64,000 nt of DNA. Origin: Callorhinchus milii (lineage: Eukaryota). Shown in pieces: positions 1 through 64,000 of this stretch. The notes under the pieces were generated by a model. That model saw only the letters and a list, made by a program, of their open reading frames with translations. It did no database searches and was not told the origin of the DNA. The translations under genes and the position numbers were made by a program. Where the stretch lies: contig NW_024704742.1 in NCBI RefSeq assembly GCF_018977255.1, positions 496,001 through 560,000 of the forward strand. The letters are read 5' to 3'. Positions within the stretch are counted from its first letter, which is position 1, and each line of letters opens with the position of its first letter.

Positions 1-469
1 TACCCTCGTGCAAATCAGCATCAGCGAGGCTGGCCCAGAATAGCCTCTACGGTATGTTGATGCACCAGATCAGTTGAAAGCCAATTACTCATCTCTAGAT
101 GTGTCACCCACCATTCATTAAGTGACGTTAATGCTGTGTTTTACATTATGAGTTTCCCTCTGCAGACGACTGATAATGTCAAATGGTAATTTTTTCGAGC
201 ATCGAATCTCCCAAAACCCTATTTAGAACTGCATCACTCTCTTCTGGAAGGATGAAATGAAATGGGCTAAAAGGGTCCTTTATATAAAAAAAATCAACAA
301 TTTTGTCTCTGGATAAAGGCGAGACAATAAAAATTTACCCCAATGGACCTTTCATTAGTTCTACGCAAGCACAGATGTCGCCAAATAAGCATTAGGATCC
401 TGTCAAGACTTGCCCATGCACAAACTTCACACTTTCTTTTTGTAGTGTCTTTTCCCTGTATAATCATAA

Positions 470-786
470 CAATAATAATAATCTTTGCATTTGATATAGT
501 GCTTTTCACGTCCTCGAGACGTCTCAAAGCGCTTCACACAATAGACTGTAAAGTGAAATGACTGTATATTTGTGGGCAAAACGCAATGGCCAATTGTGCA
601 CAGCAGCGTCCCACAAACAATCGTGGATTGAAGTGACAAAATTACTATTGTTTTTTTTCTTGAGGGATTATTATCAGGCGGGTGGAGTAAGGAAATGTGC
701 CCAAGGTTTCGCCCTGCTGGGAATCGAACCCAGGTCCTCTCGCTTGCGAGGCGAGTGCTCTAACCACTGAGCTACAAAACTCCACC
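470..786 (-). mobile_element. tRNA-headed SINE with L2-type tail (main family)
   Basis: A/B-box head GTAGCTCAGTGGTTAGAGC...GGTTCGATTCC, shared body, tail ...ATCAAATGCAAGGA(TTA)n. Confidence 0.85.
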
Positions 787-789
787 TGC

Positions 790-1125
790 TGGCAGACTCT
801 TGCCTGCTCCACATCTCTTGCCCCATCCGCCCCACCATCGCCGGTAGCGCCTTCAGCTTTTCTGCCCCCGCCTATTGGAATTCCATCCCACAGTCCCTTT
901 GCCTCGCCTCCCCCCTCCCCCCCTCCCTTATCTCCTTCAAGGCCCATCTCAAGACCTTCCTCTTTGACCGAGCCTTCGGTCACCCTCCTACCCCCATCCC
1001 CCCTCCCTCCACCCCTCCTGATCCCAACCTCCCCAGCTAGGGTGCACATCCGTGACTGCCCAGGGCTTTGGGACGTCCTCCTGACATGAAAGGCGCTGTA
1101 CAAATGTAATCTCTTGTTGTTGTTG
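790..1125 (+). mobile_element. L2-type LINE 3' fragment
   Basis: Decayed ORF2 end (AFS..AP..WNS.P..FK..LKT.LF), C-rich UTR, ACGTC-loop-GAC stem and (TTG)n tail. Confidence 0.75.
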
Positions 1126-3662
1126 GTGGTGAAATCTCGAAAAAGTCCTGGGCAAAATCGTCTGATATTCATCTGCACCTCCTGTCACTAGAGGAGATTG
1201 CAGGCATACATTTCTCATGGTGGTTTATATATGCCTGAAAGTCTGATGTCACTGTGATACTTAGGCAATACTAATATTAATCTTGCCTGTTGATCCCATG
1301 ACACCATTCAGAAAGAGAAAGGAATGTCTTCTGACAATCCTCCGGATTAAATTGTGTTTGCTCGCAAAAACGGTAATTATTTATGAGGTGCTTTACCAAT
1401 GCAATTATTATCACCATTATTATATTATTTATTATTGGACAGCAAGTACAATGTGGAACTTTTCAGCTAGTTCTTTTTTTCACCCAGTTTTAATTGCCTC
1501 CGACCTGCTTATACCCCACTCTGGCTTCCTGCACGTCCCTCATCCCATCCGTTCCACTATCGGCTGCCTTGAGCCTCTGGAACTCTGCCTCAATCCTTCC
1601 TTCCTCTTCGACCAGTAACTTCCCCCCCTCCCTGATTCGTTGTCAAACTCCACCATTGTTAATGGCTCCAAGACGCAACCCCTTTTGACGGGCACTAAAC
1701 AAATGCAAGTTGTTGTTGAAACGTAACGGTTTATTAGGTTAACCAGGATATTAGGTTGTTGGGTTAACCAGGATTCCAGGTTAACTCAACTGGTGTTCCC
1801 CATAGCTCATCCCTCCAGCATCCAAAGCAGTAACGCTGATATATTCCAGGATAGGCAGAGTCATCCCTAAAAAATACCCGCAAGCAGGAAGTCGAGCAGC
1901 CAGTGTCAGTCTCGTCAATCTCACTATCCAGCCAGTTAGAGGGTTATGTGAGTGAATGAGATTGACAAGCTCCTGGCACCCGGCAACCACACAACAGGGG
2001 GAACCGCCTTTGGGCGGAAACAGAGTCATTCAACCCGACCAGTGACTCATGGACGACTGGACTCTGGGCCGTGCTCCATGACATCCACAAGCCACGTGCA
2101 TGTGTCCTTGAGAACCATGTCGTGAGGACATACCGGCTTGTCAATCCCCCGCACAGTAACTCTGAACAGAACCCCGTACACACAGGTCAGGGGTCCATCC
2201 ATCTTTAGTCCGATTCCCATCACAATAATCATCTTTAAAGGCGCAGTTTAGGCCAACGTGATTATTAAAAAAATATATGTATACAAACACAGACAACTAA
2301 ATCAGATAGACGTTGCAGAAATATCATGAAGTATTTATCAAGGTCTCCTTCACGCACTAAGGCCATTAAACGTGAAAGATTATTGTAAAGATTGGCGGTT
2401 AATTAAAAGTAAATAATTCCATTGACCCTCCACTGATGTCTGTGTCACTTATAAAACATAGCCAAGTGTATGTATAGAAAGATACACATGCCCCTCCCTA
2501 AATAACTGCAAACATATCAAGTATGAAAGTGATGGTAGTTATGAGACTCTCATCAGCGGCAGCTGCAAATAATAAACATATGAACAAACAGTGACTCTGC
2601 AGTGATGCCTTAAAGGAGTTTATCATCTTCATCTGGAGCAGCTCAGTGCTAATCTTTCAGGTCCCGTACCTTTCCCACACAGTCAAACAGCTATGGCCAA
2701 GTGTCTCAGCATTCTGAAGTCTGTGAACTGTTAAGGAGCGAGTAGATACAGCCGCCATGAGCAGGTTGCTCAGTTGAGGTATTGTCGATCAGCGTCAGGT
2801 TGTAATTGTCACTTTAAGAAGGTTGAGAAGGGTTTGTTTCTGTCGATCTCCAGAGCAACCTGTATTGTAGCTTCCTACATACTGCCCGGAGCCCTTCCTC
2901 CGCTTGCAGCCTGTTCATCCCCTGCATCTTTAACGGAAGGCTGGCCATTTGGATTGCCATTGCTGTAAGCGTCCATCAGCCCCCGGCTCTTGGGGGAAGG
3001 GCTGTTGTTTAGAGCAGCAGTTAGGGTGCAGTGGGGGGGGGACGGGAAACAGCTCCAATCACAGCCCAGTGTAGCTGCAGGAATCAACGGGATGTTCATC
3101 GAGGAAACGATTGGGAGCGTTCAAAGGGGGTGTCACCGATCCAGAGCAGGGCACAGTGGCCTATACAACAACAACAACTTGCATTTATATAGCGCCCTTC
3201 ACACACAGTAGCGTCCCAGTATAAGCGCTTAATTACGCAGTGTGCAGCACATACATACTGCCACGTGAACACTTGCACTACAATATAGCCGTTAGCACCT
3301 ACAAGTGACTCCAAATGTTTTGAAAGTCTCTATCTGTGCACGAGTGACAATTATTCTTTTTATTGCTTCCAGATTTCATTGGCTTGTTGTTCAGACATTT
3401 TGACCAGGTGCTTTCTGCTGAAAGAGAATATTTGCTCTGGTCTTTCCCGTAAGGAGTGGTGGAGATGCTTTGTCAAAGCTCGAGCTGATCTTGTATTGCA
3501 AACTTATTCAGAGAAACACTCGTATCAGTAGTTACTTAGTTCTGAGTTACTACTCCCTATGTTTCAAAGGTTTCTCAAGACTGATTTATTGGGAGTACAG
3601 AATATCCTTTGTGCTAAATTGAGAGATAAGAAGCTGCAGATATACTCCAAGAGACAAAGATT

Positions 3663-4030
3663 GTGGAGTCTTGTAGCTCAGTGGTTAGAGCAGTCGACTC
3701 ACAAGCGAGAGACCTGGGTTCTATTCCCGGCCCAAGGGCCAAACCTTGGGCAAGTTTCCTTACTCCGCACGCCCCTGTTTACCAGCAGCAAGTAGGAACC
3801 CGGTTGTTAGTCGTTAAGAGGATTGCTTTTCCTGCGGTAATAATCCCTTCAAAAACAATGTGGTCACTTCAATCCACGCCCGTTTGTGGGACACTGCTGT
3901 GCGCAATTGGCTGCTGCGTTTCGCCCCCAAAATACACAGTCAATTCACTGTACACTGTGTCCTGTGAAGCGCTTTGAGACGTCTCGAAGACACGATAAGG
4001 CACTATATCAAATGCAAGGATTATTGTTGC
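3663..4030 (+). mobile_element. tRNA-headed SINE (main family), full length
   Basis: Head, body and tail match the other copies. Confidence 0.85.
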
Positions 4031-4190
4031 TGTTGCGTGCTTAAGAACCAGGCATTGTGTTCATTGTCGCACTTTTGGGGTTTTGTGCAATAGATTCGAT
4101 AACAAGAAAGTGGAATGAGAGAGAACTGTAACAAGATACAATCTGTAGCCACTGTAACTCTTTATCTGCTTGAAACAGCACCGCCTAGAG

Positions 4191-6221
4191 CTGGGGTGGG
4201 CAATTATTTGGGCTGGCGGGCCACTTCATGGGTTTCGGTAAGCTTCGCGAGCCACACACTTAATATATAGATGCAAATGCTTAATACTAGGTCAAAATCA
4301 AGTCTTATACTTGTACATGCATAAAATAAAATCTCTATAATTGACATTCATTGAAATTAGGTTAAATAAAAACAACCTCATTGAGCAGACGTTTATTCGA
4401 CATTTAATTCATTTAGTCACATATTGATGAGAACGTGAGACGCTCACTCAATGGGAAGAATGAAAGCGCTGATGCGCATTAACCAGACAGTTGAAGTCAG
4501 GCATCATCTCCGTTGATGCAATGCGGAGTACTACTGCAAGGTGGTCATTGGTCATCACAGATCTATGTTTTGATTTATTGAATTTCATCACAGAAAATGT
4601 CTCCTCTCATATGTATGTTGATCCCAATGGCACAAGCAGCCTCTGGGCATGAGCCTTTATTTTTGGAAAGGTATTCATTTAGAGAGGTGTAAAAACTGGG
4701 AAGCAGCACTGAATTGAATTGCTCCGCAAGCAATGGATCACATTGCAGGTCAATAAGCTCGAGTTGGAGGTCAAATGGGGCTTTGCCAACATCAGATGAG
4801 AAAGGTGAAGAGACCAAAAGGCAGGTCATTTTCGATCAAATTGAAATCCTGGAATCGGTGAGAAAATTTGGCGTGTAAGTCAAGTAGTGACAAAATTTAC
4901 TTTTTTTAGGTTAAATTTAGGCTTTGATTGCAAACAGTAATCTGCTGCGAAGTTGGAAAGTGGGCGAACAGCCTGTTTCCTATCTGATGCCATGAAAGAA
5001 ATCATTTCATCATAAGGGACTTGACACCGTAATACAAATGGTGCACAAAGATCCCCTTCCTTTGCAGTTTTGAATTCAGTTCATTCATGTGGCCCATGAT
5101 ATCAACGAAATCGGAGCCCAATTCGCATCATTCAGCTGTGGGAAATCCCAATCTTTTTGTTTCATGTCCAAAAATAAATCAATCTCTGCTCTCAGTTCCC
5201 ACACTCTTTTCAAGACCTTTCCTAAACTAATCTTACAGCCGTGTGATACAGAACAGCAGTGCGCTCGGATTCCAATTCCTCAAGCGGAGTTACACATTGC
5301 CTGTGGTTTAATCCTCTTGCTCGAATGTAGTTGACCACTTTTGTAGCTGTGTCCACGACATTGCTTAGTTTTAGAACACTTTTACAGAGGACCTCTTGGT
5401 GGGTAATGCAGTGTAGAAAAACAATATTCTGTTCTGGATTTGTTTCTTTGACTTGATCTTGAATTCTTTTCAGCAACCCAACATTTTTGCCTGTTAGATT
5501 TGGGCTTCCATCGGTGGTCAAGTTCACCAATTTTTTCCATTCCACTCCTAATTTTAAGATACACTTATTTACTGCCTCCAAAAAGTTCTTCTCCAGTTGT
5601 CGTATCTTTCATTGACTGCATTGACGCCAATTCTTCTGTGAGCTCAAAATGTCTGGTGATACCTCGAATAAAAATGATCAACTGGGCTGCGTCTTTGACA
5701 TCACAACTCTCACCGAGTGCCAGTGAAAAACCTGCACCATTGCTTACTTTATTTTGTAACTGCACACTTTTTATTTTCTTTCTTTATTTTATTTTTAAAT
5801 TTATTTTTATTTTATTTATTTTATTTGTTTTGTTTTTCCACCCACGCTGGTTAAAAAAAGAAATATTTAGAAGTCCATTCTGTGCGGAATATTCGGCCTT
5901 CAGCGTCCACTTTCCGCTTCTTTGATAAACTCATTTCGAATTAACGTCCTCTTCAGTGAAAAGTATTGCCGCGCTTGCTTGAAAATTTGCCGATCCGTAC
6001 ATTCCTGATGTCAGCCCTGATTCAACAATTAAGGGGGCTGCGCACAACTAACCCGTGTGATTGGGCCGATGTTCCCGGTCTGATTCAATTGCGAAATTTG
6101 CGGGACTTTCTGGGACTGAGCGAACTATAATTTTTTCTATTGCTGGACACAATGACCGGCCGGATAGAAGCATTTGGTGGGCCGGATATGGCCTGTCTGG
6201 GCTGTGTTTTGCCCACCCCTG
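4191..6221 (-). mobile_element. hAT DNA transposon (Charlie/Buster, SPIN/GTF2IRD2-like), internally deleted and defective
   Basis: TIRs CTGGGGTGGGCAA ... TTGCCCACCCCTG; degenerate 8-bp TSD gcctagag/gtctggac (NTCTAGAN type); transposase remnants inside. Confidence 0.9.
4448..5934 (-). pseudogene. Frameshifted hAT transposase pseudogene
   Basis: N-terminus MSLSKKRKVDAEGRIFRTEWTSKYFF; FSLALGESCDVKDAAQLIIFIRG; TTDGSPNLTG; HCITHQE; C-terminal dimerisation region ending ...HQRFHSSH*. Several frameshifts, and an A-rich gap at about 5767-5836. Confidence 0.88.
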
Positions 6222-6629
6222 GTCTGGACGGTCACAGCTTGGTAGCATCTAATAAAGATTCTGAGAAGGAACAAAGTTGTTTTTTTTTTAGCCCCTTAAC
6301 GTCTCAAAGCACTAGACAGCTAAGTACTGTCAAGTGTAGTGACTGTTTTTGTAGGCAAATGCAACAGCCATTTCCATCAGTAAGGTGCCACATACACAAT
6401 GTAAGGGTTCAAGAGGAAGTGCAGAGGAAAGCAGTGAGGCTGATCTCCAGTGACGGAGGGAACAATTAAATAAACTGTAGGTCTTCAGCCTTGAAAAGAG
6501 ATTTCCCACAGGGGACCCAATAGAGTTATATTAGATACTAAATCAAATTGAGAAAATGAGCTCCGAACTTTCAGATACGTCCAGACAGGAGACCGTAGGT
6601 TCAAGGTTCTGGAACAAGAGAAATGTGTA

Positions 6630-6935
6630 TTTATGTAGCACCCCTCATACAGGGTAGCGTCCCAGAGCGCAAGAGATTGGTGAAAGGCAGACACCAGAAA
6701 GTATTATTTACACCCGGGGTAATGCGTAGCTTCCTTCTCTTTTTGAACAGTGCCAGGGCATATTTTAACGTCCCATTGGACAGGCAGATGGGACCTTGGA
6801 TTATCCTCTCACCCAAAACACGGCATCTCTAACAATGTACCCCACTCTCCTCAGCACAGCGTTGGAGTGTGTTCAAAGTCTTGACTTGAGACCTGACTTG
6901 GAGGCAAGAATGCTACCAGTTGAGCCAGGCTAACA
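6630..6935 (-). mobile_element. Deu-domain SINE, diverged
   Basis: Reverse complement of CAGCCTGGCTCA..TGGTAGC head and the GTTAAA.AT.CC.TGGCACT.TTC core. Confidence 0.6.
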
Positions 6936-7949
6936 CTTGGTTTGAATGTAAGGAATGCCTTGCAATGACATGCTTTGCTAGAATGATACCTGGATTGATA
7001 TGTTAGGTTGGGTATCTCTCTCTTATCTTGACCTGATTTCAAGACTGAATGAAGCAAGATCTTTCAGTAATATAAGCCAAGAGCTCTCATCTCAGCACGG
7101 AACAATAGTCTTGTCCCATATATATTTTTCCTCCGTCGCTGCATATCTCCCTTGAGCTGGCCTGGAGAATTGGTAACAAGTAACGTCGATTGTGTTCCGA
7201 GTTATGATGAGGTTTGACACGTGCCTTTTTATTCCTATTTGAGAAGGAGAACTTTGCCTTTGTATGTTCCTCCATCTAGTGGCCTAGACAAGAACTGATA
7301 AAGGTGGCCCCCTGACTCATTCAGCGCTCAATCGAGTACATTGGGCAAGTTTTATTCATTGGGCAGCCTAGTTAATAACATTTTTTTACAACAAACTCTA
7401 GAATATCAGTCAATACTGTACCATTCCTTTACTCTGTCTTTCCACACACATAGTTGTAGTTTCTTGTTTCTTCATAGGCAAACACCCTCTGTGTTACATT
7501 TAGAGAAGGGAGTTTCTCCCGGTGTCCTGGCCAAGAATCTCCCAAATAAAATTGGTCGCTCATTCTATGGCTGTTTGTAGAATATTGCTGTGTGCGCAGT
7601 CACTCCACTTAACAGTATACCCTGTGAAGCACTTTCAGAAGTCTCTACGACGCGATAAGGCACTATATCAAGTGTAAGGATTATTATTATTATTTGAATA
7701 GCCCTGTAAATTCCAGGGACTTTCCTAATCTGTTATTTATCCAGTTCTTTACTTATGCCAAATTATTTTGTATCTGTTTCATTGAACTATTATTATTCAG
7801 TGGGGTGGAGAGAGCGGTGTGAGGTGTGAGGCTTGTTTGAGACTTATTCGCTTTGCAAGTCAGTCAGGAAGAGAAAGGGAAAAATAGGTTAAATGTTCAC
7901 CTGAACTTTATTGAGCTGCTGACCGACCTGTTGGGGACATACAGCCAAT

Positions 7950-8560
7950 ATGATCAGGCAAGTAATTATAGACCAGGTAGCTTAACATCCACAGAGGGCA
8001 AAACTTTAGATGCTGTAATACAGGGTAATATTAATAACCACTTAGAAAGTTGATCAATGACAATCAGGATGGAGTTGTTAAAGTCAAGTCTTGCATGACA
8101 AATCTAATAGTTTTGTGAGGTTTTTTTTTGATGAAATAACCAAGATATTAGACAAAGGTAATGCTGTGGATGTATTATGTATGGATTTCCAGAAGGCTTT
8201 TTCACAGGAGGCATGTTAAATTTAGGGAACATGGTATTAATGGAAAGGTAGCAGCACAGATAGAAAGTTGGTTAATGGATAGGAAACAGAGTTTGTTATT
8301 TGGCAATAGAGCGATGTAACTAGTGGTGTTTCCCAGGGGTCAGTGTTCGGACCAGTACTTTTCTCCATTTATGTAAATGATCTGGATTACGATGTTAGGG
8401 GCACAATTTCTAAATTTTCAGATGATACAAAAATAGTGTAACTATAGTAAAGATTGTGAGCAGTTTCAGGGGACATAGACACTAGAAAATTGATTGGGAA
8501 AAAATGGCAAATTTAATTTAATGTAAGGATTATTATTATTATTCCATTTTGGGAGGAATA
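7950..8560 (+). mobile_element. CR1 LINE reverse transcriptase fragment (decayed)
   Basis: NYRPGSLTS, KSC.TNL, DKGNAVDV..DFQKAF, SGV.QGSV.GP.LF.IYVNDLD and SKFSDDTK motifs, with frameshifts. Confidence 0.85.
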
Positions 8561-9519
8561 GTAACAAAAAAAAACCCCTTAAGTTTGGCTATAGTGCTTT
8601 CCATGTCAGGAGGATGCCTCAAATCACTTCATAGAATATTACTGTAAAGTGGAGTGACTATGTGTTTTGTAGGTGGAGGTTGGCAGCCAATTTTGCTCAC
8701 AGCAATGTCGCACACGCAGCCATGGAGCAAATGATTTGTTTTGGGGAGAATTGTTGGCCGGGGCATCAGGAAAAACGTCCTTTCCTTTTTGACTAGTGCC
8801 GTGGGAACTTTGCTGTCCATCTGAACAGGCAGACGGGACCTCGGGTTAATGTCTCATCATGATTCTGGGTTGTAAAGTGCTGTAAATTTCTGTGCTTCTA
8901 ATGATTACATTGGCATTGTTATTAATATGAAGTGTGCCACAAGACGTGATGAAACAACCTGTATGATCATGTAAACAAATACACTGTACTGGGTGATTAC
9001 TGGACTGTAGTGCCCAGCTGTTCCTGTATGCCTCTGGTCATTTAGCTCACAGAGGCACTGGCCGGGAGTGGGAGTGGGAGTGGGGGGATTGCATTTGATA
9101 AAATTCCTGGGTACGCTCACTCCCTGGACATTAGGAGAGGTCAGGATTAGGCTTGGCTGGATTTCAATGGTCTATAGCCATCAGTGTCACCTATAGAACC
9201 TTACTTACCCCAGTAAAGGTCAGTGCCTTAAGGACGTATCGGGAGGGTTTAAAGAAAATGCATCTTCGAAACTCATGTAATTTTCAGGTTCTCTCCACCA
9301 TAATGTGACCAAATCAGAAATCCAGCGCTGCGAGACATTTCTAAGTGCCATTCTTCAGTAAGCTCATAGGATGCATGTGAGAATGAACTAGGGAGACGGG
9401 AGCACCAGTATTGACTCTGGAAGATGTGTGTTTCAGTATTCACCCTGGCAGGTGTTGTACAGACATATGACCAGTGTTCATTCCAGCAGATGTGAGTTCC
9501 AATGTTTTTGATAGAGCTC

Positions 9520-9808
9520 CTTATCACGTCTTCGAGACGTCTCAAAACACTTCACAAAATATACTGTAAAGTGAATTGACTGTATATTTTGTGGGCGAAA
9601 CGCGACAGCCAATTTCGCACAGTGGCGTCCCCAGAAACAACCGTGGATTAAGTGACCCAATTTTTTTTTAAGGGATTATTACCCCTGGAAAAATATCAAC
9701 TAACAACCGGATTCCTACTTACTGTTGGGAAAGAGGGGCGTGTGGGAATCGAACCCAGGTCCTCTCGCTTGTGAGGCGACTGCTCGAAACATTAAGCTAC
9801 AGGACTCC
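9520..9808 (-). mobile_element. tRNA-headed SINE (main family)
   Basis: Reverse complement of family head, body and tail. Confidence 0.8.
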
Positions 9809-10579
9809 TTGGAGATTAGGTACAGCCAGAGCCCCAGATTTCAAATGTTTACCCTCCTATGGAGAAATCAGTTTCTGCTTGATTCAGATCAGGATCTTGT
9901 CGTGGGCGATGTTTGGGTTAGTCTCACATCTACTGCTAATCCAGGATTCAAGACTTATGTCCTTGTGTCATTTTTGAACAAAAAAAAACTTTATTTTTAA
10001 TAGGTTTGCTGCTTAATTTAGAAGCTAAGCAGCCAACCTATAGGCTGGCAAAAGGTGTCAAAAAACATAGGTAGTCTTGAAAGGTGTAAACGTAAACAAA
10101 ATGGGAAAAATAAGAGAAAAGGCAGGTCAGGTGAGTAACAGAGATTTGATCCATAAGTGTGTATCTGTTGCGAAAAAAGAGGGTGAGGGGCAGGTCTGAA
10201 GAATTATTCTGGGATAAATTCCAGTGATGATTTGCACCCCATGAAGTATTCAGCCTAAAGTGCCAGGTTAAAGCATTGCAGAGAATAGTGATGTGCGTTT
10301 TATTCTCGATTGTTTTCCCTTTGGGACAGGGTGGTCTAATTGGTGGCCCTCATTCCCCATTCAGTCCCTCGGTCAGAGAAGCCAGGAGATTGGCCTTTTC
10401 TGGGTGTCAAACGTAAATAGAGTAAATCTGGCCCCAGGAGGAATTTCTCCCCAAGTCTTCAGAATCAAACCGACTTTAACAATGACAGCTGGTACGTTAT
10501 ACCATGTCAACGTTTTTATTTGAAAGTTTTTCGTCCCAAAAAAAAAGATACCATAAGACAAAGGAGCTCATTTGAACCG

Positions 10580-10604
10580 TTTATTTAAATAACAAATATT
10601 AAAT
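10580..10604 (-). terminator. Candidate distal poly(A) signal with adjacent AUUUA motifs
   Basis: Minus strand reads ATTTAATATTTGTTATTTAAATAAA; it ends a 2.1 kb stretch below the stop codon with no recognisable interspersed repeats. Confidence 0.4.
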
Positions 10605-12734
10605 ATGGCAAATAACTGTAAAGCAATTTACACAGAAAGATCAGCTGTGTCTGAGATAGCTTATTCCAGAACGCAAGCCAAAGCTATGTGGTACATTTAC
10701 TGTGTGCAATAAGAGAATGCAAAGTGTGAACTGTATACAGTACATTCTGTGACAATCATTGTTCCTTCTTAATAAACACAATTAACCTGAGACAGTATCC
10801 AGCAAATGGGAATATCTAATCACATCTGTCAGTACAATGCCGTATTCATTGCCATCGTATTCTCTTCACAAACATAACCATTCCCAATGAATTGATGGCA
10901 AAACAAACCGTATGATTGTAGGCACAAGGTTACGTATGATATTGACTTCATGCCATGTCTTGAAATATTACAACATACTGTGGAACCTTTCAGCAACCAC
11001 AGCAAAAAAAAATATTCATTGCAATACCTACAAGGCCCGGTTGGCGGGGCTCAGACTGTAACATTTATGCTGAGATCCACTTGCATACTGAACACGTTGA
11101 GGCTGGGTGGTAAGAGAGTGAGTCGCCAACATGTGGCAGCAACAGCTGCTGAGATCTCTCCAAACAGAAACAGTGAAAGTCCCCCCAAAAAACCTCTGCT
11201 CAAGACAGAGCGGGTTCTCGATTCAGTCACCCGGTCAGAGTAGCCAGGGTGTCAAACGACACAGAAAGTGCGGGTTTAACGTAAAGTGTCCTGTGTCAGG
11301 GGACAGGTAGATACAACCAACCCACAAAAGGTGCCACAGGGCACTTGCTGCCAATCTCTCCCTCCCCACAAACAGAAAGGTCAGTTGTGTCTCACAGAAT
11401 TCAAGAGGAAATCGATGAATGAAAGTTTTGATGACTCAGATCAGTGCAGATAAGCAGTGGAATTTGTTCTAAAATTTAGAAAAGTGAAAATAAGCACATT
11501 TTCTCAGGACATCAAAGGTCAAACTTCCACTCCAGGGGTTCGCACCGACTGCAGTGTGCCCCGTGACTCTGTCCTGTCCTAATCTTGACCGTGAGTGACC
11601 TGAGCGCTTCGTGACAAGTGCCTGAATTGTGTCAATTGGCTTTTTACCTTGATCCAAGTTCATCGCATTCAAGGACACGAAAAGCCAATTGAACCCCATC
11701 AAAGCGCATCCCTCTGGAGATGGATGCTGCCTTTTTGACATGTTTGAAAAACTGGACCCTTAAATAATATTCAAAAGATCATTGCATTTCCCTCCCCCTC
11801 CCTCCTCCCAAACTGCCTGTAACAGTTACACTACAAGCTGACAGCACATGCTTTACAGAAAGTTTACAGAAAGTATAAATACAGTAAACCTCACAGACTT
11901 ATGCGAGTCTTACTGTACAATAGCTCCATATGCTCCACGCATTAACGTATCTTTAAGAAAGTTAGCTTCGGCTCGTCACAATTAAGATTTTTCTGTTTGC
12001 TCGAGCAGCAGTATTTGCGTATTGAAAAATAAATTAAATCATTCATAAGGCTAGTGTTAGGAATGTGGTTGACAACTATATGATCATGAGAACTTCAAAT
12101 ATCCAGAATAAAATGTGAGTGTCTGTTACACCCGAAGTCTAAGAATAAGATGCATTCTCATGCTGATCCTGTGCAGAAGGACTTTCTCATTAATCAAATT
12201 AAATCTGGTCAATTGACTAGGATAGCTTCAGTAGCACAGATTGAATGGGGTTAAGAAGCAAAACCCAGTAAGATGTCGCGTCACAGAATTGAAAGGTAAA
12301 ACGATAAGAGAAAGTTTTGATGACGCAAATCGGTGCGGTTAAGCGGGCAAATTTGTACTAAATTTGTTCACTTGAAATGAGAAAGCCCCATGTGTGCACA
12401 ACAAGACCGACACACCAGTACATTTGACATTCAAAAGTGTTTGACAGATCACACAGATATATGATATCTGCTCCAATACACAGTATTTACGTTTTGAACA
12501 AAAATCATACCTTGATTAGAATGCATAACTGAAGAGTAAAAGCATCGTCATGTAAAGCTATTTTCACAAATATTGCTGTGTTAAGAGTTCCTTAATAGAT
12601 AATAAATAATAATATATAATATTAACTGTTAAACTCGAGTGAGTTGAATTATAGGTTCTTCCATTTGGAATACGTCACAGTGGCTTGAGATGTCCATTCA
12701 ATGTCGGTTACATTTTTTAAATGCTTGGATGTGA

Positions 12735-12743
12735 CTACAAACC
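12735..12743 (-). CDS. IL2: Putative IL-2-like terminal exon 5, coding part (Gly-Leu-stop)
   Basis: Branch-like ctaat and pyrimidine tract cccatttctctctcag, then GGT TTG TAG in phase 0, followed by AU-rich sequence. Confidence 0.6.
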   Translation of the reverse strand, partial: GL

Positions 12744-15700
12744 CTGAGAGAGAAATGGGTTTTATTAGACATGAAGAACAACAGTGGTAATCAGTGTAAG
12801 CAAATATACAATAGAGCCCTGTTATAGAGGGCTTCTTTATAACACGGGTTTGCATATAACATAATTGGGTTGTGGATCCTGACTTTCTCTGATCTAAAAA
12901 TCCCAAATCCTGATATTGTGCCAATGAAATCCATTGCAAGTCGCGCTTGAAATCCAGTTGTCGCCGTTCATGAAGCATCATTGCAACTGGGATCCACTCC
13001 AGTACTGTACATGGAGCAATATCTGAGCTCAGTATCTCACCCAGAGAGCCTCCAACGATAAATCCCTTTCCGGGATAGGTTAACTCCTCATCAGTACACT
13101 TCACGGCAGGGATTGAAATGGAATGTCAGCACAGATGTTGGGTGTGTAGTAGGAGGAGATTAATTTCCATCCTTAATAGGCAGTTAGTGGACCAACGCTT
13201 GACACGTAGAGTAAGACTGGGCTCTGTCACTTTATTGGAGCCGAATGAAACTCCAGCCTGATTTTTCGAGGGAATTATGATTTCTTTAGATATAGGGATT
13301 GGCCTGTGTATTTCATACATTTAGGAATTTTTAAAATATTTTTACTGGTATTATTTCCCTGAATTTACCCATATGACAAAGTGGGGCTCAAAATATATAT
13401 TGTTTCTCTTACCTTGACAGCTGCATGGAATTTCTTTTGCAGATGTACATAAAATTGATTCAGGAACTGTTCGAGGCTGTTCTTCATGTAATTTTCACTG
13501 TTGGGGCAGTCGATCTGTGGAATAAACCAAGATTTACTCCTTTTGTTCAAATGTAAATATATCTTCAATGCAGAATGGTGATACGAATCATTTTGTTTTG
13601 TTCAAATCATTGTGTATTTGTTTGCCCACAAAAACACAGTCACTCCACTTCACAGCAAATCCTTTGAGGTGCTTTAGTATATTTGTCTTCCCGACGTGAA
13701 AGCCGCTATACTGAATGCAAGGATGATTATTATTATTCAACAACAGTCTAGTGATCTAAACCGGAGCTGTGGGAATGTAACAAAAAGGCAGCCGTGTATT
13801 AAAGCAAATTTTAACTTCCAAGATCAGACTACTCCAAAGGGTGTTTTACGAGGGAACAAAGATCCCTCGTTGTAATAAACAACCCTGTGTATCACAAAGC
13901 TCCTTTGCCTTTAAATTCATATGAGTTTCCCCACTTCGAAAAGTATTTTGAAACTTACATTTAAAAGGTTCAGCTGTTTTGCTTTTCTGTTCAGTTTTTC
14001 TACGGTATTAATTTGCATCCGGGATTTCTTGAGGCCTTTTAGTTCGGCCATGTAACAGGAAAGGTTATCCTAAAGAGGAGACAAAAGCAAACAAGACTGC
14101 TCAGCATTTTTCAAATACTAAATGTGCTATGTGTTTCAAAATACAAGTGTAACATATACCCTTTGAAATCAGCTTACGCTTAGAAATGTACAAGAAAACA
14201 ACAACAACAACAAGATTCCATTTATTGAGCACCTTTCACGTCAGGAGGACGTCCCAAGACGCTGTTTATAAGAACATAAAACATTAAAAGAGAAACTCAA
14301 ACTCAGTACAGACTGGGATTTAAACCAGCGAGATCCTGGTCTGTATAGTGAGGATCTGTCCAGTATGTTATCAGTCCCCTTTCCATTCATTCTTAGAGCC
14401 CTGCCCACTAAATCTCCTGAGGCAATTTTCTGCATTAATGCTACGAGTATTCCATCATCTCAATTTGTTTCCTAAAACTTTGAACCCTTTCCCAACAATA
14501 CATTGATCTAATTCCTCGTTGGATCTAAAAAAAAAGCCCAGTGGTTCAGGTTACCTGAAAAAGTAACGTGCAATCATTTCCATTTGTTGTAAAACTGAGA
14601 TAGTTAAGATGGCTAAGAATTAATATTAGTGAACACTTTAATCTGCAATAGCTTTAAGAGGGGAAAATAGATTAAGATGCATAGCTGATGGCCATTAAGT
14701 TCCCCATGCCATATAGGAGTCTATTAGGAAAGCAGGGCAGTGGCTGAGATACATACAGGACGGGCGAGTATGTGTGACTTTCACTTGGGTTCAGGCAGTG
14801 GGAGTTCAATGACAAAACGGTGTGTCATATTGGTGTGTTGAATAAAATCCACCGAGTCATCAGCAACTCGAGCAGAAACTTCCGATTGACAGAGAAGAAA
14901 CCGTGCTCTAACACAAAGGCAGCTTGCCTCTTTTCCATTAGTTATGAGATTTAGAGTAACACCAAACTATCGCTGACCAACTTCAGTGAACTTCCTGTCT
15001 TACGGTGGTTTGTTCAGTCTGCTGACTGTGCAGGAACTTCTGACTAAGCGCTAAGCGCATCGAGGACTATAGTTATCTTCCTGACAATGTCATGTCACGC
15101 AGACAGAACTGCTCTCATGTTTTCTGGTGCCTTGTTTGTGGCCCCACAACCTGCTACAGAAAGGAAAAAGCCCCTGATAGATAGGAAGTGGGGGATCCCC
15201 TGACAAAAAAAAGTTTCCGGATTTATTTACATAATACCACCGGTTGTCAATTGTTCAGTATGTTCTGTAGTTTGTGAAAAGCCAATAAGAGTCTTTAGTA
15301 CAACAACAACAAATTACACTTGCGCCGCACCTTTCACATCGGGAGGACGTTCCCAAGGCATTTGACAGTCAGGGATCTGAACCAGAGCTGGGGGTTGGGA
15401 TCAGAAGGGGTAGAGGGAGGGGAGGGGAGGGTTAGGATGGTGACCGAATGCGCGGTTGAAGAAGAAGGTCTTGAGACATGCCGTGAAGGAGGCGAGGTAG
15501 GGAACGAGGCGAAGGGATGTTGGATGGACTTCCAAAGGGTGAGGGTGGAGAGGCTGAAAGCCACGGGGGCGAGGGATGTGGATCAGGCCGGAGCCTGTTG
15601 AGTGGAGGGAGCTGACAGGTCGATATAGTATTAAGTTATACTGAACCACATTCCTGTCAGACTCAATAATAAAAAATTCACCTTCATGGCCCCAGACTTA

Positions 15701-17886
15701 ACAAGTTGCGATATGAGTATCTCTTCCAAAGGGTATTAGAGAAAGGGTTGACTGGTATTCTCAATGAATTAAGACCGAGCTATTTGATTTGGAGGAAGCT
15801 CCATCTGCCTTTCACTGATTACTCACAAACAAGTTGGTTCTCACTGTTGCTTTTTAACGCCCACAACAAACACAGACTGTGTAGAGCAGCATTGTGTTGG
15901 TTGGGCTGCACTACAGAGACACAATGTCAAACTATAATTTGCAATTTGCAAACGTAAAGGAGGAGGAAAATGTGCAAAAAAAAAATAATACTATCTAACA
16001 ATCATTAAGGTTTGGGATGACAGTATGAACCATTAATTTTGTTATTTAAGCAAATTAAGCATTTCAATTTAATCTTTTCTCTTATTGTGGTAGCAAAATT
16101 TACAAGATTACTTATGCTTGACTACAACACATGAAATAAGACTCCTAGATTAAACGTTCTCCACTAACTTTGTGTTGTGAAATAGACTAAAAGAAGATCA
16201 TACCAAATTAAACTAGCAAATAAATTGAATTTCAGGGAAGATTGAAGGATCTTGTAAGGTAATAATAATAATAATCTTTTAAATTGTCTTCAGCCTAGAT
16301 CAAAAATTTAGTCGACCCTTTTGAAATATAATTTAAAAACTGAAGTTTCAATAACATCATGCTATGGTAGCAACTCTATATAGATTATATTTCTTACTCT
16401 TTCCAATGCTAAATAAGTTGTAGCTTATTGAGATTCAGGACTAGCTCCTAAAAGCAGCTCTTGAATTTCTATTGCAGTTAGCTTAAAAGATTGCTATTTT
16501 CTGAAAGGGATATTATTCAAGTAGATAAATACAAGCGATCATTTAAATATTCTGTGATCTTTTAAGTATTCTAAGTGCAACTAGATGCATCTTTGAACCT
16601 TTTAACAAGCACACCGGAAACACCTTCTTCCTTCCTGTGATTGCATTCAACTGATAAACAGAAATACAAATTTAAAGATAGTGAATATTTTTTAATTCAG
16701 CATTATTTGAATAGAGAAATTACTTAGTGAAAATTTATGTCAATGAATTGCCCGTCAACCTTTACATCTTTCTATGAATTAAATAATTTTAAACCGGAAG
16801 ATGTGCTTCCACCTACAATGGATGTGTGTGTCCAAATCTCACAGTACTATTTAGAATAGTTACAACATAATAAGATGTGAGAAAAGTGCTTTGCCACTGG
16901 GATTGCCACCTGCAGTCCGTTTACTTGAGTGAGATGTTGCAATTAGGAAGTATTCACTGAAATACATAAACATACCTGCCAAAAGCAAGCTAAGAAAACT
17001 TTCTAACATTAACCTCCCCCCCGACTCTGAACCACTGAACTCTTGCCACCAAACAACACAAATTACTACGACTTGCGTCAGAAAAAACAAGGGTGATTCA
17101 CCGGCAGAATGATTAGGTAATATCACAAAGTATGCAAACTTTCAAACCCCTCAGCTCAGTTTGATGTCCATTTTCTGCCTTTCTATATCTATTTTGCTTC
17201 TCTCCTTAAGTTGCCTTAAAAGTGATCCAACCCTTAGCAGCTCTGGAGTGCAGTGCGTGTGACAGACGGGAATGGATCGAATACAATGCAACATTCTGAC
17301 TCACCCACTTTCAAAATGTCAATGTTGATTTTTTTTTTAGTCTTTCGCTTCTGAGCGTTTAGAAAGTGGAGATCTCTGAGAGCGGCTTTTCACATTGTGC
17401 GGCTTCTCCAGCCCCAGTTATGAAATATATGTCCAAATATGGATTAGCATTAGCCATCAAGCTATCAGGAACTGCAGATAAGACCTGACTATTGGTGGTA
17501 TATTCGGCCGTGGTCAGTCCTCGCTCCTAAGCAAAGCAGCATTGACTAGAGATGTGCTGATGTCTGTTACTACAACACAAAACCAAGCAAAGTGTACTTA
17601 CCAATTTGCTTTCTGTAGTGCGAACTGTAACGCCAGATTGCTGAGAAAATAAGGAGGTAAAGTCAGACTCTAAGTTTCATTCTATATTGAAACGAAAACT
17701 ACCGACAAAAAAAAAGAAAATCCAACGCGATGATGTCTCATTGCAGAAACTTACCCCAAACATTTTTTTCAAATTTCGGACATCCTTCATCATCTCTTTC
17801 AGAACCACATGATCACGTCTGGGAGCTGCATGAAGAACAGCAATGAAAGCAGCGAGGATGAAGCTGTAAAAGATGATCCTGTTCAT
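12735..17886 (-). CDS. IL2: Interleukin-2-like cytokine (IL-2/IL-15/IL-21 family), spliced CDS join(17886-17755,17640-17602,14069-13959,13514-13413,12743-12735), 130 aa
   Basis: Manually assembled exons, all with canonical GT-AG sites and phase-0 introns. 20-aa signal peptide followed by AP, as in IL-2. Helix A Asp (KEMMKDV), helix B LSCYMAEL (cf. IL-2 LQCLEEEL, IL-15 MKCFLLEL), helix C NTVEKL (cf. IL-15 DTVENL), helix D QFLNQFYVHLQK with the family's conserved Gln. Confidence 0.85.
13413..13514 (-). CDS. IL2: IL-2-like exon 4 (CD loop + helix D, 34 aa)
   Basis: Acceptor ggtttattccacag; IDCPNSENYMKNSLEQFLNQFYVHLQKKFHAAVK; donor AAG|gtaaga. Unspliced read-through would stop at 13365. Confidence 0.88.
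13959..14069 (-). CDS. IL2: IL-2-like exon 3 (helices B and C, 37 aa)
   Basis: Acceptor ttttgtctcctctttag, donor gtaagt; 111 nt open frame DNLSCYMAELKGLKKSRMQINTVEKLNRKAKQLNLLN. Confidence 0.9.
15300..15600 (-). mobile_element. L2-type LINE 3' fragment in IL-2-like intron 2
   Basis: AFSLSTLTLWKS...; (CAA)n tail; GGGAGGACGT stem-loop. Confidence 0.75.
17602..17640 (-). CDS. IL2: IL-2-like exon 2 (AB loop, 13 aa QSGVTVRTTESKL)
   Basis: Acceptor ccttattttctcag, donor gtaagt; 39 nt, phase 0/0, a typical short second exon. Resembles IL-15 TLYTES. Confidence 0.88.
17755..17886 (-). CDS. IL2: IL-2-like exon 1 (signal peptide + helix A, 44 aa)
   Basis: acacaATG start; MNRIIFYSFILAAFIAVLHA|APRRDHVVLKEMMKDVRNLKKMFG; donor GGG|gtaagt; 132 nt. 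Confidence 0.9.
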
Positions 17887-17988
17887 TGTGTCTGTGCTGG
17901 GCTGTTAAACTCACAGGCAGTGGTTATGAGTTCTTCGTAAAGAAGACTTGATTGAATTGAGAATAGTACCTACTACAGATGGAATGGC

Positions 17989-17998
17989 ATATATATAT
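17989..17998 (-). promoter_or_regulatory. TATA box of the IL-2-like gene
   Basis: ATATATATAT run about 105 nt upstream of the ATG. Confidence 0.6.
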
Positions 17999-17999
17999 T

Positions 18000-18370
18000 C
18001 TTGTTGGGAAAGGTAAGGCCCTCCCATTTAACATTTTGGAAATGTTTCTGAAACACTCAATGAGTAATCCTTTTCTTTTCCAGTGGCAAGGTGTACGTAC
18101 ATACATGCGCGTGTGTGAGTGTGTTTGTGTAGGGGGGTGGAGGATAGGAAGCACAAACCAGCACTAAGGCAATCTCCATATTGGGGTTAGGGAAACAAGT
18201 GAAAGTGGTAAATTCCCACTGTAGACCAGCACGATACAGCTTGAGAACCATCATCACCTCACTCCTAGCTGGAAAATGACAACAGTGTTTTCATTTTGAT
18301 TTTCCATATCGCATTACCTGTCCAATCAGTCAAATTTCAGTCATATCTGAACTTGTGAAATGAGTAATTC
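18000..18370 (-). promoter_or_regulatory. Inducible T-cell-type proximal promoter (NFAT/AP-1/kB/IRF-Blimp1-like motifs)
   Basis: TGGAAA cores at about 18037, 18076-18082, 18270 and 18300-18306; AP-1-like TGAGTAA at 18061 and 18361; kB-like GGGAATTTACC 18207-18217; AAGTGAAAGT 18197-18206. Confidence 0.55.
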
Positions 18371-19544
18371 TGTATGTGTGTCATGTGCAGGATTTTTTTT
18401 TATTCCTATCTTATGCTAGTGCAGAAAGTAGTTGTCACAGTGAAAGGGAGAGGCCAAGACCTGAACGATTGAAAGGTGCATTTTAACCTGACTTTGAAAG
18501 GATGCTGAAAAAGGTTTTTTTTGAAGGACGAAATATTGACAATATTTCAGCTGCGCCGGTTCGAAAAGAGAAAACTCTTTGACTAATTGTTGGGGGCCAT
18601 TAGAGTTTGTAAATTGTTATGCAATTCATGAAATAATTTGCTTGTGATTCATATTGAAGCCTGATATCTGTGGCAGTGTTTAACGATCTCGTGCAGATGC
18701 ACTGAATCGTGAATGAACTCGATGGAGACCAATGATAGAAAAGTAACCACTGTTTGTCATTTGTATACATCACCTCTGCCATAGTGTTAAACCCACCAAG
18801 TTTTCCTTTAACCCCTTTCCCCCCATGTTGTGTTTGCAGTCGTTTCAATGCAACTTTGAAACAACAGGTACAATTCACACACTTTCTTCAAAGGTTTTTT
18901 TTTGGCGGGGGTTAAAGTTAATTTGTTGGGACTCCATCCCTCGCTGAAGCCCTGTTTTTCCAGCCTTGGCTCACTGCAGTATTTAATTTCAGCCAAAATG
19001 GATTGGTGACATTGCCATGAGATACAGATGATTTAGCATCTGTGCGACTGTGGTTACCTAACACCGTGCGGTCTTTTACAGAACTTCTCTCTCACCCTTT
19101 GTATCATGATGCAGTTTGTCCATAAAATACACAGTCACTTCACGTCACACTGCATCCTGTGAAGCGCTTTGAGACGTCTCGAAGACGTGATAAGGCGCTG
19201 TATCAAATGCAAGGATTATTATTATTTATTTTACAGTTGACATCTTTGTTTTCAGTTTTATTTCGTTAAACGTTTCGTAGGAATACTCCCTGGGTTTTGA
19301 TTCTTGATATTGGTTTATTTGACATTGGAAAGAGTAAAAAAAATATAGAGTATGCTCTACTCCGAGTAGATAGCACAGCACGTTAGTTTTTAAATTATAT
19401 TTCAAACTAGTTGACTAATTTTTTAAACTAGACTAACTTCAATTTAAAAGAATCGTACTCTTTCCGAAAACATAATGCAGGTGAAAACCAGCAGATGATG
19501 AAATGTTATTTTTGACAAGAAGACTATTAAAAGACTATTAGAAA

Positions 19545-19950
19545 TCGACTTCAAGATCCTCGCCCTTGTCTTCAAATCCCTCCACTCCTCTGCACCCCCC
19601 GACCTCTCTGACCTCCTCTCTCCTCACAACAGTACCCGTTGGCTTCGTTCCTCCGGGTCTGGCCTCCTCCTCGTCCCCGAGTCCTCCGCTCCCCCCTCGG
19701 CGGCCGTGCCTTCAGCCACTATGCCCCGAGGCTCTGGAACTGCCTTCCTCACTCCCTTCCCCTCGGCCCCTCCCTTCCCATTTTCAGGTCTCTGCTGAAG
19801 ACCTTTCTTTTCGACCGCGCCTTTGGTCACCTTTCCCCCCCTCCCCCTCCACCCGGCTTGGCCCCGGGATCCGTTACTGTGAAAGCGCTCTGAGACGCCG
19901 TCCGCCGTGGAGGGCGCTATATAAATCCAAGTTGTTGTTGTTGTTGTTAT
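19545..19950 (+). mobile_element. L2-type LINE 3' fragment
   Basis: GGRAFSHYAPRLWNCLP...FRSLLKTFLF, with (TTG)n tail. Confidence 0.85.
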
Positions 19951-20291
19951 TATAAAAGTACATTTTTTTAAAAAAAAATCTCTTCCCCAATTATTTTATT
20001 TCTCCAATTTTTTTCTGGTTTTTATTTTGCTTTATTTTAAACGTTACTCACGAGAATCTTGGGATATTGTAAGGAATCAAGCGTTCTGGGACGCTAGTCT
20101 GTGTGAAGGGCGCTGTATAAATATGCAAGTTGTTGTTGCTTTTATTGAATCTCTGCAATTTAGCCAAATAGTGCATACATGGATTGTTGCGGTTGGCTGC
20201 CCCGTTTAGCCACAAAATACACTTTACGGTGTTTATTGTGAAGCGCTTTGAGACGTAAGAAAGAGCCCAATTGTAAGAAATGGATTTACCA

Positions 20292-20620
20292 AGTCCTGGA
20301 GGGTAGTGGTTAGTGTGCTTGCCTTGCAAGTGAGAAGACTCTGGCTCAATTCCTGGGCGGAGTGAAACCTGAGGCAAGTTTCCTTACTCCACACGCCTCC
20401 GTTTACCTATTAGTAAGTTAGTCGATTGGCAGATTGCTTTCTGGGAGTAATAATCCCTCCATGACTGTTTGTGGGACACTGCTGTGCGCAATTGAATTGG
20501 CCGCCGCGTTTCAGCCTCAAAGTGTACAATCAATCCACTTCACGATATATTCTATGAAGGGCATTGAGACATCTGAACGATATGTTAAGTGGCTATATCA
20601 GACACAATTATTATTATTCA
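20292..20620 (+). mobile_element. tRNA-headed SINE (main family), diverged
   Basis: Head, body and tail similarity to the family. Confidence 0.75.
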
Positions 20621-21824
20621 CTTAGTTTTAAAAGCTGAATGCATTACACTACAGGCAGTGTGGATTGATGCGATTCCTAAACCAGCTTCTGGAGGCAGTC
20701 CAGGGACTTGTATTTGACTCAAATAGGAGTTATGTCAGTGTTGTACTCAACCTTTACTACTGTTGTGGAAATCACATCAAGTTGACCACCGCTGTGTAAT
20801 AATAACAGATATTAACATAGCAAATAACATATAATAACATAGCAAACCCTATGGAAATCTGCAGAGTTCCCAAATTGAATAAAGCTCTATCAGATGAGTG
20901 GTCCCACTGATATTCCTGGGAGCTGCTTCGCTCCCAGCGTTACAGTACTGCGATGTGGAGTGAGAACTTTGTTTCACACCGGTTTCACCCCACATCGCGT
21001 TGAATCTGGCTAGAAAAAAAACAAATACCTGATTTGGGACATTTCGCAGCACACACACTAGCATTTTTGAAGTCCGCTTAAAAGGCAGGCTGTTTGGTGG
21101 CTTGAAGCACAGGGGTAGTGTTATTGCACAGTTCTATTAAAGCGTGAATCAATCTGAGAAATGCTTGAGTTTCCACTTTTCCGGTTTAAATTAATAGGAA
21201 TTTGTAATAATGTTAAGTCGACTAAATATTCGTACCTGGAACAGGTAACCAACCAGGAAAGGTAGTAGAGGAAAAAATACTGGAAGAAACGGCTTGATGC
21301 TACTATGGGAAGATCACGGGTGAGATCTGATGAACCTCAGGGTGTTCCTTATTCAAATCCCTTTCTTAGAAGCCTCCACTTGTCAGTAAATTTGCTTTTG
21401 GGTACAAGTGGGGGTGTTTAAAATTTGGCATGTTTATATCCTCCCATCTTTTGTTAATCTTGTGCAAATATTGCCTATCATAATAAACATTAGTTGCACT
21501 ATTAGGGGCAGATGATGTGTATTTACATTCAATCTGATCTTTTGGCTTTTTGCATGTATGAAATTTGACTTAAAATTAATAATAATAATAATAGTCTTTG
21601 CGTTTGATATAGCGCCTTATCATATTGTTGAGACGTCTCAAAGCGCTTCACAGAATATACTATAAAGTGAATTGACTGTATATTTTGTGGGCGAAACGTG
21701 GAGGCCAATTGCGCACAATTCTTTTTGCCTAGTTTCTTTCCTTCACAGAAAATATGCTTACGTGGGATAGCCTGTGCCCAGGAGGAGCATGCCATAACCT
21801 GTATGTGGATTAGATTAGTGTTTA

Positions 21825-22170
21825 GAGCACTTGGTTAGAGCGCAAAAGACCTTGGTTCGATTCCAAACACTGGGCTAGTTTCTGGATGCCACACGCCTCT
21901 GTTTACCAAGCCGTAAGTGGGAATTTGGTTCTTACTCAATTAGCAGATTGCTTTTCTGGGGATAATAATCCCTTTAATTATTTTTTAAAAATAATTTAGT
22001 CACTCAATCCAAGATTGTTTGTGGGACGTCACTGGGCGCAATTGGCTGCCACGTTTCGCCCACAAACTATATAGTTACTACACTTGACAGTATATACTGT
22101 GAAGCGCGTTGGTACATCTTGAAGACCTGGTAAGGCGCTATATCAAATTCAAGGATTATCATTATTATTA
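21825..22170 (+). mobile_element. tRNA-headed SINE (main family), diverged
   Basis: GGTTCGATTCC B box, family body and tail. Confidence 0.7.
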
Positions 22171-22939
22171 GATAAGAGAAGAAGACTGAGCGTAACAAAA
22201 TGGGAGAAGGTTTAGATTCAGCACAGAGAACGGGCATCATGGAGAATTGGGAATCTGGACATCTGTAAAGCCACAACTCAACCCACAATATACATCATTG
22301 CAACTGTCATCCATAGATGACTGGAACATGCTATTTGCTGACGTTCAAATCAACGCAACAATCTTGGGGTTGCAAGCTTAACATGACAACTTCTATTTTG
22401 AACTCACAGCGCGATGGTCTGACCTTCAAGCTGTGAGGTAGTGTGAAATAAGAATTAGTGCAGCGAGAGGGGAAAAAAGGAGAGGTTTTCTAAAATATGA
22501 ATTAACTTAGTATGTGTTTAGCTCCTTTTCCATGTGCGAAGCCCTTTCTGCACTCTGTGGAGAGAGGTTAGGGCCACTTGGGGAGATTTGAGGTAAAAGT
22601 ATGTATTGTGAACTGTTGGCTGATACACGCAGTTGTAAGAAAAGGTTAAAACAAGAAGTAAAGTTAAAAGGTTTAAAGAAGACTTGAAATAAAAAAAACA
22701 CAACTGATCGTGAGGTTCATTCGGGTTTCACAATGGTGTTGTCAACTGAGGGATAGATACTCTACTTGGAGCTCATTATGTTTGGGAATCATTTTGACTT
22801 GGCCAGTTAGTCTATTGACTGAGGTGCTTCTCTCATTCTCTCTCTCTCTCTTTCATATTCCTCCCTCCCTCTGTCCCTCTCTCTCTCTCTCATTCCTTCC
22901 TCCCTCCCTCCCTCGTGCGAAACACTTGAGTTCGCCTTG

Positions 22940-23312
22940 TGGAGTCCTGTAGAGAGTAGAGGTTAGTGCGCTCGTCTCGCAAGAGAGAGAATCTGGGTTC
23001 GATTCCCGGGCGGGTCAGGCAAACGTAGGCAAGTTTCCTTACTCAACACACGCCTCTGTTTACCCAGCAGTAAGAAGGAACCCGCTTGTTAGTCGATTGG
23101 TGCATCACTTTTCCGGGGATAATAATCCCTCAATAAAAAACAATAATAATTTGGTCACTTAATTCACAAATGTTTGTGGGGCACTGCTGTGCGCAATTGG
23201 CTGCTGTGTTTTGCCCACAAATCAATTCACTTATATTCTGTGAAGAACTTTGAGACATCTAGAAGATTGAAAAGCGCTATATCAAATGCAAGGATTATTA
23301 TTGTTATTATTA
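22940..23312 (+). mobile_element. tRNA-headed SINE (main family), full length
   Basis: GTGGAGTCCTGTAG head through (TTA)n tail. Confidence 0.85.
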
Positions 23313-25279
23313 AGGAGGCTCATTTGTTGTTAGAATATAAGATTGCATGATTTATTAAAGTTTGGTTAAACTCAATACTGTTAAAGTATCTTTAAAGTAC
23401 CTTTCATTACAATTATAAAGCTGACATTTGGAGAAATGTGGTGGTTATCCAGTGTGGTATGTTATGGGGTTTGGTGACATTAATGCATGCCTACAGCTTC
23501 CAACTACTCACTATGTGGTCAGAGGAGATAGTGCCAAAAAGGCTTTGTACATAGAAAAGGCGGAAGCCATTTGAGGTGGAGTAAGTTCAGAGCTCTCTTG
23601 TCCCACCATCAATAGTTGAATCAATCCCAGCTTTGATAGAAGCCTGGAGACGTCTTCTTCTGTGATCAGTTAGTGTGCAGACAAGGCCAATTCAACACTG
23701 GGATGAAAATCCACAGTTAAAACAGAGTTCATTCATTTCTTTTCTTCAAAGGTAAAAAAACTAAACATAAGAAGCTCAACAATTTTGGAAATGTCTTCGG
23801 TAAATCAATTGAGTAACGTAGCTGTGTGCATGCCATGTAGTTAAAGCACCAAAAAGATACTACTGCAGCACATGGGTGAAATCCCTCTCAGGTTTCAGAA
23901 AAATTCTTTGAAAGCAATCCATTGAATGTATAACAATTGCAGGCATGCCCCACGCCAGCAATGACTAACATCTAGGAAAAGCAACGTTTGTAAAATGAGT
24001 CTGTGTTCAATGGAGAGTAAAGAACGTGTAGGTGGGGGAACGACCCTCCCTTCTTCTGCCCATGGTGTCATCTGGAGGAAAGACCCATTTACTGTTCCAC
24101 CAAGTATGGACTGAAACTTTATCGGGACTTCCAACTTGGAGGTATCTACACGCCTGCAACTGATGATGTGCCATTGTCGAACAAGATACAGGTGATTCGC
24201 TGAGTCATATACAGCATCACAGGGAAGCAGCAGAAAGTGGTGCAGATTGGAACGGGCTGGGTTTTTCTCTTATCGGGTGGGTAAAAATATGCGTTTTCTT
24301 TACTGACGTAGTGAGTGAATGTGGGGATATGATGAGCTTGTACATCCCTTTTGTTGTGAGTTCCATGTAACTAACTGACCACAGCTTTCTGTAATCAACC
24401 ACATCTCATCTCTGCCCACAAAGTAAACTCTTGTAATGAACCACTGTACAAGTACTTTGTCTTTGCCAAAATATGTGACACACAGAATTAATATGCAGCA
24501 GCTGAATTTTTTTTACAAAACNTTTTTTTTTTTGTCTTTTAACTAACAACTGGCTTGTTAAAAACTGAATCACCCAAATCAGTCCTGATCTTGAGCTTGG
24601 TGCAGAAAATGATTGTTTTCAGAAAATGTTATTGAATGACATTTCTCCAAAATTTGCATATTAAAGCAAATTAATCTTTAATGATTCAACTGAAATCCAG
24701 ACATGGAATATCAACAACTATCCATAATGGGCAGGAGGACAGCCCCATCGCCCCCACCTGCCTTCCCCCCGCCCCCGCCCCCACCCATCCTGCAGAATAA
24801 TTGAAATTGGAGGATTATCAGATTCACTGTACTCACATGTAGAAGAGACATAGTACTAACCTCCCAAATCAGATATAGGGGAAAGCCATTTAGCCCATTC
24901 AGCCCTTTCAGGCACAGACCATTCCTTGGCCTAAATACTACAAACTTTCCCGAGGACCATCTTCTTACCATGTCTCTTATTAACTGGAATTTCCATGTGT
25001 GAGTGGGATGCATGGAACTCTATTTGGTTTGGATACTCTCTGAAGCCTGGTGATGGGTTTCCACACGTGCCAGACACCCGGCCGACCCAAACAAATAAAA
25101 TCCCTTATTAATTTACACCCGAATTACCTATCCAGTTCTCTCTTAAATCTCTCACTGATTTCTCTTGCATGGATTTCTGGGAAAGATTCCTATTATTCTC
25201 CACAAAACAATTTCCATGCTCATCTGGGTCCAGCCTCAATCTCATGATAAGGTCTTCATGTAACTGATGATGTAACTTC

Positions 25280-25612
25280 ATGTAACCTCCGTTCATCGGG
25301 CTCCGGCCTGCTCCATGTCTCCCGCCCGACCTGCTCTACCATCGGTGGCCGGGCTTTCACCCTCTCTGCCCCCACACTCTGGAACTCCATCCCACGGTCC
25401 CTTGACCTCGCTTCCTCCCTTGGCTCCTTCAAGGCCGGTATCAAGACGCTTCTCTTCGACCGTGCCTTTGGTCTCCCTCCCACCTCTCTGCCTTCCCTCA
25501 CCCCTACCCCACCCCTCCCCCATGCTTGGGCCCCGACACCTGACTGTTCAGCACGTTGGGACGTCCTCCCGACGTGAAAGGCACTCTATAAATGTAATTT
25601 TGTTGTTGTTGT
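25280..25612 (+). mobile_element. L2-type LINE 3' fragment
   Basis: GGRAFTLSAPTLWNSIP...FKAGIKTLLF; tail GGGACGTCCTCCCGACGTGAAAGG...(TTG)n. Confidence 0.85.
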
Positions 25613-28600
25613 TGATGATGGACTCACCGAGGGAAAAGGTCATTCATGGATTATTTCGTCTGAAACCCGAATGCTGGCATTTTGAACCCGTATTATTTGG
25701 GTTGTTGCAAACCGCTAACTCTGCTGTGAAGTAACTATTATGCATAACCCATTGGCTTTGATTTCCTAACAAATTGATGATACTGACATCCGTCGATGAA
25801 ATTCAACTTTGATAGAATAATAGAACTTTTCAGCATAGTAGGAAGTCATTCATCCAATCTGGCCGTGTGGCTTGCTGGCAGAGCTATCTGTTTAATCCTA
25901 TTCTCTTGTCTTTTACTTACCCTTTAATTTTTTTTAAAAAAGCTATAATAGCTTCTGCTTCAACCATCATTGATTTGGTTGGACATGTCACGTCCTCAAG
26001 TTTCCTTACTCCACACGCCTCCTACTAGCGGCAATAGGAACTATTGTTGGTCGCGGAATATACTGTAAAATGAATTTAGGGTGTGTTGATTATGGCAGCC
26101 AAGTACACACAACAATCTCCCACAAGCTATCGTGGATCCAGTGACCAAATTATAAATTTCAAAAAAAAATTTGGAGGGATTGTTACCCCAAGAAAGTGAT
26201 CCACCTCCCTTGCCTCCTTTCAAGCCCATCTCAAGACCTTCCTCTTTGACTGTGCTATCAGGCATCGTCCCACCCCCACCCTGCCTTGCCCTCCACCCTT
26301 TTTGATTCTAACCCCCAGTTCGAGTGCAAACCCTTGACTGTCCAACACCTTGGGACGTCCACCCGACATGAAAAATGCTACATTAATGCAATTTGTCGTT
26401 GTTGTTGTTATTAACGACTGGTGAACTGGTTGCCAAGAAGGGTAGTGGAGGACAAGACACTGGACACTTTTACAAACAGTTCGATGCTGTGATGGGAGAC
26501 AATGCTGAAAGGCGTTCTTGATGAAAGGGGACAACATGAGTGAGGGTAGAAGGGTCCAGTTCACAGTCTGCAATTGGTCATTGCCTCTCAACACAGTACA
26601 ATAAGATGGGTTTGGCATTTATTTTTGTTGAACTAAATACAGGTTCTGATTAAATCAATTAGATTGGTCTGAATTGAAGGGTATGTTACAGGACGATTCA
26701 GAGCCACTTAATTTGGCATCACTGAATGCACGGTCACTAGACTTTACAGCATATCATGTGAAGCACTCTCCACATGAATGGCGCGATACCAAATGTAAGG
26801 ATTATTATTATTTTCTACAGTATCAACGACTGGGAAGGATTTGACACCCTGGCGAACAATGAGAGCTGTTCACTGATGGACTCACTACAAACATCAACAC
26901 AATGGTTCTCTGGCTCTATATCTGGTCACTGGCAACCGCTGGAAACACGTAGTTTCTCGATATAGGTAGGAGAAAATGGATTTACTTTCTTTGTAAACTG
27001 TACATGGTGGAGTGGAGGGGGGGACCGGGGCTGTGTGGGCGGGGTGGGTGGCGGGGTAGGGGGGCTGTTATGTTGTTATGTTATGTTGTGGGTGCTATGA
27101 GGGGGTTCTCTACATTAATAGTATTCTGTCAACTACAATATTTGCCATCGCGGTGACACTGCATCAGTGGATCTGCTTGTTAGGGTGGATTTTAAAGATC
27201 CCGTGACACCGTTCGGAAAGAGAGCAGTTTCTCCTGATGTCCTGGCCATTTGCTCCGTGGCAGAGTATGGGATATGTGCACAAATTGGCTGTCAGGTTCG
27301 CCCACAAAAGACACGTTACTTTACGATATATCCTGTGCAGTGCTTTGGGATGTCCTCCTGACTGTATCAAATTTAAGTATTATTATTAGAAGTAAACTTG
27401 TGTGGAGAAGCTAACCGTGCTCGTGTTTTGCTTTAAATTATTTTTACTGTTAATTATTTAAATGCTACCCTTAAATGGGAAAAGAAAGCCTTGGGAACTT
27501 CTCACATTATCTTGTTTTTGCCGTATTTTATTATTGTTATTATTATATTAACTTATTTTAAATAACAAGGTGAAAATTTAGCAGCCATCCTTTGCTTTAA
27601 AAAAGACTGGCTACCAGTTGGAATTTGCTTGATAGTGGAATTAGTTAAACAGGGTAATTTAAAAAAACAGGTGTCAGACACCTCCACACCTACACCGAAT
27701 AGTCTCCTTCTCTGCTGAGAATGTCTGTTTCCAAATGATTAATAGTGACTCCCAAAAACATAGGTAATTAATCTTTAAACAATAATGTAAATATATCTTT
27801 CAAGTTAATGTTAATCTAGTAAGTGGAATTCTCATTAAAGTCAATTTCTGTGACAAAGGAGAAATTTCCCAGAATTTCCAAAATGTCTGTTTCTTTAACG
27901 TATGTAGAAACCTAATCGCTAATTTGATGAAGAGTGAAATTGATTCGCTGGAACATCTTGATATGATCACACTTGGCTTCCTCCTTTTACCCCTCCTTTT
28001 TGTGCACTTGTCTTTGCCGTAGGTGGCAGCAGTTTCTGTTGCATTTGAAACTTCCTGCAGTTGTAGCTTTGTTGTTTGGGAATACCAAATTTACACATTG
28101 GCGTTTTAGCTGTGGACACCATTGACTTGGTGATCGTTAGCACCATATTTGGTTTCTAACAGTGTGACCCTGTTATTATTGTGTGATTGCAAACCTAATG
28201 TCAAAACACGGCTTATAGGCACTCAGATATTCATGTCTGAGCTAATGAAAGAGCTCTCTTAACCCAACATTGAATACTTACCCATCGATACCAAAAATTA
28301 AATATAAAACTATCAAATTGAGGCAAACAACTAGGCCGAGTAGTCATTCCGTATTTGTGCATATTCACATTTCTCACTCTCTCTTGCTTTCTTGATACGA
28401 ATAGCTTTGTCAGATACCAAAAACTTTTTTAAGAGGGATTATTACCCCCGGAAAGTGATCTGCCAATCGACTAACTACTTGCTGCTGGTAAACAGAGGCG
28501 TGTGGAATGAGGAAATGTTTCTCCCTACCTGGGAATCAAATCCAGGTCTTCTCGCTCGCGAGGCGAGCGCTCTAACCAATACACTGGAGGACTCCACAAA

Positions 28601-28889
28601 TACATTCCCATTCTGTTAACTCCACTGTTTAATTCAAAATAGATTTATGAACTGGCTGAAATTTGTGAGACAAACCTGGGTTTAACAATTGAACAGGTAT
28701 TAGGTTATGAACACTGCCTCGCTCCTCGTCTTCCACACAATGGTTTGGTTCAAAATTTATTGTCCCTTAATTTGGAGTCAGCATCTGAGTACTCATGCAC
28801 AAGATATCAGTTCAGCTGAGACAGTCTCTAGTACATGATGGGCTGAAAGGTACTGTTGTAAATTTTGTTAAAGAAAAATGCATCTAGAG

Positions 28890-29076
28890 CATTGGGAGCC
28901 AAACTCTTACGGTCAGACAACCAAATCAATTTTTATTGAATGGTTCTTCACATATGGCCACACCATGTGTACCACGGCTCGATAGCTACTGGACACAAGT
29001 TGTTGACTTGGCATGGACTTGCCTGGACTGGTGCAGGGATGACAGGCTGCTTCGATCGACAAGTTGGAGACCCCTG
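28890..29076. mobile_element. hAT-Charlie-type MITE
   Basis: Right TIR TTGGAGACCCCTG, degenerate left TIR CATTGGGAGCCAA, 8-bp TSD atctagag/atctagaa. Confidence 0.65.
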
Positions 29077-30294
29077 ATCTAGAATATCTTGTTTTTAATT
29101 GCCAAAAATACTCCTGTTTACAATCAAAAACCTCAAATGGAGCGCTGAAATATTCAGTGCCACCAGTTGTGCATACTCCTGGGGGGAAGGGGGGAAGGAA
29201 GTGTTCACTCACAAACCGCTCAAGAGTTAAAGCCAGGTTTGGATCCCGATTTTCAGCCCCTCACCAGAACGGCATCGATTAAAGAGCAGAACCTGTTGAC
29301 AAATGCCGAAGTTTCTCCCATTGTTTTGGCTGCTGATTTTACAGACCTCTTGTGAGTTGGACAAATCGCTTTGTGAAACAGGGGTAATTGTATTTGATTA
29401 TGGCCATAAAATTGTTACTGTGCTTTGTTTTAGATACAAGTTGTGTGGATTAAAACCTTTAAAACAGTCGCCCAGATAAAATCGGTCATTCACTTACTTG
29501 GCTGTTTGTGGGACAATGCTGTGTGCAAATTATCTGCCCCGTTCATCTACAAATACACAGTCTCTACACTTCATAGTAAATCCTTTGAGCCGTTACATAA
29601 GGTAATACAGCAGATGATCCAATAAGTGCTTTTTAACAGATAAATGTGAAGAACTGCATTTTGGAATGAGAAAAATATTGAACACAAAGAATGGGATACA
29701 ATAATCAAATAAATTGTTTTTGTTCTTTTTAACTCTCTTTATGCTTGTGCTGCAGGACTGTGTTACAGGTTCAACTTCACAAAGGATCGTTAAGGAAGAA
29801 AGTAGTCTTCGACAGGTGCATTTGAAGTGGAACTAATAAAGGACCGTGGAACAAAACTATTATACAGAGAGTTGGTCTGACTCTTTCTCTTAGACTAATT
29901 CCTCTGTGTCAGGCACTTTATCCTGTAAAGCACTTTGAGACGCCTCAATAATGTGCTAATGCGCTATATCAAATAGAAGGATTATTATCAATATTAGCCT
30001 CTGATTTGCTTAAATCTGTCGTCTGTATGCCCGAGTCCCTGGCCACCTCAACTTTATACGTGTTTGAATTTTATCCCATTTTATGTTGGCTGAGAGGGAT
30101 TTTGTGTAGATGATTTACTCTGGCACAGACTATCTTTCCAGGACAGGTAAAATCTACTGCCTTGTAAACCCCAATAATGGAAAGCTATAGTTTTCTGATT
30201 AAATCTTCAATGTGTTTTTGAAAAGGGGGCATTGAAACTCTGGTAACCTGTATAAGCAAATGTGCATTCTAGAGAAGTAAAATAGGGTGAAGGG

Positions 30295-31120
30295 AACTCC
30301 CCAATGGAACAGAGGGTAAATACATTGTGGTTCAGGGCCACAGATTGGGGAGGTCCCATGTTCAATCTTGGTGAATTAACTGATCTTAACTGAGGTTTTT
30401 GACATCAGTATCCCTGGGGTAGGGAAAAGAAATGTTCAGCGTGAATTTCCACTCTTTGATAACTATCCTGATGTCTGGTGCAAAAGAGTACGTGTTAGTA
30501 TCTGACTTATGTGTCAGCCTGGCTCAGTTGGTAGCACGCTCGCTTCTGAGTCAAAAAATGGTGAGTTCATGCCCCACGTTGTAGCTTCCAATCGCACAGT
30601 CTAAGATGGCACTCAAATTCAATGCTGCATTGTTGGAGGTGCCGTCCTTCGGATCAGGTGTTAAACTGAGGGCCCGTCTCCCTGTTCAGGCGGATGTTAA
30701 AGATCCCATGGCACTATTCGAAAAGAAAAGGGAGTTTCTCTTTCTCTCCCAGTGTCCTGGGCCAACAATTCCCCAAAATAAAATTGGTCATTCACTCCTT
30801 GGCTGTTTGTAGGACATTGCTGTGTGCAAATTGGCTGGAGTGTTCACCCACAAAACAGTCATTGCACTTTACAATATATCCTTGAAGCGTGTTGAGACAT
30901 CCTCACGATGTGAAAGGCACTATTCCAAATGTAACTTGGTTTTTAATCCGGCTTCGGTTTCAGCTGTGTTCTTCCAATTGTTGAATATTTTCTGACACCC
31001 ACTCTTTAGCCTCGCATGTGAAGTATGGACACTTGAACGAGATACTGGAGGGATGCCAGTGCCTGGGAAGCGGTACTCAGGAACACGGGTCTAATGCCTT
31101 GATTTAGGAAAAGAGAGGAG
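30295..31120 (+). mobile_element. LF-SINE-like element interrupted by a Deu-domain SINE
   Basis: 5' part GCCACAGA..GGAGGTCCCA.GTTCAATC..TTAACTGATCT; 3' part resumes at about 30950 (CAGCTGTG...CACTT..CGAG.TACTGGAGGG). Confidence 0.6.
30512..30942 (+). mobile_element. Deu-domain SINE (SacSINE1/AmnSINE1-like core), full length
   Basis: tRNA head GTCAGCCTGGCTCAGTTGGTAGC; core GTTAAAGATCCCATGGCACTATTCGAAAAGA...GTGTCCTGG; L2-type tail. Confidence 0.8.
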
Positions 31121-31727
31121 GAAGAACTAGACATTTTAGGTTCATTTACAGTTTTGTAACGATAAAATTTCAAGTGGAATCCAAGTAGTATTATTGCCTG
31201 AAACTACAATACATGTTCATGTTTCTTTCAAAACTCCCCTCTTAATATTTGATTCCTTTTTTTCTATAACAGTACTTAAACATACTTTCCACTTCCTTAA
31301 GCATCTGCATCTGCGTTCTTACAAGAACATGTTAGTAATGTTCTATTGATGTGCTGGCAGAAGAGGATCGCTTTCGGGGTTTTTCTTAACCAAAGATTGT
31401 ATAAAAATAAGAAAAAAAATGCAGACAATTAACCGATCACCACCAGCTGGTGTTGTTTTTAAACTCTTTACAAATATTTGTGGGGCAAAAACATAATAGA
31501 AAAGCTAAGAATTTTAATGTATGGAAAAGTTTCATGAATGAAATGCTTGGAAAACATGATTAAAATTTACAAAGCTATGTGTCAGTGTCAGTCTGGCACA
31601 TATGAAGAAACTGTGGTTAAGGTAACAAAAACTTATGAGTCTGCATTATAAAAACAATGACAAAATAATCCTTGCATTTGGTACAGCACCTTTCATGTCA
31701 GGAGGACACCCCAAAGCCATGGGTTGG

Positions 31728-32140
31728 GTGACAGCCTGGTTCAGTTGGTGGCACTCCCAGTCAGAAGTTTATGGGTTCAAGCTTCACGTCAGGTATGTGA
31801 AGTCCCAGTCCAGGCTGACACTCCAACGCTGCATTATTAGAGGTGTCGTCCTCTTGGATGAGAAATTAAATGAGGTCCTGTCACCTGTTCAGGTGGATGT
31901 TAAAGATCCTATGGCACTACTCAAGAAGAGCAGGGAGTTTCTCCTGGTGTCCTGACCAACAATCGCCCAAATAAAATTGATCATTCACATCATGGCTGTT
32001 TGTCGAACATTGCTCTGTGCAATTGCCTACAAGGTACCCAGCCACTATATCATACAGTAAATCCTGTGAAGCGCTTTGAGACATCCTCCTGATGTGAAAG
32101 CTACTGTATCACATGTATAGATTATTATTTTATTGTTATT
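31728..32140 (+). mobile_element. Deu-domain SINE, full length
   Basis: Same head, core and tail as the 30512 copy. Confidence 0.8.
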
Positions 32141-32794
32141 AAAACAAAACTTTATTAAATCTTTTTTTTTCAGGAGCCACTCTAAAGCATGATGATTGTA
32201 CTTGTATATGTAAACAGTGAAATTCTGTTGACCGAATACTCATTTAGAGAGTGAAAATGATTCAACCAACTGAACTAGTCATAAAACTGGAGTAAACACA
32301 AGAGGAGCCTCACCTCCCGGAGCGTGAGCTGTGCAGCCTCACTGGAACCAGAAACGGTTTCCTCCAACAATCAGAAGGTCCTCACTCTCACAAGCGACTA
32401 AACGCCAGGGACCTCAGTGAGGAGCGAGGTGAGGGGAGGGGAAGCAAGGGGAGGGGAGGGGGAAGGAGGAGAGGACAACAGTGATGTTCATGTTGAACTG
32501 CAGAAGGTGGTGAATTGGGATCACGTGTTCGTCCAGACTCAGATCAATTGTTTTTTATACAAATCGTCACAGGGAAAATTATTCGCTAAACCGAATTATT
32601 CGTACAATTCCGGTGTTCAATGAACTATATTCTTAGATGAGACATGCAAATGGTTTGGGAATTCCAAACTCTAGTCCATAAACCAAACTATTCAACTATC
32701 TGACTTTCAATTAATCAAATCTAATTGTGTTATTACATATATATGTGTCACATCACTATTCTTGTAAGTCACATCATTTGACTGGTATAAACAA

Positions 32795-33188
32795 ACAAAC
32801 AAACAAACAAATAAATAAATAAATAATCCTGGCTGTTGATATAGCGCTTTTCACGTCTTTTAGACGTCTCAAAGCGCTTCACAGAATATACTGTAAATTG
32901 AATTGACTGTATATTTGTGGGCAAAACGCGGCAGCCAATTATACACAGCAGCGTCCCACAAACAGTCGTGGATTGAAGTGACCAAATTATTATTGATTTT
33001 TTTGAAGGGATTATTACTCCCGGAAAAGAGATACTCCAAACGACTAACAACCGGGTTCCTACTTACTGCTGGTAAACAGAGGCGTGTGGAGTAAGGAAAC
33101 TTGCCCAAGGTTTGGCCGTGCCGGGAATAGAACCCAGGTCTTTCGCTTGTGAGGCGAGTGCTCTAACCACTGAGCTACAGCACTCCAC
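32795..33188 (-). mobile_element. tRNA-headed SINE (main family), full length
   Basis: Well-preserved reverse-complement copy. Confidence 0.85.
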
Positions 33189-33199
33189 GATTCAAAACT

Positions 33200-33530
33200 G
33201 ACTGAAATTGGGTTGTGGTGAAAAGCAGTCCTGGTCAGAGATTGAACGCTTCACGAGAATTGGCTCCAGTATCTCAACTAAACTCTTCACGTGCGCTTCT
33301 AGACAGTGAGTATGATTCGGCTGAGTGAGTGTGGGTGGAATAACAGCCCAGCTCAGCCTTGTCCTCACCTAATCTCTAAGCAGATGCACTTTCTAGCAGG
33401 AGCTATCCGCAGAGCAACCAGAAGCAAGAACCCAGGCTGGGACCAATTGTAACGCACCACTGTGACTGAGCACAGACCAGACACCAAACGTGGGACTTCA
33501 CTGGTAGGTATGGTATAAAGCATGCTGGAC
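33200..33530 (-). mobile_element. LF-SINE-like element
   Basis: Minus strand contains CTGGTCTGTGCTCAGT, GGTGAGGACAAGGCTGAGC and CTCACTGTCTAG..CACGTGAAGA. Confidence 0.6.
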
Positions 33531-33879
33531 AGTATCTTTATCAACCGTGCCTTTGAGGAAAGCCCTGTCATTTATACACAGGGCTGGCAACTCGTATGCA
33601 CTGAGAATGTGACTCACACACAATGTTTTAAAATCTCCTAAATTTGGTACGCAGACTTCCTGTAGCCCAGACGAGGGTTGTCTGACTTCACATGACCCTT
33701 GGGTTTTCTATGCAGTGATGCAATGGGATAAACAGGTATGCATTCCTTTTTTTACAGAAAGGGAAATGGTCGGTTGGGGGATCAAAGCAGAATCTCGCGT
33801 TGGCTTCTGGTTCCGATAGTGGAATTCCACGTAAGTGGAAACATGTGAGGGCGTCAAAGTATAGAGTGCATTTCAAATA

Positions 33880-34200
33880 TCTAAATTTACATATCTATCG
33901 GGTTATCTATAACCAGAGGACACAGCCTGTGATTGAACGGGAGGTAAATTCAAAACAAATCTGCAGAAACATAATTTCAGTGCGCGTGTAAAAAAAAGTA
34001 TGGAACAGGCTTCCTAGGGAGGTGGTGGAAGCAGAAAGTGGTGATTCTTTCAAAATCAAATTAGATAGATTTCTTTTAGGAAATAACATCTTTGGATACA
34101 GTATATAGTTTGGGACTTGACGTCAAGTGACTGCAGGGAAGGCGGAAGGTGAACTGGATGGACTTTGGTCTTTTCTCGTCTAGAAATTCTTATGTACTTA
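33880..34200 (+). mobile_element. CR1 LINE 3' end
   Basis: RTRGHS.., WNRLPREVVEA.S..SFK.KLD.FL followed by the 3' UTR. Confidence 0.8.
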
Positions 34201-34839
34201 TACGATTTTGATATGTATTAAAGAAAATGCAACTTTGATGTGGGTCATCTATATCAGCGTTAGCTGTTTAGTGGTGTAGGGAAAGAACATGCCCAGATGA
34301 GGAGCATTTATCTTAGAAATGTTTTAGAGGGCTTGTTCCAGGCATTCTCATTATGCCCCTTAAACAAAATATGTTTATGCCGTGAAGAAAGAAGCCTGGA
34401 GATAAATAATGTTTGAATGTTCAAGGTGGCAAAGGAACAATTAGTAGCCCGCTTCACTCCCCCCTCCCCACACCACCACCCGGGTAACATTCATAAACCA
34501 GTGAAATTGGGACAAAGAGTCATATAGTAAATGAGCCTGTGTGTAGAGCTTATGATTGACTGTAAGTGATTAGAAAAGAGTCTGTGAGTGGGCGATTATC
34601 TGGAAATGAGAGTCATCGGTCTTGTCGATCATGGCATACAAAAGTTACATCTAGTTGCATCTGTGATTGGTTTTTAAATGAAACTATACCCAGACAATAA
34701 CATCTTGGAATTGCCTGCATTTCTCTAAATGTATTTGCGAGACTGCTAGAAAGGTTTGTCGACAGCTCAAACGTTCCTACCAGTCGCACAAGCCACATTC
34801 ACAGTGGCAGAGTGCTACCGCTGTTATTTTGGTGCATTT

Positions 34840-35260
34840 TGATAGCACTCTCATCTCCGAGTCAGAAGGTTGTGGGTTCAAATACCCACGTCACGACTTG
34901 AACTCACGTAGCGTAAGCTGATGCTAGACTCCAGTCCTGGAGGAGTTGCATTTTCGGAGGTCACATCTTTCGGATGAGACATTAAACCGAGGCCCACCTG
35001 CCAGTACAGGTGGACGTCAAAGATCCCATGTCACTATTCGAAAAGAGAAGGGAGCGTTCCCTGGTGTCCTGGCCAACAATCCCCCAAATAAAATTGGTCA
35101 CTCATTTCATGGCTGTTTATGGGACATTGCTGTGCGCAATTGTGCTGCCCCGTTTGCTTACAAATACACAGTCACTTCATTTCACAGTAAATCCTGTGAA
35201 GCACTTTGATAAGTCCTTCTGACGTGATACGGCACTCTACCAGCTGCAAGTATTATTATT
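34840..35260 (+). mobile_element. Deu-domain SINE, full length
   Basis: GGATGAGACATTAAACCGAGG...AAAGATCCCATG core and tail. Confidence 0.8.
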
Positions 35261-36479
35261 CCTCGGAAATGATTCTAACGTTGAAAAATGCCAGGGTAAA
35301 GGGAATGAACTGCATTCATGTTCCAGGTGATGTTGCAAGAATCTGAAAGTTTAGGCGTTGAACCAGTCTTCGTTTCCTTTGTATTAATGTGGACAGACAA
35401 TGGGTTCCTCAAAATGGTCAAAATGTAGAAGGTTATAGGGGGGATTTCAGGTGCAATCATAATAAGGAGCAAATACATATTGCTTATCGTCATTCTTTGA
35501 ACTCTGATACTGTGTATTGCCTTGAATTCACTGCAGACGTTATTACTTTTAGTAGTGATATTTACAGTTCATTTAATTTAAGCTTTTACCCAGTTTTTTT
35601 TTTAAAGTTTGAGTGCATTTCTGTGACGGCAATGGCTTGCAGTGTCGATGCTGAAAGCTGGAAGGAGTCTTGCTTTTGATGCCTGATCATCCTTATATGC
35701 AAAGATTATTCAATTGTTATTTCATTGCTTCTCATTTATGGCAAAAACAGTTTAACTCAGACAATGCAAAATATTAGTGCCGTTGTGTATAAGGTGAAAA
35801 AGAAAGTTCTGATTTTTTTTGGTCCAAATGTTGTGGTTTTGGGTGCAGTCAGTTCAAGTTCAAGTACTTGCAGAGTATTCACTGTCCACCAACCTGCCCA
35901 GCATTCGTATTGGACCATCTGCCTGTTCATCAACCCATCCCATGCTCTCACTGGACAAGTGCATTAGTTATTAAAAATTGTATCAGCTATAAGACGTTGT
36001 GGGTTGTGGGAAAGGTTGCAGAGAATCACGGCCTGCGATTTTCTTACAGCCTTGATTAAATAACTTTAAAAATGTGTCTGGGCAGATACCCCTGGGCTAC
36101 CTAGTACTCTATTTGGTGGAAATGTTCTGCTAAATAGAGTATTTCTGTAATATATTTCATTCTTCAAATCCAATGGAGCCCTGGTCTCCCCTTGTGCTCA
36201 TTCCTAGTCACGTGTATCTACTTAGTAACAAGCACTGCTAGTTTGCTTTTTACCTTGAAAATATCATCAAGGCTATTTCAAATAACTAATGATCGGCCCA
36301 GAAGCAGGCCATTCAGTCCTTGATGCCTGTGTCTCTGCCGTGCTACCTCCCCATTTGAACTTTCTAATGGAATCCTGTTCATCATGGTATCGGTGCTGTT
36401 GTAATTTTTGACATATTTGATTAGGAATTTATGAATCTACAACACAAGATCACAAGAGTGGTTCTAATGAAGAAGCCCC

Positions 36480-37120
36480 CTCTTCCTTCCAGAATACCCA
36501 CCATACCATCCTCCAATTACAGCATCGAAGATATGTATTAACTAAGTCCTGTATTCTGGCCTCAACATCTTTTCTTGATCGATGGTTCCAGTTGTTAATT
36601 ACACTCTGGTAAAGAAATCCTTCTCGGTGTCTGTTTCTGATATTGCCCTTTGCAGTCCTGAATCTGTGCCCTCATGTTCTGCTGCCTTGGAATATATGAA
36701 AGCATTTGGGTTTAGAGTTGTATATAACTATGAAGTCCCCTCTTGGATCGCTGTTTTCAAAACTGAAGAGCCCTAACTTGTCTCATCGTTGCTAATAACT
36801 CATTCCCCTGACACTGGGGAGCATCCTTGTGCTCTCCTTCACTTTGCCTCCGGAGCCTGGACAGCCCCTGATGTAAAGTGATCAGGAATAGCAACACGAT
36901 CAGAGAACTAGATATCGTGAGTATGACTCGTGAGGATCTGAACTCAACTGAAATATTATAGCCCAGCATCCTGTTTACCTTATTCATTGCTGCCTCACAC
37001 GGTTTTGACGTGGCGAGGGATGAGTCAACTAACACCCCTAGATCTCATTTAGCTTTCCCTTTGGCAAGTTCTACCCCCTCCATTGCAGGACCCGAACTTC
37101 CTATTTTTACTCCTGTATCA
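36480..37120 (-). mobile_element. CR1 LINE ORF2 fragment (decayed)
   Basis: DLGVLVDSSL..SK.C.AA.NK.NRMLG on the minus strand. Confidence 0.75.
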
Positions 37121-37959
37121 AAATATCATTTAAAAGTATTTCATTCTGGAAGGATGATATGCACCACCTTGTGTGCATTGATATAATCAGTGTCGTACAG
37201 TTATCTTAATCCTTCTGTCTAATAAAATAATAATGAATAATACCTCCATTTGTCATAGCACCTTTCAAGTCAGGAAGACGTCTCAAAGCACTTTGCAGGA
37301 ATTACTATAAAGTGCAGTGACTGCGTGTTTTGTAGGCATGCTTGAAATGCAGAATTCTGACTCACCATATGTATAAATGTGCCAGTGTATAAGTTTAGTT
37401 TTGACTCATTTGTGTTGCATTGTTTGCTGCCCATTTGGTGTGTAAATGTGTGTGTGTTTGTTGGGGGGGTGGCGGTGGGGGGGTGGCGGTGGTGAGATAC
37501 GCAGTACAATTTTTACATGGTCTCCTTTAAACACTATCTGCAAATTTGATTATTCTCCTCCTAAAGTTTGGTTAAGTCTTGTTTCAAGGATTAACAGGAG
37601 AACTATCGAATGCACAGAATAGCCATAATAGGGCACTGGGTGGTACAGTGGTGGCACGTTGATCACTCATCTCTGAGGTCTGGTTTCAAATCCAACACAG
37701 ACTGATGACATTTTGTTTGTCTGTACAGATTCAATACAACAAATCTGGGGCAGTTCAGTGTGGGAGTGGGATTAAAACCCAACCTGGCAATAATTTGCCG
37801 ATCTCAGTCAGTAGAAAAGTCAAGCTACAGTATGGAAAGTATTTTTCAAATTATGGTTGAAACACATTTTGGGGATTGAGTAAAAGAGGCTCCTATTTAG
37901 ATTAAGTAAGGCCATTTTCATTGTCAGATCATACTGGCAGATCGATGAGCTATCAGCAA

Positions 37960-38352
37960 AGTCCTGTAGCTCAGTGGTTAGAGCACTCGCTTTGCAGCGA
38001 GACACCTGGATTCAATTCCAGGCAGAGGCGAAACCTTGGGCAAGTGTCCTCACTCCACACAGAGCCTAATAATAATCCTCCAAAACAAAACAATAATAAA
38101 TTGGTCATTTTCAATCTACGACTGTTTGTGGGACATTGCTGTGCGCAATTGGCTGCCGCGTTCGCCCACAAATATACAGTCAATTCACTTTACAGTGTGT
38201 TCTGTGAAGCGCTTTGGGACGTCCTCCCGACGTGAAAAGCGCTATATCAAATTCAAGGATTATTATTATTATTATTCTGTGAAGCGCTTTGAGACGTCGA
38301 GAAGACGTGAAAAGCGCGATATCAAATGCAAGGATCATTATTATTATGATGA
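37960..38352 (+). mobile_element. Young SINE subfamily copy with a duplicated tail
   Basis: Near-identical to the 56317 and 60455 copies; second tail at 38276-38352. Confidence 0.9.
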
Positions 38353-39877
38353 TATATGAATTCACCCATGAAACAATATTTTAGTGCAGTTAAGCAATGA
38401 CAATTCAAGGTTTCATACAATTCTGCTGTGAATTAGTTTATCCTAAGACTGTTGGCCAAAACATGTGAAGAAGAAAAACAGCAACAACAACAAAATTACA
38501 TTTGTATAGCGCCTTTGTAGACCGTGTTTGATATTGCCTGATCTTAACATTTGAGCATTGTTGCAAACCGGTGAGATCTCTGGAAACAGATTTAAACATT
38601 TATTTTGTAGCTTTGGAAACTTCCCTTGTGAAAGCACAATGCTAATTTTTCACACCTAATACTGGAGGTGCTCGTGCGAGTGGAGTTCAATTTATTTTCT
38701 CAACTCTGTGCTAAACCTAAGATTGTGGATTACCCCCAAATGCCAGGGTGGTTTGTGGCAGTAGAGAGTGTTAGCCAGTAACCAGACATGTTAACCTTTA
38801 TTCACATCTTGCCTCATAGCAAGCAAGCTGATATTAAACTAATTAAACTAATCAGACGCTAATAAACATTGCGATTATTCAATACATCTTGGAGGACGAG
38901 ACGAGGTGCAAGGATTACTTTTTAAAACACGTTTCAGATAAATAAATACAATTGCTGTAACATTGCCTTTTCGTCAATTGTGTTTTAAAATAGCTTTGTG
39001 TTAACTATGTGTGACAGCACCTTATAAACTATTACACACTGTAGTAATTTCGTATATTAAAATAGTTTATTATTGATTATTTATTTCTGTTTGTGCTGAT
39101 CTATTTATTAAATACCCATAATGTTTAAACACCTAGAATTATTTCTCAAGTAGATGACTTATGCCACGCTGGTTCACCTTATTCCATGAATAACTTTCCA
39201 TGGAATAAGGAAGATTCTGGGATTCATTTTGGTTCCTGTAAGCTATAACTTGTATTGATATTTTACTGCATGAGATTGCTGTTTTACAAGAGATACATAT
39301 TTCCTAGTATGCTATAAATCTATAGATTTACAAATTTCGGAAAGAGTGTTTTCCTCATTTACTGTAATTATAATAGGTTAATCATTTTGTTAACAGCGAG
39401 GTCTAACGCTAGTTGGGCTAATAACCCACAGTCTAACCATGCTCAAGCATATGCAAGTGCCCTTAATTATGTAATTAAATGCTCTGAAACGCTACCCCAC
39501 GTGAAGGGTTCTCTAATAAATGCAAGTTGTTGTTGTTTCTGTTGTTGGTTGTTGTAACTAACTACTAAATAAAGGATTACAGAATCATTCATTTCATCAA
39601 GGTTTAATCATTCTGAAGGGAATTTCTCCCAGTGTCCTGGCCAACAATCCCACAAATAGTGGCTGCCGGGTACACCTACAAACCGCACAGTCACTAGTCT
39701 TTTACAGTATAGCCTTTGAAGCGCTTTGGGATGAAAGGAGCTATACCAAATGTAAGGATTATTATTATTATAATGAATTATATGTTTGAATATAATTAAC
39801 CCAAAGGCCATCAGCCCAATCTTACATTTTGAACCCCAATGTGTGCACAGAACCATACATTTGATATCAGCCCATCA

Positions 39878-40010
39878 TGTGTGTTTGTGTTTGTGTGTGT
39901 GTGTTTGTGTGTGTGTGTTTGTGTGTGTATGTGTGTTTGTGTGTGTATGTTTGTGTGTGTGTTTGTGTGTGTATGTGTGTGTATGTGTGTTTGTGTGTGT
40001 ATGTGTGTGG
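39878..40010. repeat. Compound (TG)n microsatellite
   Basis: TG repeats interrupted by TTTG and TATG. Confidence 0.95.
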
Positions 40011-40129
40011 TGGTGGGGGGGGGGATGGAGGGTGGCTGCAGTGTGGGAGGTGGTGTCCTTCGGATGTAATTTTAAACCGAGGTCCTATCTGTCTGTTCAG
40101 GTGAAGTTTAAGCGTCCTATACACCAGAC

Positions 40130-40510
40130 CAACAACAACAATAATAATCCTTGCATTTGATATAGCACCTTATCACGTTGTTCAGACGTCTCAAAGTGCT
40201 TCACAGAATATACCGTAAAGTGAATTGACTGTGTATTTTATGGACCAAAAACGCAGCAGCCAATTGCGCACGGCAGCGTCCCATAAACAACCGTGGATTG
40301 AGTAACCAAATTAGTATTTTTTTCAAGGGATTATTACACCTGGAAAGCGATCCGCCAATCGACTAACAACCGGGTTTCTGCTTACTGCAAGGCGTAAACA
40401 GAAGTGTATGGAGTAAGGAAACTTGCCTAACGTTTCACCCTGACCGACAATCAAACCCGAGTCCTCTTGCTTGCGAGGCGAGTTCTCTAACCAATACGCT
40501 ACAGGACTCC
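40130..40510 (-). mobile_element. tRNA-headed SINE (main family)
   Basis: Reverse-complement full-length copy. Confidence 0.85.
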
Positions 40511-41584
40511 AACAATTCTCCAAATAAAATTGTTTATTCACTTCGTGACTGTTTGTGAAACATTGCCAGCACATTGGGACATCCCCCAAATTGTTGTTGT
40601 TTTGTGCAAATTGGCTTGTCATGTTCACCTACAAATAATCACCACACATTACAAGAATTAACTCCTGGAAGCTCTTTGGGACATTTTGACATCATTGTGG
40701 ATGTTAAATCAAATGCAGGGTTATTATTATAATTATTATGGCGTTACCTGTGCTACCTGTTTATGTCTAAGTACTCTGGGACATCGTCCAGTGTAAATGG
40801 CGCTATATAAATGCAAGTTGTTGTTGTTGTTACATCACCCTTTTTTATTAAACCCTTTTTTGCTGCTTCCCATTTCCCGTCATGTATTTACTTTTCAGAT
40901 GCTGATCCAGCCCCTGCTTTGAATGAATCTATTAGTCCAGCCTCAGTCTAACAGTCAGTCAGGGTGGGGAGCGTTTTGAGTCGTGCGAGAGACCGATCCT
41001 CGGATTGACTGTGAGTCCTCAATCCGCGCTGAGAATTCACTGCAGCACCGCTGTCAGCCGGAATGAGTCAATGCCTCGGTGAGAGGAGGCGTTATGGCAA
41101 ATTAGTCTAAACTTCTAAAAAAAAATGAGACACCAGCAACATGTTGAAAGTCAGGTTCACCTGAGCGGAGGAGGGAGAGTGCTTTCTGGTTTGTCTGGAC
41201 GGGAAATGCACAGTCTTTTCCTGATGAGTCTCAGAAATATTTTGCTTCATGTATGTGAGGGAGATGGCTCGTTTCCGTAAGCAGGTCTGAGACCAGTGTC
41301 AATGTGGGGCGAGGCTGAGGCACAGGATGCTTGTTTTCTGTTTCACCACTTGTTTTTTTGCCTCACTACAGATTTGCAGTAAATTACGTTTCCTGCTCCA
41401 AGCGAGACAGCCAGTTACTAAACCAGTGGGGATTTGGTTTCAATTGCAACTCAATAACTGAGATTATAAGTGACGATCTGAGAACGACTCAGCACTCAGC
41501 TTTCACTGCAGAGACTGACTCGCTCTCATTAGCGACTGTAATGTAGGTGCACAATCAGCTTGGCTCTGCAAAGAGAAATTGTGC

Positions 41585-41890
41585 GTGAGCCTGGCACAGC
41601 GGTAACATTCTCGCCTCTGAGTCAGCAGATTGCAGGTTCCAATCCCACGTCTCGACTTGAACTCACATAGCCTCTACGCTGACACTCCAACGCAGTGCCT
41701 GGAGTGTGCTGATTTGTCGGAGGTGACATCCTTCGGATGAGACGCTGAACTGACGTCCAGTCTGGCTGTTCGGGAGGAAGTTAAAGATCACATGGCACCT
41801 ATTCGAAAAGAGAAGGGAGTTTCTCCCGGTGTCCTGGCCAATAAAATTGGTTGCTCACTCCATGGCTGTTTGTAGGACATTGCTGTGCCC
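41585..41890 (+). mobile_element. Deu-domain SINE, 3'-truncated
   Basis: Head and core present. Confidence 0.75.
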
Positions 41891-43319
41891 AACAAACAGG
41901 ACGGTCCCAGTTAGCAGCTACTACTTTAACCTGATTAGCATTTTTGTCTGGGCATTTAACAGCAGAGAGGGAAGCGTGGAACTTACCATGTGAGGTTCCA
42001 TGCTTGGATTTCTCAGTTTGGTTTGGATATGTTTGAACGTGGTGATGGGTTTCCCCGTGTTTCAAACACCCGGCCGACCAAGAAAAATTACAATATATTG
42101 CTGTTTTGGTTCAGGATTATGGCCACTTGGTGGGATATCGACTTTGACTCGAATTGTTTGCTTTAGTAAATCTGCAATCCCACAAAGCAGAGAATAGCTG
42201 CATTTAGCATACAGTCCATTCGCACAGTAAAAAAAAAGCAGCGCCAAAGCAATCCGGTAAATGCATTTACCAGTAATAAATACACTTAACCAGGAATTCT
42301 GACTCTCCAGATCAAATCTCCCGCCCCATTAGTCCGTCTATTTGAGGCTTAGTGTACACAGTCACTACAGAAAAACCCTGTGACGTGCTTTGAGACATGT
42401 TAGACAACCTATTAAGGTACTATATCAAAAACAAGGATTATTATTACATTGCGGCAAACGGCCAATTAATATAGTGACATAAATGAAGGATTTGCCAAGT
42501 GAATCCTGCGAATCAGAAGAAAGTGACAGCCAGGTAGATGTGCTGTGTGTATCAATACATGGTACAGTGGACTAGTGTTCCAATATGTATTGCTTAACAG
42601 CCTACTCCTTCAGTCCACTGGTTTCTACTCAAAACTACAGCAAAGCTATGTGTAGTTCTATGTTTTCACCAGGAAAATTCCAATTGTGTAATTGCCCTGT
42701 TTCGGAATGACTGTCCAGTGGGAAAATAACACTGTGTTGTTCAAGATTCTGATCACGTTTGTGCAAAGGAAAATGTAGGTGGAGGAATAGACCCTCTGCA
42801 TCGTTTCTGTGGTAGGTTTTATTCACGATTTGCTGTCATTAATCAGGCAACAGTCGCAACCTTAATCTACAATGTAATTGCCAAAGATATTACATCAAGG
42901 AGATGTTATCGTTCAGTGCTAAAGTGGAAGACAGATCACTTCCATAGAAACAGCAGTGACAGGGATCTGAAATAACTATCACAGCAACTATCTACTCACC
43001 AGATAACTCTTACTTCAGTTATCTACTCAGCAGTACCCATCATGTGGACAAAAGCCACAGTTACGTAGAAGACATAGATGGAAGAGATCAAGTAACATGA
43101 TTCATGCGTTTTCTTTTTCGAGGCTCGTGCCCGCAGAGCAGGAACAAGTCTTAAATCAAGTAACTTGAATTCAGAGCAACTTCAATTCCTTTCTTTTGTG
43201 TAACTCAAGAGGGGCGGCTTGTGAGAAATGTACGGTAAATGTGGCGGTAGATGTGATTAGCTTTCTAATCTTATAACAGACCATCGCTATTCTTGGCCTA
43301 CTTTGTCCACAATCTCAAT

Positions 43320-44380
43320 GCGTTTTTTAAAGAAAAAAAGAAAGCCAATATCTCGCCTGAGCGTGCGACAGATAAGGGTATCGCCACAATTATTAATGCC
43401 ACTTTACCTCATAGATGACGTAGATGGAAGAGATCAAGTAACATGATTCATGTATTTTCTTTCTTCCGTAAAGCAGGAACAAATCTTAAATCGTGCCGGT
43501 GACTTTAATTTGATGAAATCGCCAACTTTCAGAGTTGATTTTGAATAACCATGTTAGTCCAGGAACACAGTAAATGAGGATTTCCTGCTATGTTAATTAA
43601 TACTTTCATGCCCAATAACTATTTGGATATTGTCTGTTGTGAAAAATGTGATATATGAGTGATAATGTATATTCCAAACTTTATTTCAATTCTCAGAAGG
43701 TTTAGAATGTTTTTTCTGTCCTTGGAATGAGATGTTAACTAAGGCCCGTTTGCCTGTTCAGGTGTGTATTAAAGATCCCACGGCACTATTCGAAAAGAGA
43801 AGGGAGTTTCTCCCGGTGACCTTGGCCAACAATCCACAAATAAAATTAGTCACTCACCTCATCGATGTTTGTGGGACTTTGCTGTGCACAAATTGGCTGC
43901 TGTTTTCTCCCACAAAAAACAGTCACTGTGTTTTACAGTATATCCTGTGAGCATTTAGGAATGTGAAAGGCGACGCCAAATGTAAGGATTATTATTGTTA
44001 TCTACAGAGCCTCTGTTGTCTTTGTCACAATCGCTGATAAAGACAGGTATAGATCACGCTTCTCAGCAATTCAGTATGATAATTATCACTTAACATAGAA
44101 GGAAATCCTCACTTACTGTGTTCCTGGACTAATAACACGGTTATTCAAAATTAACTCTGAAAGTTGACGATTTCATCAAATTAAAGTCACCGGCACGATT
44201 TAAGATTTGTTCCTGATTTGTGGCAGGAGCCTCGAGAAATAAAATGCATGAATCATGTTACTTGATCTTTTCCATCTATGTCCTCTATGAACGAAAGGGG
44301 CTATTAATAATAGTGGCGATACTCTTTATCTGTCACAGGCTGAACAAGATATTGGCTTTCTTCTTTAGTTTAAAAAACAC
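43320..44380. repeat. Long inverted repeat (arms about 43320-43602 and 44083-44380) with a SINE in the spacer
   Basis: AAATCGTGCCGGTGACTTTAATTTGATGAAATCG (43488-43521) has an exact reverse complement at about 44168-44203; similarity extends about 280 bp. Confidence 0.9.
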
Positions 44381-44775
44381 ACTAAGAATGTGGAGAATAA
44401 TCTTTGCATTTGACGTAGCACCTATTATGTCAAGTGACACAACTGTAAAGTGTGGTGACAGTGGGTACTTTGTAGGCAAACAGGGCAGTCAAGTTTGCAT
44501 AAACCTGCCTACAATTCAGAAGATAATGTCCTACAAACAGCCATGGATGACCAATGTTATAGTGATGCAATTTGCAAGCATAAGGTCTTTGCAAGATCTA
44601 GTTTAACTTAGCAATGTGCATTAACACACTAGGTGTCATTATAGGCGCTACATCAAGTGCAAAGTTTATTTTATTTATAACATGCATGAAATGCTCCAAC
44701 ATTTCAGAGAAAATCCTGCTGAACGCATGAGAGTGGAGAAATCAATTCATTATGTAATTGTGCAAAATACGATTA

Positions 44776-45022
44776 GGGGAAAAATTTCACCTGGGTCTAG
44801 ACTCTAGATTTATTCTATGTAGGATTTTATATTGCCCACTCAGAATTTGGCGACTTGTTGAATTCAGTCTTAACTTTGCCGTTGTTTATCTCCAGTTCTG
44901 AAAAGAACTTAACAGAAAACCTGCTTCAGGACTAAGGCTGTGTTTAAGAATTTGCCAAATTCTGGGTGTGCTAAAATTCGACCCAAACAGAGCAAATCTA
45001 GACCCAGTTGGAATTTCTCCCC
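44776..45022. mobile_element. MITE (possibly PIF/Harbinger-type)
   Basis: TIRs GGGGAAAAATTTCACCTGGGTCTAGA / TCTAGACCCAGTTGGAATTTCTCCCC; internal CAGAATTTGGC/GCCAAATTCTG; flanks tta/ata. Confidence 0.7.
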
Positions 45023-48000
45023 ATATGTTGATTCAGCGAGGGTCAACTGCTCTGGAGAAATGAGAAATGTTGGCACTGTTTGATGATGTTCCAGGTTTAA
45101 ATCTGGAATGCTTCATGCAAAGGGAAGAGTTCTCTGATCAATAGAGCTTCTTTTGAACAGAGAACCCCCATGAGAGATTTTGAAGTGTAATAACCACTTT
45201 TGGCAATGCAGCTTCTTCTTATAATAATAATAATAACAATAATAATATTATTGCATTTGACATAGCACCTTATCATGCTTTCGAGACGTCTCAAAGCGCT
45301 TCACAGAATACACCGTAAAGTGAATTGACTGTGTATTTGGTGGGCGAAACGCAGCCAAAAAATAATGAATTCAATCAGAGACTTTGCTCAACTCTCGCAC
45401 TTCACTGCGGGCAGAAACAAGGTTAATCTCCGTCAATTTTCCACTCAAGTGATGATCAGTAGACGAAAACCTTAACCTTGGTTAAAGCTGTTGAACTCGG
45501 CTGATTGAACCAATCCTTTTGAGAATGGAGTGACCTTTGCAGCTTTCAGTTTTTGGTCACCAAGTTCCAGAAATGAATTTGGCAAGATAAAGGCCAAGGC
45601 AAGCCAAGCACTGACTGTCATTTCCCCTCTCCGATCAGCTCCTCACCACATGTAAAATGTGGCGATGTTGTCACGTTGCTATCACTCACTGCTGCAATTG
45701 AGGGTGACTTGCACAGTAGCATTCAAAACCACTTTTAATCGCAACGTTTTCTCCTGGCACCCCCCACCCCCCCCCAACACCACCCCCAAGAGATTGGAGC
45801 CCCCGGTAAGTGGGTCCACAGAATACCTACAATCACAGTTCAATGGAACGAGCTTCTAACTTCAACCTAAAAAAAGCATTTGGTTCATTTTGCTTGATTT
45901 CTCCCATGTGACGGTGAGTGAGCGCTGATGGTGAGAGTGTGTCTGAATCCAACATCTGGAACACTGAACGTGCTGAGTTCAGCGTTGGCGGTGCAAACGT
46001 TTCACAACTAGGGGGAGGAGAAGCTGGAGGTGGTGGGGGGTGGGGGGGGGGAGGGGAGGGGAGAAAATTGTGATGGTGGAGTGATCGCTGGGCTTCCTTA
46101 AGGTATCCATCCTTACCATCGACGAAGGCATCTTTGAGGTGAAATCGAGCACCAGTGATTCCCACCTCTCCAATGCAAATAACAACCTCGGTTTAACATC
46201 TCATCCAAAGGACTGCAAATCCGAGACTGGAGCATATCCCTCAGCACTGCATTGGAATGCCAGCTGATCCCAACATGAAGCTTGAACCCACAAACCCTCA
46301 GACTCAGAGGTGAGAGGGCAACCAACTGAGTCAGGGTGACTCACGTAGATACACAATAGAAAGGCAAGAGTGTGAAAAAAAGGCCCTGAGGTTCATTTCC
46401 GGGGCTAACTCTCCCATTCCACCTCCGCCCCCCCCCCCCAACACTCAAATTACACATCTCTCTGGCGTTGGCTACCAGCCCATACACAAAAGCAAGGCGA
46501 GACATTCCTCGCGTTTGATTAGGTTACGCTGTTTTTTTCAAGGACAAATTTGTTTCATTATTAACTACAAAACTGCTTTTTTTGGTAATGCTAGTTTCAC
46601 TACTTATATTATTTGACTGACAGGAATACTTGATGCATTTCTTATTACCAATGTAAAATCACATAACAACGGGTTTTAGGTTGCCATGTGAAAGTTTGTT
46701 TTATTGTAATTGCAGATTGTTCGGTCGTTGACTTCTTGTGGGCGTAAGGACAAGAAGTCTAAAATTGAATAAGAAGATGCGTGCTGTGTGTATGTATAAT
46801 TGGATGCAGTCCAACTGGTTCAATCAACCTGCTTTATGACTGTACTGAATCATTATTGGATTGACTGACTGCGTTGGATTGTTCTGTGAAAGTGAATCGA
46901 TCAGATTGAACGCAGATTTGTATAATGAGTATTGTGCACTGTGCATTATCCTAACCAAAGGGTCTACTTTCTCTCTCTCTCTCTCTCTGCGCCACACACA
47001 CACAAACACACACATAAACACAGTCCTTACTTGTGTGCCCAGAAGCAGGCAGTTGTTCTGGCTTGTAGCATTGAACTGCCTGCAGTTAACAGGACAGCAG
47101 CTTAGGTCAAGTTTTTGTTCAGTAAACATGGTATTCTACACTAAATGGCACTCTCAAAGCAACTGGGTCCTGGGTTCAACCGCTCTGACTGATGCTTGTG
47201 TGTGCGTTGTGAGGCGGGAGGGGGTGGTGGGGAGGGGGGTGGGTGGGGGAGAGGCAAGAATTCCACTTCCGACATAGTTGGAGAATGCTCAATAATTGAC
47301 ACATCGACTGCTTGGTTATTTGAACAATACAATACAAAATTACATTTGTATAGCGCCTTTCACATCGGGAGGACGTCCCAATGGGCTGGGTTAGTTATCA
47401 CCATCAGCCACAATTTTCATCCTGGTATTTCTTCAAAAATGTTAGTTGTATAAATCCCGGCACCAACAAAATATTTTGCACCTTGAAGATTCGGTACGTT
47501 GATGGAATAAAGTTAATAAAGGACCACCCACTTCACTGAAGATGAGTTACTGATCTCGCTGGACCATTAGCAGAAGGCAACGGGTGGAGGCCAACTATGT
47601 TTCTACGGGAAGGTAAGGAGTATCAGAGGGTGAACTTGTCTTACGCCTCTTCTTAGTGGCCCCTTCAAAAGTAGGCTTGGCAGAGCAGGTCACCTCCATT
47701 CCAACAATCCATCTTTGGAATTTCCATGTGGAGGTGGGATGCATGGAATTCTCAACTTGCTTTGGATACTCTTAAGCATTGGTGATGGGTTTCCGCATGT
47801 GTCAGACACCCGACTGACCAAAAAAAAATCACCTCTTTGTCCGTCGAGTGATACCTGTCAGAACACAATCTGAAGAGGGAAGTGGAAAATCAATTAAAGG
47901 AAAAGACAGAGCCAAAAAAAAGATTCTAAACGTTTGAGTTTGGACCCTAATGCTCTTGTTATTTATCTGAACCTAATTGCCCTGGAGTGAATCACATTAA

Positions 48001-50074
48001 GTAACCCTGTGAAGCTGGATGCAGCTGAGATCTTTAGGAACTAAGAAAGTGACCATTGAGGTTACTTGATAAGAGATAGAATCACAGAATCATATAATTA
48101 TATGTTCCGGCTGTTTGAAAGAGCTATCCAATTTGTCCCACTGCCCTGCTCTTTCCCCATAGCCTGACAAATCCTTTCTTTTCAAGTAAATATCCAATTC
48201 CCTTTGAAAGTTATTATTGAATCTGCTTCCACCACCCTTTCAGGCTGTGCATTCCAGATAAGCCAGACAAATGTAAATTTGTGACACTTGTTATATGACT
48301 GGACTAAATAATGTTGTCTCACTCATTTCCCCATCAGTACAGGAGCATTAAAAGAAGTGCACATAGAAGGAGGTCATTCGTGGCTCTGCTGATGTTAACT
48401 TCTCCTACTGGATCTCTCAATTCCAATCCTATTCTTCTGTTCCTTCTGCGTACCCTTTCCTTGTTATTTTTCCTCAAATATTTATTCTAAATTTCTATTA
48501 AATGTTGCTATGAACCCGTTTTCGCCCACAAAACACACAGTGAATTCATTTTACAGTATATTCCTTGAAGCCCTTTGGGGCGTCTCAAAAAGTTAAAGGT
48601 GCTATATCAAATGCAAGAATTATAATAATTATTATTATGATGATATGACCAGGGAGTTGAGATCTTTTCTTTCTAACTGGCGTTTGGAAACACAAAGAAG
48701 CAGTAGCTAACGGCAGTGTGCTGGAGCCCTAAATGGCAATCCCAGAGGTCCAAGGTTTAATCCTCCAAGGTTTCTGGATTGACTACAAGTGCTAATAATA
48801 ATTAATAATCATTGCATTTGGTATCGGGAGGCTTTCATGTGGTAAGGATGTCCCAAAGTACTTCATGGTAAATTCTTGGCCAAACGGTAAATCGGAGCAT
48901 CACAAAGAATGATACAGTATCGCACATCTAATCAGTCAGTCGTTGAACAGAGGGTAAGGTGGTCAATTGCAGAGACACAGTCACTTTTGGCCCCGGCTGA
49001 AAACAGCAGCAGTATGCGATTTACAAGGAAAAAATGGGGATAAAGAACCCTTTGAAAAATACGAACTTCTGCAGTTCTCGGTGTACGACACACAGGTTTT
49101 TGTTGTAAACAAAGGCATTTATAAAACCCGACACCTGAAGTTGGGCTTGTGTTTGAGAACTTGGAAAACTGTTTTTAAAAATATACTGCGATTTTGAAGC
49201 AAAATATGCATTGGGACATAGTAATGCACAGGATTATAAAAGGCCATTGCTGACCATCCCACACTACCTAATTTCTCTTACTTCTCAATCAATCTCTTTA
49301 CCAAGTAGCTCTCATATTCCCTTTTCAAATTGCTGACACAATCTGCTTCTATTACATGACAGATTTTATAGGTGAGAATGCCGAAGATATTTGCGCTTTT
49401 GGGTGGGTGCATGTGTCTGAAACCACACTAAAGAACCTAATATCTGAAACTGTACGCTTTTGGGTTGAAGGAAAAAAAGTCTTGTGTACTTTGTTAACCA
49501 TAAGAGATTGAGCCCTTGCTGATTCAGGCTGTTTGACCACTTTCATCTTGCATGTTCAAGTCATTTCTGTAATTCTTAATCAAAAGTGGATTTGCATAGG
49601 GTGGCCATTTCTGGTAATAAATACACCTACACAATCTAACAGAGGAATTGAAAGCTCCATACCTGATGACTTTCAGTAGCGAGGTCTAAACTTCATGAGT
49701 CAGATAATTTTGCACCAAAAGGACATTTTTATTGCTCAATGAACTCAATGAACTGTAACAGATTCTTATCTGAAGCCTGTTTGAAACCTAAATGTTATTT
49801 TGCAGTTGAAGACAATTACAAAAATGTATTTTTTTTTATTTGTAGGAAATAACTTATTTTCGGTTCAACTGACAGTTAATTGGTTTTGTTCCATTCAGCC
49901 TGTTTTGTGTGGTTTGTTTTTCCAAGGGTTGAAGTGAGATATCAGCAGAAAGTCAAATTCAGAATAAGAGCGATCTTATAGGGAGTTTTTCTTAAACTAA
50001 GAGTATTTCAATCTGTCTGTCCCAATTTACACCAATGTAGCCAGAAATTGGAGGTCACTATTGTTAAGTGCATC

Positions 50075-50400
50075 AGCCTAGCGTAGCACTTCATCTCTGA
50101 GTCAGAAGGTTGTGCGTTCAAGCCCACGTCAGGGCTTTGAATCACACAGTCTAAGCTGACACTCCAATGCAGTGCTGGGGGTTTATTGCATTATTCAAGG
50201 TGTTGTCCTTTGGATGAGACGATAAACTGAGGTCCCGTCTGCCTGTTCAGGTGGACGGAAAAGATTCCTTGACGCTATTCAAAAAGAGAAGGGAGTTTCT
50301 CCTGGAGTCCTGGCCAACAATCCCCCAAATAAAATTGGCCAATCAGTCCATGGCTGTTTCTGGGCCATTGCTGTGAACAAACTGGCTTTTCACTTCCAAC
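50075..50400 (+). mobile_element. Deu-domain SINE interrupted by a CR1 fragment (tail resumes at about 50843-50950)
   Basis: Head and core, then CR1 sequence, then the remaining SINE tail. Confidence 0.75.
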
Positions 50401-50409
50401 AAAAAACAG

Positions 50410-50835
50410 GACCTCGAGGAGCAATTAGATAAACTGGGCAGGTTCACACTGGAGAAGAGATGGTTGAGGGGCAAAATGATTACGGTCGTTAAGATTCTGA
50501 AGGGATAGATCATGTAGACCACGATAAGCTGTTTTATGTTGTACTGAACAGTAGAACCAGAGGACACAGCCTGCGATTGAAGGGGGTAATCTCAGAACAA
50601 ATCTGTGGACACTACTTCAGTGAGAGAATAGTAAACCTATGAAGCAGACTCGCTGAGGAGACAGTGGAAGCAGAACATGTTGTTTGTTTCAAGAGCAGAT
50701 GAGATAGATTTCTGCTAGAAAATAATATCTCGGGATACAGTAGACAGTTTGCGACATGACATGTCAATCGACTGCCAGGATGGTGGAAGGTGAACTAGAT
50801 GGACCTTGGTCTTCTTTCACCAGCAAATTCTTATG
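50410..50835 (+). mobile_element. CR1 LINE 3' fragment
   Basis: LG.FTLEKR.LRG.MI...KILKG, RTRGHS; 3' UTR homologous to 33880-34200. Confidence 0.8.
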
Positions 50836-51664
50836 TTCTTACAATACACAGTCAATCCACTTTACAGGATATCCTGTGAAGTGCTTTGAGACGTCGCAAT
50901 CACGTGATAAGGTGCTGTATCAAATACAAGGATTACTATTATTATTATTATAACACATGGGTCTGATCAGACTAAATCACACTGTGAGAGCTGTTGATAC
51001 TAACTAGAGCAATAAAGCAATATGCCGTCATCATTTAAAACATAAAAGATGTACACAGAAAATATTAAAGTTCAGATGCTTGAGGGTTAACTGTTTTTAA
51101 AATAAGATTGTAAGGTAGTCCTCCCTAATCGAATCTTATCCCTCCATATTACGATATTTCACCTTGAAATTTGATTGAGAAAAAGATTGGGACAAAATGG
51201 CTTGGACTTTCAGAGATACAGCTGAGACACATTGTGCCAAACAACTTCTTTCTGTGCTATAAATTTCCAAGGTTCTATGGTCGAACTTGCACAAATTGGG
51301 TTGTAGGCAAAAGAATTTATTAAAGCTGGCAAGACCTTCCTCTTCGACCCCGCCTTCAGTCACTCTCCTATCCCCATCTCCCCTCCCTGTTCCCCTCCTG
51401 ATCCCAACCTCTCCAGCTTGGGTGCACACCCTTGACTGTCCAGTGCTTTGGGATGTCCTTGTGACGTGAAAGGCGCTGTACAAATGTAAGTTGTTGTTGT
51501 TGTAACTCAGGCTTATATCAGAGGACTTTCTCTCTGCTGCTTTAATAAAACACAATACTTTCATTTTGGAGTGAAATGTACATCGGAACATAGAAATGCA
51601 ACAGGGTCTGGAAAAGACGACTGGATTCCATCTCACTATTTCCAAAGTAAGAGAACTATCTTTT

Positions 51665-52010
51665 TTCCCAATGGTTTAATTGGTAACTGCTGTACAATCG
51701 CATTGTGTAACTGAGTCACACAGGACAGGAAGGCGCCAAGTTTTAACCTAGCTTTGACCCGCGTTAGTTGATCTCAGTCAGTCAGTCTGGCAGGAGATTA
51801 CATTGACCTTAGCACTCCAAAGCTGGACAAGGAAACATTTTCACTCCTGACTCAAATCCAAGTGATCTCTACTGGAAAAGCTATGTGTGATCACACACAG
51901 CTGTGATATCCTTCCACAGTTGAACAGCCTGTTTGGACTCACTATCCAGACTCGCCCATGTAGAGGGGTCACTTGGGATGAGCTGGAGTGCAGGCAGAGC
52001 CACCAGAGCC
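51665..52010 (+). mobile_element. LF-SINE-like element
   Basis: ACTGAGTCACACAG..AGGAAGG, GTTAGTTGATCTCAG, GCTGTGAT..CCACAGTTGAACAGCCTG and CACTTGGG match the LF-SINE consensus as recalled. Confidence 0.65.
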
Positions 52011-53434
52011 CACAGGCCATCCTCAAGATTAGCTCAGCAACTTCAGCAAAAGAGGTTCAAAATAAAACTGTGTTTGTACCTTTCTTATAGCCTTAGTTGC
52101 AAACACTGACAGCGCGAGGAGCATCGTACCAAACGTGAGTCGATTGCAAAATTGGTATTGGTGCTTAAAATAAAGGAGGAGATTGGGAAAATGTTTTTTT
52201 TCTTAAACTACGAGTTTTTAAGTGGATACAACACAGGTATGCAGATGCACATTCATACACCCTTGAGACACATGCCCTTTTCAACATGTAGAAGAAAACA
52301 AGGTAATACATAGTCCTGGGTCTCAAGGTTACGATTCACAGTGACGTGTGGGATATTAGAATGAGCGTCTAAATTAGAGTTGAAATTTAGAAAAGCATTA
52401 AGAAAAATATCACGGATAATCATTGTTCCTCTTTGGTCTTTGACGTTTCAGCGGAAGATACGGTGCACCTGGATTTTATCAGCAAACATTGCTGCCAACA
52501 GACCCAGAATTCTTGGACTTACTTTAAACCACACACAGAGATTTTAAAAAAAACTTTCAACATAACCATAAAAGCAATGAGTCAATCTTAACCTTTCAAA
52601 ACTGGAGTGCGGATCCATTTTGAACCAACCAAAAAGAAAAAAAAAAAATGGCTTAACTGGAAATGCAAGAAAGTTTTTTTTAAAAAAAAAGGAAACCAAA
52701 TGAAAGGGAAAAGTTGCTGCTTACATTTATTAAAAATAGCAACTTCACTTGCCGAGGAAGCACTAGACATTATTAACCACAAAAATTACTGAACATGTAA
52801 TAACCAGGCACTCGATAAACGTTGACTCTCAATGTAGGAAGGGTATTGACCACAAATTGCAACGATTGCTGCTTGCAGATGATATATTGGCCGGCGCCCT
52901 ATACCTCTGATTTGCTCTTTTGAGTGATTCATACTGTTTGTCTATCCACCCTTCGAGATCTGAACCATTACAGCTATACATCAGTCCACCCCTTCTCTGC
53001 AGGTTTGCAGGTTTGCTCCGTCTGATAATTATGGAGGCCTTTTCTGCCCCTGCATCTCGCAAACACAGCAGGAAGCAGACCCTGCAGTCGAGAAGCCCTT
53101 CAGAACATCACCCGAAATTCATTACGTATGTTTGCGTAAACGGCAATTCTGTGAGGGGGCAAACGTGTCACCCACCAGGTGTAAAATAGGGGAAGATTGC
53201 TCAGAATAAAACAAGGTAGCAGCTATTAAAAGCTTTTCTTCCATACGCAGGAATCTATCAAAGGTTTTTATTTTCTGTTTGTGTTAGTATCGAGTTGTCT
53301 GGAGCAAATAAATATCAAAAATAGCAAGTATACGCCCACAGACTATCAATCCACTTTACAGTATATCCTTTGAAGTGCTTTGAGACGTCTCGACGATGTC
53401 ATAAGGCTCTATACCAAATGCGAGAATTATTATT

Positions 53435-53810
53435 GTGGAGTCTTGTAGTGTATTGGTTAGTGCACTCGCCCCACAACCGAGAGGACCTGGATTCGATTCT
53501 CTTGGTCAAGTTTCCTTACTCCACACGCCTCTGTGTACTTAGCAATAAGTAAGAACCCAGTTATTAGTCGATTGGTGGATCGCTTTTCTAGGGGTAATAA
53601 TCCCTTAGATTTAAAAAAATAATAATAATTTGGTCACTCAATCCATGACTGTTTGTGGGACACTGCTCTGCGCAATTGGCTGCCGCGTTTCGCCCACAAA
53701 CTATACAGTCAATTCACTTTACAGCATATTCTGTGAAGCGCTTGGAGTTATTTGTGTTATTTAAGCGTTTTGTGATGTCTCAAATGCAAGGGTTACTGTT
53801 ATGATTATAA
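53435..53810 (+). mobile_element. tRNA-headed SINE (main family)
   Basis: Head, body and tail; inserted directly after another SINE tail. Confidence 0.8.
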
Positions 53811-56316
53811 TTATGTTTATCTTTTTCAAAATGTAATTCTTCAACTGAATTTAAAAGACGTGGTTTCAATGCAGCGTATGATATAAAAAACAGAGGTCAT
53901 GCACACTTAACTGTTATAAATAAGATTTTTATTTCAATGTGGATGAAATGATTATTTTAGTTTTAAATATTCTTGGTACAATTAACCCCAAAACAAAGGC
54001 ACTATTAACAGTTTCTGTGCATATAGTATGTATGTTTTGTGGCACAGATGGCTTTTCATACAAATTACAATGCAAACTTAAATATATATTGTGCTTTTCC
54101 CATAGTAGGGAGGACGTCTCAACAGTCCTGGCTTCCCCTGAACTGAGGGGAAGGGAAAGATGATCAAATGTGTGGTGGAAGATGAAGGTCTTGAGATGGA
54201 CCTTGAAAGAAGTGAAGGAAGGGGTGAGTTAGAGGGAGTTGCAGAGAGTGGCTGAAAGGCCGACTACTGATAGCGCGGCGTGTAGGGCGGGGGACATGAA
54301 GCAGGCCGGTGCCCTCTGATTGAAGGCAGCATGTCTTTGATCAATTTTGCGGCAAATTGCGGAGGGCTGATTGGTGCTATTGAGAGACGCATTTCGTGAA
54401 ACAAACCAGCTTAAAACTATAGGCCTGTATTTCCTGAACATGTAGTAGTTATGTGTAAAATACCAAAAAAGGTTCATGTGAACAGTACAACACTGACCGA
54501 GAATTTGTCGCAGGAGCTCAGTTTAAGCCAGACGTCGAGCAAACAGATGGTAGTGTGTGACGCCGCTGTTATTTCTATCGTGGGTCACGCACTAGCTGGC
54601 AAAGATGATTTCCCCCTCGCACCGCTATCACTATCCCAACACTCCCCGCCCCGCGCACACACAACCAGAGCCACTCCACCCACAGTAGCGAGGTTGAGGG
54701 ACCAGGCATTCGCTTATGTTGCCGAATCTATTAATCCCAACATTTGTTTGAGATGATTGTGAGCCTCAACAAACTTCCCAGGTACGGAAAAAAGACTTTC
54801 CAAAGCAGAAGTAAGGACTTCATCAACTACCTGTTCAGTCGCATAAAAAGAAATCACATCGACCAGTGACCTACACTCTCCGTAATCGATTGGGATGAAA
54901 ATCATTTTGGAACAAGGCAAAGAATATTTTATGTGATTTAAGTTTCTGATTTTTTATTGTTTATTAAAAGCAGAACAGCATATGGATTTTATTAAGAATT
55001 ATACAAGAGCAAATCTTTATTAGTTACAGGAAGAGAAATGAGACCCTCTACTCACAATAGAATGGGTTAACAACAGTCCACAAGTCCATTTAGGTGAAAT
55101 GCAAATGAAAGGAATTGATGGAATGACACAAGTCCTTTCTCCGTGAGTGGTGTTCTCAAAAACTTTCCCCCTGATTCCAAATCACAATTAATCCAATGGG
55201 AACAGAGTAGGTAAGAATAAGAATTTCTCTAATTGGATCTTGTATCTGTAAAATCAGCTCTTCCTTACGATTGCTCCAAAAAGCTTCAAGCATTTGGTTT
55301 GACACTGCAACTAGAAGTGCTGCCTATTCAGATGCAGCATTGACTAACTCTCCAGTCAGTCTCTCGCTTATCATGCTTAATAAATCCCCCGATCGACATT
55401 TCTGAATCCCACTGACTTTTTTAAAGGAATATCCAGAATCAGGTTTGGCTACACGCCCTGACAATGGCATCCTAAGCCTAACCCTAACCCACCAAAAAGA
55501 TTGAGACTTCAACTGAGCTCAGGTCAGGTTTCACGTACCAGATCCTCTCCCAGCAGATGATCATTGCTTTGTCTCGTGAGCTGGATTTAGAGAAATGTAG
55601 ACGGTAGCGTTCAGCAAAAACAATAGTCATTCACTTCATGAATGTCTGTGGAACATTGCTGTGCACAAATTGACCACTGCATATGCTTCCGCAGCCACAA
55701 TCAATACCCTCTACAATAAAATCCTGTGAAGAGCTTTGAGATGTCTCGGTGACGTGATAAGGTGCCAAACCCAAGGATTATTACGATACACAAAAATGGG
55801 CTGTCAAAACGGTAAACCATATAACTCAACAGACACAAACACCTTTCCCAAATCTGAGATGTCCCTGCTATTGGTTTACCATAGGCATGAGCCTGAGATC
55901 TATTCCAAACGTCAAGTCTCACAGGTAGGCTCTGACCCCACTGTACCCTCTAGAGAAGGATGGGCTCATGTGTACCTCATCACATCTCCAATGGAGAAGA
56001 TGGAGTTGAACATCTTGCATTTTTTTTAAAGACATCTTAGTATAGAAAATCAGCCAATAAATGGTTCATTAGACTGGAGCAATTCAATGAGATAACCTGA
56101 AACTACTTACAAGAAGACTAAGCTCACAGTACTATCTTTCTGAAGGGTTGCTGGTGACTTTACTCATTCTGGTTCCCGTTTATGGATTGCAGTAAGGATT
56201 ATTATTAATATTACTGATATTACGTGCACCTAATAAGAACCATGAGGACACTGGTAATTGTGCAACACTCCAATTCCAGTGCAGGTTATAGAGTCAATAC
56301 CTGCCAGATATGTGTC

Positions 56317-56639
56317 GTGGAGTCCTGTAGCTCAGTGGTTAGAGCACTCGCTTTGGAAGTGAGAGACCTCAGTTCAATTCCAGGCAGAGGGCGAAACCTT
56401 GGGCAAGTTTCCTTACTCCACACAGAGCCTAATAATAATCCTCCAAAAAAAAACAATAATAAATTGGTCATTTTCAATCTACGACTGTTTGTGGGACATT
56501 GCTGTGCGCAATTGGCTGCCGCGTTCGCCCACAAATATACAGTCAGTTCACTTTACAGTGTGTTCTGTGAAGCGCTTTGGGACGTCCTCCCGACATGAAA
56601 AGCGCTATATCAAATGCAAGGATTATTATTATTATTATT
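56317..56639 (+). mobile_element. Young SINE subfamily copy
   Basis: Near-identical to the 37960 and 60455 copies. Confidence 0.9.
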
Positions 56640-58205
56640 AATCTGCTCTCTGACATCAAACTGAAAAAGAATCTGAATGTAATGGTAACAAAAACATTTA
56701 TTTAACAAGCTTTCACCAAAAATGGTAAACGCACAATATTTAAACACACAAATAATCTCTTTTTACAAAACAAGCATTAAGAGCGTTTGTTTTGTAAAGG
56801 AGGTTACCAGTTATCTTGACTATGCACTGTTTCTATAAGTAGAAAGCAGTGTGACATTAAGACTTTAAAACAAGCAAAAATACCCTTTCCACCGAAATTG
56901 CTATTTATTGCTCAATGGAAATGGGCGGTGATATTAACGTGCATAAGGTTTAATTATAAGCAATTGCAGCACAGTAACACCTTACTTTGCAGCTATTGAG
57001 TGACATAAGTTGGCAAAACTTTAAGTTGCTTGACCAGGCTGATCCAATTCCAGTGTGAATGATTCCATACAACTCAAAGATAAATCCCAGCAACAATGCT
57101 CAGTGAAAGAACCAATCATCATCATCATCATCATCATCATCATAATAATAAACCTTGCATTTGATATAGAGCCATATCACTTTGTTGAGATGTCTCAAAG
57201 CGCTTCACAGAATATACTGTAAAGTGAATTGACTGTATTTTGTGGGTGAAATGCGCACAGCAGTGTCTCACAAACAACAACAACAACAAGATTGCATTTA
57301 TAGAGCGCCTTTCACATCGGAAGGACGTCCCAAGGCACTGAACAGTTGGGTCGGGACCCGAGCAGGGGGGAAATGGTCAGGGTGAGGGGAGGGAAGGGAG
57401 GGAGGGAGCGAGGAGGGGGTAGAGAGTCGAGAGGGGAGCTGAAGGCACGGTTGAAGAGAAACAGTCGTGGATTGAGTGATCAAAAATCACAAAATCAATG
57501 AGTTGTCTTCAATTTATCTCAGACCATATTTGTGGTGATGTTTTGTCTTCGGGTGTACATGTCTTGGTTTAAAATATCTATTTTGTTTTCTTTGTTCTTT
57601 ATTTTCACAGTTATTCCCTTTTCATCAAACTAAATAAATTTTGGGGAGTCAGTCAGTCAGGTGTCTTGACATGTGTGGAAACCCATCTCCATGAGTCAAA
57701 ATTGAATTGAATGTCAGTAAAACTGGCAAGATCTATACTTGATATGATTGTCTCCAATGCATCGAGTGAACACCTCAACTGATTACTCCATGCTTCCCAT
57801 CTCCAAATGGAAATTCCGGAAATAGATTGTTGGACTGGAATGCACTCTCTCTCCCTGGAGGGACACATCCTGGTGACCTAATTCTGGAGTACTATGTGCA
57901 GGTTGTAAGAGCCAAGGTTTGGGGGGACCCCAGAGTGTGCGTTGGGGTAACTGCTGGAGTCTAACCAGCTAAAACCACACAGCTTGCCATTGATATCGCT
58001 GTCTGGCAATTATCCCGCTGCTTGTCCAGCCAGGACCACCCTAGCTGTTAAGGCTTTGCCTGCAGGGTTAACAGGAGCTGAGTGAGATGATTCTCTGCTT
58101 TTCTATTGCCAGGCATATCACCTTGGAGCCAGTTCACCTCCCATCCAAGGAGAATAGTCATTTAGCAAGAAAGAGAGGGAAATGAAGACAAAGGCAACAA
58201 GACTT

Positions 58206-58530
58206 GTGGAGTCCTGTAGCTCAGTGGTTAGAGCACTCGCCTTGCAAGCGAGACACAGGGTTCGATTCCAGGCAGGGGGCGAAACTTTGGGCAAGTTTCC
58301 TTACTCCACACACCTGATAATAATCCCTCCAAAACAAAACAATAATAAATTGGTCATTTTCAATCCACGACTGTTTGTGGGACATTGCTGTGCGCAATTG
58401 GCTGCCGCGTTCGCCCACAAATATACAGTCAATTCACTTTACAGTGTGTTCTGTGAAGTGCTTTGAGACATCGAGAAGACGTGAAAAGCGCAATATCAAA
58501 TGCAAGGATTATTATTATTATTTTATTATT
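58206..58530 (+). mobile_element. Young SINE copy
   Basis: Intact A/B boxes; anticodon-like arm CTCGC-CTTGCAA-GCGAG. Confidence 0.9.
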
Positions 58531-59627
58531 AAGACTTGTCAGTGCTGTTGTCGTACGGAACAGGCTGAATGGTCTCCTCTGGTTCCTGTTTTCCTATGTT
58601 ACTATTGCAACTGTGCCACCCACAGTAGTTTTGCGGGTGGGAGTGCAACATGGGGCTGAATGCACACGAAACTGATACGGTTCCATCAGAAGAAAAGACC
58701 ACTCAAACACTTCCAGTGAAATGGCAACCAAGAGTGAACATTGGGGGGGGAAACATACGGTAAGTGATGTAACACATCACATCCTGCAGTTTGCACCCCC
58801 ATACAATACAAACCTATTTAAAGCTCTTCAAAACATTCCCTTCAGTCATGACATGAATGGTACTATAGAAATGCACATTCACTTGTATTTGTACAAGTTG
58901 CAATTTTAGCAGGTGGGTAGGTGTGTAAGGGGGAGGGAGCTCTTGTGATTCAAAAGGACTCATTATTCAAAATATACAATAGAAGTTAAGGAGTTTTGTT
59001 TTCTATCACTGATAACAGCGGATTCTTCCAGAATGGCAAAGGGGCTTTCAGTACCATTTTGATAAATGTTGCATGTGTTGCGTTATGCTTTGTGTTGTGT
59101 TATGTCCTTGTCCACTTGGAACGAAGGGAAGAATACAGGTTTGTTTTATTGACAATGTACACTGTTGCCCTACTTTATAATACTCTCGCATACCCCACCC
59201 CTGACCTTACCCCTCTATCTTCTGGTAGCGATGACCATTTGTGCTCTTCAAAGTGCTGGCTGGATAGATGTTAATGGTGGAAAGCACTTTCTATTTCAGA
59301 TACCTGGGGTAAGCATCAAGGTGAGACGATGGAAAAATAAGGCAAAAAGATTGAGAAATCAGAAAAAAAGTGCAAGTTTATAAAGCAGTGGTGGTTGTTT
59401 TTGCAGTATTTCTTTTTAAAAATCTTAATTAAGAAATCAGGAAACTCGCGTAAGTGCTGCTAAGATCCAATCTGTTTTTGTAGCTTGGTCACCAACATCC
59501 AACAGTAATCCCAAATATCTATCCCTATGAGAAATCCATTTCTTAATTAAGAAACCCATTAAGAAATATGGCAAAATATACCTCATCGACCACCAAATAA
59601 AATGTAAGAATAGAGATTTTAGTTATT

Positions 59628-60912
59628 AATAATAATAATCCTTGTATTTGATCTAACACATTATCAAGTTATTTTGCGAAGTCTTAAAGCACTTCACAGG
59701 ATATACTGTAAAGTGATTGACTGTATTTTTTTTGTGTGTAGGCGAAATGCTGCAGCAGAGCAATAATAATAATAATAATAACCGTTGCATTTGATATAGC
59801 GCTTTATCACATCTTGGAGACGTCTCAAAGTATATACTGTGAAGTGAATTGACTGTATATTTTGTGAGCGAAACGTGGCAGCCAATTGTTCCCAGCAGCG
59901 TCCCACAAATAATAGTAATAGTAATAATCCTTGCATTTGATATAGTGCTTTTCACGTCTTCGAGACGTCTCAAAGCACTTCACAGAATATACTGTAAAGT
60001 GAATTGACTGCATAATTGTGGGCGAAACGTGGCAGCCAATTGCGCAGAGCAGTTTCCCCACAAACAGTCATGGATTGAAATGACCAATTTATTTATTTTT
60101 CTTGAGGGATTTTATCAGGCGAGTATTATCAGTGGAGTAAGGAAACTTGCCCAAGGTTTCACCCTACCGGAAATCAAACCCAGGTCTCTCTCTGGCAGAG
60201 CGAGTGCTCGAACCACTGAGCTACAGGACTCCAAACAGTCATGGATTAAGTGACCAAATTATTCTTAGATTTTTATTGAAGGGATTATTACCAATTTTAT
60301 TTGGGGGATTGTTGGCCAGGATACCGGAAGAAACTGTTCTCTTTTCGAATGCTGCCACGGGATCTTTAACATCCACCTGAGCAGGGAGATGGTTTAACAT
60401 CTCATCCGAAAGACGCACCTCCAACAGAGCAACAACCCCCAGCACTGCATTGGAATAATAATAATAATAATAATAATCCTTGCATTTGATATAGCGCTTT
60501 TCACGTCGGGAGGACGTCCCAAAGCGCTTCACAGAACACACTGTAAAGTGAATTGACTGTATATTTGTGGGCGAACGCGGCAGCCAATTGCGCACAGCAA
60601 TGTCCCACAAACAGTCGTAGATTGAAAATGACCAATTTATTATTGTTTTTGGTTTTGGAGGATTTAGGCTCTGTGTGGAATAAGGAAACTTGCCCGAGGT
60701 TTCGCCCTCTGCCTGGAATTGAACTCAGGTCTCTCACTTGCAAAGCGAGTGCTCTAACCACTGAGCTACAGGACTCCACCAGGAGTCATCGTCATGTCAT
60801 GTACAGGAATGTCATCGTCTGAGACTATGTGATTTCAAGTGCCAACGTGGGGTTTGAATCCACAACTTTCTGACTCAGAGGGGAGAGCACGGCCCCTGAG
60901 CCAGGCTGACAT
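59628..60912 (-). mobile_element. Nested SINE cluster (Deu-SINE with two younger SINEs and stacked tails)
   Basis: Deu core 60240-60452 with its head at about 60800-60912; young SINEs at 60455-60779 and about 59908-60232; extra tails at 59628 and 59762. Confidence 0.8.
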
Positions 60913-61304
60913 ACCTAATCAATAAATCCCTTCTTTGTAACACTGTAACACTGAGCTTCACTACTCCGTTTTCTGTAACCCTCTGTTTTCTGGTGCTGGT
61001 GGTGTGGGGGTGGTGGAGGGTGGGCGATGAACATATGTGCTGCTGTGGTGGAGACCACTGTACGGTGTGAAATGAATGGAAGGTTTCTGCGTCTCACTTA
61101 AACCTACAAATAATTTTCTGTGGTGCTTGTGGTGGTGATGGGTGGGGGGAGCTCTGGCTGTTTCTGGCAAATTGTTTAACGTACTCCATGATTTCCTTTG
61201 TTTCAACAATACATTATCCTGAACACCACATGATTCCCATTACTTAGCAAATCCCAGAATTTATCAATTATAATTTATTAATGTTTTGAAACAATGAGAT
61301 GATG

Positions 61305-61399
<95 letters not shown>
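61305..61399. repeat. Perfect (AAT)n microsatellite, about 31 units, an expanded SINE tail
   Basis: Directly abuts the CCTTGCATTT tail of the minus-strand SINE at 61400-61628. Confidence 0.95.
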
Positions 61400-62013
61400 C
61401 CTTGCATTTTACTTATTATTTTACTTCTTTATTTATTTGAAGGGATTATTACTTCCCGGAAAAGCGATCCGCCAATTGACTAACAACCATCTTCCTACTT
61501 ACTGCTGGGTAAACAGAGGCGTGTGGGGTAAGGGAACTTGCCTAACATTTCACCCTGCCCAGGTATTGAACCCAAGTCCTTTCACTTGTGAGGCGAGTGC
61601 TCTAACCAAACACACTACAGCACTCCAGGAAAGTGATTTGTGGTAAGGAATTAGAGTTGTGCAAATGGGGACACCACATCGATGCATAGGATCGCCACTC
61701 TAATGGATCGATAGAAATTCTAGTAGACTTCTATTGATGAGTCCTGCAAACCAGTCCCTATTAATGTAAACTTTGAATGACTACATAATTGGGAATGATA
61801 ATTGAAGGGAAAAATCTATGAGAGAAATATCGGATATGTGGAAATTCTCTGATGGCCATTTATGATTGTTCTGAAGGGTACCAGACTGCGCTTTTAATCA
61901 AAATTTACATCAAATGTTTCAATTAAATTCATGGAACTGGGGAAAAAAATGAGTCCTTGTTTGAAAGCAACTTCCCTGCTCATTCGTGTAGTAAAGTGGC
62001 TTAAAATGTGGAA

Positions 62014-62570
62014 CGGAGTCCCCTAAGGTTAGTGGTTAGCACACTCGCCTCGCAAGCGAGAGGACCGAGGGTCGATTCCCAGGAGGGACGAACCTGAGTA
62101 GGAAAATTTCCTTACTCCACACGCCTCTGTTTACCCAGCAGGAAGTAGGAACCTGGTTGTTAGTTGATTGTTGGATCGCTTTCTGGGGGTAATAATCCCT
62201 CAAAAAAAAATTGGGTCATTCAACCCACGATTGCTGTGAGCAATTGGCTGCCGCGTTTCATCACAAAATACAACAACAACTTGCATTTATTTAGTGCCCT
62301 TCACACCGGACGGCATCTTGGGAGTGCTTAAACAGTGCCCAGATGTTCCATGGAAGTGCATGTTGTTCTATTTTAATAAGAAGAAATGATAATTTGGTCA
62401 CTCAATCCGCGACTGTTTGTGGGACGCTGCTGTGCACAATTGGCTGCTGTGTTTCACCCGCAAAATACACAGTTAATTCCCTTTACATGATATTCCGTGA
62501 AGCGCTTTGACAGGTCTCAAAGACGTGATAAGGCGCTATATCAAATGCAAGAATTATTCTGATTATTAAT
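62014..62570 (+). mobile_element. tRNA-headed SINE(s), composite
   Basis: Head and body, an inverted L2 tail at about 62270-62330, then a second body and tail. Confidence 0.75.
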
Positions 62571-64000
62571 AAACCTTACACAGTCAATCCTCTTTACAAT
62601 ATATTCTGTGAAGTGCTTTGGGATGTCTGAAAGACATGATAAGATGATAAGGTGCTATACCAAATGCAAGGTTTGTTATTAAAATAGAGCAACGTGCATT
62701 TCAATGGAACATCTAGACACAGTTTCAGGAAACAATCCAAAAAGGTACCAGCTTCTGATCAGCTATATCTTATCTGTTTTAAATATATCTTTCAAAGGTA
62801 CACAGTGTGAGCATTTGACAGGATCCTGTACTCGACATCTGTTGAAATATGCAGTTTTAATTTAATTCTCTCTTCTGAAAACAAAAGCATTCAATGTTCC
62901 ATAAGTTGGATCAGTTCTCTCGCTACAGAACGAAAACAATAAACAGGTTACAAAACCGCATGAGTTTATTCTTTATGTACCTTGGAAACTGAGAGCGTGC
63001 AACTAATATTTATACAGAGCACTGGAAAGTGTTTATGATCAACTAACTACAGAAGTGAGAGATGAGAAGCTCCACTAGTCAAAGTTACAGTTTTAGGAGT
63101 GCGGAAGCGAAAATAAACACGTCACTTGTGGGCAAACTCTATATTGTTATTAAAGACACTTTTCCTTTGGCTACAGATTTTTGGCCCATTTCCTTTACCC
63201 TGCAAGAGGTTGAAATCTGTAGAAAATGAGTGTGTGTTTGGTGTTTGCTTGTATATTATTGGAATGTGTTGACCGCAGATTCATTTGATGGTAAATTGTG
63301 AGTTGGGGCCCCATGTTCCAGCAATGTTGTGCTTCCAGAAAGGAATGTACACCTGAGATACGTAAAATAAATTATCTGTAATTGTGTGCTTGTTAATTCA
63401 AGATATTTTGTAAAATTGTGAGGCGTTAAATATGGACTTAGAATCTAAAGACAGGAGATTCTGAAAGCATTAAATCTACAGGAAAATCTACTCTAAGATT
63501 TGTCTTTCCACCTACTAGACACCTGGTTGTTAGTTGATTGGCGGATCACTTTTCCGGGAGATAATAATTCCTTCAAAAATATATAATAATTTGGTCACTC
63601 AATCCACCACTGTTTGTGTTCAATCGGCTGCTGAGTTTCACCAACAAAATATAGTCAATTCACTTTAACGGAGGGATCCCACAAGAGAGATTCAGGTGAA
63701 GATGGTTCTTTGGCTCATTTGAACTCATCCTTCAAGAATACTCGTCTATCACAGGATCAGGCTGTTCCTTAAATGAGTTCAGTGTCCTGGCCTCAACCAC
63801 CTTTTCTCATTATCTGTTTCAGTCATTAATTACCTGTTGAGAGAAAAAATGCAATTGCACTTTACAGTCCTGTATTTGTGCTCTCTGGTCCTGTGGCTTT
63901 AGCGTTTCTGAAACTATTGTTCTGAGTTTGCTTTCTCTATTTTAGTAGCCTTCGTACATGCCTCTATAACAGTTACCTTTACCAAATTTTCTAAAGTCTT

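Follow-up and report, generated by a model that had tools for sequence, protein, structure and literature searches.

On the minus strand of the window (the whole stretch of 64,000 nucleotides that was analysed), direct reading reveals four open exons, each of phase 0 and with strong GT-AG borders, whose lengths are all multiples of three and whose AG acceptors are rich in pyrimidines. They very probably form a small real gene, whose product would be a secreted immune signalling protein belonging to the IL-2/IL-15/IL-21 group. Exon 1 (17755..17886) carries the ATG, a signal peptide and helix A (aa 1-44) and ends at a GTAAGT donor; the hydrophobic core of the leader spans residues 3-18, and cleavage is predicted after A20, with small residues at -3/-1. 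Exon 2 (17602..17640), a loop exon of 13 residues with phase 0-0, lies between the acceptor ttattttctcag and another GTAAGT donor. Exon 3 (13959..14069, phase 0-0) encodes helices B and C (aa 58-94, 37 residues) and cannot extend further upstream because an in-frame TAG overlaps its acceptor. Exon 4 (13413..13514) encodes the CD loop and helix D (aa 95-128, 34 residues) and is followed by GTAAGA at 13412. Together the exons specify a signal peptide and ~107 mature residues, giving a basic mature protein of ~12.6 kDa (calculated pI 9.9) in which C62 and C97 are the only cysteines. A Chou-Fasman scan, too crude to serve as a test of the fold, marks residues 28-35, 63-69, 83-90 and 120-128 as helix-prone.

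The sequence-only reading of this locus had joined five phase-0 exons. The four described above stand as open GT-AG exons, but the fifth does not hold in the same way: this candidate (12735..12743, minus strand), which would add G, L and a TAG stop, follows the best acceptor in the sequence after exon 4 (11 of 12 pyrimidines), and an AATAAA at 12766-12761 already lies 18 nt upstream of it. An equally good ending is provided by read-through of exon 4 (13365..13412, within the open reading frame 13365-13601), which runs for 15 codons to a TAA at 13367-13365, has an AATAAA 129 nt downstream (13236-13231) and yields a four-exon gene of 143 residues. Other elements of the earlier reading were recovered in place, namely the leader and helix A within a single exon and the tiny second exon (read at 17886-17755 and 17640-17602), residues D35, C62, E66 and Q120, and the motifs TVRTTES, NTVEKL and QFLNQF.

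Upstream of exon 1, direct reading suggests a putative proximal promoter and 5' UTR (17887..18100, minus strand), with a TATATA that starts 111 nt before the ATG, at 17997, a GGAAA at 18081, TTTCC at 18042 and 18011 and an AP-1-like TTACTCA at 18067; as consensus matches only, these are weak candidates for promoter elements. Intron 2 (14070..17601, 3.5 kb) contains interspersed repeats as judged from word depth, which climbs to 76,000 at 14010-14260 in the DNA run, with further high values at 15265-15766. A repeated head of 27 nt is found at 14229-14255 and 15327-15353.

Similarity searches and neighbourhood

Splice-like phase-0 segments are common in this DNA, the window holding 22 of them compared with a mean of 12.6 and a maximum of 20 in 20 shuffles, and such segments alone therefore cannot carry the gene. 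The case rests instead on exon order, the signal peptide, the presence of family residues in the matching exons and a blind structural-database match to IL-21 only. When exon 4 was compared with 177,635 PDB sequences at E<=10, two matches were obtained, both to interleukin-21 and both at helix D (2oqp/3tgx, E 0.17, 15 bits; 8ent, E 0.22). The alignment joins query residues 2-31 to chain residues 93-122 with 11 of 30 identical. These matches to IL-21 are weak and concern one exon, and they are the only scored similarity of the gene. Exons 1 and 3 gave no PDB match, and single exons run against Pfam, including the IL2 and IL15 profiles by which the earlier reading was to be checked, gave none at E<=10. 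Word-based searches of protein databases and a scan of 1.84 billion representative proteins found no relative.

The abundance of exon-like segments and the silence of Pfam are what would be expected if the four exons were chance open segments with splice-like borders. Such an origin is quite improbable, given an ATG exon with a signal peptide followed by exons in family order with family landmarks, and given that a blind search returned IL-21 alone, with the alignment at the last helix of that protein.

A Pfam scan of all 318 open reading frames of >=60 aa and 95 of the 476 of 40-59 aa revealed no neighbouring gene in the window. Four hits fell below the Pfam cut-off: a reverse-transcriptase fragment (RVT_1), and DUF2997, HSP70 and Orf78, the last three likely due to chance. 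IL-21 would be expected between IL-2 and centrin/BBS12, and IL-2 is 8-78 kb from TENR/ADAD1 in the species listed in the supplement of PMC3894449. No TENR/ADAD1 exon was found in the 12.7 kb downstream of the present gene, which counts weakly against IL-2 since the true distance may exceed this.

Family landmarks of the predicted protein

Family criteria were taken from the text and supplement of PMC3894449, and residues were placed by eye on the exon-wise manual alignment of Dijkstra et al. (Fig. S6A of that supplement). The leader and the four consensus exons, all of phase 0, that define the family are represented by exons 1-4. In exon 1, E31 corresponds to family position 7 and D35 to position 11. 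Exon 2 presents V-R-T-T where the family has L-X-T-P, so that the threonine is kept, leucine and proline are replaced by valine and threonine, and the tyrosine is absent; no alternative exon with an aromatic-Y-T-P motif was found in 13400-17760. In exon 3, C62-Y63 aligns with C43 and aromatic 44 and E66 with E47, while S73 falls at position 54, K82 at N65 and R85 at R68. Exon 4 presents C97-P98, E101 (D/E89) and Q120 (Q108), so that aromatic 44, D/E89 and Q108 of the family all have counterparts. At 37 residues exon 3 is shorter than every Fig. S6A row read. Rather than the two conserved cysteine pairs of the family, only C62 and C97 are present; C62 aligns with the second family cysteine in exon 3 and C97 with the first in exon 4, so that one cysteine of each canonical pair is represented. 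Cysteines have also been lost in some accepted members, namely mammalian and turtle IL-2 and stickleback IL-21 (PMC3894449). We regard it as highly likely that the gene is a true member of the IL-2/IL-15/IL-21 group.

Two of the three contacts for IL-15R-alpha (Y28, E47 and D/E54) are absent, R51 and S73 standing in place of the tyrosine and the second acid, and E47 is kept as E66. These residues are retained in IL-2, IL-15 and IL-15L and absent in most IL-21, whereas a pair formed by E/Q7 and R68 is common to IL-21, IL-4 and IL-15L (PMC3894449). By-eye comparison with the IL-21 rows shows this pair here as E31 and R85; since IL-4 and IL-15L share the pair, it does not single out IL-21.

IL-15 and IL-15L share with the present protein the cysteine-aromatic start of helix B, D/E89 and Q108. 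The N-T-V-E-K-L stretch of helix C matches T-V-E-N-L in the IL-15 of human and opossum, helix D shows the F-L-x-x-F pattern, and zebrafish IL-15L and gar IL-15 are each identical at 9 of 25 positions of the helix-D exon (by eye). Identity with either is nevertheless most improbable. In IL-15 the leader exons 1a/1b lie upstream and the loop is an acidic C-E-E-x-E-E; here the complete leader with its ATG sits in exon 1, which excludes IL-15 as the sequence-only reading had argued from the unsplit leader, and the CD loop reads C-P-N-S-E-N-Y. The additional N- and C-terminal cysteine pair of IL-15L has no counterpart beyond C62 and C97, and the L-Y-T tyrosine and E54 that both cytokines keep are absent.

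Affiliation with IL-21 or IL-2

The features of the gene appear to fit IL-21 better than IL-2, and our best reading, held with roughly even confidence, is that it is the poorly conserved IL-21 orthologue ('IL-21-like') of the animal. In common with bony-vertebrate IL-21 (human, PDB 2OQP, 3TGX, 8ENT) it has leader and helix A in exon 1, a small exon 2, an exon 4 that begins just before C-P, and a helix D of the form F-L-x-x-F-x-x-x-L-Q-K followed by x-x-H; the helix ends with L-Q-K then x-F-H, resembling the IL-21 exon 4a/4b junction. Two residues precede the first cysteine of exon 4, in line with the 1-3 of IL-21 rows and unlike the IL-2 and IL-15 rows, which have at least four. The protein further shares with IL-21 the E/Q7 and R68 pair, the absence of tyrosine 28 and of an acid at 54, its basic nature and a lysine at position 65, found in the human IL-21 row where IL-2 and IL-15 have N65. 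The net charge of exon 3 is +5, within the range of +3 to +10 in four IL-21 rows; three counted IL-2 rows range from -5 to +1 and human IL-15 has -3, while a fourth IL-2 row, that of zebrafish, is strongly acidic by reading and was left out of the count. By-eye identities over 25 positions of helix D average ~8.8 for IL-21 (eight rows), ~7.5 for IL-15L (four rows), ~6.4 for IL-15 (five rows) and ~5.8 for IL-2 (six rows).

Several features weigh against IL-21. D35 occupies the IL-2R-beta contact D11, which is lacking in the human, chicken, painted turtle and zebrafish IL-21 rows, and E66 (E47) has a counterpart in only one of 12 IL-21 rows (frog). In helix B the mean by-eye identities are ~4.7 for nine IL-2 rows against ~2.7 for seven IL-21 rows. 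Both cysteine pairs are kept in 11 of the 12 IL-21 rows, whereas here one cysteine of each remains, and exon 3 is ~5 residues shorter at its start than in bony-vertebrate IL-21. Every complete IL-21 row has an intron, and thus an extra exon 4b, directly after L-L-Q-K; here no GT follows the Q120-K121 codons, and exon 4 continues for seven codons to the putative donor GTAAGA.

The sequence-only reading had preferred an IL-2 orthologue, which would have evolved rapidly and lost one cysteine pair and two alpha-chain contacts. This we consider appreciably less probable than IL-21 but worth weighing. D35 at D11 and E66 at E47, which that reading had aligned with IL-2 and IL-15, are real points in favour of IL-2. 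With non-mammalian IL-2 (chicken, turtle, gar, zebrafish; Fig. S6A) the protein shares D11 and a helix B starting C-Y-x-x-E-L; helix B is identical at 6 of 12 positions to the chicken, painted turtle and zebrafish rows (by eye), and its Y-M-A-E is that of painted turtle IL-2. Helix A shows 7 of 16 identities with painted turtle IL-2, a count equalled by painted turtle IL-21. The losses would parallel the partial losses in mammalian and turtle IL-2, mammalian IL-2 having lost a cysteine pair and D/E54 (PMC3894449), and the read-through ending possibly gives the four-exon layout of IL-2, with helix D running to the stop. However, all non-mammalian IL-2 rows of Fig. S6A have the L-Y-T-P tyrosine and the acid at 54 (R51 and S73 here), and of the IL-2R-beta contacts D11 and N65 only the first is kept, K82 replacing the asparagine. 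The E/Q7 and R68 pair is present, and exon 3 is basic, whereas of four IL-2 rows compared three are acidic and that of frog has +1. Helix D has fewer identities with IL-2 than with IL-21 and an IL-21-like end, and the PDB search returned no IL-2 although many IL-2 chains have been solved. The scored match to IL-21 only, the missing Y28 and acid 54, and the E31 and R85 pair make an IL-2 orthologue not the best reading.

The mixture of IL-2-type and IL-21-type residues, the atypical cysteines, the short exon 3 and the lack of a relative in protein searches could also point to a lineage-specific IL-2/IL-21 paralogue (cf. teleost IL-2L) or a recently decaying copy, with no one-to-one orthology. 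We consider this unlikely, as the frame is intact through four exons with strong splice sites and tblastn and motif scans, which are insensitive to such divergent genes, revealed no other family member in the window.

Proposed receptor use and known genes of cartilaginous fishes

On the IL-21 reading, the product would be secreted and would belong to the short-chain four-helix cytokines of the IL-2/IL-15/IL-15L/IL-21 subfamily, its mature basic protein presumably made by activated T cells, in which a single unusual disulfide, C62-C97, would replace the two of the family. It may use E31 in helix A and R85 in helix C to bind a private IL-21R-type chain and Q120 in helix D to bind the common gamma chain, and may signal by JAK1/JAK3-STAT. 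An alpha chain would probably not be needed, because the tyrosine and the second acidic residue for the sushi domain of IL-15R-alpha are absent. The odd cysteines and mixed receptor-contact residues provide testable predictions on receptor use.

IL-21 is the helper-T-cell signal for B-cell selection, and IL-2 is the signal for growth and for Treg cells. Cartilaginous fishes were at first said to lack both, which were later found by hand (PMC6238376). The sequence-only reading had noted earlier proposals of shark IL-2 candidates, and such genes have indeed been described in these fishes: 'IL-21-like' and 'IL-2-like' genes of elephant shark (Dijkstra 2014, Nature 511:E7) are cited in PMC6238376, PMC7658486 and PMC4690019, and by description they resemble the present gene as divergent IL-2-family members missed by automatic annotation. 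IL-21L expression there is very low (spleen 3 and intestine 2 counts; table in PMC4690019), and a nurse-shark single-nucleus study had to supply Il21 by hand, as it was missing from the whale-shark annotation (PMC10529500). The gene leaves unchanged the picture in which such cytokines are older than the divergence of jawed vertebrates; a correctly placed and named gene model would allow expression studies in the species to score IL-21 (or IL-2).

The protein combines an IL-2/IL-15-type helix A aspartate and helix B glutamate with an IL-21/IL-4-type E7 and R68. It is a speculative and rather unlikely reading that it is a mosaic retaining both receptor-contact codes after loss of alpha-chain binding. 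Such a mosaic could be the true IL-2 of sharks, acting with no high-affinity alpha receptor, or an ancestral-like IL-2/IL-21 form that can use chains of the IL-2R-beta type as well as of the IL-21R type; both possibilities would have implications for the first separation of Treg-type and Tfh-type help.

Exon structure and alternative 3' ends

The candidate cytokine gene lies on the minus strand, and its exon borders were placed by script after direct reading of the region. Exon 1 (17886-17755; 132 nt, 44 aa) begins at the ATG and abuts GTAAGT; exon 2 (17640-17602; 39 nt, 13 aa) and exon 3 (14069-13959; 111 nt, 37 aa) are preceded by ttattttctcag and tctcctctttag respectively and each followed by GTAAGT, while exon 4 (13514-13413; 102 nt, 34 aa) has tttattccacag before it and GTAAGA after it. 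Since all four lengths are multiples of three, every intron is in phase 0. The N-terminus of the protein is hydrophobic at its core (residues 3-18), a -3/-1 site follows A20, and the mature protein from four exons is 107 residues long (~12.6 kDa, calculated pI 9.9). The residues and motifs named in an earlier sequence-only reading of this DNA (D35, C62, E66 and Q120; TVRTTES, NTVEKL and QFLNQF) are all found in the candidate. Of the five phase-0 exons of that reading, the first four are open, in phase 0 and have located borders, whereas the fifth is unconfirmed and has a rival in a read-through ending.

The proposed exon 5 (12743-12735, minus strand) consists of two codons and a TAG. Its acceptor is the best downstream of exon 4 (11/12 pyrimidines), and an AATAAA at 12766-12761, 18 nt upstream of this acceptor, occupies an odd position, unusual for a coding exon. 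In the read-through ending, exon 4 continues past GTAAGA for 15 codons to a TAA at 13367-13365 on the same strand, with an AATAAA at 13236-13231, 129 nt beyond the stop. The result would be a gene of four exons and 143 aa, which is the usual family layout.

Evidence for a genuine cytokine gene

A filter for exon-like segments (an AG preceded by 12 nt of which 8 or more are pyrimidines, an open frame of 30-150 nt, a GTAAG donor and phase 0) returned 22 segments in the window; 20 shuffles gave 12.6 on average and 20 at most. Phase-0 splice-like segments are thus not rare here and splice sites alone prove little, a point that bears on the alternative of a mere succession of chance open segments. 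In favour of a gene, an ATG exon encoding a signal peptide comes first and three exon-like segments follow in order within 4.5 kb. When exon 4 was compared blind with 177,635 distinct PDB sequences, two matches were obtained at E<=10, weak in score and both to interleukin-21 (2oqp/3tgx, E 0.17; 8ent, E 0.22); the cytokine family had been predicted before this search was run. The alignment pairs exon 4 residues 2-31 with residues 93-122 of the 134-residue IL-21 chain, spanning the CD loop and helix D, with 11/30 positions identical. In a by-eye mapping, the landmark residues of the family also sit in the same exons of the candidate as in the family. Because the exon order with its signal peptide, the IL-21 match and the landmark residues in the expected exons all concur, the candidate is very probably a real member of the IL-2/IL-15/IL-15L/IL-21 family, and its origin in chance open segments is very improbable.

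Other searches gave no match. The Pfam search suggested alongside the sequence-only reading, run on single exons, found nothing at E<=10, and neither exon 1 (full or mature) nor exon 3 matched any PDB sequence. Against 5.8 billion protein clusters, limited to longer proteins, exon 1 and exon 4 with its read-through each yielded 2 word candidates and exon 3 with its intronic read-on yielded 6, none of which scored; a HMMER search of exon 4 against 1.84 billion representative proteins gave 0 matches.

In run X1, presumed to be RNA, 0.12 of the words were present. Its contigs cover 17801-18205, 18362-18529, 14454-14672 and 12719-13054 at a depth of 3-5, which places them in the flank, over part of exon 1, within an intron and in the region downstream. 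At this depth no joint was seen at the proposed splice sites and nothing covers exons 2-4, a pattern compatible both with splicing and expression and with their absence; such joints as do occur all fall in repeats at 14.2-16.3 kb and are present in the DNA run too. The contig at 12719-13054 overlaps a 158-aa open frame (12652-13125) that comes next after exon 4 on the minus strand, which has no Pfam match and is probably a chance frame or 3' UTR.

Position within the IL-2/IL-15/IL-15L/IL-21 family

According to Dijkstra et al. (Immunogenetics 2014; PMC3894449), the group is characterized by two cysteine pairs, an L-X-T-P motif, F44, D/E89 and Q108. IL-15R-alpha is bound by Y28, E47 and D/E54, which are kept in IL-2, IL-15 and IL-15L and absent from most IL-21; D11 and N65 are the IL-2R-beta contacts of IL-2 and IL-15, and E/Q7 with R68 is common to IL-21, IL-4 and IL-15L. 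Single members carry extras of their own, namely an additional final coding exon in IL-21, additional leader exons in IL-15 and an additional cysteine pair in IL-15L (PMC3894449). We placed the candidate by eye on the manual alignment of that study (Fig. S6A), using human numbering as a lead only. In this mapping E/Q7 corresponds to E31, D11 to D35, C43 and the aromatic residue 44 to C62 and Y63, E47 to E66, R68 to R85, D/E89 to E101 and Q108 to Q120. Y28 aligns with R51, with no tyrosine, D/E54 with S73 and N65 with K82; the first cysteine of C-P-x-C is found as C97-P98 and the second is replaced by S100.

From these comparisons of sequence the candidate may be an IL-21 orthologue, a reading to which we give about an even chance. 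Its sole scored database match is IL-21, of the three residues that contact the alpha chain it lacks Y28 and D/E54, and it shares with IL-21 the E/Q7 and R68 pair and a lysine at position 65. Two residues precede the first cysteine of exon 4, as against 1-3 in the IL-21 rows of the alignment and at least 4 in the IL-2 and IL-15 rows, and helix D ends in L-Q-K followed by x-F-H, as at the IL-21 4a/4b junction. Over 25 helix-D positions scored by eye, mean identities are ~8.8 for IL-21 (8 rows), ~5.8 for IL-2 (6 rows), ~6.4 for IL-15 (5 rows) and ~7.5 for IL-15L (4 rows). The net charge of exon 3 is +5, compared with +3 to +10 in IL-21 (4 rows, our own counts), -5 to +1 in IL-2 (3 counted rows, zebrafish IL-2, read as strongly acidic, being left out) and -3 in human IL-15.

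The sequence-only reading had taken the gene (12735..17886) for an IL-2 orthologue, and part of its reasoning holds: D35 does fall at D11 and E66 at E47, the latter residue occurring in 1/12 IL-21 rows (frog). Helix B is 6/12 identical to chicken, painted turtle and zebrafish IL-2, with a mean of ~4.7 over 9 IL-2 rows vs ~2.7 over 7 IL-21 rows. Helix A is tied, with 7/16 identities to both IL-2 and IL-21 of painted turtle. The balance nevertheless favours IL-21, and orthology to IL-2 appears rather unlikely.

The candidate departs from both IL-2 and IL-21 in retaining one cysteine per canonical pair, implying an unusual predicted C62-C97 bridge, and in an exon 3 that is ~5 residues short at its start and cannot be extended upstream because a TAG overlaps the acceptor. 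Unlike IL-21, it has no intron directly after L-L-Q-K. No alternative exon 2 or 3, with an L-Y-T-P-type motif or a double-cysteine start, was found in the locus. Another paralogue or a decaying copy seems improbable; IL-15 or IL-15L, the defining features of both being absent, is hardly credible.

Judging from the cytokine family, the IL-21-like candidate would be a secreted, basic, short-chain cytokine with a predicted four-helix fold. Helices A and C (E31, R85) would contact a private IL-21R-type chain and helix D (Q120) would recruit the common gamma chain, with signalling through JAK1/JAK3 to STATs. As it lacks the key tyrosine and the second acidic residue, the protein would be unlikely to be presented by a sushi-type alpha chain.

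Such cytokine genes are already known in kind; what is unusual here is the cysteine pattern together with the mixed contact residues. According to the account of Redmond et al. 2018 (PMC6238376), putative elephant shark IL-2 and IL-21 orthologues were identified by Dijkstra, which bears out the earlier caveat that shark IL-2 candidates had been proposed before; the same account reports that searches in catshark turned up no IL-2, and that a putative IL-21 grouped with IL-15L. An elephant shark 'IL-21L' is described as having very low expression (PMC4690019), and nurse-shark Il21 was added by hand by Matz et al. 2023 (PMC10529500) since it was missing from the whale-shark annotation. The supplements of PMC7658486 and PMC10529500 contain no shark IL-2 or IL-21 sequences, and in the literature searched, a limited collection beyond which such papers may exist, no paper characterising an elasmobranch IL-21 or IL-2 protein was found.

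Surroundings of the gene

In bony vertebrates the genes run TENR(ADAD1), IL-2, IL-21, centrin and BBS12, with 62-164 kb between IL-2 and IL-21 in gar, turtle and human, as listed in supplement file 5 of PMC3894449. A Pfam scan of 413 ORF translations from the window (all 318 of at least 60 aa and 95/476 with 40-59 aa, namely the ones located in 1-12,515) revealed no neighbour gene; there were four matches, all below the Pfam cut-off, namely a reverse transcriptase fragment and DUF2997, HSP70 and Orf78, the last three likely due to chance. The first, a short open frame at 8310-8438 on the plus strand (RVT_1, E 2.3e-05), lies downstream of the cytokine gene and is what is left of a decayed LINE. 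A further family member in the window was looked for and not found: when the product of the four exons was used in tblastn, the best non-self match had E 1.3, and motif scans returned only exon 4 itself plus two helix-B-pattern matches, both methods being insensitive at such divergence; the two matches were rejected as implausible, with stops alongside. In its scarcity of genes the window is as one would expect of an IL-2/IL-21 locus, and it would fit either orientation of the flanking genes.

On the upstream side of the gene there is a TATATA 111 nt from the ATG and, further upstream, GGAAA/TTTCC cores and an AP-1-like heptamer occur as consensus matches only. These motifs would be compatible with a T-cell-activation promoter and fit IL-2 and IL-21 equally.

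Intron 2 contains highly repeated short elements at 14186-14264, 15300-15404 and 16256-16279, with a summed word depth of up to ~76,000 in the DNA run against a single-copy depth of ~10-12; a 27-nt head is common to 14229-14255 and 15327-15353. They probably represent an abundant interspersed repeat, presumably resembling one typical of sharks, a likeness that is the only feature here to speak for the probable cartilaginous-fish origin of the DNA. A single N of the assembly stands at 24522.

The Rfam tRNA model has eight matches in the window at 30-64 bits (709-781, 3673-3731, 9735-9806, 33113-33184, 37967-38021, 56325-56387, 58210-58263 and 60709-60771). ARAGORN calls four tRNA genes, three tRNA-Ala that coincide with Rfam matches and one tRNA-Gly (60159-60230) that has no Rfam match. 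Most of the tRNA matches are probably heads of tRNA-derived SINEs, with a possible genuine tRNA-Ala gene at 709-781.

Follow-up and report, generated by a model that had tools for sequence, protein, structure and literature searches.

The window analysed here is a stretch of 64 000 nucleotides of the elephant shark (Callorhinchus milii) genome (C1:496001-560000), which was examined together with 60 kb on either side (184 kb in all). In this region lie, in order, the exons of a gene with an A_deamin domain in the position of ADAD1 (plus strand, C1:449639-453005, 43-46 kb below the window), a four-exon cytokine gene (minus strand, L016:6052-3752 = C1:469752-472052, 24-26 kb below the window), the gene studied here (minus strand, window 17886-12735), a centrin gene's last exon, which encodes a C-terminal EF-hand (minus strand, window-relative 70666-70785), and BBS12 (plus strand, window-relative 86.8-89.1 kb). 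The latter is a single frame of 717 codons with a Cpn60_TCP1 domain, 100% identical to a Callorhinchus record named Bardet-Biedl syndrome 12 protein. The strand orientations are those of the human IL2/IL21 locus. Fgf2, Bbs12, Cetn2, IL21 and Adad1 are given as conserved neighbours of IL2 by Wang et al. 2018 (PMC6070626), and since the order found here is the published vertebrate order Bbs12-Cetn-IL21-[IL2]-Adad1, the gene studied occupies the IL-21 slot. It has IL2 on one side and centrin/BBS12 on the other, and shares its strand with IL2, as is the case in mammals and fugu. The place beside ADAD1 that belongs to IL-2 is filled by the other cytokine gene, which intervenes before the A_deamin gene and sits 36 kb downstream of the IL-21-position gene in transcript direction.

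This second cytokine gene has four phase-0 exons of 44, 19, 41 and 46 aa (L016:6052-5921, 5804-5748, 4320-4198 and 3892-3752, minus strand), a TATA box and five Cys in its mature part. Its fourth exon carries the stop, an AATAAA and an untranslated region (UTR) with seven ATTTA in 452 nt, and by this build it is the IL-2-like gene of the two. This fourth exon runs 12 codons past a weak internal GT (CAT/GTGAGC), then into the stop and its own UTR; when the two genes are aligned, this weak GTGAGC comes out one codon away from the donor that follows exon 4 of the IL-21-position gene. When the 184 kb were scanned for first exons that encode a signal peptide and end in a phase-0 donor, exactly two candidates remained once low-complexity sequence had been discounted, both on the same strand and of 44 aa each, the second being located 24 kb below the window. 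Within the 184 kb, helix-D-type motifs of the minus strand are likewise confined to the two cytokine genes.

The IL-21-position gene, all features of which are on the minus strand, is preceded by a TATA-like AATATATATAT (17989-17999, from sequence reading) about 100 nt upstream of the ATG. Exon 1 (17755-17886) encodes a signal peptide together with helix A (44 aa) and ends in the donor GGG/GTAAGT, in phase 0. Exon 2 (17602-17640; 13 aa, QSGVTVRTTESKL) lies between the acceptor TTTTCTCAG and the donor TTG/GTAAGT, and exon 3 (13959-14069; 37 aa) between the acceptor CTCTTTAG and the donor AAT/GTAAGT. Exon 4 (13413-13514; 34 aa, IDCPNSENYMKNSLEQFLNQFYVHLQKKFHAAVK) contains helix D. Every intron is in phase 0 and every donor reads GTAAG. 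Together, the four exons encode 128 aa; the mature protein has a single Cys from each of exons 3 and 4, so that only one Cys pair is possible in it. This is the build of a short-chain cytokine with the four family exons and phase-0 introns, as in IL-21; the sizes and phases of exons 1-4 are also like those of fish and mammalian IL-2.

When exon 4 was compared with the PDB, two of the 177,635 distinct sequences matched, weakly (E 0.17 and 0.22), and both were IL-21. The alignment covers 30 ungapped residues, including the Cys-Pro start and helix D, so that helix D may be similar to that of IL-21. The same search with exons 1 and 3 gave no matches, and with the exons of the neighbouring gene no cytokine was matched. 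With one exon of the neighbour, a designed repeat protein was matched by chance at E 0.1; the IL-21 match therefore counts only because it falls in the very family that the locus predicts. A protein search with exon 1 returned zero hits, as did exon 4 with its tail, both against longer proteins and against 1.84 billion representatives. Neither cytokine gene was matched by the Pfam families IL2 (PF00715) and IL15 (PF02372), genome-wide or in direct single-exon scans, short exons making this a weak test. Two further candidates were set aside: an exon-4 look-alike at 62926-63009 (E 0.18-0.5), which has 21 aa, a poor acceptor, no Cys and no partner exons, and a plus-strand frame at 31411-31560 whose weak matches to exons 3 and 4 were dismissed as chance. 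The elephant shark protein has one possible disulfide, versus two in IL-21, which speaks against IL-21, and two Cys pairs are also described as the ancestral family motif (PMC3894449; for the IL-21 motif, also PMC10528265). On the strength of locus and helix D, we consider it highly probable that the gene at 17886-12735 is the elephant shark IL-21 orthologue. It is probably also the ‘IL-21-like’ gene predicted from the elephant shark genome in 2014, when IL-2 and IL-21 candidates were both predicted in this species, with tree support described as weak (Redmond et al., PMC6238376).

The 3′ end of the gene can be read in two ways. The initial annotation described a donor AAG/GTAAGA at 13413/13412, an acceptor at 12744/12743 that adds Gly-Leu-stop, a read-through tail giving a protein of 143 aa, and an AATAAA at 13231-13236; direct reading of the minus strand found every one of them in place. 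The donor (13407-13415, GT at 13412-13411, phase 0) fits eight of nine consensus positions. Such donors are rare: across the 184 kb, the minus strand has only eight matches to [AC]AGGT[AG]AG, of which two are cytokine exon ends, the present donor and, in the neighbouring gene, the donor of exon 1. The putative intron 4 (12744-13412, 669 nt) is unique sequence, with a depth of 11-13 in the DNA run X2. It ends in a pyrimidine tract and CAG (12744-12759, AG at 12745-12744) with the context CCCATTTCTCTCTCAG/GGTTTGTAG (in short, TTTCTCTCTCAG/GG, the junction being 12744/12743), and a CTAAT branch-site candidate lies about 21 nt upstream of the AG. On a simple home-made pyrimidine-tract scale, the 4.4 kb that follow the donor contain 229 AGs, nine of which score at least 14, this acceptor being the first of the nine; the remaining three acceptors of the gene score 13, 16 and 16 on the same scale. 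The putative exon 5 would begin in phase 0 with GGT TTG TAG (12735-12743), and the spliced form would have 130 aa. The word micro-exon, used at first, does not suit it, as it would be a terminal exon with six coding bases, a stop and a 3′ UTR; as a prediction, a fifth exon is reasonable given the splice signals.

The two possible ends differ markedly in their ATTTA content. Past the exon-5 stop, an ATTTA-rich stretch (11735-12734, minus strand) holds eight ATTTA in 1 kb, with TTATTTATT (12609-12601) among them, against a background of 2.0 per kb and a 99th percentile of seven for 1-kb windows. None is found in the 150 nt from the read-through stop to the AATAAA at 13236, and only one in the 620 nt down to 12745, the enrichment being restricted to the sequence beyond 12743. 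If both 3′ forms exist, they would thus differ sharply in this respect. Of the earlier proposal of two isoforms with different 3′ UTRs, the difference between the UTRs is supported for the case that both isoforms exist (zero ATTTA in the 150-nt read-through UTR versus eight in the first kilobase after the exon-5 stop).

Comparison with known genes places this arrangement within the family. Like IL-21, the elephant shark gene has a further splice donor past the helix-D exon. In the ungapped exon-4 alignment this donor lies seven codons 3′ of the position of intron 4 in human IL21, an offset that makes the homology of the elephant shark intron 4 to that of IL-21 no more than likely. Unlike the last exon of human IL21, which encodes about 16 residues, that of the elephant shark would encode two residues only. 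As the initial annotation stated, il21 has five exons in mammals, and also in fugu, whereas it has six in most teleosts, according to PMC10528265; in the legend of Fig. 3 of PMC3894449, IL-21's final coding exon is placed beyond the family consensus. Since IL-21 genes are known to carry an extra 3′ coding exon, a fifth exon here is what the family leads one to expect, and no layout foreign to the gene. For IL2 and IL2L, PMC6070626 gives four exons and three phase-0 introns, and the read-through form of the present gene would have four exons too. However, the elephant shark gene departs from IL-2 genes in its consensus donor after helix D and in an ATTTA cluster 669 nt away from exon 4. Under the IL-2 plan, in which the stop and a UTR rich in AU-rich elements (AREs) belong to exon 4, one finds here an in-frame stop 15 codons past the donor and zero to one ATTTA before 12745. 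An alternative C-terminus of IL-21 also exists in the form of IL-21iso, which arises by skipping use of the last exon, and the read-through form would be a likeness of it predicted in a shark. IL-21iso is described in human and mouse as a membrane-bound isoform (PMC13312059). Our literature search found no publication tying an IL-21 isoform to an intron.

Starting from the sequence signals, the gene order and the four-exon IL-2-like neighbour observed here, the explanation that we prefer, and hold with middling confidence as a whole, is that of an IL-21 orthologue with one coding exon more than the four-exon plan of IL-2 and IL-15, spliced from 13413 to 12743 (13413^12743). The phase-0 GTAAGA donor (13413/13412) after the helix-D exon would be joined to the acceptor 12744/12743; this splice would append nothing but Gly-Leu-stop and would provide the mRNA with an ATTTA-rich 3′ UTR. 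The read-through form would then be a minor product at most, either with the intron retained or polyadenylated at 13236. From the sequence, we infer that the junction 13413^12743 is used, and we lean, by a little, towards the spliced product being the main form. Splicing is favoured because the donor is strong and of a rare kind, because no other strong acceptor comes between it and 12743, and because the ATTTA enrichment lies beyond 12743 only. The neighbour, with seven ATTTA in 452 nt, serves as a local example of what a cytokine UTR can be expected to contain.

The most serious rival, fairly improbable in our estimate, is a gene built on the four-exon plan, in which exon 4 would be left unspliced to encode 143 aa and the message would be polyadenylated via the AATAAA at 13236 or that at 12766, the ‘acceptor’ being in this case a CA cleavage site with a GT-rich element. 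The paralogue next door is built in this way, and since it reads 12 codons through its weak GTGAGC, four-exon read-through can be regarded as the family default. Yet the donor of the IL-21-position gene is of a strength found eight times in 184 kb, twice at cytokine exon ends, and the read-through UTR would hold zero to one ATTTA, the enrichment beginning past 12743. The tail itself (VRETIYILSPTLSYG followed by TAA at 13367-13365, together 13365-13412, with the protein ending in ...AAVKVRETIYILSPTLSYG) is open for 15 codons, about the mean distance to a stop at such a base composition (estimated at about 15 codons); a frame no longer than chance carries no weight.

The poly(A) signals speak for this four-exon plan. 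Two AATAAA lie within the ‘intron’ and none for 2.2 kb past 12743. The first of them (13231-13236, minus strand) could serve, from within the intron, as the poly(A) signal of a short read-through mRNA. The second is contained in CTAATAAA (12761-12768, minus strand), which can be taken either as the branch-site-like CTAAT or as an AATAAA (12766-12761) followed by CA and the GT-rich GGTTTGTAG. It is because the acceptor region also fits a poly(A) site in this manner, as AATAAA(12766-12761)-N15-CA-GGTTTGTAG, that four-exon read-through has to be treated as a serious rival. Past 12743 on the minus strand, a search for AATAAA or ATTAAA found none before 10585 (10580-10585), so that the 3′ UTR obtained with exon 5 would be about 2.2 kb long. 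Putative intron 4 and the acceptor are both spanned by an open frame of 158 codons (12649-13125, minus strand), for which a Pfam scan gave no match and which is probably due to chance.

Four sequencing runs were compared with the interval 10000-18200; none of them is recorded as RNA, and the type of run X1 is a guess. For 11900-14100, a search for runs likewise listed none recorded as RNA. In these runs and this interval, no 13413^12743 joint is listed, and all the joints that are listed fall into repeats at about 14.2 and 15.3 kb. The unique contigs of X1 are scattered and of low depth (11236-11396, 12719-13054, 14454-14672 and 17801-18200). The second of these (depth 3.7), the only unique X1 contig near the acceptor, is colinear across it, reaching 25 nt into the exon, and falls inside the 158-codon frame mentioned above. 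Being unspliced, this contig agrees with the four-exon plan; however, it extends about 26 nt beyond the cleavage site expected under that plan, and X1 resembles background. X1 has coverage in an intron as well as over more than 300 nt on the upstream side of the ATG, beyond the promoter, so that it may be DNA or nascent RNA and is unreadable as mRNA. X6 and X7 have no listed piece outside repeats, except X7 17956-18012. For elephant shark ‘IL-21L’, which may be the present gene, three spleen and two intestine reads are given in PMC4690019, and from so few published reads low expression is to be expected. Independently of these questions, the window holds many SINE-like repeats in which read depth is high, those at 14.2 and 15.3 kb being examples, and a 128-aa open frame at 5222-5608 (minus strand) resembles a fragment of a hAT-type transposase.

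Another view, which we find improbable, is that both 3′ ends are used and that this arrangement is older than the IL2/IL21 split. In the ancestor, splicing after helix D would have been optional; IL-21 would have fixed the spliced form and IL-2 the read-through form. The IL-21 splice would in that case remove 669 nt and bring the ARE-rich UTR. The neighbour would keep the weak GT and a tail of 12 residues, the IL-21-position gene having a similar tail but a consensus donor.

The initial annotation had gone in a different direction, seeing an IL-2-like gene with an IL-21-type fifth exon, a possible relic of the IL2/IL21 duplication giving two isoforms. A Glu in exon 3, when aligned by eye, falls on E47, a residue which according to PMC3894449 is retained in IL-2/15/15L and absent from most IL-21, and the assignment of shark genes to the IL-2 and IL-21 families is described as weakly supported by the published trees (PMC6238376). 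Against this, the slot of IL-2 beside A_deamin is occupied by a separate, classic four-exon gene with an ARE-rich UTR, the present gene is found next to centrin and BBS12, and its exon 4 matches IL-21 only (E 0.17 and 0.22 in the PDB). Thus, the identity as an IL-2-like gene is not supported and this reading as a whole is improbable, the earlier interpretation being partly supported through its description of the 3′ end.

Returning to the five-exon IL-21, the donor could be real and yet be spliced further downstream, for example to 11290, adding DTLR, or to 11102, adding a tail of 24 residues. Eight more AGs in the 4.4 kb do score like that at 12743, four of them one point above it. However, 12743 is the first strong AG past the donor and comes with a branch-site candidate, and a longer intron would remove the ATTTA-rich 12734-11735, leaving the enrichment unexplained; we therefore hold a more distant acceptor to be hardly likely. 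Finally, that the gene is silent or decaying, with 3′ signals that are functionless today, is very unlikely: three large searches ended without a protein match and exons 2-4 are without RNA contigs in the four runs (none recorded as RNA), but in the gene all four exons are open, their phase-0 splice sites fit the consensus, and both a signal peptide and a TATA-like element are present; the few spleen and intestine reads for ‘IL-21L’, which may be this gene, would point the same way.

The practical value of these observations is a corrected model and a name, most likely IL-21 and not IL-2, for a cytokine gene missing from the protein collections that were searched. Annotation easily overlooks IL-21 in sharks; that of the nurse shark had to be added by hand (PMC10529500). 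If the two-codon last exon and the read-through were both real, the elephant shark would provide an early-branching case in which the choice of 3′ end sets the ARE content of the IL-21 message; this, if true, would be of modest interest to comparative immunologists and no surprise. The gene is an ordinary representative of a known kind, and is useful mainly as a corrected gene model.

Upstream of the coding region, the IL-21-position gene also shares a motif with its neighbour: ATTTCCAAAAT is present at 18033-18043 (minus strand) and once upstream of the IL-2-like gene (L016 about 6222-6232, minus strand). The window contains three copies versus 0.14 expected, the other two being located at 23782-23792 (minus strand) and 27874-27884 (plus strand). 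It resembles the composite AP-1/NFAT sites known from cytokine promoters. TTACTCA lies about 20 nt upstream of two of the copies, those at 18.0 and 23.8 kb, and the one at 23.8 kb may belong to an upstream enhancer.
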